Positions 1-64,000 of a stretch of 64,000 bases of DNA are shown in pieces. The position numbers and the translations under genes are program-made. Position 1 is the stretch's first letter; each line of letters starts with the position of its first letter. Source of the DNA: Pirellulales bacterium (GTDB lineage Bacteria > Planctomycetota > Planctomycetia > Pirellulales > PALSA-1355); NCBI GenBank assembly GCA_963733035.1, contig CAVTBU010000008.1, positions 456,424 to 520,423 of the forward strand. Direction: 5' to 3'. The notes under the pieces were generated by a model, which was not told where the DNA came from, searched no databases, and was given only the letters and a program-made list of their open reading frames with translations.

Positions 1-838
1 GGCCAGGAAGCCGGCGGGGAGGCTGGTCGCCGTTCACGTCGATCACGTAGATGAACGAATCGATTGTGAAGGCCAACTGCGAATCATCGGGCGACCAACT
101 CACGTGGCCGCCAACCATGCCGTCGCGTTCGTAGCGCGGTTTGAACTCCTGACTCACGGCACCGACCCGGGCGATATACAATCCACGCGGACCATCCGCG
201 GTTGCCCGCGAAAAAAATGCCAGACGCTGCCCATCATGCGACCAGTCATAGGCTGTGGGGCGCTGCGCAAACCCATCGACGAGTAGCCGGTCTTCGTTGT
301 TGCTCAAATCGAGGTAGCGAACCGTGTTCCCTTGATTGAAGGCGATCTTGGTGCCGTCCGCGCTCCAACGGGGCCAGGTGCCTTCGATCACCCAGTCGCG
401 TCCGCCCGTAGCGAGACTCTGCACCCAGATGCCGGCCCGCAGGCCTCCACCAAAATGATGAAAAACCAATTGCTGGTCGTCAGGAGACCAGTCGGGAGCG
501 CCATGTCCTTCGATCTCCCGCAGGTTTGTTCCGTCGCGATTGACGATAAAAACCTTGCGTTCGCCGTTGGGTCCTTGCGAAACGTCGAAGGCAATACGCT
601 GGCCGTCGTGACTCCAGCGGGGCGACCAGTGTTTCTTGAAGCCATCGACCTCCACGACTTTGCGCTCTTCGCTGCCGTCGATCTTCATGATGTATATTCC
701 CAGGCCGTCGTCCGCACAAAGACCCACGGCCGGTAGCACAATAGCGGCTATCCACAAACCGATCGCCAATTTGCCAGCGGCGCAAATCACCTGATTCGGG
801 GTCTGTCCTGTTCGCGGGCGACGAGTCGCGGGGATCAT
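1..838 (-). CDS. TolB-like PD40/beta-propeller protein, runs off the left edge of the window
   Basis: Not in the ORF track; hand-translated from ATG at 838 (CAGGAG RBS upstream). Signal-like N-terminus, then repeated PRWSHDGQRIAF, PDWSPDDQQLVF, PRWSADGTKIAF, YDWSHDGQRLAF, VSWSPDDSQLAF. Confidence 0.85.
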   Translation of the reverse strand, partial: MIPATRRPRTGQTPNQVICAAGKLAIGLWIAAIVLPAVGLCADDGLGIYIMKIDGSEERKVVEVDGFKKHWSPRWSHDGQRIAFDVSQGPNGERKVFIVNRDGTNLREIEGHGAPDWSPDDQQLVFHHFGGGLRAGIWVQSLATGGRDWVIEGTWPRWSADGTKIAFNQGNTVRYLDLSNNEDRLLVDGFAQRPTAYDWSHDGQRLAFFSRATADGPRGLYIARVGAVSQEFKPRYERDGMVGGHVSWSPDDSQLAFTIDSFIYVIDVNGDQPPRRLPG

Positions 839-885
839 GAATTTCTCCTGGTGTTGGATCATCTGGTGATCCAACGCGCGGCGAA

Positions 886-3708
886 TTATGGCTGCGCATC
901 CGGCTGGTCACCACCGGCTGACAACAGACTTTGCAATGCTTGGCGAAGCGTTTCATCAAATCGCGGTCCGCCGCCGACGAAGAGCCGCGCGACTTTGCCG
1001 TCGCGGTCGATGACGACGGTTTGCGGGATGGCAGTGGCACCATACTTTTCGGCCACCAGCCCGTCGCGATCAAGGACTACGGTCATCGTCAGTCCGAGAC
1101 GCTCCAGTGCCGCTTTGATTTGCTCGGGTGTCTCCTGCAGATTGACCGCGACAAGTTCGACTTGCTGGTCCGCGAACTCGCGGGCAACGGCATGAACCTG
1201 AGGCATGGCTTGCAAGCAAGGACCACACCAAGAGGCCCAAAAGTCGAGCACGAGCACCTTGTCCTTCCGGTCGGAGAGACGAAACTTGCCGCCTTCAAGA
1301 GATTGCAATTCGAAATCGGGCGCCGGCTTGCCGACCAGCGCAGACTCGACTCCCTCGATCGAGGCGTCCTCGGCCAGGCCATTTTCCTGAAATTCGAGCG
1401 GGTCGAGCGACGGTGTCAGCCTCCAGTTATGAAAGACGAGCGCGGCCGCCGCCTCTTCGATCGCGCTACCGACGAGCAGTTTGTCGATCTCGTTCAAGTC
1501 AACGCGACAATTGCCCAACAGTTTGCTTTGTCCGGTGAGAATCCCGGCTGCCACTTGTTTGGCCTCGAACGTCAAACGGTTGCCGTTGGGTGGAATTGCC
1601 TGAACCCGCGTGGCGGACTGCTGCTCATCGGCCGGCGGCGACGCGGCCTGGTCGGTTTCATCGGCGTGCAACCAGATAATCCGTGCCACGTTTTCGCGCG
1701 GAATGGTTTTGGTTTCCAGCCGAATTTCGACCTGTAAGTTTTTGTCGTCCATCGCCACGAGCCGGCCCCGCAGATAGTCGCCGTTGACGGCTCGTATCAA
1801 TTGCGTGGGCGGGCTATCGCGCTGCATCCGCGGCAAGGTGAGCAGTCGGTCTCTCTTTTCCTTCGCGATATGAACAGGAGCTGCGTTGGGCAGCAGTTCC
1901 AGTACTTTCACGCTCTCGTGGGGTATGAACGTCGCGTCGGTAACGGGAGACTTGAACAAGATCCCATTCTCGTCGATGGAAGCCATGGTACAGGGAAGCT
2001 TGTCTCCCGAGCGCAAGTGCAAAACGCATTCAGCAGGCGCGACAGCGGAGGGCTCTACGTTATCGCGGCGGAGGCCATGGATGCGGAGTTGCCGGAGCAC
2101 GTCTTGGTGGACGGCAAGCCTTCGAACCTTCGGCGTCGATCCCGCCGCCGGGTGGCTTACGGGTGGTGGCGGTTCGCGATAAATCACGCGCGCCGAGGCG
2201 CCGCGCTCGAGCGGACTTGCCACGCTACTGGCGATGGGCTGCCAAACGAGACAGCTATTCTTCCCCACGTCACCATCTACCAGTCGGCCGTGCAGCGTAA
2301 CGCCATCCATTTCGAGCCGGCCAATGCGACCCTCCTGTTTTGGCGGGTCGCGCTCCGGTCGGACGACCGTGATTGCCTGCAGTGTGCCAAACTCCGGTGA
2401 CCACGGCTCCCGGATGCCAGAGGACTTCACGAAAACCCGGTCGCCTTCAACCCGTACCAGATTGCCGCTGATGCGCATTCCCGATAACAGCACCACCCGC
2501 AGGTTTCCCGACGCGACTTCCGCAGTCGCGCCGAACGTGCAGCCGGCCATCTCGTCGGCGGGAACCCGTCGCTCGCCATCGTTGAACTTCACGACGAACT
2601 GGTTTTGCGCGGCGTCGTAGGATCGAACCGTGCCCACCTCGGTCGTGCCGCCGGCCAGAAGAACTTTGGTCTGGTCGGGTGGGCCAATCTGCGGGGGTTC
2701 GGCGTTCCATTTGTAGATCCGCAGATTCTCAACTCGCAGGTCGCCACCAAGGTTGTCGATGCTCAGACCGCCGAACGTCTGCCGATTCTTGCTCGCGACT
2801 TTCAGATCGGCAAGGAGTTTACCGTCGGCCGAGGCAACCAACATATGTCCTCCGGGCTGATCTAAGTAGATCTCGAGAGAAATCCTTCCCGGTTCCGAAC
2901 TGAGTTGCTTCAGAACGCTAACGTCGCCGTCCCGCTCCGATTCGCACACGGCGACAAGCCGGTCGCCCCAAACTTCGACGGAGTTCGAGCTGAGTTTTGT
3001 TTTCACTCCTTTTTTGACACCCAGGGACAGTTTGAAATTCGGCTTGGCAGTCCAGGAAAGATCAATTTCCAGCCGGGCTTTTCCAGGGATGTTCAGATCG
3101 CGATAGATGCCAGTCCCCTTGTCACTGGCGACGAAATGCCCGGCGTCCTCTCGCCAGCCGCCGTCCTTGCCGGAAACTTCCCAACCATCGAGGCCCGTCA
3201 GGCCACTGAAGACAAACTCGGAATTGGTGCGACGCTGCATACGGCGAAGGACGGCCCGGTCGATGTGCAATGTCCCAAGTCTGGGAACCTCGACAACCGC
3301 GGATTCCTCGTCAAGCGCCTTGAGCGTGCCGACAAGCAAGTCGCCGCCGACTAATTCGAAGAAATAGGCACCCTCTGCCTGAGGAAACTCCCGAGGCGGC
3401 GGAAAGCGAATCCCCTCGACCGACGCGAGCGAAAACTGAAAAGGGCCGCCGAATCCGGGCGACTTCCAAACGAAGTGTTCACGGTCTCCCGACGCAACCA
3501 ACTCGCCGACGGCACGGTCGCCGTTGGAAAGTAGGATAACCGCCTCGCTTGCATCGGCGGCCCGCGCCGCGCCGGCAACCATTGCGGCCAGCACACAGAC
3601 TCCGCCTGCAAGCCAGCCAGCGGCTTGAGAAGGACGGTCGATTGCCGGCCTTTCAACGGAAATCCGAGGCCGCTCTGGCAGGCACGCGAGGGGAGTGTTC
3701 ATGATCAC
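886..3708 (-). CDS. Secreted multidomain protein with C-terminal TlpA/redoxin domain
   Basis: 940 aa; signal peptide; C-terminal GKPAPDFEL...VLDFWASWCGPC...AIPQTVVIDRDG thioredoxin fold. Confidence 0.85.
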   Translation of the reverse strand: MIMNTPLACLPERPRISVERPAIDRPSQAAGWLAGGVCVLAAMVAGAARAADASEAVILLSNGDRAVGELVASGDREHFVWKSPGFGGPFQFSLASVEGIRFPPPREFPQAEGAYFFELVGGDLLVGTLKALDEESAVVEVPRLGTLHIDRAVLRRMQRRTNSEFVFSGLTGLDGWEVSGKDGGWREDAGHFVASDKGTGIYRDLNIPGKARLEIDLSWTAKPNFKLSLGVKKGVKTKLSSNSVEVWGDRLVAVCESERDGDVSVLKQLSSEPGRISLEIYLDQPGGHMLVASADGKLLADLKVASKNRQTFGGLSIDNLGGDLRVENLRIYKWNAEPPQIGPPDQTKVLLAGGTTEVGTVRSYDAAQNQFVVKFNDGERRVPADEMAGCTFGATAEVASGNLRVVLLSGMRISGNLVRVEGDRVFVKSSGIREPWSPEFGTLQAITVVRPERDPPKQEGRIGRLEMDGVTLHGRLVDGDVGKNSCLVWQPIASSVASPLERGASARVIYREPPPPVSHPAAGSTPKVRRLAVHQDVLRQLRIHGLRRDNVEPSAVAPAECVLHLRSGDKLPCTMASIDENGILFKSPVTDATFIPHESVKVLELLPNAAPVHIAKEKRDRLLTLPRMQRDSPPTQLIRAVNGDYLRGRLVAMDDKNLQVEIRLETKTIPRENVARIIWLHADETDQAASPPADEQQSATRVQAIPPNGNRLTFEAKQVAAGILTGQSKLLGNCRVDLNEIDKLLVGSAIEEAAAALVFHNWRLTPSLDPLEFQENGLAEDASIEGVESALVGKPAPDFELQSLEGGKFRLSDRKDKVLVLDFWASWCGPCLQAMPQVHAVAREFADQQVELVAVNLQETPEQIKAALERLGLTMTVVLDRDGLVAEKYGATAIPQTVVIDRDGKVARLFVGGGPRFDETLRQALQSLLSAGGDQPDAQP

Positions 3709-3723
3709 AACCGGGAGTGCTGT

Positions 3724-4833
3724 CTATCGTTCGTAAATTGGCAAAAATCGAAAGTTCAAGGCCAAACCCAACAGCGACATCGACGTGCCCAGCGGCTTGC
3801 CAAACTGAGACGGGATACTGCCGTCGTCGGCCTGAATCGATTTGAGCTGCCGAACCAAGAGCTTGTTCCATTTTTCCCAAGCCTCGACGTCTCCTTGAAA
3901 CAGCGCCTGGGCCTGGTAGTAGCGGGTGTACTCGGGATAACTGTTGGATGTATTTTCGAGTCGTTCGGTGAGGTTGCCCAGCGCGGCCTTGAACTGCGGC
4001 AAATCCTTGCGCCGCGCGACCGCAAAGACCAACGTGGCGATGGAAGTGCGGGCTGGCGACTCGCCGCCCCCAATGCCTGAGTAGCCCACCTGTCCCGAGT
4101 TGGTGGTCATATTCGCGTAGTACTTGATAGCCCTGTCGACGGCTTCGTCCGGAACTTCAATGCCTGCATTCCGCGCGGCCAGCAGTCCAACCAGCACCGC
4201 GCCGCTGACCGAGGTGTCGGCGTCGCGGCTATCGGGCGAATAGCGCCAGGCCCCGAGGGGATTTTTCTTTTGCGAGGTGATCGCCGCGCGAACCGCCAGT
4301 TGCAGGGCCTCTCCGATGGAACGATGCTTTGGCTCGCTGCCAGTCCATAGGTTGCGGTCGTCGACCGTTCCGTAGGCCTCCGCCAATGCAAGCATGCCGA
4401 ACCCGTGATGGTACATGCTGGAGCCGAGGTATCCGGTGTTCGAATCTTGTTGCGAGATGATGCTCCGCAGCGCGCGTCGAACGTGGCTGCTATACAGACC
4501 GAAGTTGGGATCCTCGCCCGATGCGAGGAACACCATCAGCGCCAAACCGGTGACACCAGGCCCAGTCTGGCCGCCTTGCCAATCGCCCGACTCGCGCTGC
4601 GTCGTTGCCAGGTACTGCAGACCTCGTTCGTAGATATCGCGCACATCGCGCGGGACGACGTCGCCCACGCGCGCATTGGGCAGTTGGGCATTGGCAGCCG
4701 AACCAATCGTGAATGCCCAGCAAATGACCGACAACAAGACCGGCCAAATGAGATTCTGCGCACGGTGCGACAAGGACCGAAGTATCAATCGAGTTTTGCG
4801 TGTGTCTACCATCATGTCTCGTGGCGAAATCAC
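3724..4833 (-). CDS. Prenyltransferase/squalene-cyclase-repeat (alpha/alpha toroid) protein, secreted
   Basis: RGLQYLATTQRESGDW, MYHHGFGMLALAEAYG, GAWRYSP..DADTSVSG, QADDGS repeats; GTGA overlap with the upstream gene. Confidence 0.85.
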   Translation of the reverse strand: MISPRDMMVDTRKTRLILRSLSHRAQNLIWPVLLSVICWAFTIGSAANAQLPNARVGDVVPRDVRDIYERGLQYLATTQRESGDWQGGQTGPGVTGLALMVFLASGEDPNFGLYSSHVRRALRSIISQQDSNTGYLGSSMYHHGFGMLALAEAYGTVDDRNLWTGSEPKHRSIGEALQLAVRAAITSQKKNPLGAWRYSPDSRDADTSVSGAVLVGLLAARNAGIEVPDEAVDRAIKYYANMTTNSGQVGYSGIGGGESPARTSIATLVFAVARRKDLPQFKAALGNLTERLENTSNSYPEYTRYYQAQALFQGDVEAWEKWNKLLVRQLKSIQADDGSIPSQFGKPLGTSMSLLGLALNFRFLPIYER

Positions 4834-5657
4834 TCAGCGTCAATCACCTGCCCCTGAACCAACATTTGTTTCATCGCCTGACCTTGTTGCAGTTGCGGCT
4901 GCAGGAGTTCCCATTGTCGCTCGTCCAACAACGCCTGGAGGTCCTTTTCGGGCAACGTCGACAAGCGATACACGACGAGGTAGTAGTCGAATTGCCCAAA
5001 CGTGGCTGGCGGTTGTGTCCGTTCGACCAACAGTTTGATCAAGGCATCGCGTTGCCGTTGTTCGAGCGGAACCCCGTCTTCCAACATCGAGATCGCCGCC
5101 TCGATGGCCGCTCGATACCGGAATCTGCGCCGTTCCTCCAAGGTTGCCTGGTAGTCGGCACCTTGCTCGGAATCGAGAATTGCTTTAAGCACTTTGGAAT
5201 ACAGCGACTCGGCCCCGAACAAGCCACTCGTCATCTTCGTCTGCAAGGGCTGAATCTCCTGCTGCCAAAACGGCCCCAGCGCGTTCGGATCATTCGCTAA
5301 CTCACCAAACTTCCCGCGAACAATTTCGATTTCGTCAAAAAACCGCGCAATATCGCCGTCGGCGGCCAGTTGCAATTTCCGCTGTTGCGAGTCGGAAAGT
5401 CCAAACCTGCGGGCGGCGCTCGTAAGTTGCAGCTTGAGCCGATCTTCAATCTGCGAGCGGGCTTTGGTCGCGTTTTGGCGATTTTGGAAAACCCATTGAT
5501 CGAAGTTGGCTTGATTAAAGACCATCTGCGGCTGCTGTGGCTGGGCCGGGGCAGGCGCGCCTTCCAAATCATCCGGCGCGGCCCAGCTCACGGCGGCATG
5601 CGCAAGAAGGGTGGCAATTCCCGACACCAACAACAGTGTTCGTACCGTCTGAGTCAT
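4830..5657 (-). CDS. Secreted helical protein with LTxxQ-like motifs
   Basis: Signal peptide; LSDSQQ, LDSEQ, LEQRQ, LDERQ motifs; 4-bp overlaps with both neighbours. Confidence 0.7.
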   Translation of the reverse strand: MTQTVRTLLLVSGIATLLAHAAVSWAAPDDLEGAPAPAQPQQPQMVFNQANFDQWVFQNRQNATKARSQIEDRLKLQLTSAARRFGLSDSQQRKLQLAADGDIARFFDEIEIVRGKFGELANDPNALGPFWQQEIQPLQTKMTSGLFGAESLYSKVLKAILDSEQGADYQATLEERRRFRYRAAIEAAISMLEDGVPLEQRQRDALIKLLVERTQPPATFGQFDYYLVVYRLSTLPEKDLQALLDERQWELLQPQLQQGQAMKQMLVQGQVIDAE

Positions 5658-6688
5658 TCCGCAATGACCTCCAGCAAACCGTTGGGACCGACTCGGGGGT
5701 CCACGGCAGCATCGGGCGGTTCAACGGGCTTTGCCTGTTCGGCCTGCCACCACTCGGTGTCGTCTTGCGGCTGAACGATCGGACTTAAGAACTGAACGCC
5801 GCCGATCTTCGACAAACCTTGCCAGATTGACTTCTGTCCGGCATCCAGGTGCGGTTCCAAGAGGTCGTCCGCCACGTGCGGAAAATACTGCTCTCCGTAA
5901 CGGCTGATCATAAGCCAGTGCTCCCAATGGTCTCGCCATTTCGACGAGACGGATTGCAAAATCTGCGCGCGTTGCTCGTCGCTCAAACACAGGGCGTCGT
6001 CCAAACGGGAGACGAAACACAGAATCGCTGCGCGTTTTCGCTGCGCGACGCGGGCTTCGGTTTGTTTCGAGTATTCGGCGAACTGCTCGGGCGACAGAAT
6101 CGCAGGAAGTTGCTTCATCAGGTCGTCGCGAATGACGGTTGAGGGAGAGAATCCGTACTTGGCCGCGGCGTTGGCGGCGTTGCCCCCTTGCTGAATCTTG
6201 GCGTATTGCACCGCGGCTTCTTGCAGACCCTTTTCACCGGCAGCCAAGATCGCCGGACGCTGTTCGACAGTCGGCTTGCAGTACTGACGCACGGCGTTGA
6301 GCTCCGCCAACAGGATGGGCCGGAATTGCCGCTTCCACTGATCAACCAGCGCATTTTGGTTGTTCGCTCGCTGCATGAGTCCGTTAACCACAAGGTCCTT
6401 GTTGCCCGCATTGCGTATCACCAACCGTCGTACCGCGGGTGCGGCCGCGGCTTTGTTGGCTGCGGGTGCGGGCTTGGCCGCGGGCGCCGCCGCATCCGCG
6501 GCCGGTGCTACTGCCGGAGCCTGCTTGTTTTCGGCCTTCGCTCGCTTCACCGGTTCTTCTGCGCGACTCACAAGCGCGCAGCTTGAGACCAGAAGTAACA
6601 TCAGGGCGGTCGTACGACAGCCAGCAATTTTCATAACACGCGTCTCATTTCCATGGGTTGGTTCAACGGCCGGATGTGCGCACATCAC
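5654..6688 (-). CDS. Secreted helical protein with LTxxQ-like motifs, probable paralogue of the downstream gene; start uncertain
   Basis: Signal peptide, Ala/Pro linker, PTVEQ, LSPEQ, LSDEQ, LDAGQ motifs. Confidence 0.7.
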   Translation of the reverse strand: MMCAHPAVEPTHGNETRVMKIAGCRTTALMLLLVSSCALVSRAEEPVKRAKAENKQAPAVAPAADAAAPAAKPAPAANKAAAAPAVRRLVIRNAGNKDLVVNGLMQRANNQNALVDQWKRQFRPILLAELNAVRQYCKPTVEQRPAILAAGEKGLQEAAVQYAKIQQGGNAANAAAKYGFSPSTVIRDDLMKQLPAILSPEQFAEYSKQTEARVAQRKRAAILCFVSRLDDALCLSDEQRAQILQSVSSKWRDHWEHWLMISRYGEQYFPHVADDLLEPHLDAGQKSIWQGLSKIGGVQFLSPIVQPQDDTEWWQAEQAKPVEPPDAAVDPRVGPNGLLEVIAE

Positions 6689-9600
6689 GGTGCGGCGCGG
6701 TCGCTTTCCAAGCGGTTGAAGTATTCATCCAAGCCGGCGCGGAACTCCTCGGGAAGCGAATTTCCGGTCTCGCCGGTCGCTTGCGACACACCGTGATCCT
6801 CGCGAACCTCCTTGTCGTTGAGGCCCGAGCCGATCAGCGCCAAGGCCGAGTCGGTGGTGGTTCCGCCGCCACCGCCGCCGGGGTTGGAACCGCCTCCGCC
6901 GCCTCCATTGGGATTGATCCGCTTCGATTGCAGCAGCAGTTCAATCGCCTCGGTTTCGGCCGCAATCGCCGGCGAACCGGTTTCCGGACGCCCGAGAATC
7001 TCGGCGGCTTCATCCATCACGCTTTCGACCTGCCCCAAAAGGTTGATCTCCTTGGCAAAATCCGCCTCGCCATCCGGCAGTTCGCGGATCCGCTGGGTCA
7101 GCGCGGCCACCCGCTTGGAGAGGCCCTTTTGCGTAGTCTGTAGACCGCCCGCGCGACGAGCATACTCCTTAGCTTCGAGCGCCGCGCGTGCCTGCTGGGC
7201 CACACGGGTGTCCTCTCGCAGGTTCACCTCGGCCTCCAAAATCTGCATCGCTTCGAGCACGATCGACGGCGGCAAGCTTCCCTTGGATTTGCAGCCCGGG
7301 CATTTGCCGGCACAAGCCGGATCGACCAGATTGTCGGCCCAACGATCGAAGGTATCGGACCAAAACTCACACTGAGCGATCGACATGCCAGTCTCCTTAC
7401 GGACGTCATCGCTGAGTTGCCGCAGGCCGCCGACGGCGTCCTCCTCGCGCATTTCGTCGAGCACGGTTTTGAATCGCTGATAACGCCGTCGCTCGAAGTA
7501 GGCCTGCATATCGTCCATGATCGTCGATAGGTTTTGACTGCTGGCCTCCTCCAGCGTCGACACCTGTTCAAGAACCACCTTCGCAGACGGGATCGGACTG
7601 CCGGGATGCCCGAACGTACCGGTGAGTTGATCGGAGATTTTGCCGGCAACCGAGTATTGCTGGCGGGCGGCCGCCTTGAGCCGTTTGACCAGCGTGCTGC
7701 CCTCGAGATTCGCCAGCACCTTGTTCAACTCGTCGGCGATTTTGTCAAACTCGGCCAGCAGGTCTTGCTGTGCCACGACCGCCTCTTCGAGTTTTTCGCC
7801 CTCAGGTGTCTGGCCGTCCGACTTTTTGCCCTTTCCGGCGACCGTCGTGACCGGCAAGCGGAGCTTGGGACTCGAATTCTTCTTGTTCGGTTCCTGAGCC
7901 TCTTCATCCTTGCTGGCCGGCTGTTGAGAACTCTCGGCGTCGACCACTTGCGGAACGGGCGAGTGTGGCTTGCTTTCGGTCGGCCGCGATTTCCCCTGGC
8001 CGCCGCGCACCTGGCCCGCCGTGGGTCCCTTGCTGGCCGCGCTTGCGATCTTGGCGGGCAACTGCGACGACTGCTTCAACAGGTCGGCCACGTTGGGCAT
8101 GCGATTGCCGGCAATGTCCTTGAGAATCGCCAGCATCTCGGCCCATTGTTCCAGGTGGCCTACGCCAAACTCCGGATTCCGCATCGCCTGGCGGACCAGT
8201 TCTTCGCCGTTGGTAACGAGTCCGCTCAGTCGGCGCCCGTTGGCGCGCTCGGCGGCCGACTGACTTTCGATGCGGCGCCGTGTGTCAGGCTGGTCGAGTT
8301 CGTCGGCCGACAGCATCCGCAATTGCTGGTTGGCGTGGTGCAACTGCAACTCGCGGTCGCGAACGTCCAGCGACTGGCGATGCCATTTACTCAGTTGCTC
8401 GGTCAACCAGATATAGTGCTGCTCGGCGCTGAGCACATAAAGTTGGTAGACGGGGGAGTACGATCGTTTGCGTCCGGGAAAGTAATCTTCCGCGAAAATG
8501 CGCACGCTGATCGGCTGCGGTTCAATGCCCAGCGTCTGCGCAAAAACGTGCCCGCCAGTTCCACGGCCTGCTTGGCGCTCGATCCGGCCGCCAGTACTTG
8601 CTCGCCGCGCGCGGGGGTTGAAACTTCCGACTTCTCGTCGCCCTGCCATTCGACGCCGACAACCTTGACGCCGAAGTCATCCTGAGCAGCAACCTTGAAG
8701 CTCAGCGTTTCGGAGACCAATACCACCTTCTTCCGAGGCAGGCCTTCGCAAGACACCGCGGGCGGCTCATCGTCGCGAGCAGTAATTGCGATCTTGAACG
8801 GCTCCATTCCGTCTAAACCGAACTCATCGCGCCACGAAATCGATAGCTCGCGCGAGGCATCGACCGTCGTGGGCGGGCTGCTGACGTCACGGGCCACGGG
8901 TGTAGCCGGTTGACCGTTCACGCGAGCGCTCGACAGCTTGCGGTTGGCCGTGGCCAGAAACGTCGCGGTGCTTCCTTTGACGAGTGAAATCGACCCGCCG
9001 CGGACGTCCTTCTTCAAGGGTTGCGAAATCTGCAGATAATCGGGCAATTGCACGTTGGCCACCACGGAGCTCAACTCGGGACGCAACATCGGCTCGATGC
9101 GGATCTGCTGTTTCACGTCGCCCACTTGAAGTCGGAACGATGTCTTGTCGATTTGGGGCGGCAAGTTGAATACGTAGCCGCCGTTTTGCAACGACGCCTC
9201 CACCGGACGCCCACTACCCAGTTGGCCAACGCCGGTCGCCGGTTGCCAGCGAGATTCGTCCAGCAAACGGACGGAAATCGTGAGCGGCTCGCCGTGCGCG
9301 ACGACCAGGTGCTCGGGGAGTTCGGCGATGCGAGTGAACGTGTAGCGCGGAATCGGCTCCCACGGACGAATAAATCGCGACCAGGCGTTTGAAGCCGCTG
9401 CCGGAAACAAAACCGAAACTCCGACTGCCAATGCCAGCGGGACCGCGGCCAGCCAGGCCCACATTCGATGTCGCGGATCAGGCACGGCGTCGCGGAAATC
9501 TCGCTTTGCCGCGGTCTCGGCGACCTGTTGGATGGCTGCTTCGCAGAGCGCTCGCGAGCGGACCTGCTCGGATTCGCTGCGCACCAGTTCGATAATGCCG

Positions 9601-9932
9601 AGAATCTGGTCACCGATACTCGGATAGCGGCGGCTCAACAGGCGAGCCAATTGTTCCAGGCGCCGGTGCCTCCATATCCAGCGATGCATGTAAAGAGGCA
9701 CCAAAGCACAACTGACCAGCGCCGAAAGAAAGATCGTCACCCGCGCCCAGGTCGCCGTTTCGACGACGCGATCAAGTGCGAACAGGATGATGAACGCGAC
9801 CGCGACCCCGAATACCGCGCCGCAGGCGGCTTCGACCAATTTGATGGTCCAGACCCGGCGCCGAAACTCCAATAGTTGCGCCTGCAACGAATCGGGTAGC
9901 TGCAGCTCCGAATTGAATCGTGCAACGCTCAT
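6685..9932 (-). CDS. Large membrane-anchored coiled-coil protein (DUF4175-like architecture), split by one frameshift near 8545
   Basis: ORF 8403-9932 (three TM segments, DDFGV motif) continues into ORF 6685-8649 at ...LAGTF/AQTLGIEPQ; C-terminal LPEEFRAGLDEYFNRL. Confidence 0.7.
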
Positions 9933-10042
9933 GGCAATCCTGCTCCTTCGATATCGGGATCGATCGGCACCACGTCACGCAATCGTCGCCTTCGCCGACT
10001 CTCTATCCTAGTGAAATCAACGTCGTTGTACTCACATCCATC

Positions 10043-12241
10043 TCAAATCAATCCAATTGTCTTGCGCCCCACCCAAAATGCGCCCAGCATCACCACCAAA
10101 ACCGCCATCACGGCCGGATGGCACCACAGTTGCACGCGCCGCACCGAGGCCGGCGGATCGGGCATGGCGGCCAACGACTCTAGCACCTGGTCGAGCCGAT
10201 TCACGGCAATGACCTTTCCGCGCGTGACACGGGCCAATTCGTCCAACACATCGGGCCGCGCCGCCTGACCAATCCGCTCGATGGGGGCACCTTGCACGAA
10301 GAACGAGGCCTCCAACGTGGCACCCGTCTGCTTGCAAGCCAGTGTCACTTCGTGGCGACCCGACTCTTGCGTGGTATAGCGTCCGGAGAAGGCCCCCCAC
10401 TCGTCTCCAAAGGAACTCAGCCGCACGGTCTGGGCCTTGCCCGACGGAGCGACGACGCGCGCGGTAACGTCCCCCTGGGGGAGCGGCTCCCCGCTGCGTT
10501 CCATGACGTTTGCGTTGAGGGCAACGGTCTGCCGCACCTGGGGCTGTTCGGGCGAGTAGTACATGCGCATGGTTTCTCCCTTAGCCATGTTGCGCTGGTA
10601 CGCCATCCAGCGTACCACCTGCCCCCAAAAGCGGTAGTGGTATTTATCCTCCACGCCTTTGCGCCATCGCCAAGCCCCGTCAGTTCCCATGAACAGCACT
10701 TTTCCGGCGCCGAAAGTCCGCGTGACCAATAGCGGTAGGCGGCCAAACTCGTTCGTTATGTCCTGGTGAACGCAGAGAACTTCGCTGCCCGGTTTGGCAC
10801 GAACGACCGGCGCGTACCACTGAAACCCCGGCAGACCACCCCAGACCTCGATGTTCTCCCCCTGCGTGTCGGCAAGCTTGGTGAGCAGGCTGCGACGGCC
10901 CAACTCGGTCAATTCAAAATGGCTCGGCATCCGCGATCCCCACCCACCCGGTTGACTTGCATCGAGCACGACCGGCAGGAGGTCGGCCAGTTCCGAATCG
11001 AGCAGTGAGAGCTGCCGGCCTTGCCAGCCGGGCATGAAGACGAGGCCGCTGGCCTGGTGCTCGACCAGCCCGCGCAACAGTCGACAGTCCTCGCTCGTTA
11101 GCTGGCCGTCTTCCAAGCCGACGTCGCCGAGAAAGACGACGTCGAACTTGGCCAACTCATCCAGCCCACTGGGAAAGGCCTTGATATAGTCCTTGTTACC
11201 TCCGCCAACCTTGCCCAGACCGGGATGAAAGAGCAGGCACGACAAATCGACGCCCGGATCGCGGGACAGGGCATTTCGCAGGTAGCGATATTCCCAGCGG
11301 GGGACCGACTCCACCAGCAGCACTCGCAGCTTTTCCTCGCGAATGGCGATGGGCGCCGAAAGCCGGTTGTTGTCGGCCAAGAGCTCGTCGCTCTGCTTGG
11401 GAACGTCAAGGGTCAACGTGTAGTCGCCAACCTCGGATGGTTTCCACAGAATCCAATCGTTCGTGCGTCCCATCGCGGCGACGCGTACTTCCTTGGTGAG
11501 TTGTTGACCGTCGGAGGCCGTGAGCGTGACATTGGCCAGGTATTCACGGGGCAGGGTGCTATCGATCGTAAAGGGAACTCGCACGGCCTTTCCCACGATG
11601 CCAAACGTGGGCGAATCCAAACTCAGCAGTTCGACGTCGGGCAATCGCGACGGACTGCCGACCGGCACAACGAATAGCGGAATGTCTTTCAGTCGCAGCG
11701 CCGTCGCGGCCTGCACCGGTGGTTGGCCGGTGTTCCAGTCGCCGTCGGTGGCAAGCACAATGCCACGGAGATTTTTCAAACGCCTGGGGGCTTGGACCAA
11801 GGGCTCATAAAGATTCGTCTCCTTTTTGTCCTCGCCCCCGGAGAACGATTGCACGACCACGTTCATCCGCTCCTCGAGCGCGTGCCAAAAGGTGCTTTCG
11901 ATGAGCGGCGCAATGGCCTCCCGGCGGGTTGCAACGGCCGCCGAAGTCGACTCGCCCATGGGAACGTCGCGGGTCTCCATACTTGCCGAGTCGTCCCACA
12001 ACACAGCAATCGACGGTTTTTCCTCCGGTCGATATTCCTCAATCCATTCGGGTTGGTTGAACGCGACGGCAATCACACAAACCGTGGCAAGCCGCAGCAG
12101 TTCCAACACACCATAATCGCGACGGTAGCCGCTGCGCCGCCAAGCCAGAAAGCACAGGGCCGCGGTGCCGCCAATCACGGCCAGCGACACCGCGATCGAC
12201 CACGGCGCCCACAGGAACGTCAAAGAGTGGTTGATCGTCAT
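10043..12241 (-). CDS. Membrane protein with VWA-like and glutamine-amidotransferase-like domains (C-terminal half of the 1391-aa ORF, probably its own gene)
   Basis: Internal Met at 12241 with GGGAG upstream; DDSASM, LATDGDWN, PRWEYRYLRNAL, WRWR...FWGQVVRW motifs. Confidence 0.65.
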   Translation of the reverse strand: MTINHSLTFLWAPWSIAVSLAVIGGTAALCFLAWRRSGYRRDYGVLELLRLATVCVIAVAFNQPEWIEEYRPEEKPSIAVLWDDSASMETRDVPMGESTSAAVATRREAIAPLIESTFWHALEERMNVVVQSFSGGEDKKETNLYEPLVQAPRRLKNLRGIVLATDGDWNTGQPPVQAATALRLKDIPLFVVPVGSPSRLPDVELLSLDSPTFGIVGKAVRVPFTIDSTLPREYLANVTLTASDGQQLTKEVRVAAMGRTNDWILWKPSEVGDYTLTLDVPKQSDELLADNNRLSAPIAIREEKLRVLLVESVPRWEYRYLRNALSRDPGVDLSCLLFHPGLGKVGGGNKDYIKAFPSGLDELAKFDVVFLGDVGLEDGQLTSEDCRLLRGLVEHQASGLVFMPGWQGRQLSLLDSELADLLPVVLDASQPGGWGSRMPSHFELTELGRRSLLTKLADTQGENIEVWGGLPGFQWYAPVVRAKPGSEVLCVHQDITNEFGRLPLLVTRTFGAGKVLFMGTDGAWRWRKGVEDKYHYRFWGQVVRWMAYQRNMAKGETMRMYYSPEQPQVRQTVALNANVMERSGEPLPQGDVTARVVAPSGKAQTVRLSSFGDEWGAFSGRYTTQESGRHEVTLACKQTGATLEASFFVQGAPIERIGQAARPDVLDELARVTRGKVIAVNRLDQVLESLAAMPDPPASVRRVQLWCHPAVMAVLVVMLGAFWVGRKTIGLI

Positions 12242-14218
12242 GCGTTTGCTCCCGCGCCGCGCAACTCGGGGCAGACACAAGACGGCCTCCAAAATCAAGG
12301 CAATCAACATGGCCAGCAGGAATGCTCGCCAAATTTCCTGGACCAACGATCCCAGGTTGCCCGCCTGGTCCTCGACGCGAAGGTAATTCAGGTCGCGAAA
12401 CAGCTCGTCGACGCGAGCGTCAGCCAAAACTGCACCTTCATCTTCCGCCGCAGGACGGTTCACGGCGAGCAATCGGTCATCCGCTTGATACACGCCGCGC
12501 TGGTACGCCGCTTCGGTCGACAGGCGATCGTCCTCCCCGCTTACTCGCTGCCAATTTCCTGGACTCTCATCGGTCTCTTGTCCGGCATCCAATTGCCGGG
12601 CCTTGCCAAGCACGGCCGCCCCGGCGGCAAGTGCACGTTGGACCGCGGCATAGAGCACGATGCCTTCGCGGGCCAGCGAAGAATCGCGCGGCGCCGGCGT
12701 CGTCGTCCACAGATAGATGCCGCCCCGATCGGTCGGCAGGCGGGCCAGCAAAGGCGCACCTCCCTCAAGCGTGATCAGTGAGGTTAGCTCGCCGGCTAAC
12801 GTGCAATATCGCAGGACGTTAAGCTGTCCGACTGGCAGCGCGGCTCCGCTCAGGGTACGCGACACGAGGTCGTCGTCGCCGCGCCACGAACCGACCACGA
12901 AGCGGTCGTTTTGCGATTGCCAGGCATCCCAACTCAAACCCCACAGCTTTTCGCTCCCAGGGTTATCCGGCGGAAAGAGCATTACCTCTCCTCCCCGACG
13001 GACAAAGTTGTCCAAGAGCTCCGCATTCGCTCCGGTCGGAAGCGGCGCCTGCCAGAGCACCAGACCAATCTGGTCCCAAGCGACCGCGGCGAGTTGATCA
13101 CGCGAGATCGATTCGGCCGTTGCCAACAGCGTCGGCTCGGGGCTAATGCCAGCCGCCAGCCGCAACGGGACTTCAGCCTGCTGGTTTTCCGCAACCACGA
13201 TAGTCCGGCGTGGCGTTGGATTGGCGAATACAAAATAAAACTCGTCGTCTGTCGGGTTTGCATCAGTAGGGATGGCGACGCGCCCCCAACCTTGCTGCCG
13301 ATCGCGCGCGATCGGGATCCGGTGATTCTTAAGGTCGCTGTAGGCGCCGCTGAGCTCAACCGTTGCCACCGAGCGAGCTCCCTCGATTTCGAATTGGACG
13401 GGTACACTCACTTTGTCGGTCGTGTCGCCTTGGCGAGTCACGCGCAACGAGACGAGGAGCTCGGCGCCGTCGCCGGTTTCCTGGCGGCGAACCTCGGTCA
13501 CGCGCACGGCCTGGTTGGCCACCGGCGTGCGGGGATAGGCCAACAGATGGAATCGCACGCCTTGCGGCAGCTCGAGAAACGCGTCGCGAAGCGTCGCCCA
13601 GCGCCCGCTCCGCGCGTTCCAATCGTTCTCGCGGAGGTCCGAGCAAATCCAGATTTCCGTGCGACCGGTGCGATTATCGCGAATGTAGTCGTATGCCGCC
13701 TGCAAGAGCCTCGGCAGGTCGGCAGGCGCACTGGCCGGACCGGCGCTGGCCACGTTTAATAGCGCGGCGGGAGACTCCAATTCCATCGGCTCGTGCCGGA
13801 CGCTTTCGATCAACACCCAGCGGCCGGAGCCGAGCGTTTCGAGCGTCCGCACGAGCTGGTTTCGTCCGGTATCGAGCTTCGACTCATCCGTCCCCGGCGC
13901 ATGCTGCTGCATGCTGGGCGAACGATCGAGCAGGATGATCGTGGTATCGGCCTGCGTGCCGACCGTCAGGCCCAACCAGCCGCTGGCCAACGGCCGACTG
14001 ACGGCAAACACCAAGGTGGCCACTACCACGGTGCGAAACAACAGAATCAGCCATTGTCGCAGTCGTGAGTAACCGCGTGCCATCCGCTGGGCGGAAAGCA
14101 AGAACATCATGGCGGCCCAACGAATCGTTTGAAACCGCCATTGATTGATGAGGTGGATGATGATCGGCAGTGCGATCAACGGCAGGCCAAGCAACAACCA
14201 CGGCTGCAGAAAGCTCAT
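12238..14218 (-). CDS. BatA-domain / VWA protein (N-terminal half of the 1391-aa ORF)
   Basis: MSFLQPWLLLGLPLIALPIIIHLIN...WAAMMFL BatA N-terminus; LLDRSPSM MIDAS motif; C-terminal EIWRAFLLAMLIALILE TM segment. Confidence 0.75.
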
Positions 14219-15126
14219 CGCTGTGTCTTCGATTGAGCACGATTGATAAGGAAGCGCATCAGTGCCTGTTCGTAGTTCTCGTCAAGACAAATCCGGTGAT
14301 AGTCGACGACCGATTCCAAGACCACGTCTCGCAACTGTTGCAAGTACTGCTGCAGGGCGCGCTGATAGCGGTCGGCGATTTCGTTGGGCTCGGCAAAAAT
14401 CGCCGGGCCTCCTTCCATATCGAGAAACCGCATCGGCCGACGGAATTGAAAGTCCAGCTCCAACGGATCCAACAAGTGAAACACGGCCACGTCGTGCCGG
14501 CAAAACCGCAAATGCTGGAAACAGCTTTTCAACGCCTCGGGTTCAACAAACAGGTCAGAAACGATAATCACCAGCGCCCGCTGCCGAATGGTTTCAGCCA
14601 ACTCATGGAGCACCGAAACGAGCTGCGTTTCCCCCTCGGCCCGAACTTCTTCCAGCGTATCAAGAACCAACCGCAGGTGCGCGGCGTTTCGTCGTGGAGG
14701 GAGTTGCTGCACGATTCCCTTGGCAACGCAGGACAATCCGACCGCGTCTCCTTGTTGGCTGGCCAGATAGCCCAGCGCCGCCACAATCCTCCGGGCGTAG
14801 TCCAGCTTCGTGATTCCCGTCGAACCGAAGGCCATCGAACCGCTGGTGTCGAGGACGAAACAGCACCGCAGATTCGTATCTGCCTCGAATTCCTTCACGT
14901 AGAAACGATCCGATCGACCAAACGCCCGCCAATCCAGCCGTCGCAGATCATCGCCCGGCACATACTTGCGATACTCGGCAAACTCGACGCTCGAGCCCCG
15001 GTGCGGGCTGGAGTGCCGGCCAGAGACGGTTCCTTGCATCGGCCGTCGAGCGAACAGCGGCACGGCCGCCAGTCGTGATAGCGCTTCCGCATCAAGAAGA
15101 GTACTGGGCTGACTTGCTGGCAACAT
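14215..15126 (-). CDS. DUF58 protein
   Basis: GRHSSPHRGSSVEFAEYRKYVPGDDLRRLDWRAFGRSDRFYVKEFE. Confidence 0.92.
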   Translation of the reverse strand: MLPASQPSTLLDAEALSRLAAVPLFARRPMQGTVSGRHSSPHRGSSVEFAEYRKYVPGDDLRRLDWRAFGRSDRFYVKEFEADTNLRCCFVLDTSGSMAFGSTGITKLDYARRIVAALGYLASQQGDAVGLSCVAKGIVQQLPPRRNAAHLRLVLDTLEEVRAEGETQLVSVLHELAETIRQRALVIIVSDLFVEPEALKSCFQHLRFCRHDVAVFHLLDPLELDFQFRRPMRFLDMEGGPAIFAEPNEIADRYQRALQQYLQQLRDVVLESVVDYHRICLDENYEQALMRFLINRAQSKTQR

Positions 15127-15184
15127 GGCACGCGTCCATCCGGAAAACGACGGCGCAACCTGGTTACAGGATCCGCCGGGGCCT

Positions 15185-16213
15185 CTAACTCTCCTCGTCC
15201 ATTTCTCCGATCAAGCGCCGCACGATTTGCTTGGCATCGATGCCCTGCGCTTGCGCGGCGAATGCGGTAATGACACGGTGCGTCAGCACGGGAATGGCCA
15301 CTTCATGGACATCCTCCAGTCGCACCATGTAACTGCCGTGGAGAGCGGCACGGGCTTTGGCGCCCAATATCAGGAACTGCACGGCCCGCGGGCCGGCTCC
15401 CCAGGAAACAAGAGGCTTCATCCACGCCGGGGCCGTGGGATCGGCAGGGCGTGTCTTGCGGACCAGTCGTGCGGCATATTGATAGATGTGATCCGGCACG
15501 GGCACGCGGCGCACCAGGTCCTGATGTTCGATGATCTCGGCCGCGGTCAAAATGTGGTTCAATTCCGGCAGTGCATCGCCCGTCGTCGTGCGGGCAATTA
15601 AAACCTCCTCCGCTTCCGACGGATAGTCGAGTTCGATCAGGAACATGAAGCGGTCGAGTTGAGCTTCCGGTAGTGGATACGTGCCCTCCTGCTCAACTGG
15701 ATTCTGCGTGGCCAACACGAAGAAGGGGGGCGGCAGGACAAACGTCTTACCAACCACCGTGACCTTCTGCTCCTGCATGGCCTGTAGCATGGCGGCCTGC
15801 GTTTTCGGAGGCGCTCGATTGATCTCGTCGGCCAGCACAATGTTGGCAAACACGGGGCCATGAACGAATTGAAACTCGCGGCGTCCGTCGGCCACTTCCT
15901 GCAGGATGTCGGTGCCCGTGATATCCATCGGCATCAGGTCGGGCGTGAATTGGATGCGGCTGAAGTCGAGCGACATCGTTTCGGCGATCTTGCTCACCAG
16001 CAGCGTCTTTGCCAAGCCTGGAACGCCCATCAGCAATCCGTGCCCGCGTGCGAACAGGCAGATCGAAAGACGTTCGATGACGTCGCGTTGGCCGATAATG
16101 ACCCGCGACAATTCCTCCCGCAGCTTTCCATAGACTTCGCGCAAGCGGTCAATCGCTTGCACGTCGTTGTCACTGAGGCTGTGGGGAGCGACCAGATCGG
16201 ACGCGCGTTGCAT
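15185..16213 (-). CDS. moxR: MoxR-family AAA+ ATPase
   Basis: GVPGLAKT Walker A, RIQFTPDLMP, LADEINRAPPKTQ, ATQNPVEQEGTYPLPEAQLDRF. Confidence 0.95.
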   Translation of the reverse strand: MQRASDLVAPHSLSDNDVQAIDRLREVYGKLREELSRVIIGQRDVIERLSICLFARGHGLLMGVPGLAKTLLVSKIAETMSLDFSRIQFTPDLMPMDITGTDILQEVADGRREFQFVHGPVFANIVLADEINRAPPKTQAAMLQAMQEQKVTVVGKTFVLPPPFFVLATQNPVEQEGTYPLPEAQLDRFMFLIELDYPSEAEEVLIARTTTGDALPELNHILTAAEIIEHQDLVRRVPVPDHIYQYAARLVRKTRPADPTAPAWMKPLVSWGAGPRAVQFLILGAKARAALHGSYMVRLEDVHEVAIPVLTHRVITAFAAQAQGIDAKQIVRRLIGEMDEES

Positions 16214-16473
16214 CGCCGTTCTCCTGTTCCGTCATTCGACCAAGACATCCGATTGCCGAACGTTGAGTCCGGCCGTTGGCAAGCCCGCGCAATCGCACCC
16301 CTTCGCCCGAGCTAACCGTCACTGTCCAGATTGCGTACCCTCCATGATAGGCAATCGCCGTGGCGAAGCAAACAAATTAAACCGGTGGTAAAAAAGTTCT
16401 CGCTACACGCTTCGGCGATGCATAGGAACCGAGACAATCTACGAGGACAGGAGAATGTCAAGGGAAAGGATCT

Positions 16474-16899
16474 TCAACCTACATCATTGGACTTAGGTCG
16501 CCAGCCGGGCCCCTGCGGAGGTGCAAACACGAAAGTCACCAACACGAGCGTCCCGAAGACGCTGTAGATGACCATGAACACCGTCGGGGACAGTTCGTAG
16601 AAAAGCAGTTCGTGTACCCAGTAGCCCATGAAGTCGCCCGGATAGCCAGACTGGCCGGAGCGGCTGCGGAAGTAGTTCTCCAAGTCGGTCAGCGGGCAGG
16701 TAATGTTCAGCCAGGATTGCAAAACGACAACGGCAATGGCGAGCAGATGGAGCCAGCGAAAGTAGAAGTTGCGAGCCCAACTCCGCTTGCGAGCGACGCC
16801 GTACATCACGGCCAACTGTCCGAATATCACAAAGGCCACGTAGGAGCCATGCAGTACCACTATCAGGTCGGCAAGGATTTGATAGAGAAACATCGGCAA
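16474..16899 (-). CDS. DUF2784 membrane protein
   Basis: LADLIVVLH, FRWLHL, CPLTDLENYFR, YPGDF motifs. Confidence 0.85.
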   Translation of the reverse strand: MPMFLYQILADLIVVLHGSYVAFVIFGQLAVMYGVARKRSWARNFYFRWLHLLAIAVVVLQSWLNITCPLTDLENYFRSRSGQSGYPGDFMGYWVHELLFYELSPTVFMVIYSVFGTLVLVTFVFAPPQGPGWRPKSNDVG

Positions 16900-16941
16900 A
16901 GCGTTCCGACTCTAGCCTGGCTGGCGGCACGATGAGCCTAA

Positions 16942-17199
16942 TCACTTGCCTGCGCCGGGTTGCCGAGCCTCTAGGTAGTCGACGCAGGCATCCAGAGTCG
17001 CGAGTTGCCCATAATCTCGTTCGGGAATGTCAACCTGCAGCCGTTTGTCGAGCGCGATCAGAAAATTCAGAAAGTCCATCGAGTCGATGTCGAGTTGATC
17101 ACGCAAATTTACCTGCGGCTCAATTGACTGTGGGTCAGCCTCTGGCGCGATCTCGCCCAATACGTCCAACACGATGGCTCGAATCTGGTCGCGGTTCAT
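16942..17199 (-). CDS. Acyl carrier protein
   Basis: 85 aa from MNRDQIR; LDIDSMDF phosphopantetheine-Ser motif; start overlaps the E2 stop codon. Confidence 0.9.
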   Translation of the reverse strand: MNRDQIRAIVLDVLGEIAPEADPQSIEPQVNLRDQLDIDSMDFLNFLIALDKRLQVDIPERDYGQLATLDACVDYLEARQPGAGK

Positions 17200-18419
17200 A
17201 ATTTGTCGGGTTCCTGTAATAGACGATCCACGGCCGCCAGGAATATTCCCCCGCGATGCCCATCGCTCACACGGTGATCGCCCGAAAGCGTCACCGTGAC
17301 CAGCGGTCGAGGCACGACCTGGCCGTCGACACACCACGGTCGCTCGACGATCTTGCCGACGCCAACCATCGCCACTTGCGGCGGATAGATGACACCGTAG
17401 ACCGCTTCGACGCCCTGTTCTCCAAGACTGGTAACCGTGATCGTCGGCTCGGATATTTCGCTGGAGCGCAACGATCCGGCGCGCGTCCGATTCACCAGAT
17501 CTCGCATCCGCTGCATGAGTTCGACAAGCGTGAGTTGATCGGCGTTGTGCAAAGCTGGCGCGACGAGACCTCCTTGCCGCAGTGCGATAGCCACTCCCAC
17601 GTTGACCTGCCGTTTGAGAACGACCTGCTCATTCTCCCAAGTGGCGTTTAGCTCCGGTACCTCGTGCACCGCCAGCGCCACGGCCTTGAGCATGATCGCG
17701 CCATAAAGGATTCGCTCGGCGACAGGGCGCTCGGCGTTCTGCTTCGTTAACCAGTCGAGCGCACGGTGCATGTCGATCGTCGTGTTCAGATAATAGTGTG
17801 GAATCTCGCGCTTCGAGCGGCTCATCGCCGCGGCGATCGTCCGGCGGATGCGGGCCTGCCGGTCAGCCGCTGGTGAAGCAGCCTCGTGCGCGGCCGGCGC
17901 TTTTACGGAAGTGGATGACGCCGCTGCCTGCTCGATGTCCTCGCGAGTGATCGCGCCGCCGTGTCCGGTGCCGTGAACGGTCGAAGGATCGACGCCGAGT
18001 TGCCTGGCCAGCCTGCGGGCGGAAGGCGATATGGCCAGCCGCTGGCCGGTATGTGGCGCCGATATCGGAATCGGCGCGGCGCGGTGACTTAGCACGATTT
18101 TTGGCCTGGGGGTCGGCGGCTGGGACGTTTCGCGCGGCGAGGCGACCGGCGGAATTGTCTCGGACAACCTCGGCGCAGGCTGTCCATCGTCCCGAATAAT
18201 TGCAAGCACGGTCCCCACCGGGACCTTTTCGCCCGGTTCGATCAAGAACCGTTCGATCGTACCGCCGGCGAACACTTCCACATCGATGTTGCCCTTTTCG
18301 GTTTCTACTTCGGCGATGATGTCGCCGCGCTGCACGACGTCGCCAACCTGTTTTCGCCAACTCGTAAGCGTGCCGGCACTCATATCGGCTCCGAGTTTCG
18401 GCATCACGAATTCAGCCAT
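17196..18419 (-). CDS. pdhC: Dihydrolipoamide acyltransferase (E2)
   Basis: [15 protein letters not shown] lipoyl Lys; SPSARRLA...GTGHGGAI binding domain; DHRVSDG catalytic motif. Confidence 0.9.
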
Positions 18420-18441
18420 GGCAAGCAATCCTGCGGGAAAA

Positions 18442-19424
18442 TCACTCGTTCCTAGCGCAAAGCTCACGGCACGCGTCAACGATCGTCGGCACTTGCGGCA
18501 ATGCGGCGTCTTCCAATTGCTTGGCATACGGCATCGGCACTTCCGCGCTGCAAACGCGGGCAACCGGCGCGTCAAGTTCGTAAAACGCCTGCTCCATGAT
18601 TTGAGCGGAGATCTCGGCTGACAGGCTGCCGGTGCGCCAACCTTCATCCACAATCAGCGCCCGATGCGTCTTCGACACCGAGGAAATGATCGTTTGGCTA
18701 TCGAGCGGGCGGAGCGCGCGAAGATCGAGTACCTCGGCTTCGATGCCGAGCTGCGACAGTTGATCGGCGGCGACCAGTGTTTTGCAAAGCGAGCCGCCAT
18801 AGGTGATGAGCGTCAAGTCGGTGCCTTCTCGCCGAACGGCCGCTCGGCGAATGTCGGCCAGCGGGGCCTCTTCGTCGACTGGTCCCTCCTGAGGGTAAAG
18901 CATTGCGTGCTCGAAGATGATGACGGGGTCCGGCTCGCGGAGCGCGGCCAGCAGCATCCCGCGCAGTCCTGGCTCGTCGCGGGCGCCAAGACGGTCAGCC
19001 CGGGAACGTGCGCATACCAGGCTTCGAAACTATGCGAATGCTGCGCCGCCAGTTGCCGGCCGGCACCAGTCGCCATCCGCACAATGACCGGCACATTGAC
19101 CTGCCCACCAGACATATGGCGCAACGTCGCGGCGCCGTTGACGATCTGGTCGAGGGCTAACAGGCTGAAGTTGACCGTCATCACTTCGACGATCGGCCGC
19201 ATTCCCCCCAGTGCCGCGCCCACGCCCGCCCCGACAAAGGCCGACTCGGAAAGCGGCGTGTCGCGAACCCGTTCGGCGCCAAATTCCTCGAGTAGACCAT
19301 GACTACAGGCAAACGCTCCGCCATACCGCCCGACGTCTTCGCCCATCAGGAAAACCCGGTCGTCGCCGCGCAATGCGTCGCGCAATCCGCTCCGCACCGC
19401 CTCACGATAGGTCATCGTCGTCAT
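18442..19424 (-). CDS. pdhB: 2-oxoacid dehydrogenase E1 beta subunit, frameshift near 18962
   Basis: [22 protein letters not shown] in ORF 18813-19424; [17 protein letters not shown] in ORF 18442-18957. Confidence 0.88.
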
Positions 19425-20502
19425 GGCTGCACCAGTTGCGAAGCTTGCGAGCGGTCGGCAGTAGGCTCACGGCGTCCGTTGGAAGAATTGCCGCTGCTTG
19501 CATCGGCACCCGCTGCCGGCGTGTGGACGTCCTTGAGCAGATCCTCGACCGGCTCGCAGGGACCGGCCTCGGCAGCCGCAATGGCCTCGGCAATCTGAGC
19601 GTCGACGTTCGCCTCCAACTTTCTCTGTTCCGTCTCCGACAGCAACCCAGCGTTTCGCAGTTTGCCGGCAAAGTTTGCAATTGGGCAGCGTTTCTTCCAC
19701 TTCTCGACCTCGGCCTTATCGCGATAGAGCTCCGGGTCGTACATCGAATGCGCACGGTAGCGGTAGGTGCGGGCTTCCAACAGCATCGGCCCGGCGCCGA
19801 GCGTACGATTTCGACGGCTCGCGTCGTGGCGGCCTCGACGGCCAAAACATCCATGCCGTCCACCGCTTCGCCTTTCATCGCGTACGCCTGAGCTTTTGCC
19901 TGGATGTCGGTCTGCGATTGGTGCCGCGCCAGCCCGGTGCCCATCGCGTACAAGTTATTCTCGCAAAAGAACAGCACGGGCAGCTTCCACAGGGCAGCCA
20001 GATTAAGCGACTCGTGAAACTCTCCTTCATCGACGGCTCCATCGCCAAAAAAGCACGCCGTGACTCGCTGGCGTCCCTGCAGTTTGTTGGCCAGTGCCAG
20101 ACCGACCGCCAGTGGTAAGCCGCCGGCAACGATCGCGTTGCCGCCGTAGAAACGCAGGCCAGCGTCGAACAGATGCATCGAGCCGCCGCGCCCGCGACTG
20201 CAGCCGTTGGCCTTGCCATACATTTCGGCCATTACGCTGGCGGGCGAGATACCACGGGCAATAGCATGGCCATGTTCACGGTAGGTCGCCACAATCTCAT
20301 CGTCTGGAGTCAATGCCCGCATGGCACCGACGGCGACCGCCTCCTCGCCAATGTACAAATGCAGAAAGCCGTGGATTTTGCCCACCGTATACAGTTCCGC
20401 GGCCTTCTCCTCGAAGTGGCGGATCAACAACATTTCACGGAGCAACACGTGAGCGCGTTCACGTGACAGCGAGGCGATATCTTCGAGGGTTTTATCAACC
20501 AT
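19421..20502 (-). CDS. pdhA: Pyruvate dehydrogenase E1 alpha subunit, frameshift near 19799
   Basis: [30 protein letters not shown]...CENN TPP motif; continues in [12 protein letters not shown]. Confidence 0.88.
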
Positions 20503-22267
20503 TGGGTGCGTTTCCTGATTCAAGCGTTGACGTATCGCCTTCCGGCAAACCCAGCTCGCGGGCCTTGAGCAAGCGCCGCATGATCTTGCCGCTACGTGTT
20601 CGCGGGAGCGTTTCGACGAATTCGATTTCCTTGGGTGCGATCGCCGCGCCGAGACGCACCCTGGCAAAACCCAACAGCTCACGTCGCAGTTCGTCGGACG
20701 GTTCGTAGCCGTCATGCAGCGAAAGGAACGCCTTGATCACTTCCCCAGCCACCGGATCGGGTTTGCCGATCACGCCCGCTTCGGCAACAGACGGATGTTC
20801 AAGGAACGTGCTCTCGACTTCAAAGGGTCCCACCAGGTGACCCGAAGTCTTGATCACGTCGTCCTTTCGACCCACGAACCAGAAGTAGCCGTCTTGGTCG
20901 CGGCGCGCCAGGTCGCCGGTCAGGTAGTAGCCGCCGACAAAACACTTCTGGTATCGCTCGGGCGCATTCCAATAGGCGCGAAACATGGACGGCCAGCCGG
21001 GCCGTAGCGCCAACTCTCCCTCAACATTGGGTTCGACGACTTCCTCGACTCCGCCACCGTCGCGCGTTCTGACAATGGCGGCCTCGATGCCCGGCAACGG
21101 TCGTCCCATTGAACCGGGGCGAATCTCCATGCTGGCGTAGTTGGCCACCATGATCCCGCCCGTCTCGGTTTGCCACCAGTTATCGTGAAACGGCAAGCCG
21201 AGCGCTTCGCGCCCCCAGACGACCGCCTCGGGATTCAGAGGCTCGCCGACGCTCGCCAGAAACCGCAAAGTCGAGAGATCATAGTTCTGCGCAACGTCGG
21301 CACCCACTTTCATGAGCATGCGAATTGCCGTGGGCGCGGTATACCACACCGTTACATGCTGGTCCTGTAAGAGCCGATACCAGCGATCCGCATCGAAGTC
21401 CGCTTCGTCGACGATGCTCGTCACGCCGTTTGTCAGAGGGGCGATGATGCCATATGAAGTGCCGGTAACCCAGCCAGGGTCAGCAGTACACCAGAAAATG
21501 TCATCCGGATGCAGATCAAGCGCCAACCTGCCGGTCGTATGGTGTGCGACGACCGCCTGGTGGACATGAACCGCGCCCTTGGGCGTGCCCGTCGTGCCGC
21601 TGGTAAAGTGGAGCAGGGCGGGCAATTCCGGATCGGTGGGCTCAATGGCGTATTGCATGTCCGCCGAGTCCATCAGGCTGCGGTAGTCGTGAGTGCCGGG
21701 AATGGCCGTCGGCTGCTCGCCGATTACGATCACGTGCTCCAACGTCGGTAGCCGGTTTCGCAATTTGGCCACCTTGCGTTTGTAAAGCGACTCAGTGGTC
21801 ACCAGCACCTTGGCCTCGCCGATCGACAGTCGGGCTTGGATTGGCTCCGGACCAAACGCCGAGAAAAGCAGTGACAGGATGCTGCGGTTCTTCCAGGTTC
21901 CGAGCGCCGCCACATACAGCTCAGGCACGCGTCCTAGAAGCAGATAGACCCGGTCGCCCGAAGCAACTCCGAGTTGCGACAAAACGTTGGCGAACTGATT
22001 CGACAGTTGGGCGAGGTCGCAAAACGTGAAGTCGCGGGTTGCACTACCTTTGCTGACCCAACGAATCGCCACCTTATCACGCAACGGACCGGCTGCGTGG
22101 CGGTCTATCGCTTCATAGGCAATGTTCAGCCCGTGTCCACCCGGGAGTCCATCGAGCTGCCGGGCGGCTTCCTTCCAGGAGAATTCCTTGCACGCCTCGT
22201 CATAGTCAACCAAGTTCGGGGTAACTTTCCGATCCCTTGCCGATTTATCGATAACGGCCCACGTCAT
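20495..22267 (-). CDS. acsA: Acetate--CoA ligase (short Bacillus AcsA-like type)
   Basis: [42 protein letters not shown]. Confidence 0.92.
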
Positions 22268-22320
22268 CTTGCGACCTCGCAGTGACTAAGCATTCGAAGG
22301 TTGGCGTCGGAAACGAGTTC

Positions 22321-22335
22321 GCACATTCCATGCCA
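22321..22335 (-). promoter_or_regulatory. Putative sigma54 (-24/-12) promoter of the acsA-pdh-ACP operon
   Basis: Minus strand TGGCATGGAATGTGC (GG-N10-GC), about 54 bp upstream of the acsA start. Confidence 0.55.
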
Positions 22336-22608
22336 TCTCGTTCCGATAACCGCGACGTCTGACTTTCGCGAGACACCATGCCAAACGGGGGCAGCTCGGT
22401 CACTTCCCGGAAAGAATCTCAAACCAAAAGAATTGGGAAGCCGCTTCGTGCGAACAAACGCCTTGCCGCCAAAGACGTGCGATTTCGCTCGCGGAGCGTG
22501 CCGGAAAGCACGGCAATTGGTAAACGCCCAATCTTGGGCGGTGCCTGTATGCGAAACCCAGGGAACCGAAATCCATGCAGTTACGGTCGATCAGCGGCGC
22601 GGCCGGGG

Positions 22609-23415
22609 TCAGCGATCGAAGTTGTATTGCGGATTCTTGGGATCGAAGTCTTCATCGGTCAGACCTACGTTGAGACGGATGCAGGAATAGGTGTATTCCT
22701 CGACGAGCACGCAACCCTCGCCTGGCTTCTCGGGCCATGCATATCCTTCGTAGCGAATCGGCAAGTGCAGTTCATCGTCAACGTACACTCTGGCCATCGC
22801 GAATTGGTGTTGGGGGTTCCGTACCGGGTGAGACACCTGGACGCACCAAGTGGAGCGGCCATCGACCTTCGCTCCTTTGAACCACTTCACGTCGCAGGGA
22901 CCGTCGACTTGCCGGTCGCGTTTGGCTCGTTCAATGAGCTTGGATGCCAGGTGCTTGAAGCCGATCATTGTAACCGGATAACGCTGGCCACGCATTGCAA
23001 TCAAACCGTCCGGCGCCAGCGAAACCGTGCCGATAATTTCGCCCACGCCGTGAGGATCATGGGCCAATAACATGCCGTCGTTTCGACCCTCGACGTAAAT
23101 CAACTCACGACCTGCCAAGTAGGACGGTTTGAGAAACTTGAGATAGACGCTGAATGGCTCGTTGCGAATCTTGAGTTGCAAGTATTGGTAGTCTTGCAAG
23201 CGGTCGCCAACACGCTCTCGTTTCGTCAGCGTGGCGGTGTAATCTTCGATCTTTTCGGCCTGTTTGAATGTTTCTTGTGCCCAGCGAATCACGGCATCGA
23301 GTGGATGGGCTTTCTCGGCAGTCGGTTCGGCGGCCGCCGCAACGACGCACGGCAAACAAACAAGCAGCACGGCCACGCCTGAGAAGGCGCCGGCGAAGTG
23401 ATTCGAATTGCTCAT
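22609..23415 (-). CDS. DUF1571 secreted protein
   Basis: DYTATLTKRER, PFSVYLKF, GRELIYVEGRNDG, LVEEYTY..LNVGLTDEDFDPKNPQY; AGGAGG RBS before the ATG at 23415. Confidence 0.88.
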   Translation of the reverse strand: MSNSNHFAGAFSGVAVLLVCLPCVVAAAAEPTAEKAHPLDAVIRWAQETFKQAEKIEDYTATLTKRERVGDRLQDYQYLQLKIRNEPFSVYLKFLKPSYLAGRELIYVEGRNDGMLLAHDPHGVGEIIGTVSLAPDGLIAMRGQRYPVTMIGFKHLASKLIERAKRDRQVDGPCDVKWFKGAKVDGRSTWCVQVSHPVRNPQHQFAMARVYVDDELHLPIRYEGYAWPEKPGEGCVLVEEYTYSCIRLNVGLTDEDFDPKNPQYNFDR

Positions 23416-24009
23416 GAGAATACTCCTCCTTGACGCTCGCCTTTGGTCAGCGAGATTTGTCGTTGAGAATCGTCGCGCGAGCCAAGCCCGCGCCTGATTC
23501 CCGCTCCATAGTCCATCCGTGAAGACCCGCCACATCAGGGGCGGAATATTATTGGTTGGAAGGCATCATAACAGGCCGCAGCCGGCAGATCCGCCAGAAA
23601 CCTCACCTGAGCGGCATCGCGTAGCTGCCGTGTACCTGCCGATCTCCGATGCGGTGACGTATTCACTCTGTCTGCTAGCTTAGGCGCCTTGCATGTGATT
23701 TCATCTCGCGATCTCAGAAGAAGGTTCGGAAACGTCATCCAACCGCGCTGATGGGGGCGACGTCGGGCCTGGCAAGAAGCAAAAGACGTACCGCCGCCAA
23801 CCGAGTTGCTTTCGCGCGTGATCGTCGCAGTGACTTCATGAGCAATCCCTCCTCATGGCCGCGTCGGATCGGCGAACTGCCTGCGGTGCCTGGCGGCACC
23901 AGCATTGCATTTTCACAACCCGAGAGTACGGGCTCATCGGCGATGACGACCGTCTCTGCCAGGAATGACTAGCTTGTCCGGCATTCCGAGCAATCATTTA
24001 CCCAAATGC

Positions 24010-24038
24010 TTGACGTTCAATTGTTCTGTTTTCATAAT
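24010..24038 (+). promoter_or_regulatory. sigma70-type promoter of the ROK/catabolic operon
   Basis: TTGACG-17 bp-CATAAT, about 45 bp upstream of the ROK start. Confidence 0.65.
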
Positions 24039-24082
24039 CTTCGAGACTCCGGACTCTCCCGCTCAAGAATCCGAGCAACCGC

Positions 24083-25308
24083 ATGCATCCTCGACCGCGT
24101 GAAACCAAGCTGGCCGCCAAGAAAAACGGAATTCTCAACGAGGTTTTCCGGCGCGGAAGCTGCTTGCGGTTCGATTTGGCGCGACGCTTGAATATCAACG
24201 CCACGATGGTCGGCCACTATGTAGAAGCCCTGGTAGCCGACGGGCTGTTGGTGGAAGGCGATCCGGCTGCGGCACCACGTGGGCGGGCGCCGCTGCACAC
24301 CAACCCCCGGCACGGCTGCTTTCTGGGGCTGGACTTCGAGGCACTGCGGGCGCGAGCCGTCTTGTGTGATTTTGCCGGCGAGGCGTTGCAGCAAAAAGAG
24401 GTCCAGTTCCGCTCCGGTATTTCGCGCGAGAGCGTGCTCAAGCAAGTCGTGGCCCTGGCCCAGCGGCTGGCCGAAAGGGCAGATCGGCCGCTGTTGTCGG
24501 TTGGTGTCGCCGCACCGGGACAGGTCGACTGCGCCAGTGGAAGAGTGCTGCACTATCGCTTGCTTCCCGACTTCGACCAGGTACCGGTGCGTGACCGCTT
24601 CGAAGCGGTGTTCGGCCCCAAGGTATTCGTCGAGGACAATATCCGCGCGGTGGCCTACGGCGAACTTCTGCGCGGCAGCGGGCAGGGAAACGAAAACTTT
24701 CTCTGCCTGGCCATTCGATCGGGAGTGGGCCTGGGAATCGTAATCGACGGCAATCTCTACTCCGGCACGAATTCGATGGCCGGGGAGGCGGGGTACTTTG
24801 TCTTTCCCACAGCCGAAGGTCCGCAGTTCGCCACGGATCTCGTTTCGGTGAAAGGTTTCGTTGCCTCGACGCTCAAGCTGATCAGATCGCGACAGTCTAC
24901 CGAGGCCCGCCGGCTGCTAGTGGCTAAAGGCGACGACCTGATGCTTGCCGAAGTTGTGGAGGCGGCCGAGGCAGGGGATCGCTTGTTGCGGCAACGCCTT
25001 GAGCAACTCGGCACGCACTTGGGCATGCTCGCCGCGAATCTGGCCAACCTGTTCGCCCCGGAAAAGATCGTGCTGACCGGCGAAGTGCCGAACTGCTCGC
25101 CGTTGGTGCGCCAGCGGATGGAGCGCGCGTTTCGCCAATTCACGCTACCGACGATCCTCACCACGGCCTACTTGGAAGACGGCAGCCTCGGGGGTTTCGC
25201 CGGCGCGCTGGCGCGGCCTGGTTGGGCTTTGCCAAGACGTTTCCCGCGGACGAGGAGGTGTTGATTCGGCAAGCGAACGAAAAACAGCAGGCCAAACAAG
25301 CTGGATGA
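24083..25308 (+). CDS. ROK-family transcriptional regulator; frameshift near 25210, corrected stop at 25308
   Basis: N-terminal HTH (RFDLARRLNINATMV), GVAAPG, VEDNIRA, GVGLG, AGEAG; shifted frame gives GAL-GAAWLGF. Confidence 0.85.
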
Positions 25309-25354
25309 GCACGAAACTCAAACCAATGCACGGCCGGCGAACGAGGGCAATGTC

Positions 25355-26017
25355 ATGAACTTGTTTCTAGATAGCGCGAAGGTTGACGAAATCCGGCACG
25401 CGCTCGAAATGTGGGACGTGGATGGCCTCACGACGAATCCGCGGCACATTCAAGCTGCTGGCAAACCGTTCCGCCGCGCGATTGCTGAAATCGCCGAACT
25501 ATTTGCCGGCACGAATAAGCCGGTCAGCGTCGAAGTGAATCCGCATCTGACCGACTGGCGCAAGATCGTCGCCGAAGGCGTTGAGTTGAGCAAGATCTCC
25601 ACGAACTTTGTGGTCAAAGTCGGGGCCAGCGAGAGCGGCTTTAAAGCTATCCGCGAACTGACCGCTCAGGGAATTCGCGTCAACGCGACGCTAATCTTTA
25701 CCGTCGCACAGGCATGGCACGCGGCCCGGGCTGGTGCGGCGTATATCAGCCCGTTTGTTGGCTGGAAGGAACAATACGGCGACGCTCCCGACACGCTGAT
25801 TCCCGATCTGCGGATGATGCTGGACGCCCACGGTTACGAAGCCCAGATCATCGCCGCGGCCATCCGCAACAGCCGACAAATCGCCGACGCCGCGACTGCC
25901 GGAGCGCACTGCGTAACCGCCAGACTGGCCGTCTATCAAGAGAGCTTCGCCAATCCTTACACCACCATGGGCGAGAAGATCTTTCAGAGCGCCTGGGACG
26001 CCACGCCAGAAAAGTAA
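25355..26017 (+). CDS. Transaldolase, sulfofructose-transaldolase (SqvA/SftT)-like
   Basis: FLDSA, TTNPRHI (R30), Schiff-base K88, SPFVGWKE (W137), AAIRN (R171). Confidence 0.8.
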   Translation: MNLFLDSAKVDEIRHALEMWDVDGLTTNPRHIQAAGKPFRRAIAEIAELFAGTNKPVSVEVNPHLTDWRKIVAEGVELSKISTNFVVKVGASESGFKAIRELTAQGIRVNATLIFTVAQAWHAARAGAAYISPFVGWKEQYGDAPDTLIPDLRMMLDAHGYEAQIIAAAIRNSRQIADAATAGAHCVTARLAVYQESFANPYTTMGEKIFQSAWDATPEK

Positions 26018-26072
26018 GTGAGCGGTTCGAAACGCGTCGGTTGTGAACTCGTCATTCAAAGGGAGACACGAA

Positions 26073-27551
26073 ATGAAAGCACACGACTTCTCACGACGCG
26101 AGTTCATCAAGACCAGCGCGGCGGCCGGGGCAGCTGCCAGTTTCCTCGAAGCACCGTCGCCAGCGCGGGCCGCCGATGCGAACCAGCGGCTGCGAATCGG
26201 CGTGATCGGCGCGGGGAACCGTGGTTTCAACACGCTCACCAAGACTCTGGTCCGACTGCGAGGTATGGGGCGAAATATCGATCTGGTGGCAGTCGCTGAC
26301 GTGTACAGCGTGCATCGCCAGCGGTTTGTCGACTTCGTCAAGGAGAAGACCAGCGTGACGCCGAGCACGTTCATTGACTATCGCGAGCTGCTGCAGGACA
26401 AGCGCGTCGATGCCGTCGCCATCGCCACACCCGATCATTGGCATGCCAAACAGACGCTCGACGCACTGGCCGCCGGCAAACCCGTCTACTGCGAAAAGCC
26501 GATGACGCACACCGTCGACGAGGCCAAGCGAGTCGTCGCGGCATGGAAATCGAGCGGACTCGCGATGCAGGTCGGCGTGCAATCGACCAGCTTGCCGGTC
26601 TGGGACATGGCCCGCGAGATGATCGATGCCGGCAAGCTCGGCAAAGTCGTGCAGTTTCAAACGGAGTGTGCCCGCAACGGCACGTTCGGCATGTCGCGGC
26701 ACAACGTGATCACCAAGGAAATGACGCCCGAAACGGTCGACTTTCGACGCTTCCTGGGAGTCGAGGAAGGATTGGCTCCGGAAATGCCGTTCGATCGGGC
26801 GACGTTCGGACAATGGCGCTGTTACTGGCCGTTCGGCTACGGCATGTACTCCGACCTGTTCGTACACCGCGTGACTGGCATGCTGAAGGCGACTGGATTG
26901 CGAATGCCGGGCCGCGTCGTCGGCGGCGGGGGAATCTTTCTCGAATACGACGATCGCGAAGTGGCCGACGTGGCCTCGATCATCGCCGACTTCCGCGAGG
27001 GGGTGCAGGGGCTGGTTAGCAGCACGATGGTCAGCGAGGAACTGAAGTTGGACCATCTCATCCGTGGCCACTACGGACTCTTGCGCTTCGACAAGAATTG
27101 TACCGGCGACAGCGGCAAGGGAACGTTCGAGTTCATCCCAGAACGGCCGCAAGTGACACTCGACAGCAAACTGACCCGCGAGAACTTCGAAGCCAAGGCG
27201 GAACACAATATCGTTACCACACACATGGGCAACTGGCTCGACGCGATCGACGCGGGCAAGCCCGCCATGGTCAACAATGATCCGGAACTGGCTGCCGCGG
27301 CCGTGACGCTGGTGAACCTGGCGGTCCGCAGCTATCGCGAAGGCAAAGTGTTTCATGTCGACGCCAGCGGCAACGTCAGCGACGGCAACGGCAGTTGGGC
27401 CGCCGGTTGGGAAAAAATGTCGAAGGAGAGGGCCAAGCCGCATCACGTGCCCGGCTGGGCGGCCGGTGATACCGGCAGCGTGTTGCGTCCGCCCGACTAT
27501 CAAAAACTTGCCGGCCCGTGGATCGATGGGAAACCGCCCGAGGCGTCATGA
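26073..27551 (+). CDS. Tat-exported Gfo/Idh/MocA oxidoreductase
   Basis: SRREFIK Tat motif, GVIGAGNRG, ATPDHWH, YCEKP. Confidence 0.88.
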   Translation: MKAHDFSRREFIKTSAAAGAAASFLEAPSPARAADANQRLRIGVIGAGNRGFNTLTKTLVRLRGMGRNIDLVAVADVYSVHRQRFVDFVKEKTSVTPSTFIDYRELLQDKRVDAVAIATPDHWHAKQTLDALAAGKPVYCEKPMTHTVDEAKRVVAAWKSSGLAMQVGVQSTSLPVWDMAREMIDAGKLGKVVQFQTECARNGTFGMSRHNVITKEMTPETVDFRRFLGVEEGLAPEMPFDRATFGQWRCYWPFGYGMYSDLFVHRVTGMLKATGLRMPGRVVGGGGIFLEYDDREVADVASIIADFREGVQGLVSSTMVSEELKLDHLIRGHYGLLRFDKNCTGDSGKGTFEFIPERPQVTLDSKLTRENFEAKAEHNIVTTHMGNWLDAIDAGKPAMVNNDPELAAAAVTLVNLAVRSYREGKVFHVDASGNVSDGNGSWAAGWEKMSKERAKPHHVPGWAAGDTGSVLRPPDYQKLAGPWIDGKPPEAS

Positions 27552-27620
27552 CGCGGAGTGCGGTTGGTCTGCGCTTCGTGGCTGGAGAATCGTCACTTGT
27601 AACCTGTTGCATACTGAGAA

Positions 27621-28856
27621 ATGGATATCAACGCCAACTTGACGGCCGAACGTCCCACTTTTGTCACGCACCTCGAGTGCGGTCTGAAACAGGACCGCTA
27701 CGAGCCGGATTGTCTGCAGGGTCTGTCAAAAGCCAATAGGCCCCTATTGGTGAAGTATGACTTGGACGCGCTCCGAGGTGCCGTGACCAAAAGTGAGTTG
27801 GCCTCGCGCCCGCCCGATCTGTGGCGGTATCGCGAGTTTCTGCCGCTTCGGCGTGCCGAGAACATCGTCAGTCTGGGCGAATGCCACACCCCGCTCATTC
27901 CACTGACGAAACTGAAGGCCGGCAGCGGGGAGCTATTCATCAAGGACGAAGGGCGACTTCCGACCGGCTCGTTCAAGGCCCGCGGTCTGTGCATGGCCGT
28001 TTCGATGCACAAGGAGTTGGGCGTCAAGAAGATCGCCATGCCCACCAACGGGAACGCCGGCGCGGCCCTGGCCGCCTACGCCACCCGCGCAGGCATCGAA
28101 AGCCATGTCTTCTGCCCGGAAGACACGCCAGAGATCAACGTCCGCGAAATCGCAGCCCAGGGGGCGAAGGTGTGGCGGGTCAACGGTCTGATTAATGACT
28201 GCGGCCGCATCGTCGGCCAGGGCAAGGAAACCATGGGCTGGTTCGACTTCTCGACGCTCAAGGAGCCGTATCGCATCGAAGGCAAAAAGACGATGGGTTT
28301 GGAACTGGCTGATCAATTCGGTTGGAACGTGCCAGACGTGATCTTTTATCCGACCGGCGGCGGCACTGGCTTAATCGGCATGTGGAAAGCGTTCGCCGAA
28401 TTGAAGGAGATCGGCTGGCAAACGGGCAAGTTGCCCCGTATGGTGGCCGTACAAGCGAGCGGCTGCGCGCCGATCGTCAAGGCCTACAACGAGGAGAGCG
28501 AGCACGCCGAGTTGTGGCAAAACGCACACACGGTCGCGGCGGGAATTCGCGTGCCGGTAGCGGTCGGCGACTTTCTCATTTTGCGTGCGGTGCGCGAGAG
28601 TGGCGGCTTTGCGACGGCGGTCGACGATGAAGCCATTCTGGCCGCCCGCGACGAAGTCGCCCAGCGCGAAGGCTTTTTGATGTGTCCCGAAGGAGCGGCA
28701 ACCTACGCAGCCTACAAGCAGGAACTCGCGAGCGGCCGCATCAGTCCCTCCGAGACGGCTGTTTTGTTCAATTGCGCGAGCGGTTTGAAATACGAACTGC
28801 CCCCCATGCCCCGGACGCTCGATTGCACACGGCCAGTTGACTACACGCAACTTTAA
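27621..28856 (+). CDS. Threonine-synthase-like PLP enzyme (fold type II)
   Basis: KDEGRLPTGSFKARG, PTNGNAG, EGKKTMG, YPTGGGTG, PEGAA. Confidence 0.85.
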   Translation: MDINANLTAERPTFVTHLECGLKQDRYEPDCLQGLSKANRPLLVKYDLDALRGAVTKSELASRPPDLWRYREFLPLRRAENIVSLGECHTPLIPLTKLKAGSGELFIKDEGRLPTGSFKARGLCMAVSMHKELGVKKIAMPTNGNAGAALAAYATRAGIESHVFCPEDTPEINVREIAAQGAKVWRVNGLINDCGRIVGQGKETMGWFDFSTLKEPYRIEGKKTMGLELADQFGWNVPDVIFYPTGGGTGLIGMWKAFAELKEIGWQTGKLPRMVAVQASGCAPIVKAYNEESEHAELWQNAHTVAAGIRVPVAVGDFLILRAVRESGGFATAVDDEAILAARDEVAQREGFLMCPEGAATYAAYKQELASGRISPSETAVLFNCASGLKYELPPMPRTLDCTRPVDYTQL

Positions 28857-28874
28857 AAAGACCCGCGAAAGGTT

Positions 28875-29636
28875 TTGATGTACGTACCACGAATCCACAG
28901 GTTGCTGTTGGTATTAGCGATGTTGCCGAACATCGCGGCGGCTGCCGAGGCGGCGTTTCCGGGCCAGCGTAGCGAGGAACAATTGCGGCGAGACGGTTTC
29001 ACGCCGCTGTTTGCTGGCAAGTCGCTCGACGCCTGGGACGTGAAACCCTGGCACGAAGGTCACTGGGTCGCGCACGATGGCGTGATCGACTACGACGGTA
29101 AGTCCGCAAACAAGCGTGGGCAGGACGCCTCTCTGTGGACCAGGCAGGACTTCGGTGACTGCGAGCTGTATGTCGAATGGCGATTGCCGGCCGAACCGGA
29201 AATGAAACCGCACCCCATCGTGCTCTACAACGGCGACTTCCTGATGCAGGAGGACCACCCGAGTCAGCGTGAGACGAGGATGCGGCGCGACGCCGGCGAC
29301 AGTGGTCTGTACTTTCGCGGCAGCACGAAGTGCCAGGCCAACATCTGGAGCCAAGAGCTCGGCTCCGGCGAGATCAACGGATACCGCACCGATAAGGGCA
29401 TGCCGCCCGAGGTCCGCCGCGCGTGCATTCCAATCAAGCAGGCCGATCGGCCGTTGGGCGAGTGGAATGCGTTTCTGATTACGCTGCGCGGAGACGGTAT
29501 GACCACCATGCTCAATGGCGAAACGGTGATCAACGTTCCTCATCTTCCCGGTTTGCCCGAGCGTGGTCCCATCGCCCTGCAGCACCATGGCGACCCGGCG
29601 CAGTTTCGACGGATTTGGATCAAGGAGCTGGATTGA
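28875..29636 (+). CDS. DUF1080 (3-keto-glycoside hydrolase/hydratase family) secreted protein
   Basis: Signal peptide, GFTPLF.GKSL, DSGLYFRG, GEWN, GPIALQHHG..FRRIWIKEL. Confidence 0.88.
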   Translation: MMYVPRIHRLLLVLAMLPNIAAAAEAAFPGQRSEEQLRRDGFTPLFAGKSLDAWDVKPWHEGHWVAHDGVIDYDGKSANKRGQDASLWTRQDFGDCELYVEWRLPAEPEMKPHPIVLYNGDFLMQEDHPSQRETRMRRDAGDSGLYFRGSTKCQANIWSQELGSGEINGYRTDKGMPPEVRRACIPIKQADRPLGEWNAFLITLRGDGMTTMLNGETVINVPHLPGLPERGPIALQHHGDPAQFRRIWIKELD

Positions 29637-29637
29637 A

Positions 29638-30696
29638 ATGACGGCAGCGGCGATTCGATTCGGCCTGATAGGTTTTGGGGCGTGGGGCAAGTGCCACGCC
29701 GAGGCCATCAAGAACACGACCGGCGCGGAATTGGTGGCGATTGCCGCCAAGTCGGAGGCGACCTGCGCCGCGGCGCGCGAGGCGTTTCCAGCGGCGGCGG
29801 TTTGCTCGGACTATCACCAGCTTCTAAGTCTTCAAAATGTGGACATCGTCGATATCGTGCTGCCGAGTTTCCTGCACCACGAGGTGGCCTCGGCGGCCCT
29901 CGAAGCCGGCAAGCACCTGCTGCTTGAAAAGCCAATGTGCCTGTCGGTTGAAGAGTGCGACGACTTGATTCGCCTCGCCAAGCGTAGCGAGCGGCTCGTG
30001 GCCGTCGGGCACGAGCTGCGCTTGTCGTCATTGTGGAGCAGGGTGAAACAAATGATTGACGAGGGGTACGTCGGCCGGCCGCAGTACGCGCTGGTCGAGT
30101 TGTCGCGCAAGCCGTACCGCCTCGGTGCCGACGGGTGGCGGTATGACATCGGTCGCGTGGGGAACTGGATCCTCGAAGAACCGATTCATTTTTTCGACCT
30201 GGCACGCTGGTACCTCGCTTCGGCCGGCGATCCGGTTTCGATTTATGCCGCCGCCAATTCGCGGCAGCCTGACCACCCTGAACTGCAGGACAACTTCAGC
30301 GCGATCGTGACGTTCGCTGGTGGCGCGTATGCCGTGGTTTCGCAGTCGCTGTCAATGTTCGAACACCATCAGACGGTCAAGGTGGCCGGTACCGAGGGAT
30401 CGCTGTGGGCCAGCTGGAGCGGCGCGATGGATCGCACGCGACACCCCACGTTTTCGTTGAAGGGCTCCAATGGGGATCAGGTTCACGAAATTCCAATTGA
30501 GAAGATCACCGGCGAAGTGTTCGAGCTGGAAGACCAGATGGCGATGCTGGTCAGTGCGATCCGCGATCACAGGCCGCTTGCGACGAGCGGCGAAGACGGC
30601 AGATGGTCCGTCGCCATGTGTGTTGCGGCCGAGCGTTCCGTCGAAACAGGGCAGCCCGTCTTGACGAGTGAAATGACCAAGGAACCTGTGGAATGA
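29638..30696 (+). CDS. Cytoplasmic Gfo/Idh/MocA oxidoreductase
   Basis: GLIGFGAWG, GKHLLLEKP, VGHELR, EEPIHFFD. Confidence 0.88.
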   Translation: MTAAAIRFGLIGFGAWGKCHAEAIKNTTGAELVAIAAKSEATCAAAREAFPAAAVCSDYHQLLSLQNVDIVDIVLPSFLHHEVASAALEAGKHLLLEKPMCLSVEECDDLIRLAKRSERLVAVGHELRLSSLWSRVKQMIDEGYVGRPQYALVELSRKPYRLGADGWRYDIGRVGNWILEEPIHFFDLARWYLASAGDPVSIYAAANSRQPDHPELQDNFSAIVTFAGGAYAVVSQSLSMFEHHQTVKVAGTEGSLWASWSGAMDRTRHPTFSLKGSNGDQVHEIPIEKITGEVFELEDQMAMLVSAIRDHRPLATSGEDGRWSVAMCVAAERSVETGQPVLTSEMTKEPVE

Positions 30697-31580
30697 AGGT
30701 ACAAGGCAGTAACAGCCCGGAGTGGATTTCGCGTCGCGGTTTCCTGGGCGGCGTCGTGGCCGCGACCGCCGGTTCCGCCATTACGGGCTTCTCGCTTCCC
30801 AGCCGTGCAACCGCGTCAAACGAGACGCCGCGCATCAAGAAGGCCGTCAAGTACCAGATGATCCAGGAAGATCTGCCGGTACTTGACAAATTTAAGCTGC
30901 TGGCCGACCTCGGCTTCGATGGCACGGAGATTCACGTCACGACGAAGATCGACCGCGACGAAGTCCGCCGGGCAATCGACGCGACCGGCGTGGTGGTGCA
31001 TGGATTCCTCAACAGCGACAAGCCCGACCTGAAGCACGCGATTGACAGCGCGAGGTTCTATGGCGGTACGAGTGTGCTGGTGGTGGCAGGACGGGTCGAC
31101 AAGGACCACGCTTACGACCAGGTTTATCGCCAGCAGCAGGAGCGAATCAAAGCCGCGCTGCCGTATGCTGAAAGCCAGGGAATCAAGCTCCTGATAGAAA
31201 ATGTGTGGAACAACTTCCTACTTAGCCCTCTGGAGATGGCCCGCTTCATCGATGAGCTGGATAGCCCGGCCATTGGCGCATATTTCGACGTTGGCAACGT
31301 CGTCCGGTTCGGTTGGCCGCAGCAGTGGATTCGCATTCTCGGCAAACGGATCGGCAAGCTCGACATCAAGGAATACAGTCGCCAGAAGCAAAACAACGAG
31401 GGCCCGAGAAAAGGATTTGCCGTCGAGATCGGCGAAGGAGATTGCGACTGGCCAGCAGTACGGCAGGCACTGGTCGACGTAGGTTACACCTCGGGCTGGG
31501 CCACCGCCGAAGTTCCCGGCGGCGACCGACAGCGGCTGGCCGACATCGCAGCGCGGATGGATCGCGTGCTGCGGTTATGA
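30693..31580 (+). CDS. Tat-exported sugar-phosphate isomerase/epimerase (AP_endonuc_2 TIM barrel)
   Basis: SRRGFL Tat motif; IENVWNNFL, FDVGN, LDIKEY, GEGDCDW, TAEV. Confidence 0.85.
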   Translation: MKVQGSNSPEWISRRGFLGGVVAATAGSAITGFSLPSRATASNETPRIKKAVKYQMIQEDLPVLDKFKLLADLGFDGTEIHVTTKIDRDEVRRAIDATGVVVHGFLNSDKPDLKHAIDSARFYGGTSVLVVAGRVDKDHAYDQVYRQQQERIKAALPYAESQGIKLLIENVWNNFLLSPLEMARFIDELDSPAIGAYFDVGNVVRFGWPQQWIRILGKRIGKLDIKEYSRQKQNNEGPRKGFAVEIGEGDCDWPAVRQALVDVGYTSGWATAEVPGGDRQRLADIAARMDRVLRL

Positions 31581-31655
31581 CCAACACGTGAAGTCGACGT
31601 GCCATAAATCGGCGTAATGCCATTTGTTTAATCTGCGGTAGACAGCCGGACCTGA

Positions 31656-32501
31656 ATGTCACGACTACTAGAAATCCGTGAGCTGTTGAAATTGTCGCCC
31701 GCTGAAATGCAGGAGAGGGCGGGCCGCCGGCTCAAAATCTGCCCCGACATCGACTCGCTGCACCAGCACTTTGCCGAAGCGATCGCCGCGGAAATCAAGA
31801 CGAACAATGCCCGGAACCGGCCGACGAAGTTGATCCTGCCGGTCGGACCGGTCGGGCAGTATCCAATTCTTGCCGAGATCGTCAACCGCGAGGATATCAG
31901 CCTTCGGCAGTGTTGGTTCTTCATGATGGACGAGCACTGCGACGACAACGGCATCGTGCTGCCGACCGAACATCCGCTCAGCTTTCGGCACGCGTTCAAC
32001 GAGCTGTTCGCAGTGCGAGTGAACGACGGCCTGATGGTTCCAGCGGAGCAAGTAATCTTTCCCGATCACCTGAACGTGCAACATCTAAAGGATCAGATCT
32101 CCGCCGCCGATGGCATCGACACAACCTACGGCGGCATTGGAATTCACGGCCACATTGCCTACAACGAGCCGGAACCGGGCGTTCGTCAGTCCGATCCCCG
32201 CCTCGTGTACCTGAACGACTTCACACGCACGATCAACGCCATCCGCGCACAAATTGGTGGCAATCTGGAAGGTCACCCGCGCAAGGGCATCACCCTCGGC
32301 ATGCGTCAACTACTGGGGGCGAAACGCATTCGTCTCTATTGCCGCAACGGCATCGCGCTCGATTGGGCCAACACCGTGCTGCGACTCGCGCTGTTCGGTC
32401 AGCCGGGCGATGACTATCCGGTCACGTATATCCGTGAGCACGAGGACTATGCCATCGTGACCGATGAAGACACCGCACGCACACCGCGTTTCGTAGTTTA
32501 G
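31656..32501 (+). CDS. Glucosamine-6-phosphate deaminase/isomerase-like protein
   Basis: MMDEH and GGIGIHGHIAYNEP catalytic motifs; phosphate loop reads LPVGPVGQY. Confidence 0.8.
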   Translation: MSRLLEIRELLKLSPAEMQERAGRRLKICPDIDSLHQHFAEAIAAEIKTNNARNRPTKLILPVGPVGQYPILAEIVNREDISLRQCWFFMMDEHCDDNGIVLPTEHPLSFRHAFNELFAVRVNDGLMVPAEQVIFPDHLNVQHLKDQISAADGIDTTYGGIGIHGHIAYNEPEPGVRQSDPRLVYLNDFTRTINAIRAQIGGNLEGHPRKGITLGMRQLLGAKRIRLYCRNGIALDWANTVLRLALFGQPGDDYPVTYIREHEDYAIVTDEDTARTPRFVV

Positions 32502-32533
32502 GGGCGCGGGATCAAGGGCTAGACCAAACAAAC

Positions 32534-33244
32534 ATGAGACTCAAATTTGCTGACGAACGCGTTCTGGCCATTGTTGCCCACCCCGATGACGCCGAGCTGC
32601 TTTGCGCTGGAACTCTGGCCCGGGCCAAGGCTGACGGCGCGTCAATTGGCATCTGCGTGCTCTGTCGCGGCGACAAGGGTCAGCCGGCGGCGCCAATTGA
32701 GAATCTGGCCGAGGTTCGCAATCGAGAGATGCAGGCGGCAGCCGAGCTCTTGGGCGTGCAAGTGCTCACCGCTGGGTTTGGTGACGGAGAGTTGTTTGAC
32801 TCCACCGAGGCCCGCAGAGCGGTCGTCGAGCTGGTACGGCAATTTTGCCCCACACTCGTACTGGCCCACGCGGCGAACGACTATCACCCAGACCATCGGG
32901 CTGCGTCCGAGTTAGCGGAAGCGGCATCGTGGTTTTGTGCGTCGGCGGGGCAGAAAACCGCGTCACCGCCTCTCGAAAAACCGCCGGCTCTGTGGTGGAT
33001 GGACACCGTGGAGATGATTGGGTTCGAACCGCATTTCTACGTCGACGTGACCGGATTCCTGGAACTCAAACGGCAGATGCTTCATTGCCACCAGAGCCAG
33101 CTGGCCCGTGGGGATGACGCTGACTTTTCGCCGCTCGAGGCCGTAATGATCCGGCAATGTGAAACCCGTGGCGCTCAGGCGGGAGTTCGGGCGGCCGAGG
33201 CATTTCGACAACACGAAGCTTGGAAACGGACGAGCGCATGGTGA
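32534..33244 (+). CDS. PIG-L/LmbE family N-deacetylase
   Basis: AHPDDAE, RNREM, DYHPDH, HQSQ, AEAF. Confidence 0.92.
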   Translation: MRLKFADERVLAIVAHPDDAELLCAGTLARAKADGASIGICVLCRGDKGQPAAPIENLAEVRNREMQAAAELLGVQVLTAGFGDGELFDSTEARRAVVELVRQFCPTLVLAHAANDYHPDHRAASELAEAASWFCASAGQKTASPPLEKPPALWWMDTVEMIGFEPHFYVDVTGFLELKRQMLHCHQSQLARGDDADFSPLEAVMIRQCETRGAQAGVRAAEAFRQHEAWKRTSAW

Positions 33245-34546
33245 ACGCAAGCGGCCCGCCGCCGGAATCGAATTTGCACGAACCCTGGTACCACGGCGTC
33301 AGTGGCTACCAGTGGCTCGTGTTGGCGATCGCCTCGGCGGGCTGGATCTTTGACGTCTATGAAGGCCAGATTTTCAACATTACCCGCAACCAAATGCTGT
33401 CTGACATCCTGGGCAGCGAAGGAGGCGATGTAAAGAAATACGGCGACATGTTCCTCGGCATCTTTCTGCTGGGTGGAACCGTGGGAGGACTGGCCGCGGG
33501 ATCATTGGCAGACCGTTTCGGTCGGCGGCCGATCATGGTCGTCACAATCTTGATGTATTCGCTCTTCTCCGGGCTCACCTACTTTGCAACCGAGCTTTGG
33601 CATGTCGCCAGCCTGCGGTTTCTAGTGGCGATGGGCGTTGGCGGCGAATGGGCAGTGGCGGCAAGTCTCGTCGCCGAGGTATTTCCAGCCCGGGCGCAGG
33701 CGCAAGCATCGGGCATCTTCCATGCCTCGAGTGTGCTGGGAACCTGGATGGCGGCCTTGGCCGGCATGGCCGTCGGCGCACAATGGCGGTATGCCTATCT
33801 GTTCGGCATCGTTCCAGCGCTGTTGGTGCTTTGGGTGCGTGCAAGTGTGCGCGAGCCGCGCAAGTGGCAGGAAACGAAAGCGCAGGCCGAATCCGCCAAC
33901 CGTGGTGGACAACTCGGAAGCTTTCGCGACCTGTTGCTGAATCCCGTCTGGGGACCTCGAGCGTTCCTGGGAATGGGATTGGCTGCCGTGGGATTGGGAA
34001 CGTTCTGGGCGGTGACCGTGGCGGGCCAGGATTTGGCGCGCGAGCTACTGGTTCGCGGCGGCGCAAGCTCCGAGGTCGTTGCCCAGCATGCAAAATTTGC
34101 TTATGGCATCGTGCAAACAACCGGCGGGGCCGTGGGCTTGCTGTCGTTTGGTCCCCTCTGCGCGGTTCGGGCGCCGGCGAACGTTCATCGTGATTCAATT
34201 GCTGGCGTTCCTTTTCGTCCCGATAACGTGTTTCCTGCCGCAAACCTATCGCGAACTGCTCTGGCTCTTGCCACCGTTTGGATTCCTGACGCTGGGCCTG
34301 CACGCGGGCTATGCGATCTACTTCCCGGAGTTGTTCCCCACGCATTTGCGGGCCACGGGAACCAGTTTCTGTTTCAACGGCGGACGCATCCTGGCCGTGC
34401 CGGTATTGTTTTTCTCCGGATGGCTCAAGGCGCGGGAAGGCATGGACCTGCGAGTCGCAATCTCGTCGCTGGGAGCGCTATTTCTCGTGGGTGTGGTGTT
34501 GATGCTGTTTCTACCGGAAACAAAAGGAAAAGAACTGCCTGAGTAG
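33238..34546 (+). CDS. MFS transporter, frameshift near 34160
   Basis: GSLADRFGRRP, GVGGEW; second ORF has FGRRR, PELFPTHLRATG, LPETKG. Confidence 0.88.
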
Positions 34547-34557
34547 GCAAGACGCCG

Positions 34558-35643
34558 ATGGACAATTGGACCCTCTTCATCACGATTGCCGTGGTTATCA
34601 CGGCCGCGGGCTTTGTGCAGAGTGCGATGGGCTTTGGCTACGCGATCGTGGCGCTGGCAATCCTGCCGCTGGTCATCGATATCCGCATGGCGAACATCGT
34701 GGTCTCGCTGAGCGTGATCTTGCCTTTGGGCGCTGCGGTATGGGCCTACCGCCACGAAATCGATTGGCCAACGATCGCTTGGTGCCTGACGGGTTCGGTC
34801 GTAGGGCTGGCATTCGGTTTAATCGTGTTTTCCACGATCGATGCCACCTGGCTGATGCGTGCAACCGGCGGCGTCATCTTTTTGCTGGCGCTCGATGGAC
34901 TTCGCACGCGACGCGACACCGAAACGCAACGGCAATTCTCCCACGGCTGGAGCGCCGTGGCCGGGGCGGCAGGCGGCGTGCTATCCGGGTCGATCGGCAT
35001 GGGCGGCCCGCCGATTGTCGCATTTGCCGCGCGGCAGACGTGGTCGCCGGTCCGCGTCAAAGCGTTCCTGACCAGCGTGGCATTGATTCTATCCGTGCTC
35101 AAGGGGGTGGGGCTCGCGGCGACTGGTTGGGTCGACCAGGCCGTCCTGTTTTATTCCGGGGCATCCATTCCGTTCGGTTTGGCAGGCAGCCACCTGGGCG
35201 TCGTTGCCTCACGAAACATGAACCCTCAACTCTTTCGCAAAATCACGATGCTGGTGCTTCTGCTGCTGTCGATCGGCATGATCGTTCGCGGGCAGCCGAA
35301 TGGCCCAGGTATCGATAAGGCGCAAAACACCCACGGTAAGTCACGCAGTTGGTGTGCTATCGAGAGCTCGGATGATGCCAAGCACAAGGAACATCCGAAG
35401 ATGACGGAAAGTGTTCGTCGAGCCTCGTACCATCAGTCCGACTGGCAGCGCCTGGAACCGGACAGCGACGAACAGCCATCGCAGGTACTCATGCCATTGG
35501 GCCACTCCCCAAGGGAACCCTGTGGGAAACGACCGCTGTCCCGGAACTTAGGGGCAAGCAATGCGCGTCGCGGAAATCTTGCTGGAACGAGAGCCGGCTG
35601 CCGTCGAGGAAGCCGATGTGATCGAGTACTACCTATAGGTTGA
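34558..35643 (+). CDS. TauE/SafE family sulfite/sulfonate exporter; last ~110 aa look non-homologous
   Basis: AAGFVQSAMGFG, GVLSGSIGMGGPP, about 8 TM segments. Confidence 0.8.
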   Translation: MDNWTLFITIAVVITAAGFVQSAMGFGYAIVALAILPLVIDIRMANIVVSLSVILPLGAAVWAYRHEIDWPTIAWCLTGSVVGLAFGLIVFSTIDATWLMRATGGVIFLLALDGLRTRRDTETQRQFSHGWSAVAGAAGGVLSGSIGMGGPPIVAFAARQTWSPVRVKAFLTSVALILSVLKGVGLAATGWVDQAVLFYSGASIPFGLAGSHLGVVASRNMNPQLFRKITMLVLLLLSIGMIVRGQPNGPGIDKAQNTHGKSRSWCAIESSDDAKHKEHPKMTESVRRASYHQSDWQRLEPDSDEQPSQVLMPLGHSPREPCGKRPLSRNLGASNARRGNLAGTRAGCRRGSRCDRVLPIG

Positions 35644-35789
35644 AAACGAATACTCGCCGATTCGCGGGTATCCAAGGCGACGAAGTGCAAGGCTTGTTAG
35701 ACTGAATTGAGCGTCGCAAGCGACGCAGATTCGCGGAATTCTCGGCCGAGATTCTGATGGCCCGTACGAACACATGTGGAAACAACCCG

Positions 35790-37236
35790 ATGAAGCGACT
35801 CGCTTGTTTGAACTCGCCAAGTGCCATGCTCCCGGCGTTTCTCTATGCATGCTTGGCTTGGTTCCTACCTGGTGTCGCATCGGCCGCTGACGCGCGGCCG
35901 CCGAATGTGGTGTTGATCCTCGCCGATGACCTGGGCTGGTCTGACTTGGGCTGCTACGGAGCCGACCTGCATGAAACGCCGCACATCGATCGACTGGCGC
36001 GGGACGGCATGCGTTTTACCAGCGCATACGCCGCTTCAATTTGCTCACCCACCCGCGCCGCGCTGATGACCGGCAAACATTACGCGCGGTTGCATATGAC
36101 CATCTGGTACGAAGGCTCGCTGGAGCCAGACCGCAATCACAAGCTGCGGCCGCCGCAGTCCGTGGGCAACCTGCCGCTGGACGAAGTGACGCTGGCCGAG
36201 CGACTGCACGAGGCGGGCTACCTCACGGCGCTGGTGGGTAAGTGGCACCTGGGAGACGCCGGTCACTATCCCGAGACGCAAGGCTTCGACGTCAACATCG
36301 GCGGCACGCACTGGGGCGCGCCGCAAACTTTCTTCTATCCGTACCGAGGTGATCGCCACTACGGCCGTGAAATGCGCTACGTGCCGGACCTTCCGTACGG
36401 AGACGAGGGCGAATACCTCACCGACCGGCTCACCGACGAAGCGCTCAAGGTCATCGACCGGGCCGGCGATCAACCGTTTTTCCTCTATCTGGCGCACCAC
36501 GCGGTCCACACGCCCATCGAGGGCAAGCCGAAGCTTGTCGAACACTACCGGCAGAAGCTTTCGCCAAAACTGCACCATCAAAATGCCACGTACGCCGCCA
36601 TGACGCACAGCCTCGACGACAGCGTCGGCCGAGTGCTCGCGAGGCTCGACGAGCGCAGGACTCGACGACAATACCTTGGTGATCTTTCTTTCCGACAATG
36701 GCGGGCACGTGATGCCGTTCGACGGCAAGGCCGTCACCAACAATTCGCCGTTGCGCAGCGGCAAAGGATCGCTCTATGAGGGGGGCGTGCGCGTGCCCAT
36801 GATTATCCGCTGGCCCGGCGTCACCACGGCTGGCAACGTGTGCGACGAACCGGTCTGCGTCATGGACCTGCTACCGACAATCGGCGTAGCCGTGCAACCC
36901 TCGCGGAACAAATCTTGGACCGCGCCCGACGGCACCAGCCTCGTGCCGCTGTTGAACGGCTCAGCGGCCACGCTCGATCGCGACGCACTTTATTTCCACT
37001 ATCCACACTACTATCCGACCACCACGCCCGCGAGCGCCATCCGCCAGCGCGACTGGAAGCTGCTTGAGTATTTCGAAGACGATCATGTCGAATTGTACAA
37101 CCTCAAGAACGACCTAAGTGAAGAGCACGACCTCGCCGGCGAACAATCCGAGCGCACCAGGCAATTGCGCGACAAACTACATGCCTGGCGCCGGCAGATC
37201 AACGCGCAAGTGCCGAGCTCAGCGACCGGCGGATGA
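35790..37236 (+). CDS. Formylglycine-dependent (S1) sulfatase, frameshift near 36658; start uncertain
   Basis: PNVVLILADDLG, CSPTRAALMTG, GKWHLG, SDNGG, GKGSLYEGGVRVP. Confidence 0.9.
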
Positions 37237-37276
37237 TTTGATTTGGCGCTGGTGTGCCCACGCGGCGGCGGCTTGT

Positions 37277-40200
37277 TCAGTCGACCGGCAGCAACGTTTC
37301 GGCCAATGGATTGGTGCGGCGCAAGCGGGTGATGCCGTTGTCGTAACCGGAATAGAGTTGTTTGCCATCGGCTGTAAACGCGGCGCACCAAGACAATCCT
37401 CGGCCGTCGGCCAGGCCACAACGCTCCTGCCCCGTTACAGCGTCCCAAAACGAGAGCTTGTAGCCGGTCGTAACCAGAGTTTGGCCATCAGCTGAGATCG
37501 CGACCGCGAGTAGCCCGCCGTGATGAGGGCGGATCGTCGTGAGGCACTCGCCTGTGGCGAGGTCCCAAATTCGGGCGGTGGCATCGGAAGAACAAGACGC
37601 AAGCTGCCGACCGTTCGGGTAAAACGCCACGGAGTTGACATCCTGTTGATGGCCGCGCAACGTAGTCAGCAGTTGGCCGCTGGAGGTGTTCCACAAGCGA
37701 ATTGCGCCATCGGCCGCGCCGGATGCCACACGGGAACCATCAGCGCTGGCCGCCACACTCTTGGCGGCCGTTGCTAGTTGCGCGAGCACACGGCGTTTGG
37801 TTCCCATCGAGCGGACGTCCCACACGATAACCGCGCCGTCATCGCCGGCCGAAGCCAACGTCGTGCCGTCTCCCACCAGGGCCAGGCTTCGCACGCAGTC
37901 CGTGTGGGCGCGCCATGCGCCGAGTTGCTTCGCGGATTCCACGTTCCACGCCCGCGTCACTCCATCGCGGCCGGCCGAGAAGGCCGTTTGGCCGTCGGAA
38001 GTGAGCACCAGGCTGCAAATCTCGCCGTGGCCGGCAATCCACGTATTTCGCAAGTATCCGTTGGGAGTGTACCAAAGTGAGATTCGATCTTTGCGACTGC
38101 CCGTGACGAGCGTTTCACCATCTGGTGTGGCCGCCAGCGCAACGATTCGTTCGGGCGGGCCGATCAGTTCTTCGGCAACGTGTAATCCGCGCACGACGTC
38201 CCACACGCGGATCTCGCCGTCGGCTCCGGCAGATACCAGAGATTTGCCGTCGCGAGAAAACGCCAAGGAGAAGACCCCGGCACGCTCGTGACCCGACAAC
38301 ACGTTCACCAAGCTGCCCGTGGGCGCGTCGAGAAGCGTTATCTCGCGAGCCCACTGGCCGAATGCGATCGTCATTCCGTCGGGCGAGACAGCCACGGAAT
38401 TGATGGCATTCGACGGATTGTTGGCGAACCCAGACTTCGACTTCAGAGAAGGAAATTCCCACAAGCGGAGGCGTTCGCCTCCGGAGACGAGTGTTCGCTG
38501 ATCGGGAAAGAATGCCAACCCACCAATCGGCTCTTCATGCGCATCGGAAATGCTCCGGCACACACCGCTCGATGTATCCCACACGCGGATGGTGCGGTCG
38601 AGCTTGTAGGCACTTGACACCAGGTACCGTGCGTCGCGCGAGAAGAGCAGGGACGAGATTGTGTCGGTGTGTCCCACCAATTGGTTGCGAATCTTGCCGG
38701 TCGTGGCGTCGCAGAGTGTAATGCGGGGCAAAACTCCATCGCCCAAGAAGAATATTCCGCTCGTTGCCCAAGCCAAAAGCTTTCCCTCAGGAGAGGCGGC
38801 CAAAAACTTGATGGCCGTCACGTCGCGAGCGAACACATCCGATGTGCCCGCCTCGAGATTCCAGCGTCGCACCGTCCAATCGTTGCCGGCCGAAAACAAA
38901 ATGTTGCCGGCGGGCAGAAAGGCGACGGCGTTCACCGGCCCCTTGTGGCCGCGCAATACGGAGTGCAGCGACCAGTCAGCGGCGCGCCAAATCCGAATCG
39001 TTCCATCGTCGCTGGCCGAGGCCAGCAACGCACTGTCGGGCGAGAATACAACCGAGTTAACTTGTCGGGTGTGACCGTTCAGTACCCGGTGACCGCGATG
39101 GGTCACTCCCGTCAGATACCGCCAGGTGAAATCGCGGAGATGCTCGGGACAGCGCTGCGGGTCGTGCAACAGTCCGAACGCTTCGCGCGGCACATGCAGG
39201 GCGAGCTGCGTTGCCCGTGCAAGTTGGGCATTGTACGCACTGCGAAGAGCCATTTGCCGCTCATGCTCGGCCTGGTGGCTGGCCTGAGTTGCCAACGAGA
39301 GAGCCGCACCGGCGCGCACGGCAAAATACGTAGCCGTCGCCGTGCCACCAACCAGCGTGAGCACGACCGCCGCAGCCAGACCGGTTACGACGGGATTGCG
39401 ACGGCACCACCGCCAGGCTCGCTCAACCCGCCCTACCGGCCGCGCGTGAATAGGTTCGCCGCGCACGAAACGGTCCAAGTCGTCGGCCAACGCCATTGCG
39501 CTCGTATAGCGCCGCGCAGGCTCCTTCTCCAAACACTTCAAGCAGATCGTTTCCAGGTCGCGCGGAACGTCGCTGCGAAAACGGCGCGGCCGGGGAGGTT
39601 CGTCGTGCACGATTTGTTGCGCCAACATCGAGGGGCTGCCACGAAACGGCAGCTCGCCGGTCAGCATCTCAAATAGCATCACGCCCAATGAATAAATGTC
39701 GCTCGCACCCGTGCAATGATGCGCGGCGCCGCGTGCCTGTTCCGGCGACATGTAAGCGACCGTACCAAGCACTTGACCGTCGAGCGTCAACGTCGCGGCC
39801 GTATCCCGTTTTGCCAGGCCGAAGTCCAGCAAATGCGGTTGATCAAGAGCGTCCACCACCACGTTCGCCGGTTTCAGATCGCGGTGCACGATGCCGGCGC
39901 GGTGGGCATGATCCAATCCCAGGGCGATCGCCGCGCACAGACGTGCACACCGCGTGTAGTCCACGTCTTGCGCCGCCAGCCATTGCGAAACCGAACGGCC
40001 CGCGATCAATTCGCTAACGATGTAACATTGATCGCCGTCCTGGCCGATCTCGAAGATCGCTACGATGTCGGGATGTTGCAACTGCGCGGCTGCGCGAGCT
40101 TCGCGAAGAAATAGCTCTGTTTCCCGCGCTGACAACTCGCCGCGGCGGGGTAGTTTTACCGCGACACGGCGGTCGAGCTTCGTGTCGTATGCCTCCCAGA

Positions 40201-40615
40201 CCTCGCCGAAACTGCCTTCACCAAGTCGGTGCTGCAACTCGAAGTGGGCCACTCTCCGCGACTCGCGACGGTCGGCCGGATGGAAGGCTCCGAAACGAAA
40301 CGAATGGCCACAGGTGGGACACAGGATCTCGTTGCACTCGGTGTCGGTCGACAAGGGAACTGCGTCGGCACAGCGCGGACAGCGGAGGTTCAATGGAGAC
40401 GCGGACCCGGCCCGTGCGATTGGATGCTTTTCGGCGGCCGCCCGGGCCGCCGAGATCAATCGCAGCCTCTTGAGTCCTATTTCGAGAGCAATCGCAAGTT
40501 CGGGGTGGGACGCGATAATGGTCGAATCAGAGACGGACTCTCCCTGATGCCGACGACGCATGGCCGCGTCGATGATTTCTTGCACACGGGACTCGTCGTC
40601 AACGATTAGATTCAT
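37277..40615 (-). CDS. Ser/Thr protein kinase with Zn ribbon, TM helix and WD40 repeats
   Basis: CPRC/CPTC, LGEGSFGEV, VAVK, HRDLKPAN, DFG, YMSPEQ; many GH...WD repeats. Confidence 0.93.
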   Translation of the reverse strand: MNLIVDDESRVQEIIDAAMRRRHQGESVSDSTIIASHPELAIALEIGLKRLRLISAARAAAEKHPIARAGSASPLNLRCPRCADAVPLSTDTECNEILCPTCGHSFRFGAFHPADRRESRRVAHFELQHRLGEGSFGEVWEAYDTKLDRRVAVKLPRRGELSARETELFLREARAAAQLQHPDIVAIFEIGQDGDQCYIVSELIAGRSVSQWLAAQDVDYTRCARLCAAIALGLDHAHRAGIVHRDLKPANVVVDALDQPHLLDFGLAKRDTAATLTLDGQVLGTVAYMSPEQARGAAHHCTGASDIYSLGVMLFEMLTGELPFRGSPSMLAQQIVHDEPPRPRRFRSDVPRDLETICLKCLEKEPARRYTSAMALADDLDRFVRGEPIHARPVGRVERAWRWCRRNPVVTGLAAAVVLTLVGGTATATYFAVRAGAALSLATQASHQAEHERQMALRSAYNAQLARATQLALHVPREAFGLLHDPQRCPEHLRDFTWRYLTGVTHRGHRVLNGHTRQVNSVVFSPDSALLASASDDGTIRIWRAADWSLHSVLRGHKGPVNAVAFLPAGNILFSAGNDWTVRRWNLEAGTSDVFARDVTAIKFLAASPEGKLLAWATSGIFFLGDGVLPRITLCDATTGKIRNQLVGHTDTISSLLFSRDARYLVSSAYKLDRTIRVWDTSSGVCRSISDAHEEPIGGLAFFPDQRTLVSGGERLRLWEFPSLKSKSGFANNPSNAINSVAVSPDGMTIAFGQWAREITLLDAPTGSLVNVLSGHERAGVFSLAFSRDGKSLVSAGADGEIRVWDVVRGLHVAEELIGPPERIVALAATPDGETLVTGSRKDRISLWYTPNGYLRNTWIAGHGEICSLVLTSDGQTAFSAGRDGVTRAWNVESAKQLGAWRAHTDCVRSLALVGDGTTLASAGDDGAVIVWDVRSMGTKRRVLAQLATAAKSVAASADGSRVASGAADGAIRLWNTSSGQLLTTLRGHQQDVNSVAFYPNGRQLASCSSDATARIWDLATGECLTTIRPHHGGLLAVAISADGQTLVTTGYKLSFWDAVTGQERCGLADGRGLSWCAAFTADGKQLYSGYDNGITRLRRTNPLAETLLPVD

Positions 40616-41244
40616 CGCTTGCTTAACCAAAGCGAAGACCGCACCAAACACTCACGCAGAGCCGTCTTGCCACGCTGCACCAGCCCACGAACCGCGCCCG
40701 GCGTGCGCTGCATGGCGTCGGCCGTTTCTTCCAGCGACATTCGATCCAGACAGTGCATTCGAATCGCATCGCGCTGATCCGACGGCAGCGCCGACACGCC
40801 CACTTGCACGGCCAGCACGGCTTCTTGCTGCGCGGCGTTTTGGCTGGGAGTGCCGATGTCGCCTCTCAGCAACTCCACGAGTGGCAACCATTGACTCCCC
40901 TCCTGGGCGCCGCCATCGGCGACGCGTTGAAATTCGCCGCCACGCTTTTTGCGGCGAGCACGTCGCAAGGCATCTTGTAGCCGATGCTCGGCCACCGTTT
41001 CGAGCCACGCAACAAAAGCCTGCTCACTCTGCGGGGCAATGGTGCCAATATCGCGAAACACCTGCACGAACGTGTCCTGCAAGATATCGTCGACGCCGAG
41101 TTGTGAGCGCAGATCGCTGGGCAACTTTCGACCGATTTGCGCCGCCAAGCGGTCGCAATAAAAGAATAGCAGCCGCTCAAGCGCCGCCCGATCACCCGCC
41201 ACGGCATGGGCCAGCAACTGCTCGTTGAGTGTCGAAGCCAACAT
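40612..41244 (-). CDS. ECF-type RNA polymerase sigma factor (planctomycete kinase-associated type)
   Basis: AVAGDRAALERL, DDILQDTF, AWL, RKKRGG, GTPSQ, LEETADAMQRTPGAV; 4-bp overlap with the kinase start. Confidence 0.9.
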   Translation of the reverse strand: MLASTLNEQLLAHAVAGDRAALERLLFFYCDRLAAQIGRKLPSDLRSQLGVDDILQDTFVQVFRDIGTIAPQSEQAFVAWLETVAEHRLQDALRRARRKKRGGEFQRVADGGAQEGSQWLPLVELLRGDIGTPSQNAAQQEAVLAVQVGVSALPSDQRDAIRMHCLDRMSLEETADAMQRTPGAVRGLVQRGKTALRECLVRSSLWLSKR

Positions 41245-41699
41245 TCCAGGACCCAATCGGGACCAGCGGTGTCCAGCCAAAACTCGCGAGAATTTTGTTT
41301 TATCGTAACATGCGGTCAGGGCACCAGCAACAAGGCCCCCCAGGCAGTTCTTTGAGGAGTCACTGGCCCCAAGTCAGAACGCGCGCCTTTTCCGCGCGAC
41401 CTACCGCGGATTCGTTTCCCAGGAATTTCCTTGTTTTTGCGCGCGCCGCATCGCCGGCGTTGACGCTTTTCCATTTGGGAGGTGCGACGGCAGGCTGTAC
41501 TGCCAGTCGCTCGCTGGAGAAGAGGATTGGGGCGTGCTAGTCGCGTCCAGACTCGTTTGCTCGACAGCTCGCCGATTGATCACCGGCGTGCTCAACCGCA
41601 AAACCGCCGCCCTAAGGCTCCTGTTGAAGCAGCTTCTTGGTTTGAGGCTGCATAACGTTTACCAAGCCCTCTGCACAAAACGACATAAAGGGGTAGCTC

Positions 41700-43148
41700 A
41701 TGTTTACCAATACCTTCCGCACGCTGGCTATCGGCTTCTCCATTTTGAGCATCCTGGCCTTGGGATCGGCCAAGAATGCGCTGGGCCAACAAATTGGCGA
41801 GCCCATTGCCGCTGTCCCGCCGTTTCAGTTGGATTTTGATGAGACCGGTGCAAGTTTTTTGAACGGCCTTCCCAATCCCAACCAAGTAACGTTCGTGGCC
41901 GGGGGCGGAATTCAGTTTTACCTCCCGGGTCCGGTTCAGCCCGGCCAGGTCTTGATCAGCAGCTCAGTCGACGTCGACCCCAATAATCCGTCCGGCGATT
42001 CCGACCTCCTGACATTCACAAATGGCCCTGACGTGAACGGCTTGATCACGGGCATCATGCTCTACGAGTCGTTGCTTGACCCATTTGACCCGGTGCTCGC
42101 AGCGGATGTTCCGCTGCTCAACTATTTGGCACCGATCCTGACAATTGCGGAGGTGGGACCGGAAGGGGCCAACGGCTTTTCGTACGTGGTGCCAGGTGCA
42201 GTTTACAACGGCATCAGCGACGGCTATCTGGTACCCGAGCCCTCCACATTTGTCATGGCCGGATTCGGCGTCCTGGGTCTGGCGGGGCTAGCCTTTCGTC
42301 GCCGCTTGAGGCGAAGAGGTGTTGTCAGGACGGATCCATTGGCTCGCAGTCTAGGTCGGATGGCACGACTAGTGAGCGAGTGTGTCACGATCAACAGCAA
42401 ACGGCGCGCGTTTTGGATACTTTTCGCGGCGGCCATCTACGTCGCGGGATTTGGGTCGCAAGCCCTCGCTTCGTATACGACGAGCAATCTCCTGACTGAT
42501 CCGAGCTTTGAAAACAACCCCTTGAGTAACTTTGTTCAAATTCTCGGCCCCCCGTACAATACGAATACCTGGGGCGCCGAAATGGCCACCATCTCTGGTG
42601 TATCCGACGGGATCACTCCGGCCAATGGTTCCCTGATGCTGAACATGGCAGACGATGGCGGACTCACGACACAAGCATTCCAACTCATCGACGTGTCTCC
42701 CTACTCGACCGACATCAACGCGGGACTTGTCACCGTCGACGCCAGCGCTCTGTATAACGTTCCGGCAACCGTCGCGGCGGCCGTTTCATCGGTCAACGTG
42801 TCGTTCTATGACGGTGTGCACTCGTCACTTGGCTTTGTGTCGGCCGGCAGCAACACGCTATCTGGCGGATTTGTCGACAGCAACGTCAATACGTGGGAAT
42901 CGATCAACATCGTCGCCGCATCGGTCCCCGTCGGCACGAAGTATATGCTGATGCAGTTCGCCTACAATAATGCCTCCATGATTGACTCGCAGGGACTGCC
43001 TCGGTCCGGCTATGTGGACGCCGCGACGCTGACGTTGACCGCAGTGCCCGAGCCATCGTCAGTGGCCCTGGTGAGCGTCGGAGCCGCCATCTTGGGTGTT
43101 GCGGCCTCGCGACGGAAACGCTGGGCTCATATTTCCGCGACTCGATGA
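41700..43148 (+). CDS. PEP-CTERM protein(s): one ORF carrying two signal peptides and two PEP-CTERM tails
   Basis: VPEPSTF-TM-RRR at about 42231 and VPEPSSV-TM-RRKR at about 43044. Confidence 0.75.
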   Translation: MFTNTFRTLAIGFSILSILALGSAKNALGQQIGEPIAAVPPFQLDFDETGASFLNGLPNPNQVTFVAGGGIQFYLPGPVQPGQVLISSSVDVDPNNPSGDSDLLTFTNGPDVNGLITGIMLYESLLDPFDPVLAADVPLLNYLAPILTIAEVGPEGANGFSYVVPGAVYNGISDGYLVPEPSTFVMAGFGVLGLAGLAFRRRLRRRGVVRTDPLARSLGRMARLVSECVTINSKRRAFWILFAAAIYVAGFGSQALASYTTSNLLTDPSFENNPLSNFVQILGPPYNTNTWGAEMATISGVSDGITPANGSLMLNMADDGGLTTQAFQLIDVSPYSTDINAGLVTVDASALYNVPATVAAAVSSVNVSFYDGVHSSLGFVSAGSNTLSGGFVDSNVNTWESINIVAASVPVGTKYMLMQFAYNNASMIDSQGLPRSGYVDAATLTLTAVPEPSSVALVSVGAAILGVAASRRKRWAHISATR

Positions 43149-43159
43149 CGACCTCGGCA

Positions 43160-43450
43160 ATGGCCCGGGCGGCCCGCTAGGGCGAACCCAATTCCACGTG
43201 AACCAAGCTTCTGCTCGACACGGCCGATCTGCCCGCTATCCGCTTCCACGACCTGCGGCACACGTCGGCCACGCTGCTCCTTGCCGCAGGTGTTCATCCG
43301 AAGGTCGTCCAGGAACGCCTGGGCCATTCGCAGATGGGCATCACGCACGACACGTACTCGCACGTCGTGCCGACGATGCAACTCGAGGCGGCGACCAAGT
43401 TGGACGCGATGATGCGGCCTGGGAGAGGACGGGCGCAGCATCGGGCCTGA
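43160..43450 (+). pseudogene. Tyrosine integrase C-terminal remnant 1
   Basis: Hand translation: LLDTADLPAIRFHDLRHTSATLLLAAGVHPKVVQERLGHSQMGITHDTYSHVVPTMQLEAA; no N-terminal part or start codon. Confidence 0.88.
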
Positions 43451-43671
43451 TTGCCAAAATCGTGAACCCTGTCCAAATCGCCGACCCCCCACAGTCAGGC
43501 ACCGCAGGACGCCGGCAGACGTGACCAATCGATACTCGCTCGCACCCGAGAAATGGGGTGATCCGATGAACTTTGGACTAGCTGGAATATTTGCGATAAT
43601 GCCATGGTCTGCCCCGTGGTACGCAAAAAGTTCCTGGCAACGATCTATTCCGCCCAAGCTCGGCGACAAAC

Positions 43672-44469
43672 ATGCGTGTATTCATAACCACACCGGAGCT
43701 TGAGACCGAAGCTGGCAAACAATTGTTCGAGATAGTCGTTCGCGTGACTACCGACGGCAAGCTTGACCTTCCCGAGATCAAAGAACTGCGAAAGTGGTTA
43801 CGAGTCAACAAAGACAACGAGTCTATCGCAGCCATTGGTTACCTGCATGACATCATGACTCGGATCACGGCCGATGGTGTTGTCGATCGTGACGAGCTGC
43901 TGGAATTGCACCTTGCCGTCGAGCGCGTGATCCCAACAGCGCATCGGACACTGGTGATCCAAGCGCGAAAAAAGCGCGAGTGTGATCGCCGCGAGCGGCT
44001 GGGAGAACAACGCCGCATCGAAAAGGAAAAAGAGCAGGAGGAGCGTAAGCCGATTCGGGAGGAAGAGTATCAACGCCGAATGCGGCTGCGTCACTCATTT
44101 GCCAAAGTAGCGGGCGTGACTTTTCCAAATGACGACGGCTCAGAACGTCAAGAAATAATCGGTCGGTGCGATCGCGGTGATGAGTTGATACTCCGACACG
44201 ACGCCTACAACGAATTCAGCATGTTCGCCGTTCAAGTCTTGCGGACAGATGGTGAGCAACTTGGACATGTGCCTGAGTACCTGGCGGAAAGGATCTACAA
44301 CGCAATTGAAGACGGCTACCGGGTGGCGGGGGTCCTATCCGAGATTACCGGTGGGGCTTGGGACAAACCGACACGGGGCGTCAATTTTGCGGCGATCTTT
44401 GCCGCAAACGACGTGACCCATGAAGAACTGCAGCAGTACGCGAGCAATGTGCTGACTCATCGGGATTGA
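43672..44469 (+). CDS. HIRAN-domain protein with N-terminal helical (xDGxxxxxE) domain and coiled coil
   Basis: KVAGVTF..DGSERQ, LILRHDAYNEF, AVQV..GEQLGHVP. Confidence 0.75.
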   Translation: MRVFITTPELETEAGKQLFEIVVRVTTDGKLDLPEIKELRKWLRVNKDNESIAAIGYLHDIMTRITADGVVDRDELLELHLAVERVIPTAHRTLVIQARKKRECDRRERLGEQRRIEKEKEQEERKPIREEEYQRRMRLRHSFAKVAGVTFPNDDGSERQEIIGRCDRGDELILRHDAYNEFSMFAVQVLRTDGEQLGHVPEYLAERIYNAIEDGYRVAGVLSEITGGAWDKPTRGVNFAAIFAANDVTHEELQQYASNVLTHRD

Positions 44470-44533
44470 CCAACTACGCGAGGCGTTCGAATTTGCGGCT
44501 TAAAAATCTAGGCGGCGCGGGAGACGAAGTGTC

Positions 44534-45331
44534 ATGTCTGCGTTGAGCGATAAGTGGGCAGCTGGTGCGACCTATGAGGACTTCATGGGTCGCTGGAGCC
44601 GTCTTCTTGCCCCCCGGTTTGTGTCATGGTTACCAGTGCGCCCGGCTGCCCATTGGCTCGACGTCGGGTGTGGGACGGGTGCCTTGAGCGAGGCGATCTG
44701 CACCGGCACGCGCCCTGCATCGGTGGTTGCATGTGACCCGTCTGAGCCGTTCATCGAATACGCTCGTCAGCATCACGTCGATCCACGTGTCTCTTTCGTC
44801 GTTGCAGGAATCGGGCAGCTTCCAACGCGTCCAGGCGGGTTCGACAGTGTCACTTCCCTGCTCGCCCTGAACTTCTTTCCCAATCCCGAGGCTGCCATCG
44901 AAGAGATGCGGCGTGTCAGCGCCCCGAATGGCGTCGTATCAGCGTGTGTGTGGGACTACGCCGGCCGGATGGAGTTTCTTAGGCACTTCTGGGATTCCGT
45001 CGCAGCCGTGGACCCCAATGCTGTCGAGCTCGACGAAGCCCGACGTTTCCCAATCTGCCGACCGGATGCGCTCGAGACTTTGTTTCGCGGGGGCGGTCTT
45101 AGCGATGTTGTTTGCGAGTCGATCGAGATCCCCACCCGATTCTCCACGTTCGCCGACTTCTGGACTCCATTCCTGGGCGGCACAGGCCCTGCACCTTCCT
45201 ACGTTGCCAGCCTCGAAACCAGTCGACGCGAGGCGTTGGCCGCACACCTTGACCGTTCGCTTGCCCGGGAGCCGGATGGCGCGATCTCCTTGGTTGCCAG
45301 AGCGTGGGTCGTGCGTGGAGTCGCGAGCTAG
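44534..45331 (+). CDS. Class I SAM-dependent methyltransferase
   Basis: YEDFMGRWS, WLDVGCGTG, ACVWDY, GPAPSY. Confidence 0.9.
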   Translation: MSALSDKWAAGATYEDFMGRWSRLLAPRFVSWLPVRPAAHWLDVGCGTGALSEAICTGTRPASVVACDPSEPFIEYARQHHVDPRVSFVVAGIGQLPTRPGGFDSVTSLLALNFFPNPEAAIEEMRRVSAPNGVVSACVWDYAGRMEFLRHFWDSVAAVDPNAVELDEARRFPICRPDALETLFRGGGLSDVVCESIEIPTRFSTFADFWTPFLGGTGPAPSYVASLETSRREALAAHLDRSLAREPDGAISLVARAWVVRGVAS

Positions 45332-45451
45332 TGATCCGCTTGCCTACAAGCCGCTGAAGGTGCTGCCGCGACCGTCCGCTATGCGGTAATTGTCGCGCGC
45401 GAGCGCGGTTTACTTCGAGTTTTGAGGGGCACAAGTCTGCAAAGGGCCCCT

Positions 45452-45739
45452 GGGTCTTCTGCAACTCCACCGGCGGCCCCGCTGCGGCGCATCCACTTCC
45501 ACGCTAACAACTTCAAGCCACTGCTCGACACGGCCGGTCTGCCCCCCATCCGCTTTCATGACCTGCGGCACACGTCGGCCACACTGTTACTGGCCGCCGG
45601 CGTCCATCCCAAGGTCGTCCAGGAACGGATTGGCCACTCGCAGATCGGCATAACGCTCGACACGTACTCGCACGTCGTGCCCAGGCTCCAGCTTTGTTCG
45701 ACCCGCGCACGAACGCTTAGCAGCAAGCGGCCCCGATGA
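45452..45739 (+). pseudogene. Tyrosine integrase C-terminal remnant 2
   Basis: WVFCNSTGG/PLRRIHFHANNFKPLLDTAGLPPIRFHDLRHTSATLLLAAGVHPKVVQERIGHSQIGITLDTYSHVVP. Confidence 0.88.
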
Positions 45740-45842
45740 ATATCGCTAGGCGAAACCGTCGAGCCGCGTTATTGCCTGACGGCAATGGCGATGTTGAGCC
45801 GCGCGTTTGTGGCAAGCGAAATTGTTGACATCGCGCCTGAAG

Positions 45843-46919
45843 TTAGGGTTGACCGCCAACGATCAGCACCCGCCCGTCGTGCAGCAGCGTTGCGCTGTGC
45901 TGCGTTCGTGCGCGCATCATAGAGCCGACTTCCGTCCACTGGTCCGCCTCCGCATCATACAGGTCGGCCGAGCGGAATGCCCGCTTGCCCCGTTGACCAC
46001 CCGTCACCAATACCTTGCCATCGTTCAAGAGGGTTGCCGTCTGCCAGTGGACCGCGTGTCGCATTCTAGCGGCGGGACTCCAGGATGAATTGGCTCCCTC
46101 CTGGTAGCGTTCCACGTCGGCCGTCAATGATGCGCCGCCGCGCTCTCCTTCCCCGCCGGCGATTAACAGATCGCCATTGTGGAGGCGAGTCAGCGATTGC
46201 CCGTAGGCATGCGGGCGCTGACAAGGCGCAGCCACGGTCCACTTTGCAGCATCGGGATCGAAGATTTCACACGTCGCCAGATTGTCGGTGGCGTCCTCGC
46301 CAGCTGCCATGAAGAGCCGTCCATCAGCAAGCAGGGCCGCGTGTGCATAGGTTCTCGGTCCGGTCATGGGGGCAGTAGGTCGCCAGCGGTCCGCCCTGGG
46401 ATCATAGATCTCGACATCCGCTAGTGCTTGGCCTTGGCGGTAACCTCCCGCGACCAGTACTTCGCCGGATGGAAGCAACGTGGCGGTATGACGATCGCGG
46501 GCCTTGTTCAGGTCACTAGCGCGGCGCCAACGGCGCTCTTTTGGATCGTAGATGTCGACATTGGCCACGTTGGTGCCGTTGAAGCCGCCCACAACCAACA
46601 CCTCGCCGGTTGTCAGGAGTGTCGCCGTATGTCCATATCTGGCGACCGACAGGTTCCCCGCGCGCGACCACCTGTCAGATTTAGGATCGTATACTTCGGC
46701 CGAGCTGAGATATCGGGAGCCGTTCGTCCCGCCGGCAATTAGCACCGTGCCGTCAGCGAGGAGCACGGCCGTATGAACGAATCGATGGTCGTGGATCGCG
46801 TCCGTCGCGGCGAAACCGGCGTTTGCTGGATCGTAGAGCTCAGCCGCTCGAAGGTCGATGCCGGTGGCCGGCTGCGAGACGATCGTTGTCAGCACGAGCA
46901 ATCCATGGCAAGCGAACAT
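45843..46919 (-). CDS. Kelch-repeat (galactose-oxidase-like propeller) protein
   Basis: Repeated R..HTATLL..G.VLV.GG....E.YDP....W units. Confidence 0.88.
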   Translation of the reverse strand: MFACHGLLVLTTIVSQPATGIDLRAAELYDPANAGFAATDAIHDHRFVHTAVLLADGTVLIAGGTNGSRYLSSAEVYDPKSDRWSRAGNLSVARYGHTATLLTTGEVLVVGGFNGTNVANVDIYDPKERRWRRASDLNKARDRHTATLLPSGEVLVAGGYRQGQALADVEIYDPRADRWRPTAPMTGPRTYAHAALLADGRLFMAAGEDATDNLATCEIFDPDAAKWTVAAPCQRPHAYGQSLTRLHNGDLLIAGGEGERGGASLTADVERYQEGANSSWSPAARMRHAVHWQTATLLNDGKVLVTGGQRGKRAFRSADLYDAEADQWTEVGSMMRARTQHSATLLHDGRVLIVGGQP

Positions 46920-47024
46920 TGCAATCCCTATCCTTCATGTAAGAACGACTCTTGAGCCTGCGTATGCGGTGATGCACACCCTGCGTCGCAGTTTCCTCGG
47001 CACCCCGTTATACAGCACCACGAC

Positions 47025-47117
47025 GTCCGCCCTAGTCCACCGTTGTTCGATGCCGTCCGCCGCCCGAGCGTCCACGCAGTTCTAGCAAGTCCACCGCCAT
47101 CCATCGCGTAGCTGTCC
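47025..47117 (+). repeat. Helically phased GTCC(A/G)C motifs, left array
   Basis: GTCC/GTTC/ATCC at 47025, 47035, 47045, 47055, 47070, 47079, 47089, 47099, 47114. Confidence 0.55.
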
Positions 47118-47122
47118 CGAGA

Positions 47123-47142
47123 TTGGCTACATTTTGGCTACA
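47123..47142 (+). repeat. Tandem TTGGCTACA pair (putative integrase arm-type sites), left
   Basis: TTGGCTACA at 47123 and 47134 (11-bp spacing). Confidence 0.7.
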
Positions 47143-47183
47143 TTGGGCCGCTGAGGGCGATGATTTCGGCGCTCAGCGAGCGC

Positions 47184-47215
47184 AAAAGAAGAGCCCCGCA
47201 ACTCTGGGCGGGGCT
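47184..47215 (-). terminator. Rho-independent terminator downstream of the tRNA fragment
   Basis: AGCCCCGC-8 nt loop-GCGGGGCT stem followed by CTTCTTTT on the minus strand. Confidence 0.7.
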
Positions 47216-47230
47216 AGGGCTTCTAGAAAA

Positions 47231-47286
47231 GCGGAGGGCATGGGATTCGAACCCACAACCCCGTTAGGGGCACCTGATTTCGAGTC
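47231..47286 (-). mobile_element. 3' half of tRNA-Ser(CGA): att-site duplication of an integrative element, not a functional tRNA
   Basis: GA-CTCGAAA-TCAGG anticodon loop, long variable arm, GTGGGTTCGAATCCCAT T arm, GCCCTCC-G acceptor strand; D arm and 5' acceptor strand absent. Confidence 0.85.
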
Positions 47287-47299
47287 CTACCTGGGCATG

Positions 47300-47395
47300 T
47301 GCCACAGACGTCCACGAGCGTCCAAAGTTGCCACGTGTTTGAGCTTGGGGCGACCGCCGGATTCTGCGACTGTCCGCGACGTGCGCCAGTGTCCG
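47300..47395 (+). repeat. Helically phased (G/T)(T/G)CCAC motifs, right array
   Basis: TGCCAC 47300, GTCCAC 47310, GTCCAA 47320, TGCCAC 47329; GTCC at 47372 and 47391. Confidence 0.55.
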
Positions 47396-47400
47396 GCGTA

Positions 47401-47420
47401 TTGGCTACAGATTGGCTACA
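47401..47420 (+). repeat. Tandem TTGGCTACA pair (putative integrase arm-type sites), right
   Basis: TTGGCTACA at 47401 and 47412 (11-bp spacing), same orientation as the left pair. Confidence 0.7.
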
Positions 47421-47463
47421 CCGGCACGGAGCGACATCCACAATCGACTGTGCTGCCAAAGGG

Positions 47464-48150
47464 TTACTTTCGCTCCAGAACCCATTGAACCGCGCGGCGG
47501 GTCAGCTCGGCGGCATTCTTTAAATTGAGCTTGGACTTGATCTTTTCACGATGTGTATCGATCGTGTGCATGCTCAGGTCGAGCCGAGTAGCAATTGCGC
47601 GCGTCGTTAGGCCCTCGCCGATCAATTCAAACACTTGCAGCTCCCGATCGGTGAGAATTTCGGTCGCTAAGCCGAGCGGCATCGGAGTTTCGGCAGTCGA
47701 ACGCCCTGTCATGCGGTCCAAGACTGAGGTGGCAAAGTACACTCTTCCCCTGAGAACGTCTCGAATTGCTTCGAGCAACGTCTGCGGGTCTTCCTGTTTG
47801 TTGACATAGCCGCATGCGCCGGCTTGAAGCGCTCGCTCGGCATACATTGACTCGTCATACATTGAGTGAATCAGCACTTTTGTGTCGGTTTTGCGCCCTT
47901 TGATTTGTTTGGTCAGGTCAAGGCCGTGCCCATCCCTCAAGGAGAGGTCGACGACGGCCAGATGTGGAGACTGCTCGTCCACCAACTGCAAAGCCTCCTG
48001 GACACCAGCAGCCTGACCGCAGATGGCGAGATCGCTTTGGCGGCCGATCAGCGCAGCGATACCCTCTCGCACCGTGGGATGGTCATCCACGAGGAGAATT
48101 CGCGCCGGCTCGGCGGTCAGATTACTTCGCTCTTCGGTTATCGCTTGCAT
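47464..48150 (-). CDS. NarL/LuxR-family response regulator
   Basis: LLVDDH, VVDLSL, GYVNK, LTDRELQVF, TIDTHREKIKSKL. Confidence 0.93.
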   Translation of the reverse strand: MQAITEERSNLTAEPARILLVDDHPTVREGIAALIGRQSDLAICGQAAGVQEALQLVDEQSPHLAVVDLSLRDGHGLDLTKQIKGRKTDTKVLIHSMYDESMYAERALQAGACGYVNKQEDPQTLLEAIRDVLRGRVYFATSVLDRMTGRSTAETPMPLGLATEILTDRELQVFELIGEGLTTRAIATRLDLSMHTIDTHREKIKSKLNLKNAAELTRRAVQWVLERK

Positions 48151-51100
48151 CTCTGTCAAGTGTGCAGAGCACCTGAACGCCGTGTGGCTCGGCTGGCGTC
48201 ACCTGCAGCGTGGCGCCAATCAGCCCGGCACGATAGTGCATAATTCGCACGCCGCTACCTTGTTCCTGATAATTCGGGCTGTCAATTCCTTTTCCATCGT
48301 CGACGATTTGAAGTTGAATTGTGCCGCCGACCTCGTGCAGACCCATGGTAACGTGTTTCGCATGGCCATGCGTGACCGCGTTGACGATCGCCTCCTGGCC
48401 AATTCGATAGAGGTGTGCGGCAATTAAATCCGTGCGAACGACAACGGGCGGCTCGCAATCGAATACGCATTTGATTCCAAAAAGCTGGCTGCTGCGCGAG
48501 GCTAGATCGTCGAATGCAGCCAAAACTCGATCAGCATTGACATTGAAGGAGATTAGTCCTCGCGATATTTCACGTACGTGTTCCAAGGTAGTCTTGATTG
48601 ACTTGTCGATCTTGGCGACCAATTCGGCTGCTGGTGAATGTTTTTCCGGATTCATGTCTGCCAGCGCCTCCACCAGGAAACGCAGGCCTGTGAGCTCCTG
48701 CCCGATCCCGTCGTGCAATTCCTGCCCGATTCTGCGTTGTTCAAACAAAGCAATCTCCACCACTTCTTTCTCCAATTGCTTGCGCTTTGACACGTCTTTA
48801 ACGAAGCCGGTGAATTGCTGTAGGTGGTCGACCTCGGTGACAGACAACTCAATTGGAAATAGGGAGCCATCCTTGCGGCGTCCGACGAGTTCTCTGCCGA
48901 CACCAATGATTTTCGCCTGCCCGGTTTGCAAGTATTTCGCCAAGTACCCGTCGTGCTCGTGACAGTACGGTTCAGGCATCAGCATCGAAACGTTTTTGCC
49001 GATGACCTCCGTCGCGGCATAACCAAACAAAGTCTCGGCCGCAGGATTGAAGGAATCCACGATCCCTTCCTGAGTAATTGTGATTATTCCATCTGCAGCC
49101 GTGTCGACAATGGCCTGGATCTGAACTTGGCTGTCATGTAACGCAACCTCCACCATCTTTTGTACTGTGATATCATCAAACGCCAATAGGATGAGTTCCG
49201 AAGGCTGTCCCTGCTGATGATAAAGCTGCGCGCATCGACGAGCAGAGTGTGTGCTTCGTGTTCCGGAAACTCATAGGTGATCGCGTAGTCCTCCGAATGC
49301 ATGCTCTTCGGCAGGACGTCTTCCAGCAGGTTCCGTAGCTGAGGGCTATTGAAGCGGCCGCCGCCGAGCGTGTAAATGAACTGTCGCTCAACCTCCGGCG
49401 GCGACAATTGAAAGGCCTGATAAAAAGCGCGGTTTGCGGTTGTCACGCGCAGCTTCCCATCGAGGATCAACAGAGCTTGCCGAACGGTCTCCACGATGTT
49501 GACGGCGTAATCTCGCGCCGCCTCGATCTCGCTTTCGCGGTGTTTGACCGCATCGATGTCGAAAAGCGTGACGGTGGCCCCGTCGATCTTGTTTTTCGCG
49601 GTTTTATAGGGCCGAATCACCATGCGATACCATCGGCCTTCAGGGCCCGTCACCTCACGTTCCTGGACGACCAACGTATCGAGCACTTCCCGAATCAGCG
49701 GCTCAAGGTCGGAGACGTTGATCTTCGGCTTCAAATCGCCAATGTGTCGCCCGATGTCGCCGGGCATCAAGTTCGATACAAGCCGCGCGCTGGGGCTAAA
49801 CCGCCGGACGTGCAAGTCATTTCCCACCACCACCGTGGGAATGTTCACGCTGTCGATCAAGTTGGCCAGGTCGTCGCCGAGCTGGGTGGCCACTCGAATG
49901 CGATTGCGCAACTCGTCATTGACGGTTGTCAACTCTTCATTCGTGGCTTGCAGTTCCTCTTTGGCAGTTTCCAGTTCTTCGTTGGTGGTTTGCAGTTCCT
50001 CATTGCTGGAGACAATCTCCTCATTGGCGGCCTTCAATTCCTCGTTGCTGGCGTCGTGCTCCTCAATAACCGAACGCAGGTAGGCGTCCTTGGCCCGCAG
50101 CTCCTGTCGCAGCCGCTCGATCTGGAGGTCTTCGGTCGGACGTGTCGCTGGCGTCTCGCTCTTGGATTGGGAAACGACACCAGCTTCAGGCTCGGCGGTC
50201 TCGAATAACACGATGAAGAATCGCTCACCCGAAGCGGGCGCCTTGATCGGGATCACTTCCACGCAGACTTCGTGAAGTTGCGAGTTGGACCTGAATGGCA
50301 CCGCTTCCTTGCGGACGATTCGGTCGTCGGTCTTGGCGGTGGAAACGGCGGCGCGAAGATCCGGCACCAAGTCTTCTCGCGCCATCTGCAATAAGTCGGT
50401 CGTGGGTGCACCTGGAGGCGCAACAAGGTACATTTCCGTATTTCCCCGATACTGCACGATTCGTAGCCGCTCATCGATCACCACGCCGGGCGGAGAATAT
50501 TTGGAAATAACCACGCGGTCGACCTCCCGCTGCACATCGTTCGTTGCGCGAGCGGGATCGCGAGGCCCCGTGCTGATTGCGCCGCTGACCTGGGCTCGGC
50601 CGCCGGGCGCGAAGTCGAACTGAAGGCGACTGGCAGTGGCACTACGGGCGTAGATTCTGTGCTGTTTGGCGACGAGGTCGAAGAGGTCAGTCAGTGTGCC
50701 AACCGTTTCTGCGTTGCCAAGGAGCAGATACCCGTGCGGCTTCAATGCATAGTGAAAAATCGGCAGCACCCGCTGCTGTAGCGCGGGACCGAGGTAAATC
50801 AGCAGGTTGCGGCAACTGATCAGGTCGAGTTGCGAAAACGGCGGGTCCTTAGTCACATCGTGCTGCGCGAAAATACACATATCACGAGCCGATTTGTCGA
50901 TTTGATAGCCTCCGTCGACTTTTGCGAAGAACCGTCGGAGGCGCTCAGGCGACACCTCGGCCGAGATGCCTTCTCCGTAGGTGCCTGAGCGTGCCACGGC
51001 GATGGCCTTGGAGCTGATGTCCGTGGCAAAAAGCTTGATCGGTGGTGCATCATTTAGCTCGCCGAGAAACTCCAGCAGACAAATGGCCAGCGAGTAGACT

Positions 51101-52179
51101 TCCTCACCCGTGGCGCAGCCAGCAACCCAGACCCGGATCGGCGCGTCGGCGGAGCGGCCCGCCAGAAGCCTTGGGAAGACGATCTGCTTAAGAGCTTCGA
51201 ATGTTTCCGGGTCACGGAAGAAGCTGGTCACTTGGATAAAGACATCATCGAACAAAGCCTGCAATTCAGCGGTATTCTCACGCAGATAGCGCAGATATTC
51301 CTCGATATTGTGCAGCCTGCAGAGCACCATGCGGCGTTGGATTCGCCGCCGCAGCGTGGGATGCTTGTAGTTTGCTAAGTCGACGCCAAAGGTGGTCGTC
51401 AGCAATCGCACCACTTTGCCAAACTGGTCCTCCTTAACTTTGCCAACGGCCGAGGGAACGGGTTCCTTCTCGTGGTTCGAATAGGGATGCCGTGCAATTC
51501 GCACCAACTCGGCGGCAATCTGGGCGGGCGGCAGTATAAAGTCGACGCACCCCGAAGCCACGGCACTGCGCGGCATGCCGTCATGTTGGGCGCTTTGGTC
51601 CTGCGCGAAGGCAATTCCGCCTTCACCCTTGACAGCCTTGAGCCCCAGCGTGCCGTCCGTACCGGTGCCCGACAGGATCACGCCGATGGCACGACTCTTT
51701 TGGTCCTCGGCCAGCGATCGCAGAAACCTATCGATCGGTAAATGTGGCGTGCGTGCGGTCGTGCGCGGCGTGAGGTGCAACACCCCATGCTCGATAGTCA
51801 AGTCGGCATTCGGCGGAATGATAACCACATGATTGGCGCACGCGGCGGCGCCATCGCTGGCCTCCTCGACGGGCAACGATGTCGCCTTGGACAGGATCTC
51901 GACGAGCGCACTGGGATGATGAGGATCAAGGTGCTGGATCAGCACGAACGCCATCCCGGAGTCAGATGGTAGTGATTCCAAGAGCGCTTTGACAGCTTCG
52001 AGGCCGCCGGCCGAAGAGCCAATGCCCACGATATAAGTTGGCCGGCCCAGAGCGGCATCCGTCGGCGCCGAAACGGCTTCGCCGGACGGCCCGCGCGATG
52101 CAGTAGCAGGAGCTTCCGACGGGTTTGGATCAGCAGAAACCGGAGTCGGTTGGTTTTTGTTTCTCCTTCGGACAGCCAT
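48122..52179 (-). CDS. CheB-CheR-coiled coil-PAS-histidine kinase fusion, frameshift near 49225
   Basis: GIGSSAGG and ILSGTGTDG (CheB); VTSFFRD, GCATGEE, SCRNLLIY (CheR); NEELQ heptads; PAS; shifted frame joins ...GQPSELILLAFDD to a PAS and HisKA_3 domain (QELHDGIGQEL, DDGKG). Confidence 0.85.
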
Positions 52180-52586
52180 GCGTTGTTCCATGTGGGATGC
52201 GAGCCAGATGTAGATTTCCCCATCGCGGATTGGAAATCCTGGTTCATCATCTCGAAAGGCTGGCCGGGTAGCAATGTCCGACGCCGACCTTCGGGACGGC
52301 TCGTCGGCACCGCCGGCTGATTTCCGAGCCCATTTGCCTCGTTTGGCGACCGGTCGGCTGCCAAACGCTCGTTTCCCGAGGTTTCTCGTGCCATGGTCAT
52401 TGCTCACGCTTCGGCAAGGCATGGCGGATTTCTCGATCCAGGATTGGGGATCTTCTCGATTGGCGGCGAACCGCGGCAGCCCCACAATTGGGCAGACTGT
52501 CACAGCATTGGCCAGGATAAAAGAGTTTCGCGGCCCAATCGGACAGCCGGCTCTCATCTAACTCTCATCGCCAGCAGGACCCAACG

Positions 52587-52880
52587 ATGTTTCAAATCAG
52601 AACCGACGAGACGGCGCCCAGTTGTGCCAGCTCTGAACCGAGCGAAACCGATCCGGCCGAGTTGGTGGCAGCACGACTGCGGCGCAGCGGCTATCCGCCT
52701 CTGTGGGACGTTTCGTGTGAGTTCAGCGAGGGCACCCTCACGCTTTCGGGAACCGTCCCATCCTTTCACTTGAAGCAGGTAGCCCAGGAGTTGGCTGCGC
52801 ATACGCTGGGGGTCAGGCAGGTCGAAAATGGCTTATATGTGAAAACCACGGCCCGTCGAGCGCAGGCTCAGCCGCGGTAA
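52587..52880 (+). CDS. BON-domain protein
   Basis: GTLTLSGTVPSFHLKQVAQE...GVRQVEN. Confidence 0.85.
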   Translation: MFQIRTDETAPSCASSEPSETDPAELVAARLRRSGYPPLWDVSCEFSEGTLTLSGTVPSFHLKQVAQELAAHTLGVRQVENGLYVKTTARRAQAQPR

Positions 52881-52948
52881 GTGCAAACAGGCTACGGAGA
52901 CGACGGGCTTGAGCAAGACGTCGATCGCCCAGTCAGGAGCGGATAGCT

Positions 52949-54079
52949 ATGTCAATCGAACCATCAAAGGTGTTGGTGATCGGGGACCGCCGTGCCGCAA
53001 CGAACACCCTCCTCAATATGCTGCACTGCTGTGGGCACCGAGTCGATTGCGCCTGCGACGTGGGCAGTGCGAACAGTGGCGATCTATCCGAGTACATGGC
53101 GATCATCATCGACGAAGACGGGGTTGAGGATACGCTGGACAGACTGGTGGCCGGGTTGCGGCATCGGGCGCCGACTGCGGGAGTTGTCATCATTGCAACT
53201 TCACAGCCTGATGATCAGACACTGAGCTCACGATACGAGATCGCCGACGATTGGCTGACAAAACCTGTCACGGCATATCACGTTCGGCTGAGCATCGCGC
53301 GCGCTATAAAACTGCAACGCATGAAGCAGTCGTTGCGTGACACGGATCGATTGGCGGTGCTGGGGCGAATGGTGGCGTATCTGGCGCATGAAGGTCGTAA
53401 TATCTTGTCGACATCCTCCAATTGTGCAGAACTCCTCGAATTCAAGCTTATTGGCTGCCCTAGCTTGATCGAGTTGACAACCTTGCTGCGGTCCTCCCAC
53501 GCCCATTTGTCGCGATTGTTCGATGATGTGTGTGGATACGCCGGGTCCGTTAAGGTGAAGGTCGAGCCGTGCAACTTGCGAGAACGTTTTCTGTCTGTGT
53601 GCGAAGATTTGAAAAGAACCGGCCTCACGAAACGCATCGAGGTGGTTGAGCACTTCGTCGAATCGGATTTGTGTTGCCAAGCCGATCCTTTCCGTGTGGA
53701 CCAGGTGTATCGGAATCTTGTGCAGAACTCGCTGGCCGCTAGCCCCGATCCGGTTCGGCTCACCGCCTCCTGGTCGGCGACCCAACTGGAAGGACGCCCG
53801 GCTCTGCGATTGTCCTTGCGTGATAACGGTCCTGGATTCTCAGACGAGCAGAGGCAGCAGGCATTTGAGCCGTTTGCAACGACCAAGTCCGAGGGCACCG
53901 GGCTCGGCTTGGCCATCGCCAAACAAATCGTCGAGGCGCATGGAGGCACAATTGAACTTTGTGCAAGCGACTCCGGGGGCGCTGAGTTTGTGATCACAAT
54001 CCCGCGAGGGAACGCCCCGAGCAAGGCACAACCAATTACTGCTGGGAAGCACTGCGGACACGAATCGGTCTGCGTTTGA
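52949..54079 (+). CDS. Histidine kinase with degenerate N-terminal receiver domain
   Basis: [33 protein letters not shown]; receiver-like WLTKP. Confidence 0.85.
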
Positions 54080-54212
54080 ATATATTCGAGGGTTCATGCG
54101 AAAGCCGGAACTCCTCAAAAGAACCGGAGAACATTTGTGGCTGCGGATAATGCGACGGAGCCAACGCAACTGGCGTGGCCCAACTCAAATACGCCGCTGG
54201 GAGAATTCGGCC

Positions 54213-54443
54213 ATGCTTGTATTGTCGCGGAAGCTCGGCGAAAGCATTTGCATCGGAGCCAATATCGCCGTGGTCATCACGCAGATCGATGACGGTCGCG
54301 TCAAGATCGGGATCGAGGCTCCCAAGTCAATTCCGATCTTTCGGAGAGAGTTGACCAGCAGTTCGCAAACAAGAAACGGGAGCACAATCACGGCTCCGAG
54401 GAATTCGACAAATGGAGACGGCAAGAGGGATTCTGCGAATTAA
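54213..54443 (+). CDS. csrA: Carbon storage regulator CsrA
   Basis: [12 protein letters not shown]...[24 protein letters not shown]. Confidence 0.92.
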
Positions 54444-54500
54444 CGGGCTAGAGACGGTCACCCAGAACCGTCGGCACAGAGGCCGCTAGGGAGGTTACGA

Positions 54501-54782
54501 GTGGACCAACAACCATCAAAAAATGGTCGTGCCGCGCTGGTCGTCCTACCAAGGCAACCCAGCGGAAATGGTAATCGGTTGGCAGTTACCCCAATCGCTC
54601 ACGCCGCAGCGATCGGCGAGCCACCAAATGCCTGGCTCTGCCAGCTCAGTTCGGATCGGCCGACGTACGAATGCCCGAACTGCAAAGAGTCGGGCATGCA
54701 ATTCTTTGCCGAAAGACGCGACATGCCGGGAAGGGAGGAGTTTTTTTATTGTCATGCCTGCGGATCCAATTGGGAAATGTAG
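54501..54782 (+). CDS. Small hypothetical Zn-ribbon protein
   Basis: GGAGG RBS before GTG; CPNC...FYCHACGSNW (TFIIS-like ribbon). Confidence 0.5.
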   Translation: MDQQPSKNGRAALVVLPRQPSGNGNRLAVTPIAHAAAIGEPPNAWLCQLSSDRPTYECPNCKESGMQFFAERRDMPGREEFFYCHACGSNWEM

Positions 54783-54789
54783 CAGATCG

Positions 54790-55163
54790 GACACACTCGC
54801 GAAGGACGGTCAGCCTTGGAATCAATCGCTTTGAACTGGAACACATGGGCCGCGGCCCCCCAGGAGATTCACGCTCATTTGATCGGCGATCTCCTAGTGG
54901 TGCGTCTCGTCGGCGTGTTGACTCTGACCGAACGGCAACTCATTAACGTGGTCGATGCCGAGCAGGGGCGCGACTTAGTCAAGCAAGTCCGGACGCATCT
55001 GATCGAAACGGCACGGCCAGTGTTGCAAGCCATGATCGAGAAGGGCACCGGGGTTCAGTTGATCAGCCTGAACCATGACCTCAATACAGTCGGTGAAGAG
55101 TTGTTCATCTTCACCCTCGCTACGGCTTCCCGTGTACGCGAAGCAATAAAGAATGGGAATTGA
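54790..55163 (+). CDS. DUF2294 (MpsC-like) protein; frameshift near 54857, 5' end degraded or uncertain
   Basis: GINRFELEHMGRGP joins QEIHAHLIGDLLVVRLVGVLT...GRDLVKQVR across a C run. Confidence 0.7.
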
Positions 55164-55174
55164 ATAGTTGAACC

Positions 55175-55393
55175 ATGAAAACTCAGAATGCCGGCACTTT
55201 CATCTACCATTGCATCTCATGCGGCCGCGTCGTGCATGCCGAGCTGGACGGCGAGCCGCCCCAATGCTGCGGGCACGCAATGACGAAAGCCTGCGCGGAG
55301 GCGATCCACGAAGGCGACCTCGCTGGAGAGATGGCGGGCGGCGAAACCGAAACGCCGCCGCCGGTGATTAAAGGCAGCAAGAAGCTCCGGTGA
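55175..55393 (+). CDS. Small Cys-rich hypothetical protein
   Basis: YHCISCG...PQCCGHAM (rubredoxin/desulforedoxin-like motif). Confidence 0.6.
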   Translation: MKTQNAGTFIYHCISCGRVVHAELDGEPPQCCGHAMTKACAEAIHEGDLAGEMAGGETETPPPVIKGSKKLR

Positions 55394-55429
55394 TCCGCAT
55401 TCGGCTTAATTCGAAACTGGAGAACTGAA

Positions 55430-55588
55430 ATGCTTGGCACCATTCTGCTGGTGGTTCTGATTCTGTTGCTACTGGGTGTGCTTCCCACTTGGCCTCACAG
55501 CAGAAGCTGGGGCTATGGCCCGAGTGGTGGGCTTGGATTGATTGTCGTAATTCTGATCATCCTAATACTCCTGGGATATCTCCGCTGA
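55430..55588 (+). CDS. DUF3309 small membrane protein
   Basis: Below the ORF-track cutoff; 52 aa MLGTILLVVLILLLLGVLPTWPHSRSWGYGPSGGLG...; GGAG RBS. Confidence 0.9.
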   Translation: MLGTILLVVLILLLLGVLPTWPHSRSWGYGPSGGLGLIVVILIILILLGYLR

Positions 55589-55735
55589 CCATCAATACCG
55601 AGTAGGAGGTTTCTTCATGTCCCGGATGCGACCGAGAAAGCGACCACCGGATCGTAATCCGCCCCATGAATGCCTGCGGCGAGTAGCCCGGGCATGCCTT
55701 GGCGGCCTCGACATGAATGTTAGGGAGCACTTTTT

Positions 55736-57583
55736 ATGGCAACAACCTCTCCTAAGAAAGTTCGCGCCGGAATGGGAGCAATCCCGCACGAGTCCGGCGT
55801 GGCATTTCGTGTCTGGGCCCCCCACGCCGACACAGTGTACGTGACGGGCTCGTTCAACCAGTGGTCACCCGACGCACACCCCATGGCGAAGGAGGGAGAT
55901 GGGCATTGGTATGCGGATATCGCCCCGGCCACCATCGGCAACGAGTATCGCTACCGCATCGTGAGCGGCGACAAGCAACTGCTGCGGATCGACCCCTATG
56001 CGCGCCATGTTACCAGCTCTGTGGGAAACGCAGTGGTTCACGACCCGCACTTTGACTGGGAAGGCGACGATTTCCACCTGCCTGCCGTGAACGAACTGGT
56101 GATCTATGAGATGCACCTGGGAACTTTTCACGACAAAGAGGACGGAACGTCAGACAAATTCGAAGAGGCGGTCCAAAAACTCGACCATTTACAGCGATTG
56201 GGTGTAAACGTCATCGAAGTCATGCCCTTGGCCCAGTTCGCCGGCAACTTGTCGTGGGGATACAACCCATCTTGCGTTTTCGCCGTGGAAACGAACTATG
56301 GAGGTCCGGCTGCCTTCAAGCGGTTCGTCAAAACGGTACATCGGGCCGGCCTGGGGGTGATCCTCGACGTCGTCTACAACCACTTTGGGCCGAGCGACCT
56401 GGACCTGTGGCAATTTGACGGCTGGAGCGAGAACGGACTGGGCGGCATCTACTTCTACAACGACTGGCGCGCCAAGACCCCCTGGGGATCAACCCGCCCC
56501 GACTACGGCCGCAAGGAAGTGCGCCAATTCATCCGCGACAACGCCCTGATGTGGCTGGAGGAGTATCACGTCGACGGTTTGCGGCTCGACATGACTCTAT
56601 TTATGCGGAACGTGCGGGGAGACGGCGATCCGGGCGACGACTTGGCCGACGGCTGGAGCCTTGTCCAGTGGATCAATCGCGAAGTCCGGCAGCGGTATCC
56701 AGAACGCATCACGATCGCCGAGGACTTGCAGAACGACGAGTGGCTCACGAAGCCGGTCGACCAGGGCGGGGCGGGGTTCACGGCTCAATGGAGCGCAGGC
56801 TTTGTGCATCCCGTACGGGCGGCCGTCATCACGCCCAGCGATGCGCAGCGGTCGCTCGACAGCGTGCGCGGGGCGATCGCGGGCCGCTACAACGGGGACC
56901 CTTTCCAACGCGTCATCTACAGCGAGTCACACGACGAGGTGGCAAATGGAAAATCCCGAGTCGCTTCGGAGATCGATCCGCAGAATCCCGACAGTTGGTT
57001 CGCACAGAAGCGCACGACGTTGGCGGCGGCCCTGGTGCTCACATCACCGGGCATCCCGATGCTATTTCAGGGACAGGAGTTTCTCGAAGACGGCTGGTTC
57101 CAGGATTCGCTACCGCTCGACTGGCACAAGTCGGAGGAGTTCATCGGCCTGGTGCGGATGTATCGAGACTTGATTCATCTTCGGCTCAACCGGTTCGGTT
57201 CAACGCGAGGTCTTTCAGGATCCGGTCTGAACACCTTCCATCAGAATCAGGCCGACAATGTCCTTGCCTATCATCGTTGGCACCAAGGTGGCCCTGGCGA
57301 TGACGTGGTCGTTGTCGTGAATCTCTCCCATCTTGCGCACGAAAACTACAAGCTGGGGTTTCCGTCGCCGGGAACGTGGCGATTGCGGGTGAACAGCGAC
57401 TGGAACGGCTATAGTCGCGGCTTTGGAAACCAAGCCAGCTCCGATGTCGTCGCCGGAGCGGAGCAACGCGACAAACGGCAGGAAGCAAGCGCCGCGCAGC
57501 GGGATGGCTTCCCCGCGGTGGCAACGATCAGCATCGGATCCTACAGCGTTTTGGTTTTCTCACAAGACAAACCGCACGGGTAG
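55736..57583 (+). CDS. GH13 alpha-amylase-family enzyme with CBM48 (branching enzyme/TreZ-like)
   Basis: FRVWAPHA, IYEMHLG, WGYNP, DVVYNH, DGLRLD, AED, ESHDE. Confidence 0.9.
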   Translation: MATTSPKKVRAGMGAIPHESGVAFRVWAPHADTVYVTGSFNQWSPDAHPMAKEGDGHWYADIAPATIGNEYRYRIVSGDKQLLRIDPYARHVTSSVGNAVVHDPHFDWEGDDFHLPAVNELVIYEMHLGTFHDKEDGTSDKFEEAVQKLDHLQRLGVNVIEVMPLAQFAGNLSWGYNPSCVFAVETNYGGPAAFKRFVKTVHRAGLGVILDVVYNHFGPSDLDLWQFDGWSENGLGGIYFYNDWRAKTPWGSTRPDYGRKEVRQFIRDNALMWLEEYHVDGLRLDMTLFMRNVRGDGDPGDDLADGWSLVQWINREVRQRYPERITIAEDLQNDEWLTKPVDQGGAGFTAQWSAGFVHPVRAAVITPSDAQRSLDSVRGAIAGRYNGDPFQRVIYSESHDEVANGKSRVASEIDPQNPDSWFAQKRTTLAAALVLTSPGIPMLFQGQEFLEDGWFQDSLPLDWHKSEEFIGLVRMYRDLIHLRLNRFGSTRGLSGSGLNTFHQNQADNVLAYHRWHQGGPGDDVVVVVNLSHLAHENYKLGFPSPGTWRLRVNSDWNGYSRGFGNQASSDVVAGAEQRDKRQEASAAQRDGFPAVATISIGSYSVLVFSQDKPHG

Positions 57584-57723
57584 CAGTCATGCCTATCGGA
57601 AACGTGGGTCAAAGAGTGCACCTGTTGAGCTTGATCAGGCCACAGCGGACGATTCCCATGCTCTGCTGCTGGCCCTCGGATTGATGAGATTACGATTGGG
57701 TCAGATTTGCCAGGAATATTCTC

Positions 57724-58121
57724 ATGCGTAAAAGAGAACAGGCCGGCTTCGAATTGCGATTGACCGAACTGCGCAAACTGCTGCTGCGGGAAGTCGATTC
57801 GGCCGAAAAGGCGCGGCGCGAGGAAGTGGTGAAGCCAAGCGACATATCGAGCGTACCCACGCATCCGGCCGACGATGACGTCGAGGGGTTAGAAAGCGAG
57901 ATTGCGATTGCTCAGAACGAAGAGTTGCTGCTCGAGCAGGTAAAAGCGGCGCTTGAACGGATCCGGGCTGGAAGGTACGGCGTTTGCAGTAGTGGGGGCG
58001 CACAATTGACGCGCAGCGCCTGCAGGCCGTTCCTTATGCGTCCCGTTGTATCGATTGCGCTCGCGGCCAACGTGACCAGATCGAGAAACCGGTGCGCGGC
58101 GAACCGCGACGGTTTCGATGA
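57724..58121 (+). CDS. TraR/DksA C4 zinc-finger protein, frameshift near 57990
   Basis: HPAD, AALERI..GRYGVC; shifted frame reads IDAQRLQAVPYASRCIDCAR. Confidence 0.8.
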
Positions 58122-58271
58122 GTTTGCGCGTTGCCGGTCGCCGATAGCGGGGAACCGGGCGCAGTTCGTACTGATGGTAAAACAAACCAGTAGCTGGTAA
58201 GAGACGGGGAGCACGGTGCGCCTGTTTTGAAGATTCACGCAACACTGCAACGAAGCATAAGGAAGTAAATA

Positions 58272-58805
58272 ATGTCCAACACCAATTCTGTCGTCGCCGT
58301 CTTTGCCTCGCACGATCAGGCTGAGAATGCCGTTCGCGAACTTCAGAGGGATGGCTTCGACATGAAGAAGCTTTCGATCGTCGGCAAAGATTACCACACC
58401 GAAGAGCACGTTGTTGGTTACTACACCACCGGGGACCGAATGCTGTACTGGGGCAAGTTGGGCGCCATCTGGGGCGGCTTCTGGGGGTTACTTTTCGGGT
58501 CCGCATTCTTCTGGGTGCCGGGCGTTGGCCAGCTGCTCGTGGCGGGACCGCTGGTAATGTGGATCGTCGGGGCGCTCGAAAGCGCTGCCGTGACAGGGGG
58601 GCTCACCGCTCTGGGCGCCGGACTGTACAGCATCGGCATTCCAAAGAACAGTGTCATGCAATACGAGACCGAGGTGAAAAGCGGCAAACTACTGCTGGTT
58701 GCCCACGGGACGTCCGAGGAAGTTGAGCGTGCGAGGGCTATCCTGCAGCAGAGTCAAGCACAGACAACGACGGTTCACCCCGATCAGGCGGCCGCTGGCG
58801 TGTAA
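58272..58805 (+). CDS. General-stress membrane protein (DUF1269/YflT-like)
   Basis: VAVFASHDQAENAV, LSIVGKD, Gly-rich TM segment, YETEVKSGK. Confidence 0.8.
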   Translation: MSNTNSVVAVFASHDQAENAVRELQRDGFDMKKLSIVGKDYHTEEHVVGYYTTGDRMLYWGKLGAIWGGFWGLLFGSAFFWVPGVGQLLVAGPLVMWIVGALESAAVTGGLTALGAGLYSIGIPKNSVMQYETEVKSGKLLLVAHGTSEEVERARAILQQSQAQTTTVHPDQAAAGV

Positions 58806-58929
58806 CTCATCGCGATGCGAGTGACCGAGGGCTCGCTTGATCTGCGATCGGAACTTTCAACGTATTTGACAAGGCACCTGCTACCGCATCCGAGTGATTG
58901 TTTCCGGATAATTTAAGAGGACCCGTGTT

Positions 58930-59163
58930 ATGAGAGAAGTCCAAGTTACCCTGCCGGAACTCGCGCTGCTCGTGGGCACCCGGGCAGCCCTCGGGGCCGG
59001 GGTCGGTCTATTGCTGGCGGATTGCCTGCCCGGGAACCAACGCAAGTCCGTTGGATGGACGCTCCTCCTGGTCGGCGCGATCACGACCGTCCCACTCGCG
59101 TTCGAGGTGTTCAACAAAGTCCACGCGTCGGCACCGTCTGGGTTAACAACAAGGTCCGTGTGA
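58930..59163 (+). CDS. Small membrane protein
   Basis: GTRAALGAGVGLLL, VGWTLLLVGAITTVP; GAGG RBS. Confidence 0.7.
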   Translation: MREVQVTLPELALLVGTRAALGAGVGLLLADCLPGNQRKSVGWTLLLVGAITTVPLAFEVFNKVHASAPSGLTTRSV

Positions 59164-59220
59164 CAGAGGGTTCGCGCAGACCTGCTCGATCGTTCGTAAG
59201 GCCCCCGGAGGAGTAGCGAA

Positions 59221-60087
59221 GTGAACTATGTAGAACGCTTCAGAGTACTTCCCGGCACCTCCGTCAAGCTCGCGGACATCGACCCGGGATTCAAGGACCG
59301 CCACCATGAGAGCCACAAAGAGGCGACCAAGGAGATCGAGGACTACCGGCAGAGGCTGAGAGAACTGCAAGAGTTGCTCTATGCCGATGGTCGGCAATCG
59401 TTCCTGCTCTGCCTGCAAGCGCTGGACACGGGAGGCAAGGACGGGACGATCAATCACATTCTGGGTTCAATGAATCCACAAGGCTGCAAAGTGGTGGGGT
59501 TCAAGCAACCGTCCGCCGAGGAGCGCGCGCACGATTTCCTGTGGCGGATCCATCGTGTCACCCCTGCCCGAGGAGTGGTGACGATATTCAACCGTTCCCA
59601 CTACGAGGATGTCCTGATCGCTCGGGTTCATAACCTGGTCCCCAAAGCGATCTGGTCGCGCCGTTACGATCGAATCAACGCATTCGAGAGTGGCCTCGTC
59701 GAGGATGACACTCAGATCCTCAAGTTCTACCTGCACATCTCCAAAGAGGAGCAACTGAAACGCTTTAATGATCGTCTCGACGACCCTTCCAAGCAATGGA
59801 AAATCAGTGAGGCCGATTACAAGGAGCGAACCTACTGGGACGACTACACAGCGGCCTACGAGGAAGCACTCTCCCGTTGCAGCACCGAGCACGCCCCTTG
59901 GTTTATTATCCCTGCCGACCACAAGTGGTTCCGGAACCTCGCCGTGGCCCGGATCGTTGTGGAATACCTGGAATCGCTGAAGATGACGTTCCCGCAGCCT
60001 GCGGTAAATATCGAGCACATTCGCAAGGAGTATCACTCGGCGAAGGCCAAAGCCGTTGACGTGAAAGGCACCGCTTCGAGGGCCTGA
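59221..60087 (+). CDS. Polyphosphate kinase 2 family
   Basis: QALDTGGKDG, FKQPS, HDFLWR, FNRSHYE, ADHKW. Confidence 0.93.
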   Translation: MNYVERFRVLPGTSVKLADIDPGFKDRHHESHKEATKEIEDYRQRLRELQELLYADGRQSFLLCLQALDTGGKDGTINHILGSMNPQGCKVVGFKQPSAEERAHDFLWRIHRVTPARGVVTIFNRSHYEDVLIARVHNLVPKAIWSRRYDRINAFESGLVEDDTQILKFYLHISKEEQLKRFNDRLDDPSKQWKISEADYKERTYWDDYTAAYEEALSRCSTEHAPWFIIPADHKWFRNLAVARIVVEYLESLKMTFPQPAVNIEHIRKEYHSAKAKAVDVKGTASRA

Positions 60088-60208
60088 GCCGATTGCAGCT
60101 CAGGATTTATTTCGGGTGTTTTGTCGATTTCCGGCGAGGATCCTTGCGGGGAAAATCAGCGCAACAAGCGGTTCGAATTCAAATGTCTAGACTTCGGAGT
60201 TCATTGCG

Positions 60209-61133
60209 ATGAGAACGCCCAGCGCATTTCCACTATTAGTCTTCATCGCAATTCTTGGCATTGGCCTAGGGCTGGCATATGCCGTATTTGAGATTTCGGA
60301 TTACACGGAAAGCGCATGGATTGGAGCCTGCACTTTGGTGATTGCCGTGGTCGTGTCTTCCGCAATCCGGGTTGCTAATCAATGGGAGAAAGCGGTGGTA
60401 CTGCGGCTTGGCCGCTTCCGCTCCCTTCAAGGACCGGGGCTGTTCTTCATTTTTCCGATCGTGGACACCATACCCTACTGGATTGACACCCGCGTGATCA
60501 CGGCTTCGTTCAAGGCCGAAAAAACCCTTACCAAGGATACGGTGCCGGTGGACGTGGATGCCGTGCTGTTTTGGAAAGTATTGGATCCCAAAAAAGGCGG
60601 CCTTGGACGTCGCCGACTATCGAAGCGCTATCAGTTGGGCCTCGCAAACGGCGCTACGCGACGTCATCGGCAAGACCATGCTTTCGGACATGCTGGAAGG
60701 CCGAGAGAAAATTAGCAGCGAGCTGCAGAAGATCATTGACGAGCGCACCGAGCCGTGGGGCATCAATGTGATTTCCGTGGAAGTCAAGGATGTGCTGATT
60801 CCCTCGGCCTTGGAAGACGCAATGTCGATGCAAGCCCAGGCCGAAAGAGAGCGGCAGGCCCGGGTGATTCTGGGAGATTCGGAACGACAGGTGGCCGAGA
60901 AGTTTGGAGAAGCGGCCAAGACCCATACCAACAATCCTACGGCTCTCCATTTGAGAGCCATGAACATGCTGTATGAGGGACTGAAACAGAACGCCACGAT
61001 CGTCATTGTGCCCAGCACCGTCGTGGAAACCATGCAACTTGGCAGCGTTGCCAGGCTAACGGCGCTGACCATGGGCCTCGGCCAAGAACAAGCACGTAAA
61101 CAGCCGGACGGCGATCCCGGAAAACAATCGTGA
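60209..61133 (+). CDS. SPFH/band 7 (slipin) protein, frameshift in an A run near 60592
   Basis: VVLRLGR, GPGL, LTKDTVPVDVDAV; second ORF QTALRDVIG, QAQAERERQA. Confidence 0.88.
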
Positions 61134-62299
61134 AAGGTGCAGTAATGATTGAGCAACCAGCAAAAAGCAACCCTCTGAGACAAGTGGCGATCCTCGGCCA
61201 GTCCATCTGGCTGGATTACATCCGCCGCGCTCTGGTTGCCAGCGGCGAATTAAGGCGTTTGATCGACGAGGATGGACTGCGTGGGATGACCTCGAATCCA
61301 TCAATCTTTGAAGAAGCGATCGTCGGAAGTCACGATTACGACGATGACGTTCGGGCTCGGGTGGGAAGAGGAGAAACTGCCAAAGCAATCTATGAGGGAC
61401 TCAGCCAAGCCGACGTGCAAAGTGCCGCCGACGAGTTTCGGACGCTGTACGACAAACTGGACGGCAGCGACGGTTATGTAAGCCTGGAAGTCAATCCACA
61501 TCTTGCGCACGACCCCGAGGGCACGCTGAAGGAAGCACGCCGTTTGTGGACCGCGCTCGACCGTCCCAACGTTTTCATCAAAGTTCCGGCGACAATTGCG
61601 GGACTTCCAGCCATCCAGCAACTCATCAGCGAGGGAATTAATGTCAACGTGACTTTGTTGTTCGGGTTGCCGAGGTATCGCCACATTGCGGAGGCCTACA
61701 TTGCTGGTCTGGAAGCGAGGCTTGCCCAAGGAAAGCCATTGAACCGCGTAGCCTCCGTCGCCAGCTTCTTTTTGAGCCGTATCGATGGGCTAGTGGATCC
61801 GCTGCTGGAAAGGCTCATGGCGCAAGGCGGCGAACAGGCCGAACTGGCAAAGCAGGCCCACGGGCAGATCGCAATCGCTAGCGCAAAAATGGCATATCAG
61901 ATGTTCAAGGAGATCTTCGGTAGCGAACGGTTCAAACGCGTTGCCAGCCGAGGTGGCCGTGTCCAGCGGTTGCTGTGGGCCAGCACGGGCACCAAGAACC
62001 CCGCATACAGCGATGTGAAATATGTTGACGCCCTCATTGGACCGGACACGGTCAACACGGTCCCGCTCAAAACCCTCGACGCTTACCGCGATCACGGCGA
62101 CCCAAAACTCCGGCTCGAAGAAGACGTTGAGCAGGCCCGCTGGGTATTGAACCAACTGCCGGTGCTGGGAATCGACATCGCCGATGTCACGCAACAGCTT
62201 GAGAACGAAGGGGTTGAGAAATTCCGTAAGCCGTTCAGCAAGCTTATGGAGACTTTGGAGAAGGAAATCTCGGCGGAGCACGTGAGCACGACGCAATGA
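61130..62299 (+). CDS. tal: Transaldolase (long, type 2)
   Basis: GQSIWLD, GMTSNPSIF, VSLEV, IKVPAT, ASFFLSRID, LWAST. Confidence 0.93.
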   Translation: MKGAVMIEQPAKSNPLRQVAILGQSIWLDYIRRALVASGELRRLIDEDGLRGMTSNPSIFEEAIVGSHDYDDDVRARVGRGETAKAIYEGLSQADVQSAADEFRTLYDKLDGSDGYVSLEVNPHLAHDPEGTLKEARRLWTALDRPNVFIKVPATIAGLPAIQQLISEGINVNVTLLFGLPRYRHIAEAYIAGLEARLAQGKPLNRVASVASFFLSRIDGLVDPLLERLMAQGGEQAELAKQAHGQIAIASAKMAYQMFKEIFGSERFKRVASRGGRVQRLLWASTGTKNPAYSDVKYVDALIGPDTVNTVPLKTLDAYRDHGDPKLRLEEDVEQARWVLNQLPVLGIDIADVTQQLENEGVEKFRKPFSKLMETLEKEISAEHVSTTQ

Positions 62300-63988
62300 G
62301 AATCAGTCCCCTGGCGGGGAAGCCCGTCGAACCATCGATGCTGGTCAACGTGCCAAGCCTCGTGACAGCGTATTTTTCCGATGTGCCCGATCCCACCGTG
62401 ACTGAGCAACGGGTTGCGTTCGGTACCTCAGGGCATCGCGGCTCATCCTTCGACAGGGCGTTCAACGAGTGGCATATTCTGGCGATCAGCCAGGCCATTT
62501 GTCTGTATCGCCAACAGCATCAGATCAACGGTCCGTTGTTTCTCGGCATGGACACGCACGCGCTCTCCGTGCCGGCGCTTGCCAGCGCGCTGGAAGTGCT
62601 GGCGGCTAACGGTATAGAAGTCATGCTCGCCAAAGGAGACGAGTACACGCCGACGCCCGTCATCTCTCACGCGATTCTCGGTTACAACCATGGTCGCAAA
62701 ACTGGGCTCGCTGACGGCATCGTGATCACTCCGTCGCATAATCCACCCCATGATGGCGGTTTTAAGTACAATCCGCCGAACGGCGGCCCAGCAGGGACTG
62801 ACGTTACCGGCTGGATCCAAACACAAGCCAACGCGTTTCTTGAAAGCCGGCTGCTCGGGGTCAAAAGGATTCCATTCGAGCGTGCACTGCGTGCCTCGAC
62901 GACGCACCAGTACGACTACCTCGATGCCTACGTGGGCGACCTTGCCAACGTGATCGACATGGATGTCATTCGCGGTTCGAAGCTCAAGTTGGGCGTGGAT
63001 CCCCTAGGTGGGGCTGGGGTGCACTACTGGGGGCCGATTGCTGAGCGCTATGGGCTAAACTTCACAGTCGTCAACGAGGTCGTCGACCCGACCTTTCGTT
63101 TCATGACGGTCGACTGGGACGGCCAGATCCGCATGGACCCATCTTCGCCTTATGCGATGCAGAGGTTGATTGGCCTGAAGGACCAGTTCGAGATCGCTTT
63201 TGCCTGCGACACCGATCATGATCGCCACGGGGTTGTCACCAAAAGCGCGGGCCTGCTTCCACCTAATCACTACCTGTCAGTAGCCATTTTCTACCTCTTC
63301 CAACACCGACCCAAGTGGCGACAGGATGCCGCCGTGGGCAAGACGGTGGTGAGCACTCAGATGATTGATCGGGTTGCCGCAATGCTGGGTCGAAAGCTCT
63401 ACGAGGTGCCGGTTGGCTTCAAATGGTTCGTGGATGGCCTGCTTGACGGCTCGCTTGGGTTCGGCGGCGAAGAGAGCGCGGGGCTTCCTTTGCTCGTCTG
63501 GATAGCACCGTTTGGACGACGGACAAAGATGGAATCGTCCCAGCTTTGCTGGCTGCGGAGATCACAGCTCGGATCGGCCGCGATCCCGGCGAAATCTACC
63601 GCGACCTCACGCGCGAATTGGGTGAGCCTGCCTATGATCGTGTTGAGGCGCCGGCCACTCCGGATCAAAAGGAACTGTTGGCGAAACTCTCGCCGCAGCA
63701 GGTGGAGCTCGCCGAGCTCGCGGGAGAAAAAATCCAGACTGTCCTCACGCACGCGCCGGGCAACGGCGATCCCATCGGCGGGTTGAAGGTAATAGCGGAA
63801 AGTGGATGGTTCGCACGCGCCCATCAGGGACTGAGGACATTTACAAGGTCTACGCGGAGAGTTTCCGGGGAACAGACCGATTGCACCGCATCTTGGAGGA
63901 AGCCCAGGCCATCGTCACTGAGGCCTTGATGGTTGGGATGCAGAAGTTGAAATCCCCGGCCAAGACAAACGCAGAGGACGGGCCATGA
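62296..63988 (+). CDS. pgm: Phosphoglucomutase, frameshifts near 63482 and 63815
   Basis: FGTSGHRG, ITPSHNPP, DTDHDRHG, GEESAG, RPSGTEDIYKVYAESF. Confidence 0.9.
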
Positions 63989-64000
63989 GCACACAAACGG

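Follow-up and report, generated by a model that had tools for sequence, protein, structure and literature searches.

Which sugar, if any, is broken down by the products of 12 co-oriented genes lying on the + strand (24083–37236) of a 64,000-nucleotide stretch (the window) of a Pirellulales genome? The host is a soil planctomycete. A first-pass annotation had proposed a new sulfo-(amino)sugar pathway, in which an N-acetyl-6-sulfo-hexosamine is deacetylated and deaminated to 6-sulfofructose and then cleaved by a transaldolase. ORF calls, with families assigned through Pfam, NCBIfam and PDB, showed that the 12-gene run is real. That many of its genes are translationally coupled was an overstatement: one pair (Gfo2 and a TIM-barrel gene) overlaps by 4 nt, but other gaps measure 15–113 nt, and two further ORF overlaps hinge on the start codon chosen. 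As discussed below, the cluster probably specifies a way of degrading sulfo-sugars that has not been described in this form, because a known pathway would be entered and left through unusual enzymes.

An SF-type transaldolase and its clade

The 220-residue TAL_FSA transaldolase (25355–26017, +) matched PDB 8bc3, the solved BmSF-TAL, with 220 bits versus 141.5 bits for the ordinary transaldolase 1vpx. It carries W137, H31 and A169, positions that are R, L and S in the phylum's canonical small transaldolases (23/23). Trp was found at position 137 in 51/51 clade-A, 31/31 clade-B and 6/6 G188-group rows, versus Arg in all 23 canonical rows, this Arg being the phosphate-binding residue. A quick IQ-TREE phylogeny separated the SF-like group from canonical transaldolases (100% support) and gave 99% SH-aLRT support to clade A, which holds the window transaldolase and occurs mainly in Planctomycetota and Verrucomicrobiota; clade B, the classical clade, is from Chloroflexota/Actinomycetota. 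Bit scores, W137 and tree placement agree with the SqvA signature ascribed to this enzyme earlier. The run is likely a cluster for sulfo-sugars with an SF-type transaldolase at its core.

Whether the cluster specifies a variant of transaldolase-dependent sulfoglycolysis (sulfo-TAL/SFT), in which the anionic 6-sulfo sugar is never phosphorylated, we judge evenly balanced, although it is the reading that we prefer. In such a variant, the transaldolase would move C1–C3 to glyceraldehyde-3-phosphate, giving fructose-6-phosphate and sulfolactaldehyde, a step for which homology argues well. Clade-A relatives in Opitutales adjoin an SftI-like isomerase (sole match NF048012, 161.8 bits, below the cutoff of 700), and at locus L071 a clade-A transaldolase accompanies an SqgA-like protein bearing the published Y136/R166/L170/K172/E189/H193 pattern; these neighbours are undoubtedly sulfoquinovose genes.

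Neighbouring genes recur around clade-A transaldolases

We counted neighbours within ≤10 kb of the transaldolase in 49 clade-A and 31 clade-B loci; many of these lie on truncated contigs (median 15.5 kb), so gene absences are soft. NagB-like genes were present in 22/49 clade-A loci, PIG-L genes in 17/49 and either one in 24/49, whereas both were absent from the classical loci (0/31 each), where SftI-like (25/31) and GH31 (13/31) genes were seen. Clade-A transaldolases also adjoined GabD-like aldehyde dehydrogenases (Aldedh, 20/49), ROK orthologs of 59–81% identity (14/49), ThrC-like orthologs of 69–82% identity (13/49), MFS transporters (12/49), Gfo2 (10/49), TAT-Gfo (10/49), sulfatases (9/49) and TauE (1/49). 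The co-occurrence of transaldolase, NagB-like, PIG-L and TauE genes that the first-pass annotation proposed to look for thus extends to the NagB-like and PIG-L genes but not to TauE. Neither TauE nor the sulfatases, which are not orthologous between loci, are conserved partners, and that annotation gave them too much weight.

Gene order in Kolteria novifilia Pan216 was ROK–TAL–Gfo2–TIM–TATGfo–NagB-like–PIG-L–MFS; Gimesia-type genomes had PIG-L←NagB-like beside TAL→sulfatase, and metagenome operons had ROK–KduI–Aldedh–TAL–ThrC–NagB-like–PIG-L. Every one of 15 metagenome loci with NagB-like homologs of 64–86% identity carried at least one other cluster gene, and 5 carried the transaldolase. Lack of synteny in other genomes had been set beforehand as refuting the proposal, a refutation that fails because the genes are syntenic in these genomes. 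The grouping is more than chance: the genome holds about 34 sulfatase-like and about 35 Gfo-like loci in its 6.65 Mb, and other genomes have this set of genes near transaldolases of the same clade.

The cluster has no GH31, SftI/SqvD-type isomerase, DUF4867, KduI-like cupin or close GabD-type aldehyde dehydrogenase, and tblastn (E ≤ 1e-10) with planctomycete/verrucomicrobial queries found none of the five in the whole 6.65-Mb, 92%-complete genome. The absences of GH31, SqvD-type isomerase and aldehyde dehydrogenase noted at the outset are therefore upheld for the cluster, although relatives do carry the dehydrogenase, as counted above.

Candidate periplasmic, uptake and regulatory functions

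Several products carry export signals. One Gfo/Idh/MocA protein (TAT-Gfo; 26043–27551, +; Pfam GFO_IDH_MocA and TAT_signal) has an SRREFIK motif and matched NF058561 with 116.7 bits, far below the cutoff of 750; it may be a periplasmic dehydrogenase remotely like glycoside 3-dehydrogenases. The xylose-isomerase-like TIM-barrel enzyme (30693–31580, +; Pfam AP_endonuc_2, 111.6 bits) has a TAT signal with an SRRGFLGG motif and a 76–77% identical ortholog in the Kolteria cluster. The DUF1080 protein (28875–29636, +; 3keto-disac_hyd, PF06439, 107.5 bits) has a Sec-type signal peptide, adjoins Gfo2 in L073, L077 and L106 also, and appears 3-keto-disaccharide-hydrolase-like. Together with the secreted sulfatase, these proteins could pre-process a sulfo-sugar conjugate in the periplasm. 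The product would be imported by the MFS transporter (33220–34542, +; Pfam MFS_1/Sugar_tr), whose best NCBIfam matches, all below cutoff, were aromatic-acid and sialate:H+ symporter subfamilies, resembling organic-anion:H+ symporters.

Cytoplasmic Gfo2 (29563–30696, +; Pfam Gfo/Idh/MocA), which probably starts near 29638, aligned over its full length with SqgA (PDB 8qc2, 79 bits, rank 6). Of the ArSqgA residues, R166, E189 and H193 have counterparts in Gfo2, whereas Y136 is replaced by L and K172 by G; Gfo2 is related to, yet distinct from, the GH188 NAD-dependent sulfoquinovosidase. Its orthologs often occur in the order Gfo2–NagB-like–PIG-L, and it may act on the same sugar as glycosidase or ketoreductase.

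The ROK regulator (24083–25264, +; Pfam ROK, 112.8 bits) is NagC/Mlc-like with an N-terminal DNA-binding extension, the NagC model aligning over residues 25–357, and would control the operon. Contigs of X1, a soil-metagenome run, and of X2 have an extra C behind 25209, at the 3′ end of this gene, and the C-termini of orthologs match the other frame (25210–25299); its C-terminus is probably mis-framed through an assembly indel at 25209.

A possible amino-sugar entry route

The NagB-like protein (31656–32501, +) had no Pfam match, scored 71.5 bits with TIGR00502 (cutoff 236.9) and matched NagB entries of the PDB (2bkv, E 1.6e-12). Across 38 family members, the T-G-(G/S)-T phosphate loop is lost (PVG--P instead of PTG(S/G)TP) and Trp replaces the NagB Lys; the DE(H/Y) and GHxxxNEP catalytic motifs are kept. 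The two canonical NagB proteins of the genome (contigs C10 and C6) retain both loop and Lys; NagB Lys208 and the Thr loop belong to the phosphate site. The anion site thus looks rebuilt, which agrees with an anionic substrate that bears no phosphate and with the lack of a kinase, and lends support to the kinase-free logic first proposed.

Next to it, the PIG-L/LmbE-family zinc deacetylase (32534–33244, +; Pfam PIG-L, 105.2 bits; BshB1 model, 135.5 bits, below 182.5) has an AHPDD motif. In our scheme, PIG-L and NagB-like proteins would turn a 2-acetamido/2-amino 6-sulfo-hexose into a 6-sulfo-ketose, the least certain step. Such kinase-free amino-sugar entry is plausible because the NagB-like protein keeps its catalytic residues without the phosphate loop and with Trp for Lys; we hold it tentatively, at slightly less than an even chance.

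The NagB-like protein could instead be an SQ-to-SF isomerase. The substrate would then be ordinary sulfoquinovose or its glycosides, isomerised to sulfofructose without deamination; Gfo2 and/or the periplasmic Gfo–TIM–DUF1080 set would replace the sulfoquinovosidase, and PIG-L would be accessory or unrelated. NagB chemistry runs through aldose–ketose isomerisation and, because the tblastn search of the genome brought up neither an SftI-like nor a KduI-like isomerase, the NagB-like protein is its sole candidate ketose-forming enzyme. The SqgA-like and SftI-like neighbours of verrucomicrobial clade-A transaldolases, and the three residues that Gfo2 has in common with SqgA, point the same way, as does a search of a literature library under three spellings, which found no mention of natural sulfoquinovosamine; that its N-acetyl form is likewise unnamed there weighs against the amino-sugar entry. 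However, PIG-L joins the NagB-like gene in 15/22 clade-A NagB-like loci and 9/15 metagenome loci, NCBIfam includes a model, NF002557, derived from a protein in which NagB-like and deacetylase parts are fused, and no job is known for a deacetylase in plain sulfoquinovose catabolism. Seven loci (L058, L068, L073, L079, L106, L146 and L147) hold both a KduI-like isomerase candidate and a NagB-like gene, which argues against redundancy of the two. In favour of the isomerase reading, distant NagB-like homologs (48–61%) without PIG-L adjoin a split transketolase; others of them adjoin a GH4 glycosidase and FGGY kinase, or Amidohydro_2. Because of this co-occurrence and these homologs, an N-acetylated amine is not a necessary substrate for the NagB-like protein. 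On balance, we consider an ordinary sulfoquinovose substrate unlikely.

A putative sulfur-eliminating lyase

For the exit from the preferred amino-sugar scheme, the PALP/ThrC-like PLP enzyme (27621–28856, +) is the candidate. It scored 639.8 bits with NF006050 and 161.5 bits with TIGR00260 (cutoff 167.1), versus 219.2 bits with TIGR00260 for the canonical thrC on contig C10; by these models it is a threonine synthase paralog, not the housekeeping enzyme. The first-pass annotation had placed a threonine-synthase-like gene in the run but overlooked its recurrent, sulfur-linked partnership: besides the 13 clade-A loci above, L068 has AT←PIG-L←NagB beside ROK–KduI–Aldedh–TAL–ThrC–SerA-like DH–RidA, Gimesia-type L135 has MFS–ThrC-like–SerA-like DH–MFS–TauE, and Opitutales loci combine ThrC-like and SftI-like genes with a YeiH-type putative sulfate exporter. 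The SerA-like dehydrogenase matched TIGR01327 with 334 bits. Because SerA-like dehydrogenase, aminotransferase, RidA and TauE/YeiH exporters adjoin it elsewhere, elimination of sulfite is the probable reaction; a sulfur-eliminating lyase, for sulfite or sulfate, has in our estimate as much chance of being right as wrong. In favour, PF00291 also includes CuyA, the cysteate sulfo-lyase already known; against, a different Bilophila 'threonine synthase' had no cysteate sulfo-lyase activity (both PMC11193023).

Judging from ortholog contexts, the C3 sulfonate would become cysteate through oxidation and transamination, for which this locus does not encode the enzymes; the ThrC-like enzyme would eliminate sulfite from cysteate, giving pyruvate and ammonia, and TauE would export the sulfite. 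The feeder enzymes appear to be missing here, because no ortholog of SLA dehydrogenase could be recognised in the genome (38% identity at best), while the L068 SerA-like dehydrogenase and aminotransferase have their closest homologs, at only 37–40% and 47% identity, on other contigs. By Pfam (TauE, 101.3 bits, residues 11–241), the TauE gene (34558–35643, +) would encode a TauE/SafE-family sulfite/organosulfonate exporter, with an odd Arg-rich tail of about 110 residues; PMC7491151 describes a TauE-type exporter in the classical Bacillus cluster. TauE and YeiH-type exporters fit sulfonate and sulfate-ester substrates alike.

The sulfatase and sulfate-ester substrates

The last gene encodes an S1 sulfatase with a signal peptide (35757–37236, +; Pfam Sulfatase and SGSH_C on two pieces), split into two overlapping ORFs (35757–36779 and 36676–37236) by a shift of frame near 36657. 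This shift probably stems from an indel in the assembly, because a near-identical soil-metagenome contig (X1, depth 3.6) has one base fewer exactly at 36657.

GlcNAc-6-sulfate is known to be released intact from glycans of the mucin or keratan type, and sulfate might replace phosphate throughout: GlcNAc-6S would yield GlcN-6S, fructose-6-sulfate and, through the transaldolase, glyceraldehyde-3-sulfate, which relatives would oxidise and transaminate to O-sulfoserine for sulfate elimination by the ThrC-like enzyme. Microbial production of free 6-sulfo-GlcNAc has been documented (PMC10570127 and PMC11659886), and SerA-like and ThrC-like proteins are paralogs of phosphate-ester enzymes. Although there are only about 34 sulfatase loci genome-wide, sulfatases recur in several lineages beside the transaldolase (in the window, the nine clade-A loci and L154) and ThrC-like genes (L136, L139, L141 and L142), and pocket-adjacent position 167 is Ala in 50/51 clade-A rows versus Val in 31/31 classical-clade rows. 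Nevertheless, the remaining pocket residues of clade A are those of sulfonate-specific BmSF-TAL, and SqgA-like and SftI-like genes, both of the sulfonate type, occur with clade-A transaldolases. Secreted, and outside the GlcNAc-6-sulfatase subfamily, the adjacent sulfatases are nearest carrageenan/aryl sulfatases (243 bits to 6prm versus 125 to 5g2v); those of the window, Gimesia (only 35% identity) and L055 are not orthologs. We regard a sulfate-ester substrate as improbable.

That no single pathway exists, the run being an ordinary GlcNAc regulon beside unrelated oxidoreductases and a spare transaldolase and threonine synthase, is very improbable: ROK, NagB, deacetylase and MFS are classical amino-sugar regulon components, planctomycete genomes are rich in Gfo (here about 35 loci), TIM, DUF1080 and sulfatase genes, and the exact 12-gene order was not repeated among the other loci examined, but the same families re-assort around clade-A transaldolases in two phyla and in 0/31 classical loci, the transaldolase and NagB-like protein both lack phosphate-site residues, and the genome retains two ordinary transaldolases elsewhere, besides its two canonical NagB proteins and canonical thrC.

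A co-oriented cluster around a sulfofructose-type transaldolase

The ORF listing of the window held an unbroken, co-oriented run of genes at 24083–37236 (+ strand), for which a variant form of transaldolase-dependent sulfoglycolysis is the best interpretation. Searches of Pfam, NCBIfam and the PDB assigned its genes, all on the + strand, to a NagC/Mlc-like ROK protein, a TAL_FSA protein of 220 aa, a Gfo/Idh/MocA enzyme with a TAT signal (TAT-Gfo), a PALP enzyme of the threonine-synthase branch (ThrC-like), a DUF1080 protein, a second Gfo/Idh/MocA enzyme (Gfo2), a xylose-isomerase-like TIM barrel with a TAT signal, a NagB-like protein, a PIG-L deacetylase, an MFS transporter, TauE and a sulfatase. 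These assignments and the ORF listing bear out the 12-gene run described in the first-pass annotation. Upstream lie genes for DUF1571, an acyl-CoA synthetase and 2-oxoacid dehydrogenase, and downstream one for a Ser/Thr kinase–WD40 protein; both flanks are on the opposite strand and unrelated. Judged by their N-termini, TAT-Gfo, the TIM enzyme, DUF1080 and the sulfatase are predicted to act outside the cytoplasm, and the transaldolase, ThrC-like, Gfo2, NagB-like and PIG-L proteins within it. Scans for promoter-like sites (2 versus 3.6 expected) and terminator-like sites (19 versus 15.1 expected) gave nothing beyond chance; one 10/12 promoter-scan match lay at 24010–24038, upstream of ROK.

The transaldolase has the TAL_FSA fold (PF00923, 140.5 bits), and its Schiff-base lysine, K88, was invariant in 111/111 rows of an alignment of small transaldolases that includes three duplicate rows. 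Its best PDB matches were the Bacillus megaterium sulfofructose transaldolase (SF-TAL) structures 8bc3, 8bc4 and 8bc2, at about 220 bits, whereas in the same search ordinary small transaldolases reached at most 141.5 bits (1vpx) and FSA at most 91.5 bits; identity to the B. megaterium enzyme was about 49% by a hand count of the HMMER midline. Position 137 of the window protein is Trp in every row of clade A (51/51; the clade of the window, mainly Planctomycetota and Verrucomicrobiota), of clade B (31/31; classical sulfo-TAL loci) and of a third group (6/6), and Arg in 23/23 canonical transaldolases of the phylum. The same split recurs at other sites, with His31 in SF-like enzymes versus Leu, and Ala169 in SF-like versus Ser in canonical enzymes. 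The resulting pocket pattern of R30, W137, A169 and R171 is that of the B. megaterium SF-TAL alignment and of all SF-like rows (R or K at 30); this pattern, with W137 in place of the phosphate Arg, is presumed to form the sulfonate pocket.

In a quick IQ-TREE analysis of 108 rows, the SF-like group, within which the window falls, was split from the canonical enzymes with 100% SH-aLRT support. Clade A (51 rows, 99% SH-aLRT) holds the window and comprises Planctomycetota, Verrucomicrobiota nested inside them, and one Gemmatimonadales MAG. The bit scores (220 for 8bc3 versus 141.5 for 1vpx), the tree position and the pocket pattern thus support the SqvA signature first noticed in this protein, and the evidence for the transaldolase step is good. 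By analogy with the SF-TAL class, the enzyme is predicted to turn over sulfofructose, GAP being the acceptor. The MAG labelled Gemmatimonadales (locus L092) carries its clade-A transaldolase with an aldehyde dehydrogenase and an MFS gene, and reflects either lateral transfer or a binning error.

A housekeeping role for the cluster transaldolase was rejected, as the genome of the window has two further, ordinary transaldolases. One of these, a long enzyme of 389 aa, is followed by phosphoglucomutase/phosphomannomutase (window 61130–63786) and is likely the pentose-phosphate copy.

Gene neighbourhoods of clade-A and clade-B transaldolases

A one-genome-per-species scan yielded 80 loci, 49 of clade A and 31 of clade B (Chloroflexota and Actinomycetota), which we searched locally with tblastn, using as queries every cluster protein and further neighbours met in the process, and counting co-occurrence within at most 10 kb. 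With median locus lengths of 15.5 kb (clade A) and 17.5 kb (clade B) and many truncated contigs, absences carry limited weight.

NagB-like genes accompanied the transaldolase at 22/49 clade-A loci and PIG-L at 17/49, one or the other being present at 24/49; neither occurred at any of the 31 clade-B loci. The same held (0/31 in clade B) for a GabD/SSADH-like aldehyde dehydrogenase (20/49 in clade A), ROK (14/49), MFS (12/49), Gfo2 and TAT-Gfo (10/49 each), a KduI/IolB-like cupin and a sulfatase (9/49 each), RidA (6/49), an aspartate-type aminotransferase (3/49) and TauE (1/49). ThrC-like genes were found at 13/49 clade-A loci and 1/31 clade-B loci, and SerA-like dehydrogenases at 4/49 and 2/31. 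Genes for a YeiH-type exporter (5/49 versus 6/31), an SftI-like isomerase (4/49 versus 25/31), an SqgA-like protein (1/49 versus 6/31) and GH31 (0/49 versus 13/31) were more frequent in clade B. Of the co-occurrence proposed in the first-pass annotation, the association of the transaldolase with NagB-like and PIG-L therefore stands; TauE was present at one of the 49 clade-A loci.

Synteny was found in other genomes. The cultured Kolteria novifilia Pan216 has the order ROK–TAL–Gfo2–TIM–TATGfo–NagB-like–PIG-L–MFS, with a KduI-like gene opposite. Of 401 genomes sampled from the phylum, only that of the window and three of one genus had transaldolases at least 70% identical; these three complete genomes, which group with Gimesia MAGs on the tree, carry the four-gene core, the local order being PIG-L←NagB-like, TAL→sulfatase→unknown. 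The isolate Maioricimonas sp. JC845 has kept the transaldolase and a NagB-like gene. A third planctomycete lineage of another family (genome G188) encodes a transaldolase 47% identical in a textbook sulfo-TAL cluster (locus L040, G188:C1:2871000–2890999) with GH31, DUF4867, an SftI-like isomerase, a TRAP transporter, a Mem_trans exporter, an SLA-reductase-like gene (SLA, sulfolactaldehyde), Dak1/Dak2, Fe-ADH (glycerol dehydrogenase) and LacI.

Three minor features of these neighbourhoods are recorded here. An Opitutaceae MAG (locus L071) has ROK, TAT-Gfo, Aldedh, TAL, RidA, GlpD-like, SqgA-like and SSF transporter genes, with no recognisable sulfoquinovose isomerase within 20 kb. In the Verrucomicrobiota locus L068, a gene for a 23S rRNA intervening-sequence protein (PF05635; 9609–9965) separates the aldehyde dehydrogenase gene from that of the transaldolase. 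At two Pirellulaceae-type loci, L055 (12267–15314) and L059 (11334–14405), a protein of about 1000 aa with DUF7133, HEAT and cytochrome c parts comes right after NagB-like.

A NagB-like enzyme with a rebuilt anion site

The NagB-like protein had no Pfam match and scored 71.5 bits against TIGR00502, far below the cutoff of 236.9; a PDB search matched it to B. subtilis NagB (2bkv, E 1.6e-12). Its family shares the NagB catalytic motifs D-E and G-H-x-x-x-N-E-P but reads PVG--P (PVG--PVG in the window protein and all aligned family members) where NagB reads P-T-G-(G/S)-T-P, a lost loop that we take to be the phosphate-binding one. The window protein and all aligned family members also have Trp where canonical NagB has Lys, presumably Lys208 of E. 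coli NagB. That Lys is kept in solved enzymes and in the genome's canonical NagB on two other contigs, C10 and C6; the TGST loop was seen in the C10 protein, and the C6 fragment starts downstream of it. The rebuilt site mirrors the Arg-to-Trp change of the transaldolase, and it argues against a phosphorylated substrate, in keeping with the absence of a kinase.

NagB-like homologues 67–81% identical were numerous in metagenomes (among the best 120 of 1904 matches) and sparse in species genomes (16/401 at E ≤ 1e-30). All 15 metagenome loci examined with 64–86% identical homologues hold at least one other cluster gene (transaldolase at 5, PIG-L at 9, Gfo2 at 5 and aldehyde dehydrogenase at 5), and two of the 15 have an operon ROK–KduI–Aldedh–TAL–ThrC–NagB-like–PIG-L. 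More distant homologues (48–61%) lie away from the transaldolase in four other planctomycete genomes. At loci L043 (1034–4889) and L044 (8493–12698), a NagB-like gene (54–61%, same Trp) adjoins split transketolase subunits and a DASS anion symporter, an arrangement that could be the cluster's equivalent built on transketolase, as in sulfo-TK; other distant homologues adjoin Amidohydro_2 genes, or a GH4 glycosidase and an FGGY kinase.

The PIG-L protein (PIG-L/LmbE family, CE14; PF02585, 105.2 bits) carries the AHPDD metal/catalytic motif at its N-terminus and scored 135.5 bits against the BshB1 equivalog, below the cutoff of 182.5. Elsewhere in the genome, a second, distant NagB-like stretch (28% identical) is followed directly by a PIG-L-like one (31% identical; C5:367456–368941), a pair that may be of the fused NagB–LmbE type described by NCBIfam NF002557.

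Like GlcNAc-6-phosphate catabolism (NagA, NagB and NagC), the proposed route would deacetylate its substrate, then deaminate and isomerize it into a fructose derivative, with a regulator of the ROK type in control. Unlike it, the cluster has a PIG-L/LmbE deacetylase rather than NagA and has neither kinase nor PTS, and its product would pass to a sulfo-type transaldolase.

A threonine-synthase paralogue and its proposed role in sulfur removal

The ThrC-like protein scored 639.8 bits against NF006050 (cutoff 303) and 161.5 against TIGR00260, below the cutoff of 167.1, and it has the PLP lysine motif SFKxRG. Because a separate ORF on C10 passes TIGR00260 (219.2 versus 167.1), the cluster protein is a paralogue; its identity as the genome's thrC was rejected on this ground and because sulfo-sugar and sulfonate genes accompany the cluster copy.

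Orthologues at least 69% identical occurred in 12 further genomes, one of them partial, in the 401-genome phylum sample. Far from the transaldolase locus of its genome, the Gimesia-type locus L135 (7584–14041) has the order MFS–ThrC-like–SerA-like dehydrogenase–MFS–TauE and has the look of a unit for taking up and desulfonating C3 sulfonates. In one planctomycete genus (L139, 4654–12126; also L141 and L142) the ThrC-like gene (70–71%) is flanked by two sulfatases and has an FGE-sulfatase gene upstream of it. Locus L068 reads aminotransferase←PIG-L←NagB-like, then ROK–KduI–Aldedh–(23S IVP)–TAL–ThrC-like–SerA-like dehydrogenase–RidA, and in Opitutales the gene accompanies an SftI-like isomerase (NF048012 its sole match), a TRAP transporter and a YeiH-type putative sulfate exporter.

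These contexts would supply the steps sulfolactaldehyde → sulfolactate → sulfopyruvate → cysteate → pyruvate + sulfite, with RidA quenching the enamine. They recall sulfolactate/cysteate mineralization in that ThrC-like orthologues adjoin a 2-hydroxyacid dehydrogenase, an aspartate-type aminotransferase, RidA and sulfite/sulfate exporters. CuyA, the known cysteate lyase, is also a PF00291 enzyme according to the available text of PMC11193023; unlike it, the candidate lyase falls in the threonine-synthase branch and not in the CuyA/D-cysteine-desulfhydrase branch. The same text describes a different ThrC-annotated protein, from Bilophila, as inactive on cysteate, and for this reason we put forward the lyase role as a hypothesis. 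Together with TauE (PF01925, 101.3 bits), the ThrC-like enzyme probably handles sulfur removal and export. By tblastn, the genome of the window had no close orthologues of the feeder enzymes (best aldehyde dehydrogenase 38%); its SerA-like dehydrogenase and aminotransferase homologues were only 37–47% identical and lay elsewhere. No link of threonine-synthase-like enzymes to sulfoquinovose catabolism was found in the literature searched.

Oxidoreductases and sulfatases

Gfo2 aligned over its full length with the GH188 sulfoquinovosidase 8qc2 (79 bits, rank 6 in the PDB search). The signature residues of ArSqgA are given as Lys107, Tyr136, Arg166, Leu170, Lys172, Glu189 and His193 in the available text of PMC10755693. 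The full pattern was present in Gfo proteins of GH31-less classical loci and in one of L071. Gfo2 and nine orthologues share Arg166, Glu189 and His193 with SqgA (PDB 8QC2, 8QC6) but have Leu at 136 and Gly at 172; Gfo2 thus lacks two of five aligned side-chain signature residues (Y136 and K172), and it is 23–26% identical to SqgA-like proteins of classical loci. On current evidence, we regard Gfo2 as a relative, not a member, of GH188 SqgA. The exported enzymes (TAT-Gfo, the TAT-TIM barrel and the secreted DUF1080 protein) presumably recall the oxidative 3-keto-glycoside cleavage system, the one computed pointer to this likeness being a weak NF058561 match.

The window's sulfatase, that of the Gimesia-type genomes (35% identical to it) and that of L055 are not orthologues, and all are secreted. 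Adjacent sulfatases were dropped as a specific pointer to GlcNAc-6-sulfate: in the PDB search the Gimesia-type enzyme was nearest to carrageenan/aryl sulfatases (243 bits, versus 125 to GlcNAc-6-sulfatase). With about 34 sulfatase loci in the 6.65-Mb genome, chance direct adjacency is roughly 1% per flank, and the repeated association may therefore be meaningful, without identifying the substrate.

Relation to known pathways and a proposed route

The reference sulfo-TAL/sulfo-SFT systems of Bacillus aryabhattai SOS1, B. megaterium DSM 1804 and Eubacterium rectale comprise an SqvA/SftT transaldolase, an SqvD/SftI isomerase, the GH31 enzyme SftG, an SLA dehydrogenase or reductase and a TauE-type exporter; a TauE-type gene in the B. 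aryabhattai cluster appears in the available text of PMC7491151. The present cluster shares with them the transaldolase subfamily and its Trp/Arg pocket pattern, the lack of a sugar kinase and a TauE-family exporter, and its relatives share a GabD-like aldehyde dehydrogenase. Unlike them, it has ROK, NagB-like and PIG-L, two Gfo enzymes, a TIM barrel, DUF1080 and ThrC-like.

The absence of GH31, an SqvD-type isomerase and an aldehyde dehydrogenase from the cluster was confirmed, and tblastn of the whole genome agreed. No GH31 or true GH188 sulfoquinovosidase was found, the nearest SqgA-like match in the genome being Gfo2 (21% identity), and DUF4867 was found by tblastn in neither locus nor genome. 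The locus has no SLA dehydrogenase or reductase, and the best matches in the genome were 33–38% identical to the clade-associated Aldedh and 28% to an SLA-reductase-like query. With two SftI/SqvD isomerase queries, the genome gave no tblastn match at E ≤ 1e-10; the NagB-like enzyme may be a plain sulfoquinovose isomerase. The tight linkage of NagB-like with PIG-L and its rebuilt anion site make entry through deacetylation and deamination by this pair, as the first-pass annotation proposed, the most economical reading of the sequence data.

Few organic sulfur pools exceed sulfoquinovose and sulfated amino sugars in size, and Planctomycetota and Verrucomicrobiota play a major part in breaking down the glycans of algae and hosts. 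One joint reading, to which we give rather low credence, is a kinase-free route in these two phyla in which a sulfo group replaces phosphate throughout. N-acetyl-6-sulfo-glucosamine would be deacetylated by PIG-L, deaminated by the Trp-rebuilt NagB paralogue and cleaved by the SF-type transaldolase, and the C3 sulfo-fragment would be mineralized by the threonine-synthase paralogue, which would then represent a novel class of lyase that eliminates sulfite or sulfate. The substrate would be N-acetyl-sulfoquinovosamine, a natural sulfonate as yet undescribed, or GlcNAc-6-sulfate used without desulfation. The literature searched yielded no naming of natural sulfoquinovosamine; free GlcNAc-6-sulfate is a known microbial product (available text of PMC10570127 and PMC11659886).

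If true, this route would extend the transaldolase pathway to Planctomycetota and Verrucomicrobiota. In its available text, a 2026 review (PMC12890257) places that pathway in Firmicutes, Thermotogae and Chloroflexi only, and planctomycetes are not mentioned in the available portions of PMC12890257, PMC13436972, PMC13372026 and PMC7491151; nor were the two phyla listed for sulfoglycolysis in the accessible text of the reviews searched. No paper linking either phylum, or NagB-like/PIG-L pairs, to sulfoquinovose catabolism was found in the literature searched. The route would also provide a new entry, possibly a new natural sulfo-amino sugar or sulfatase-free use of GlcNAc-6-sulfate, assign a function to a widespread NagB-like family in which Trp replaces Lys at the anion site, and make a paralogue annotated as threonine synthase by the NCBI equivalog model a candidate new desulfonating enzyme. 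Cultured carriers raise the interest, as Kolteria novifilia Pan216 has the same gene set and the hypothesis is directly testable.

Assembly and other features of the window

The sulfatase is represented by two ORFs, with a frame switch near 36657 within the conserved LDDNTLVIFLSDNGG stretch. We compared the window with contigs of four soil-metagenome runs, which cover it in part; in run X1, 23 of 26 aligned contigs were at least 99% alike to the window. A near-identical X1 contig (one contig, depth 3.6) lacks one base exactly at 36657, and contigs of both X1 and a second run, X2, have an extra C behind 25209, the C-termini of ROK orthologues being in the other frame from 25210 onward. Because near-identical metagenome contigs differ at both positions, and orthologue frames at the ROK C-terminus, both breaks are most likely assembly indels, and the assembly seems to carry indel errors. 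The TauE ORF runs about 110 residues past its domain (35308–35643) in an Arg/Ser-rich tail resembling out-of-frame sequence, for which a further indel or a late stop may account; an X2 contig from a relative has insertions at 35550 and 35737. Elsewhere in the window, at 49084–52557 (− strand), a CheB–CheR fusion of 1157 aa with PAS domains adjoins a PAS histidine kinase and a LuxR-type response regulator.
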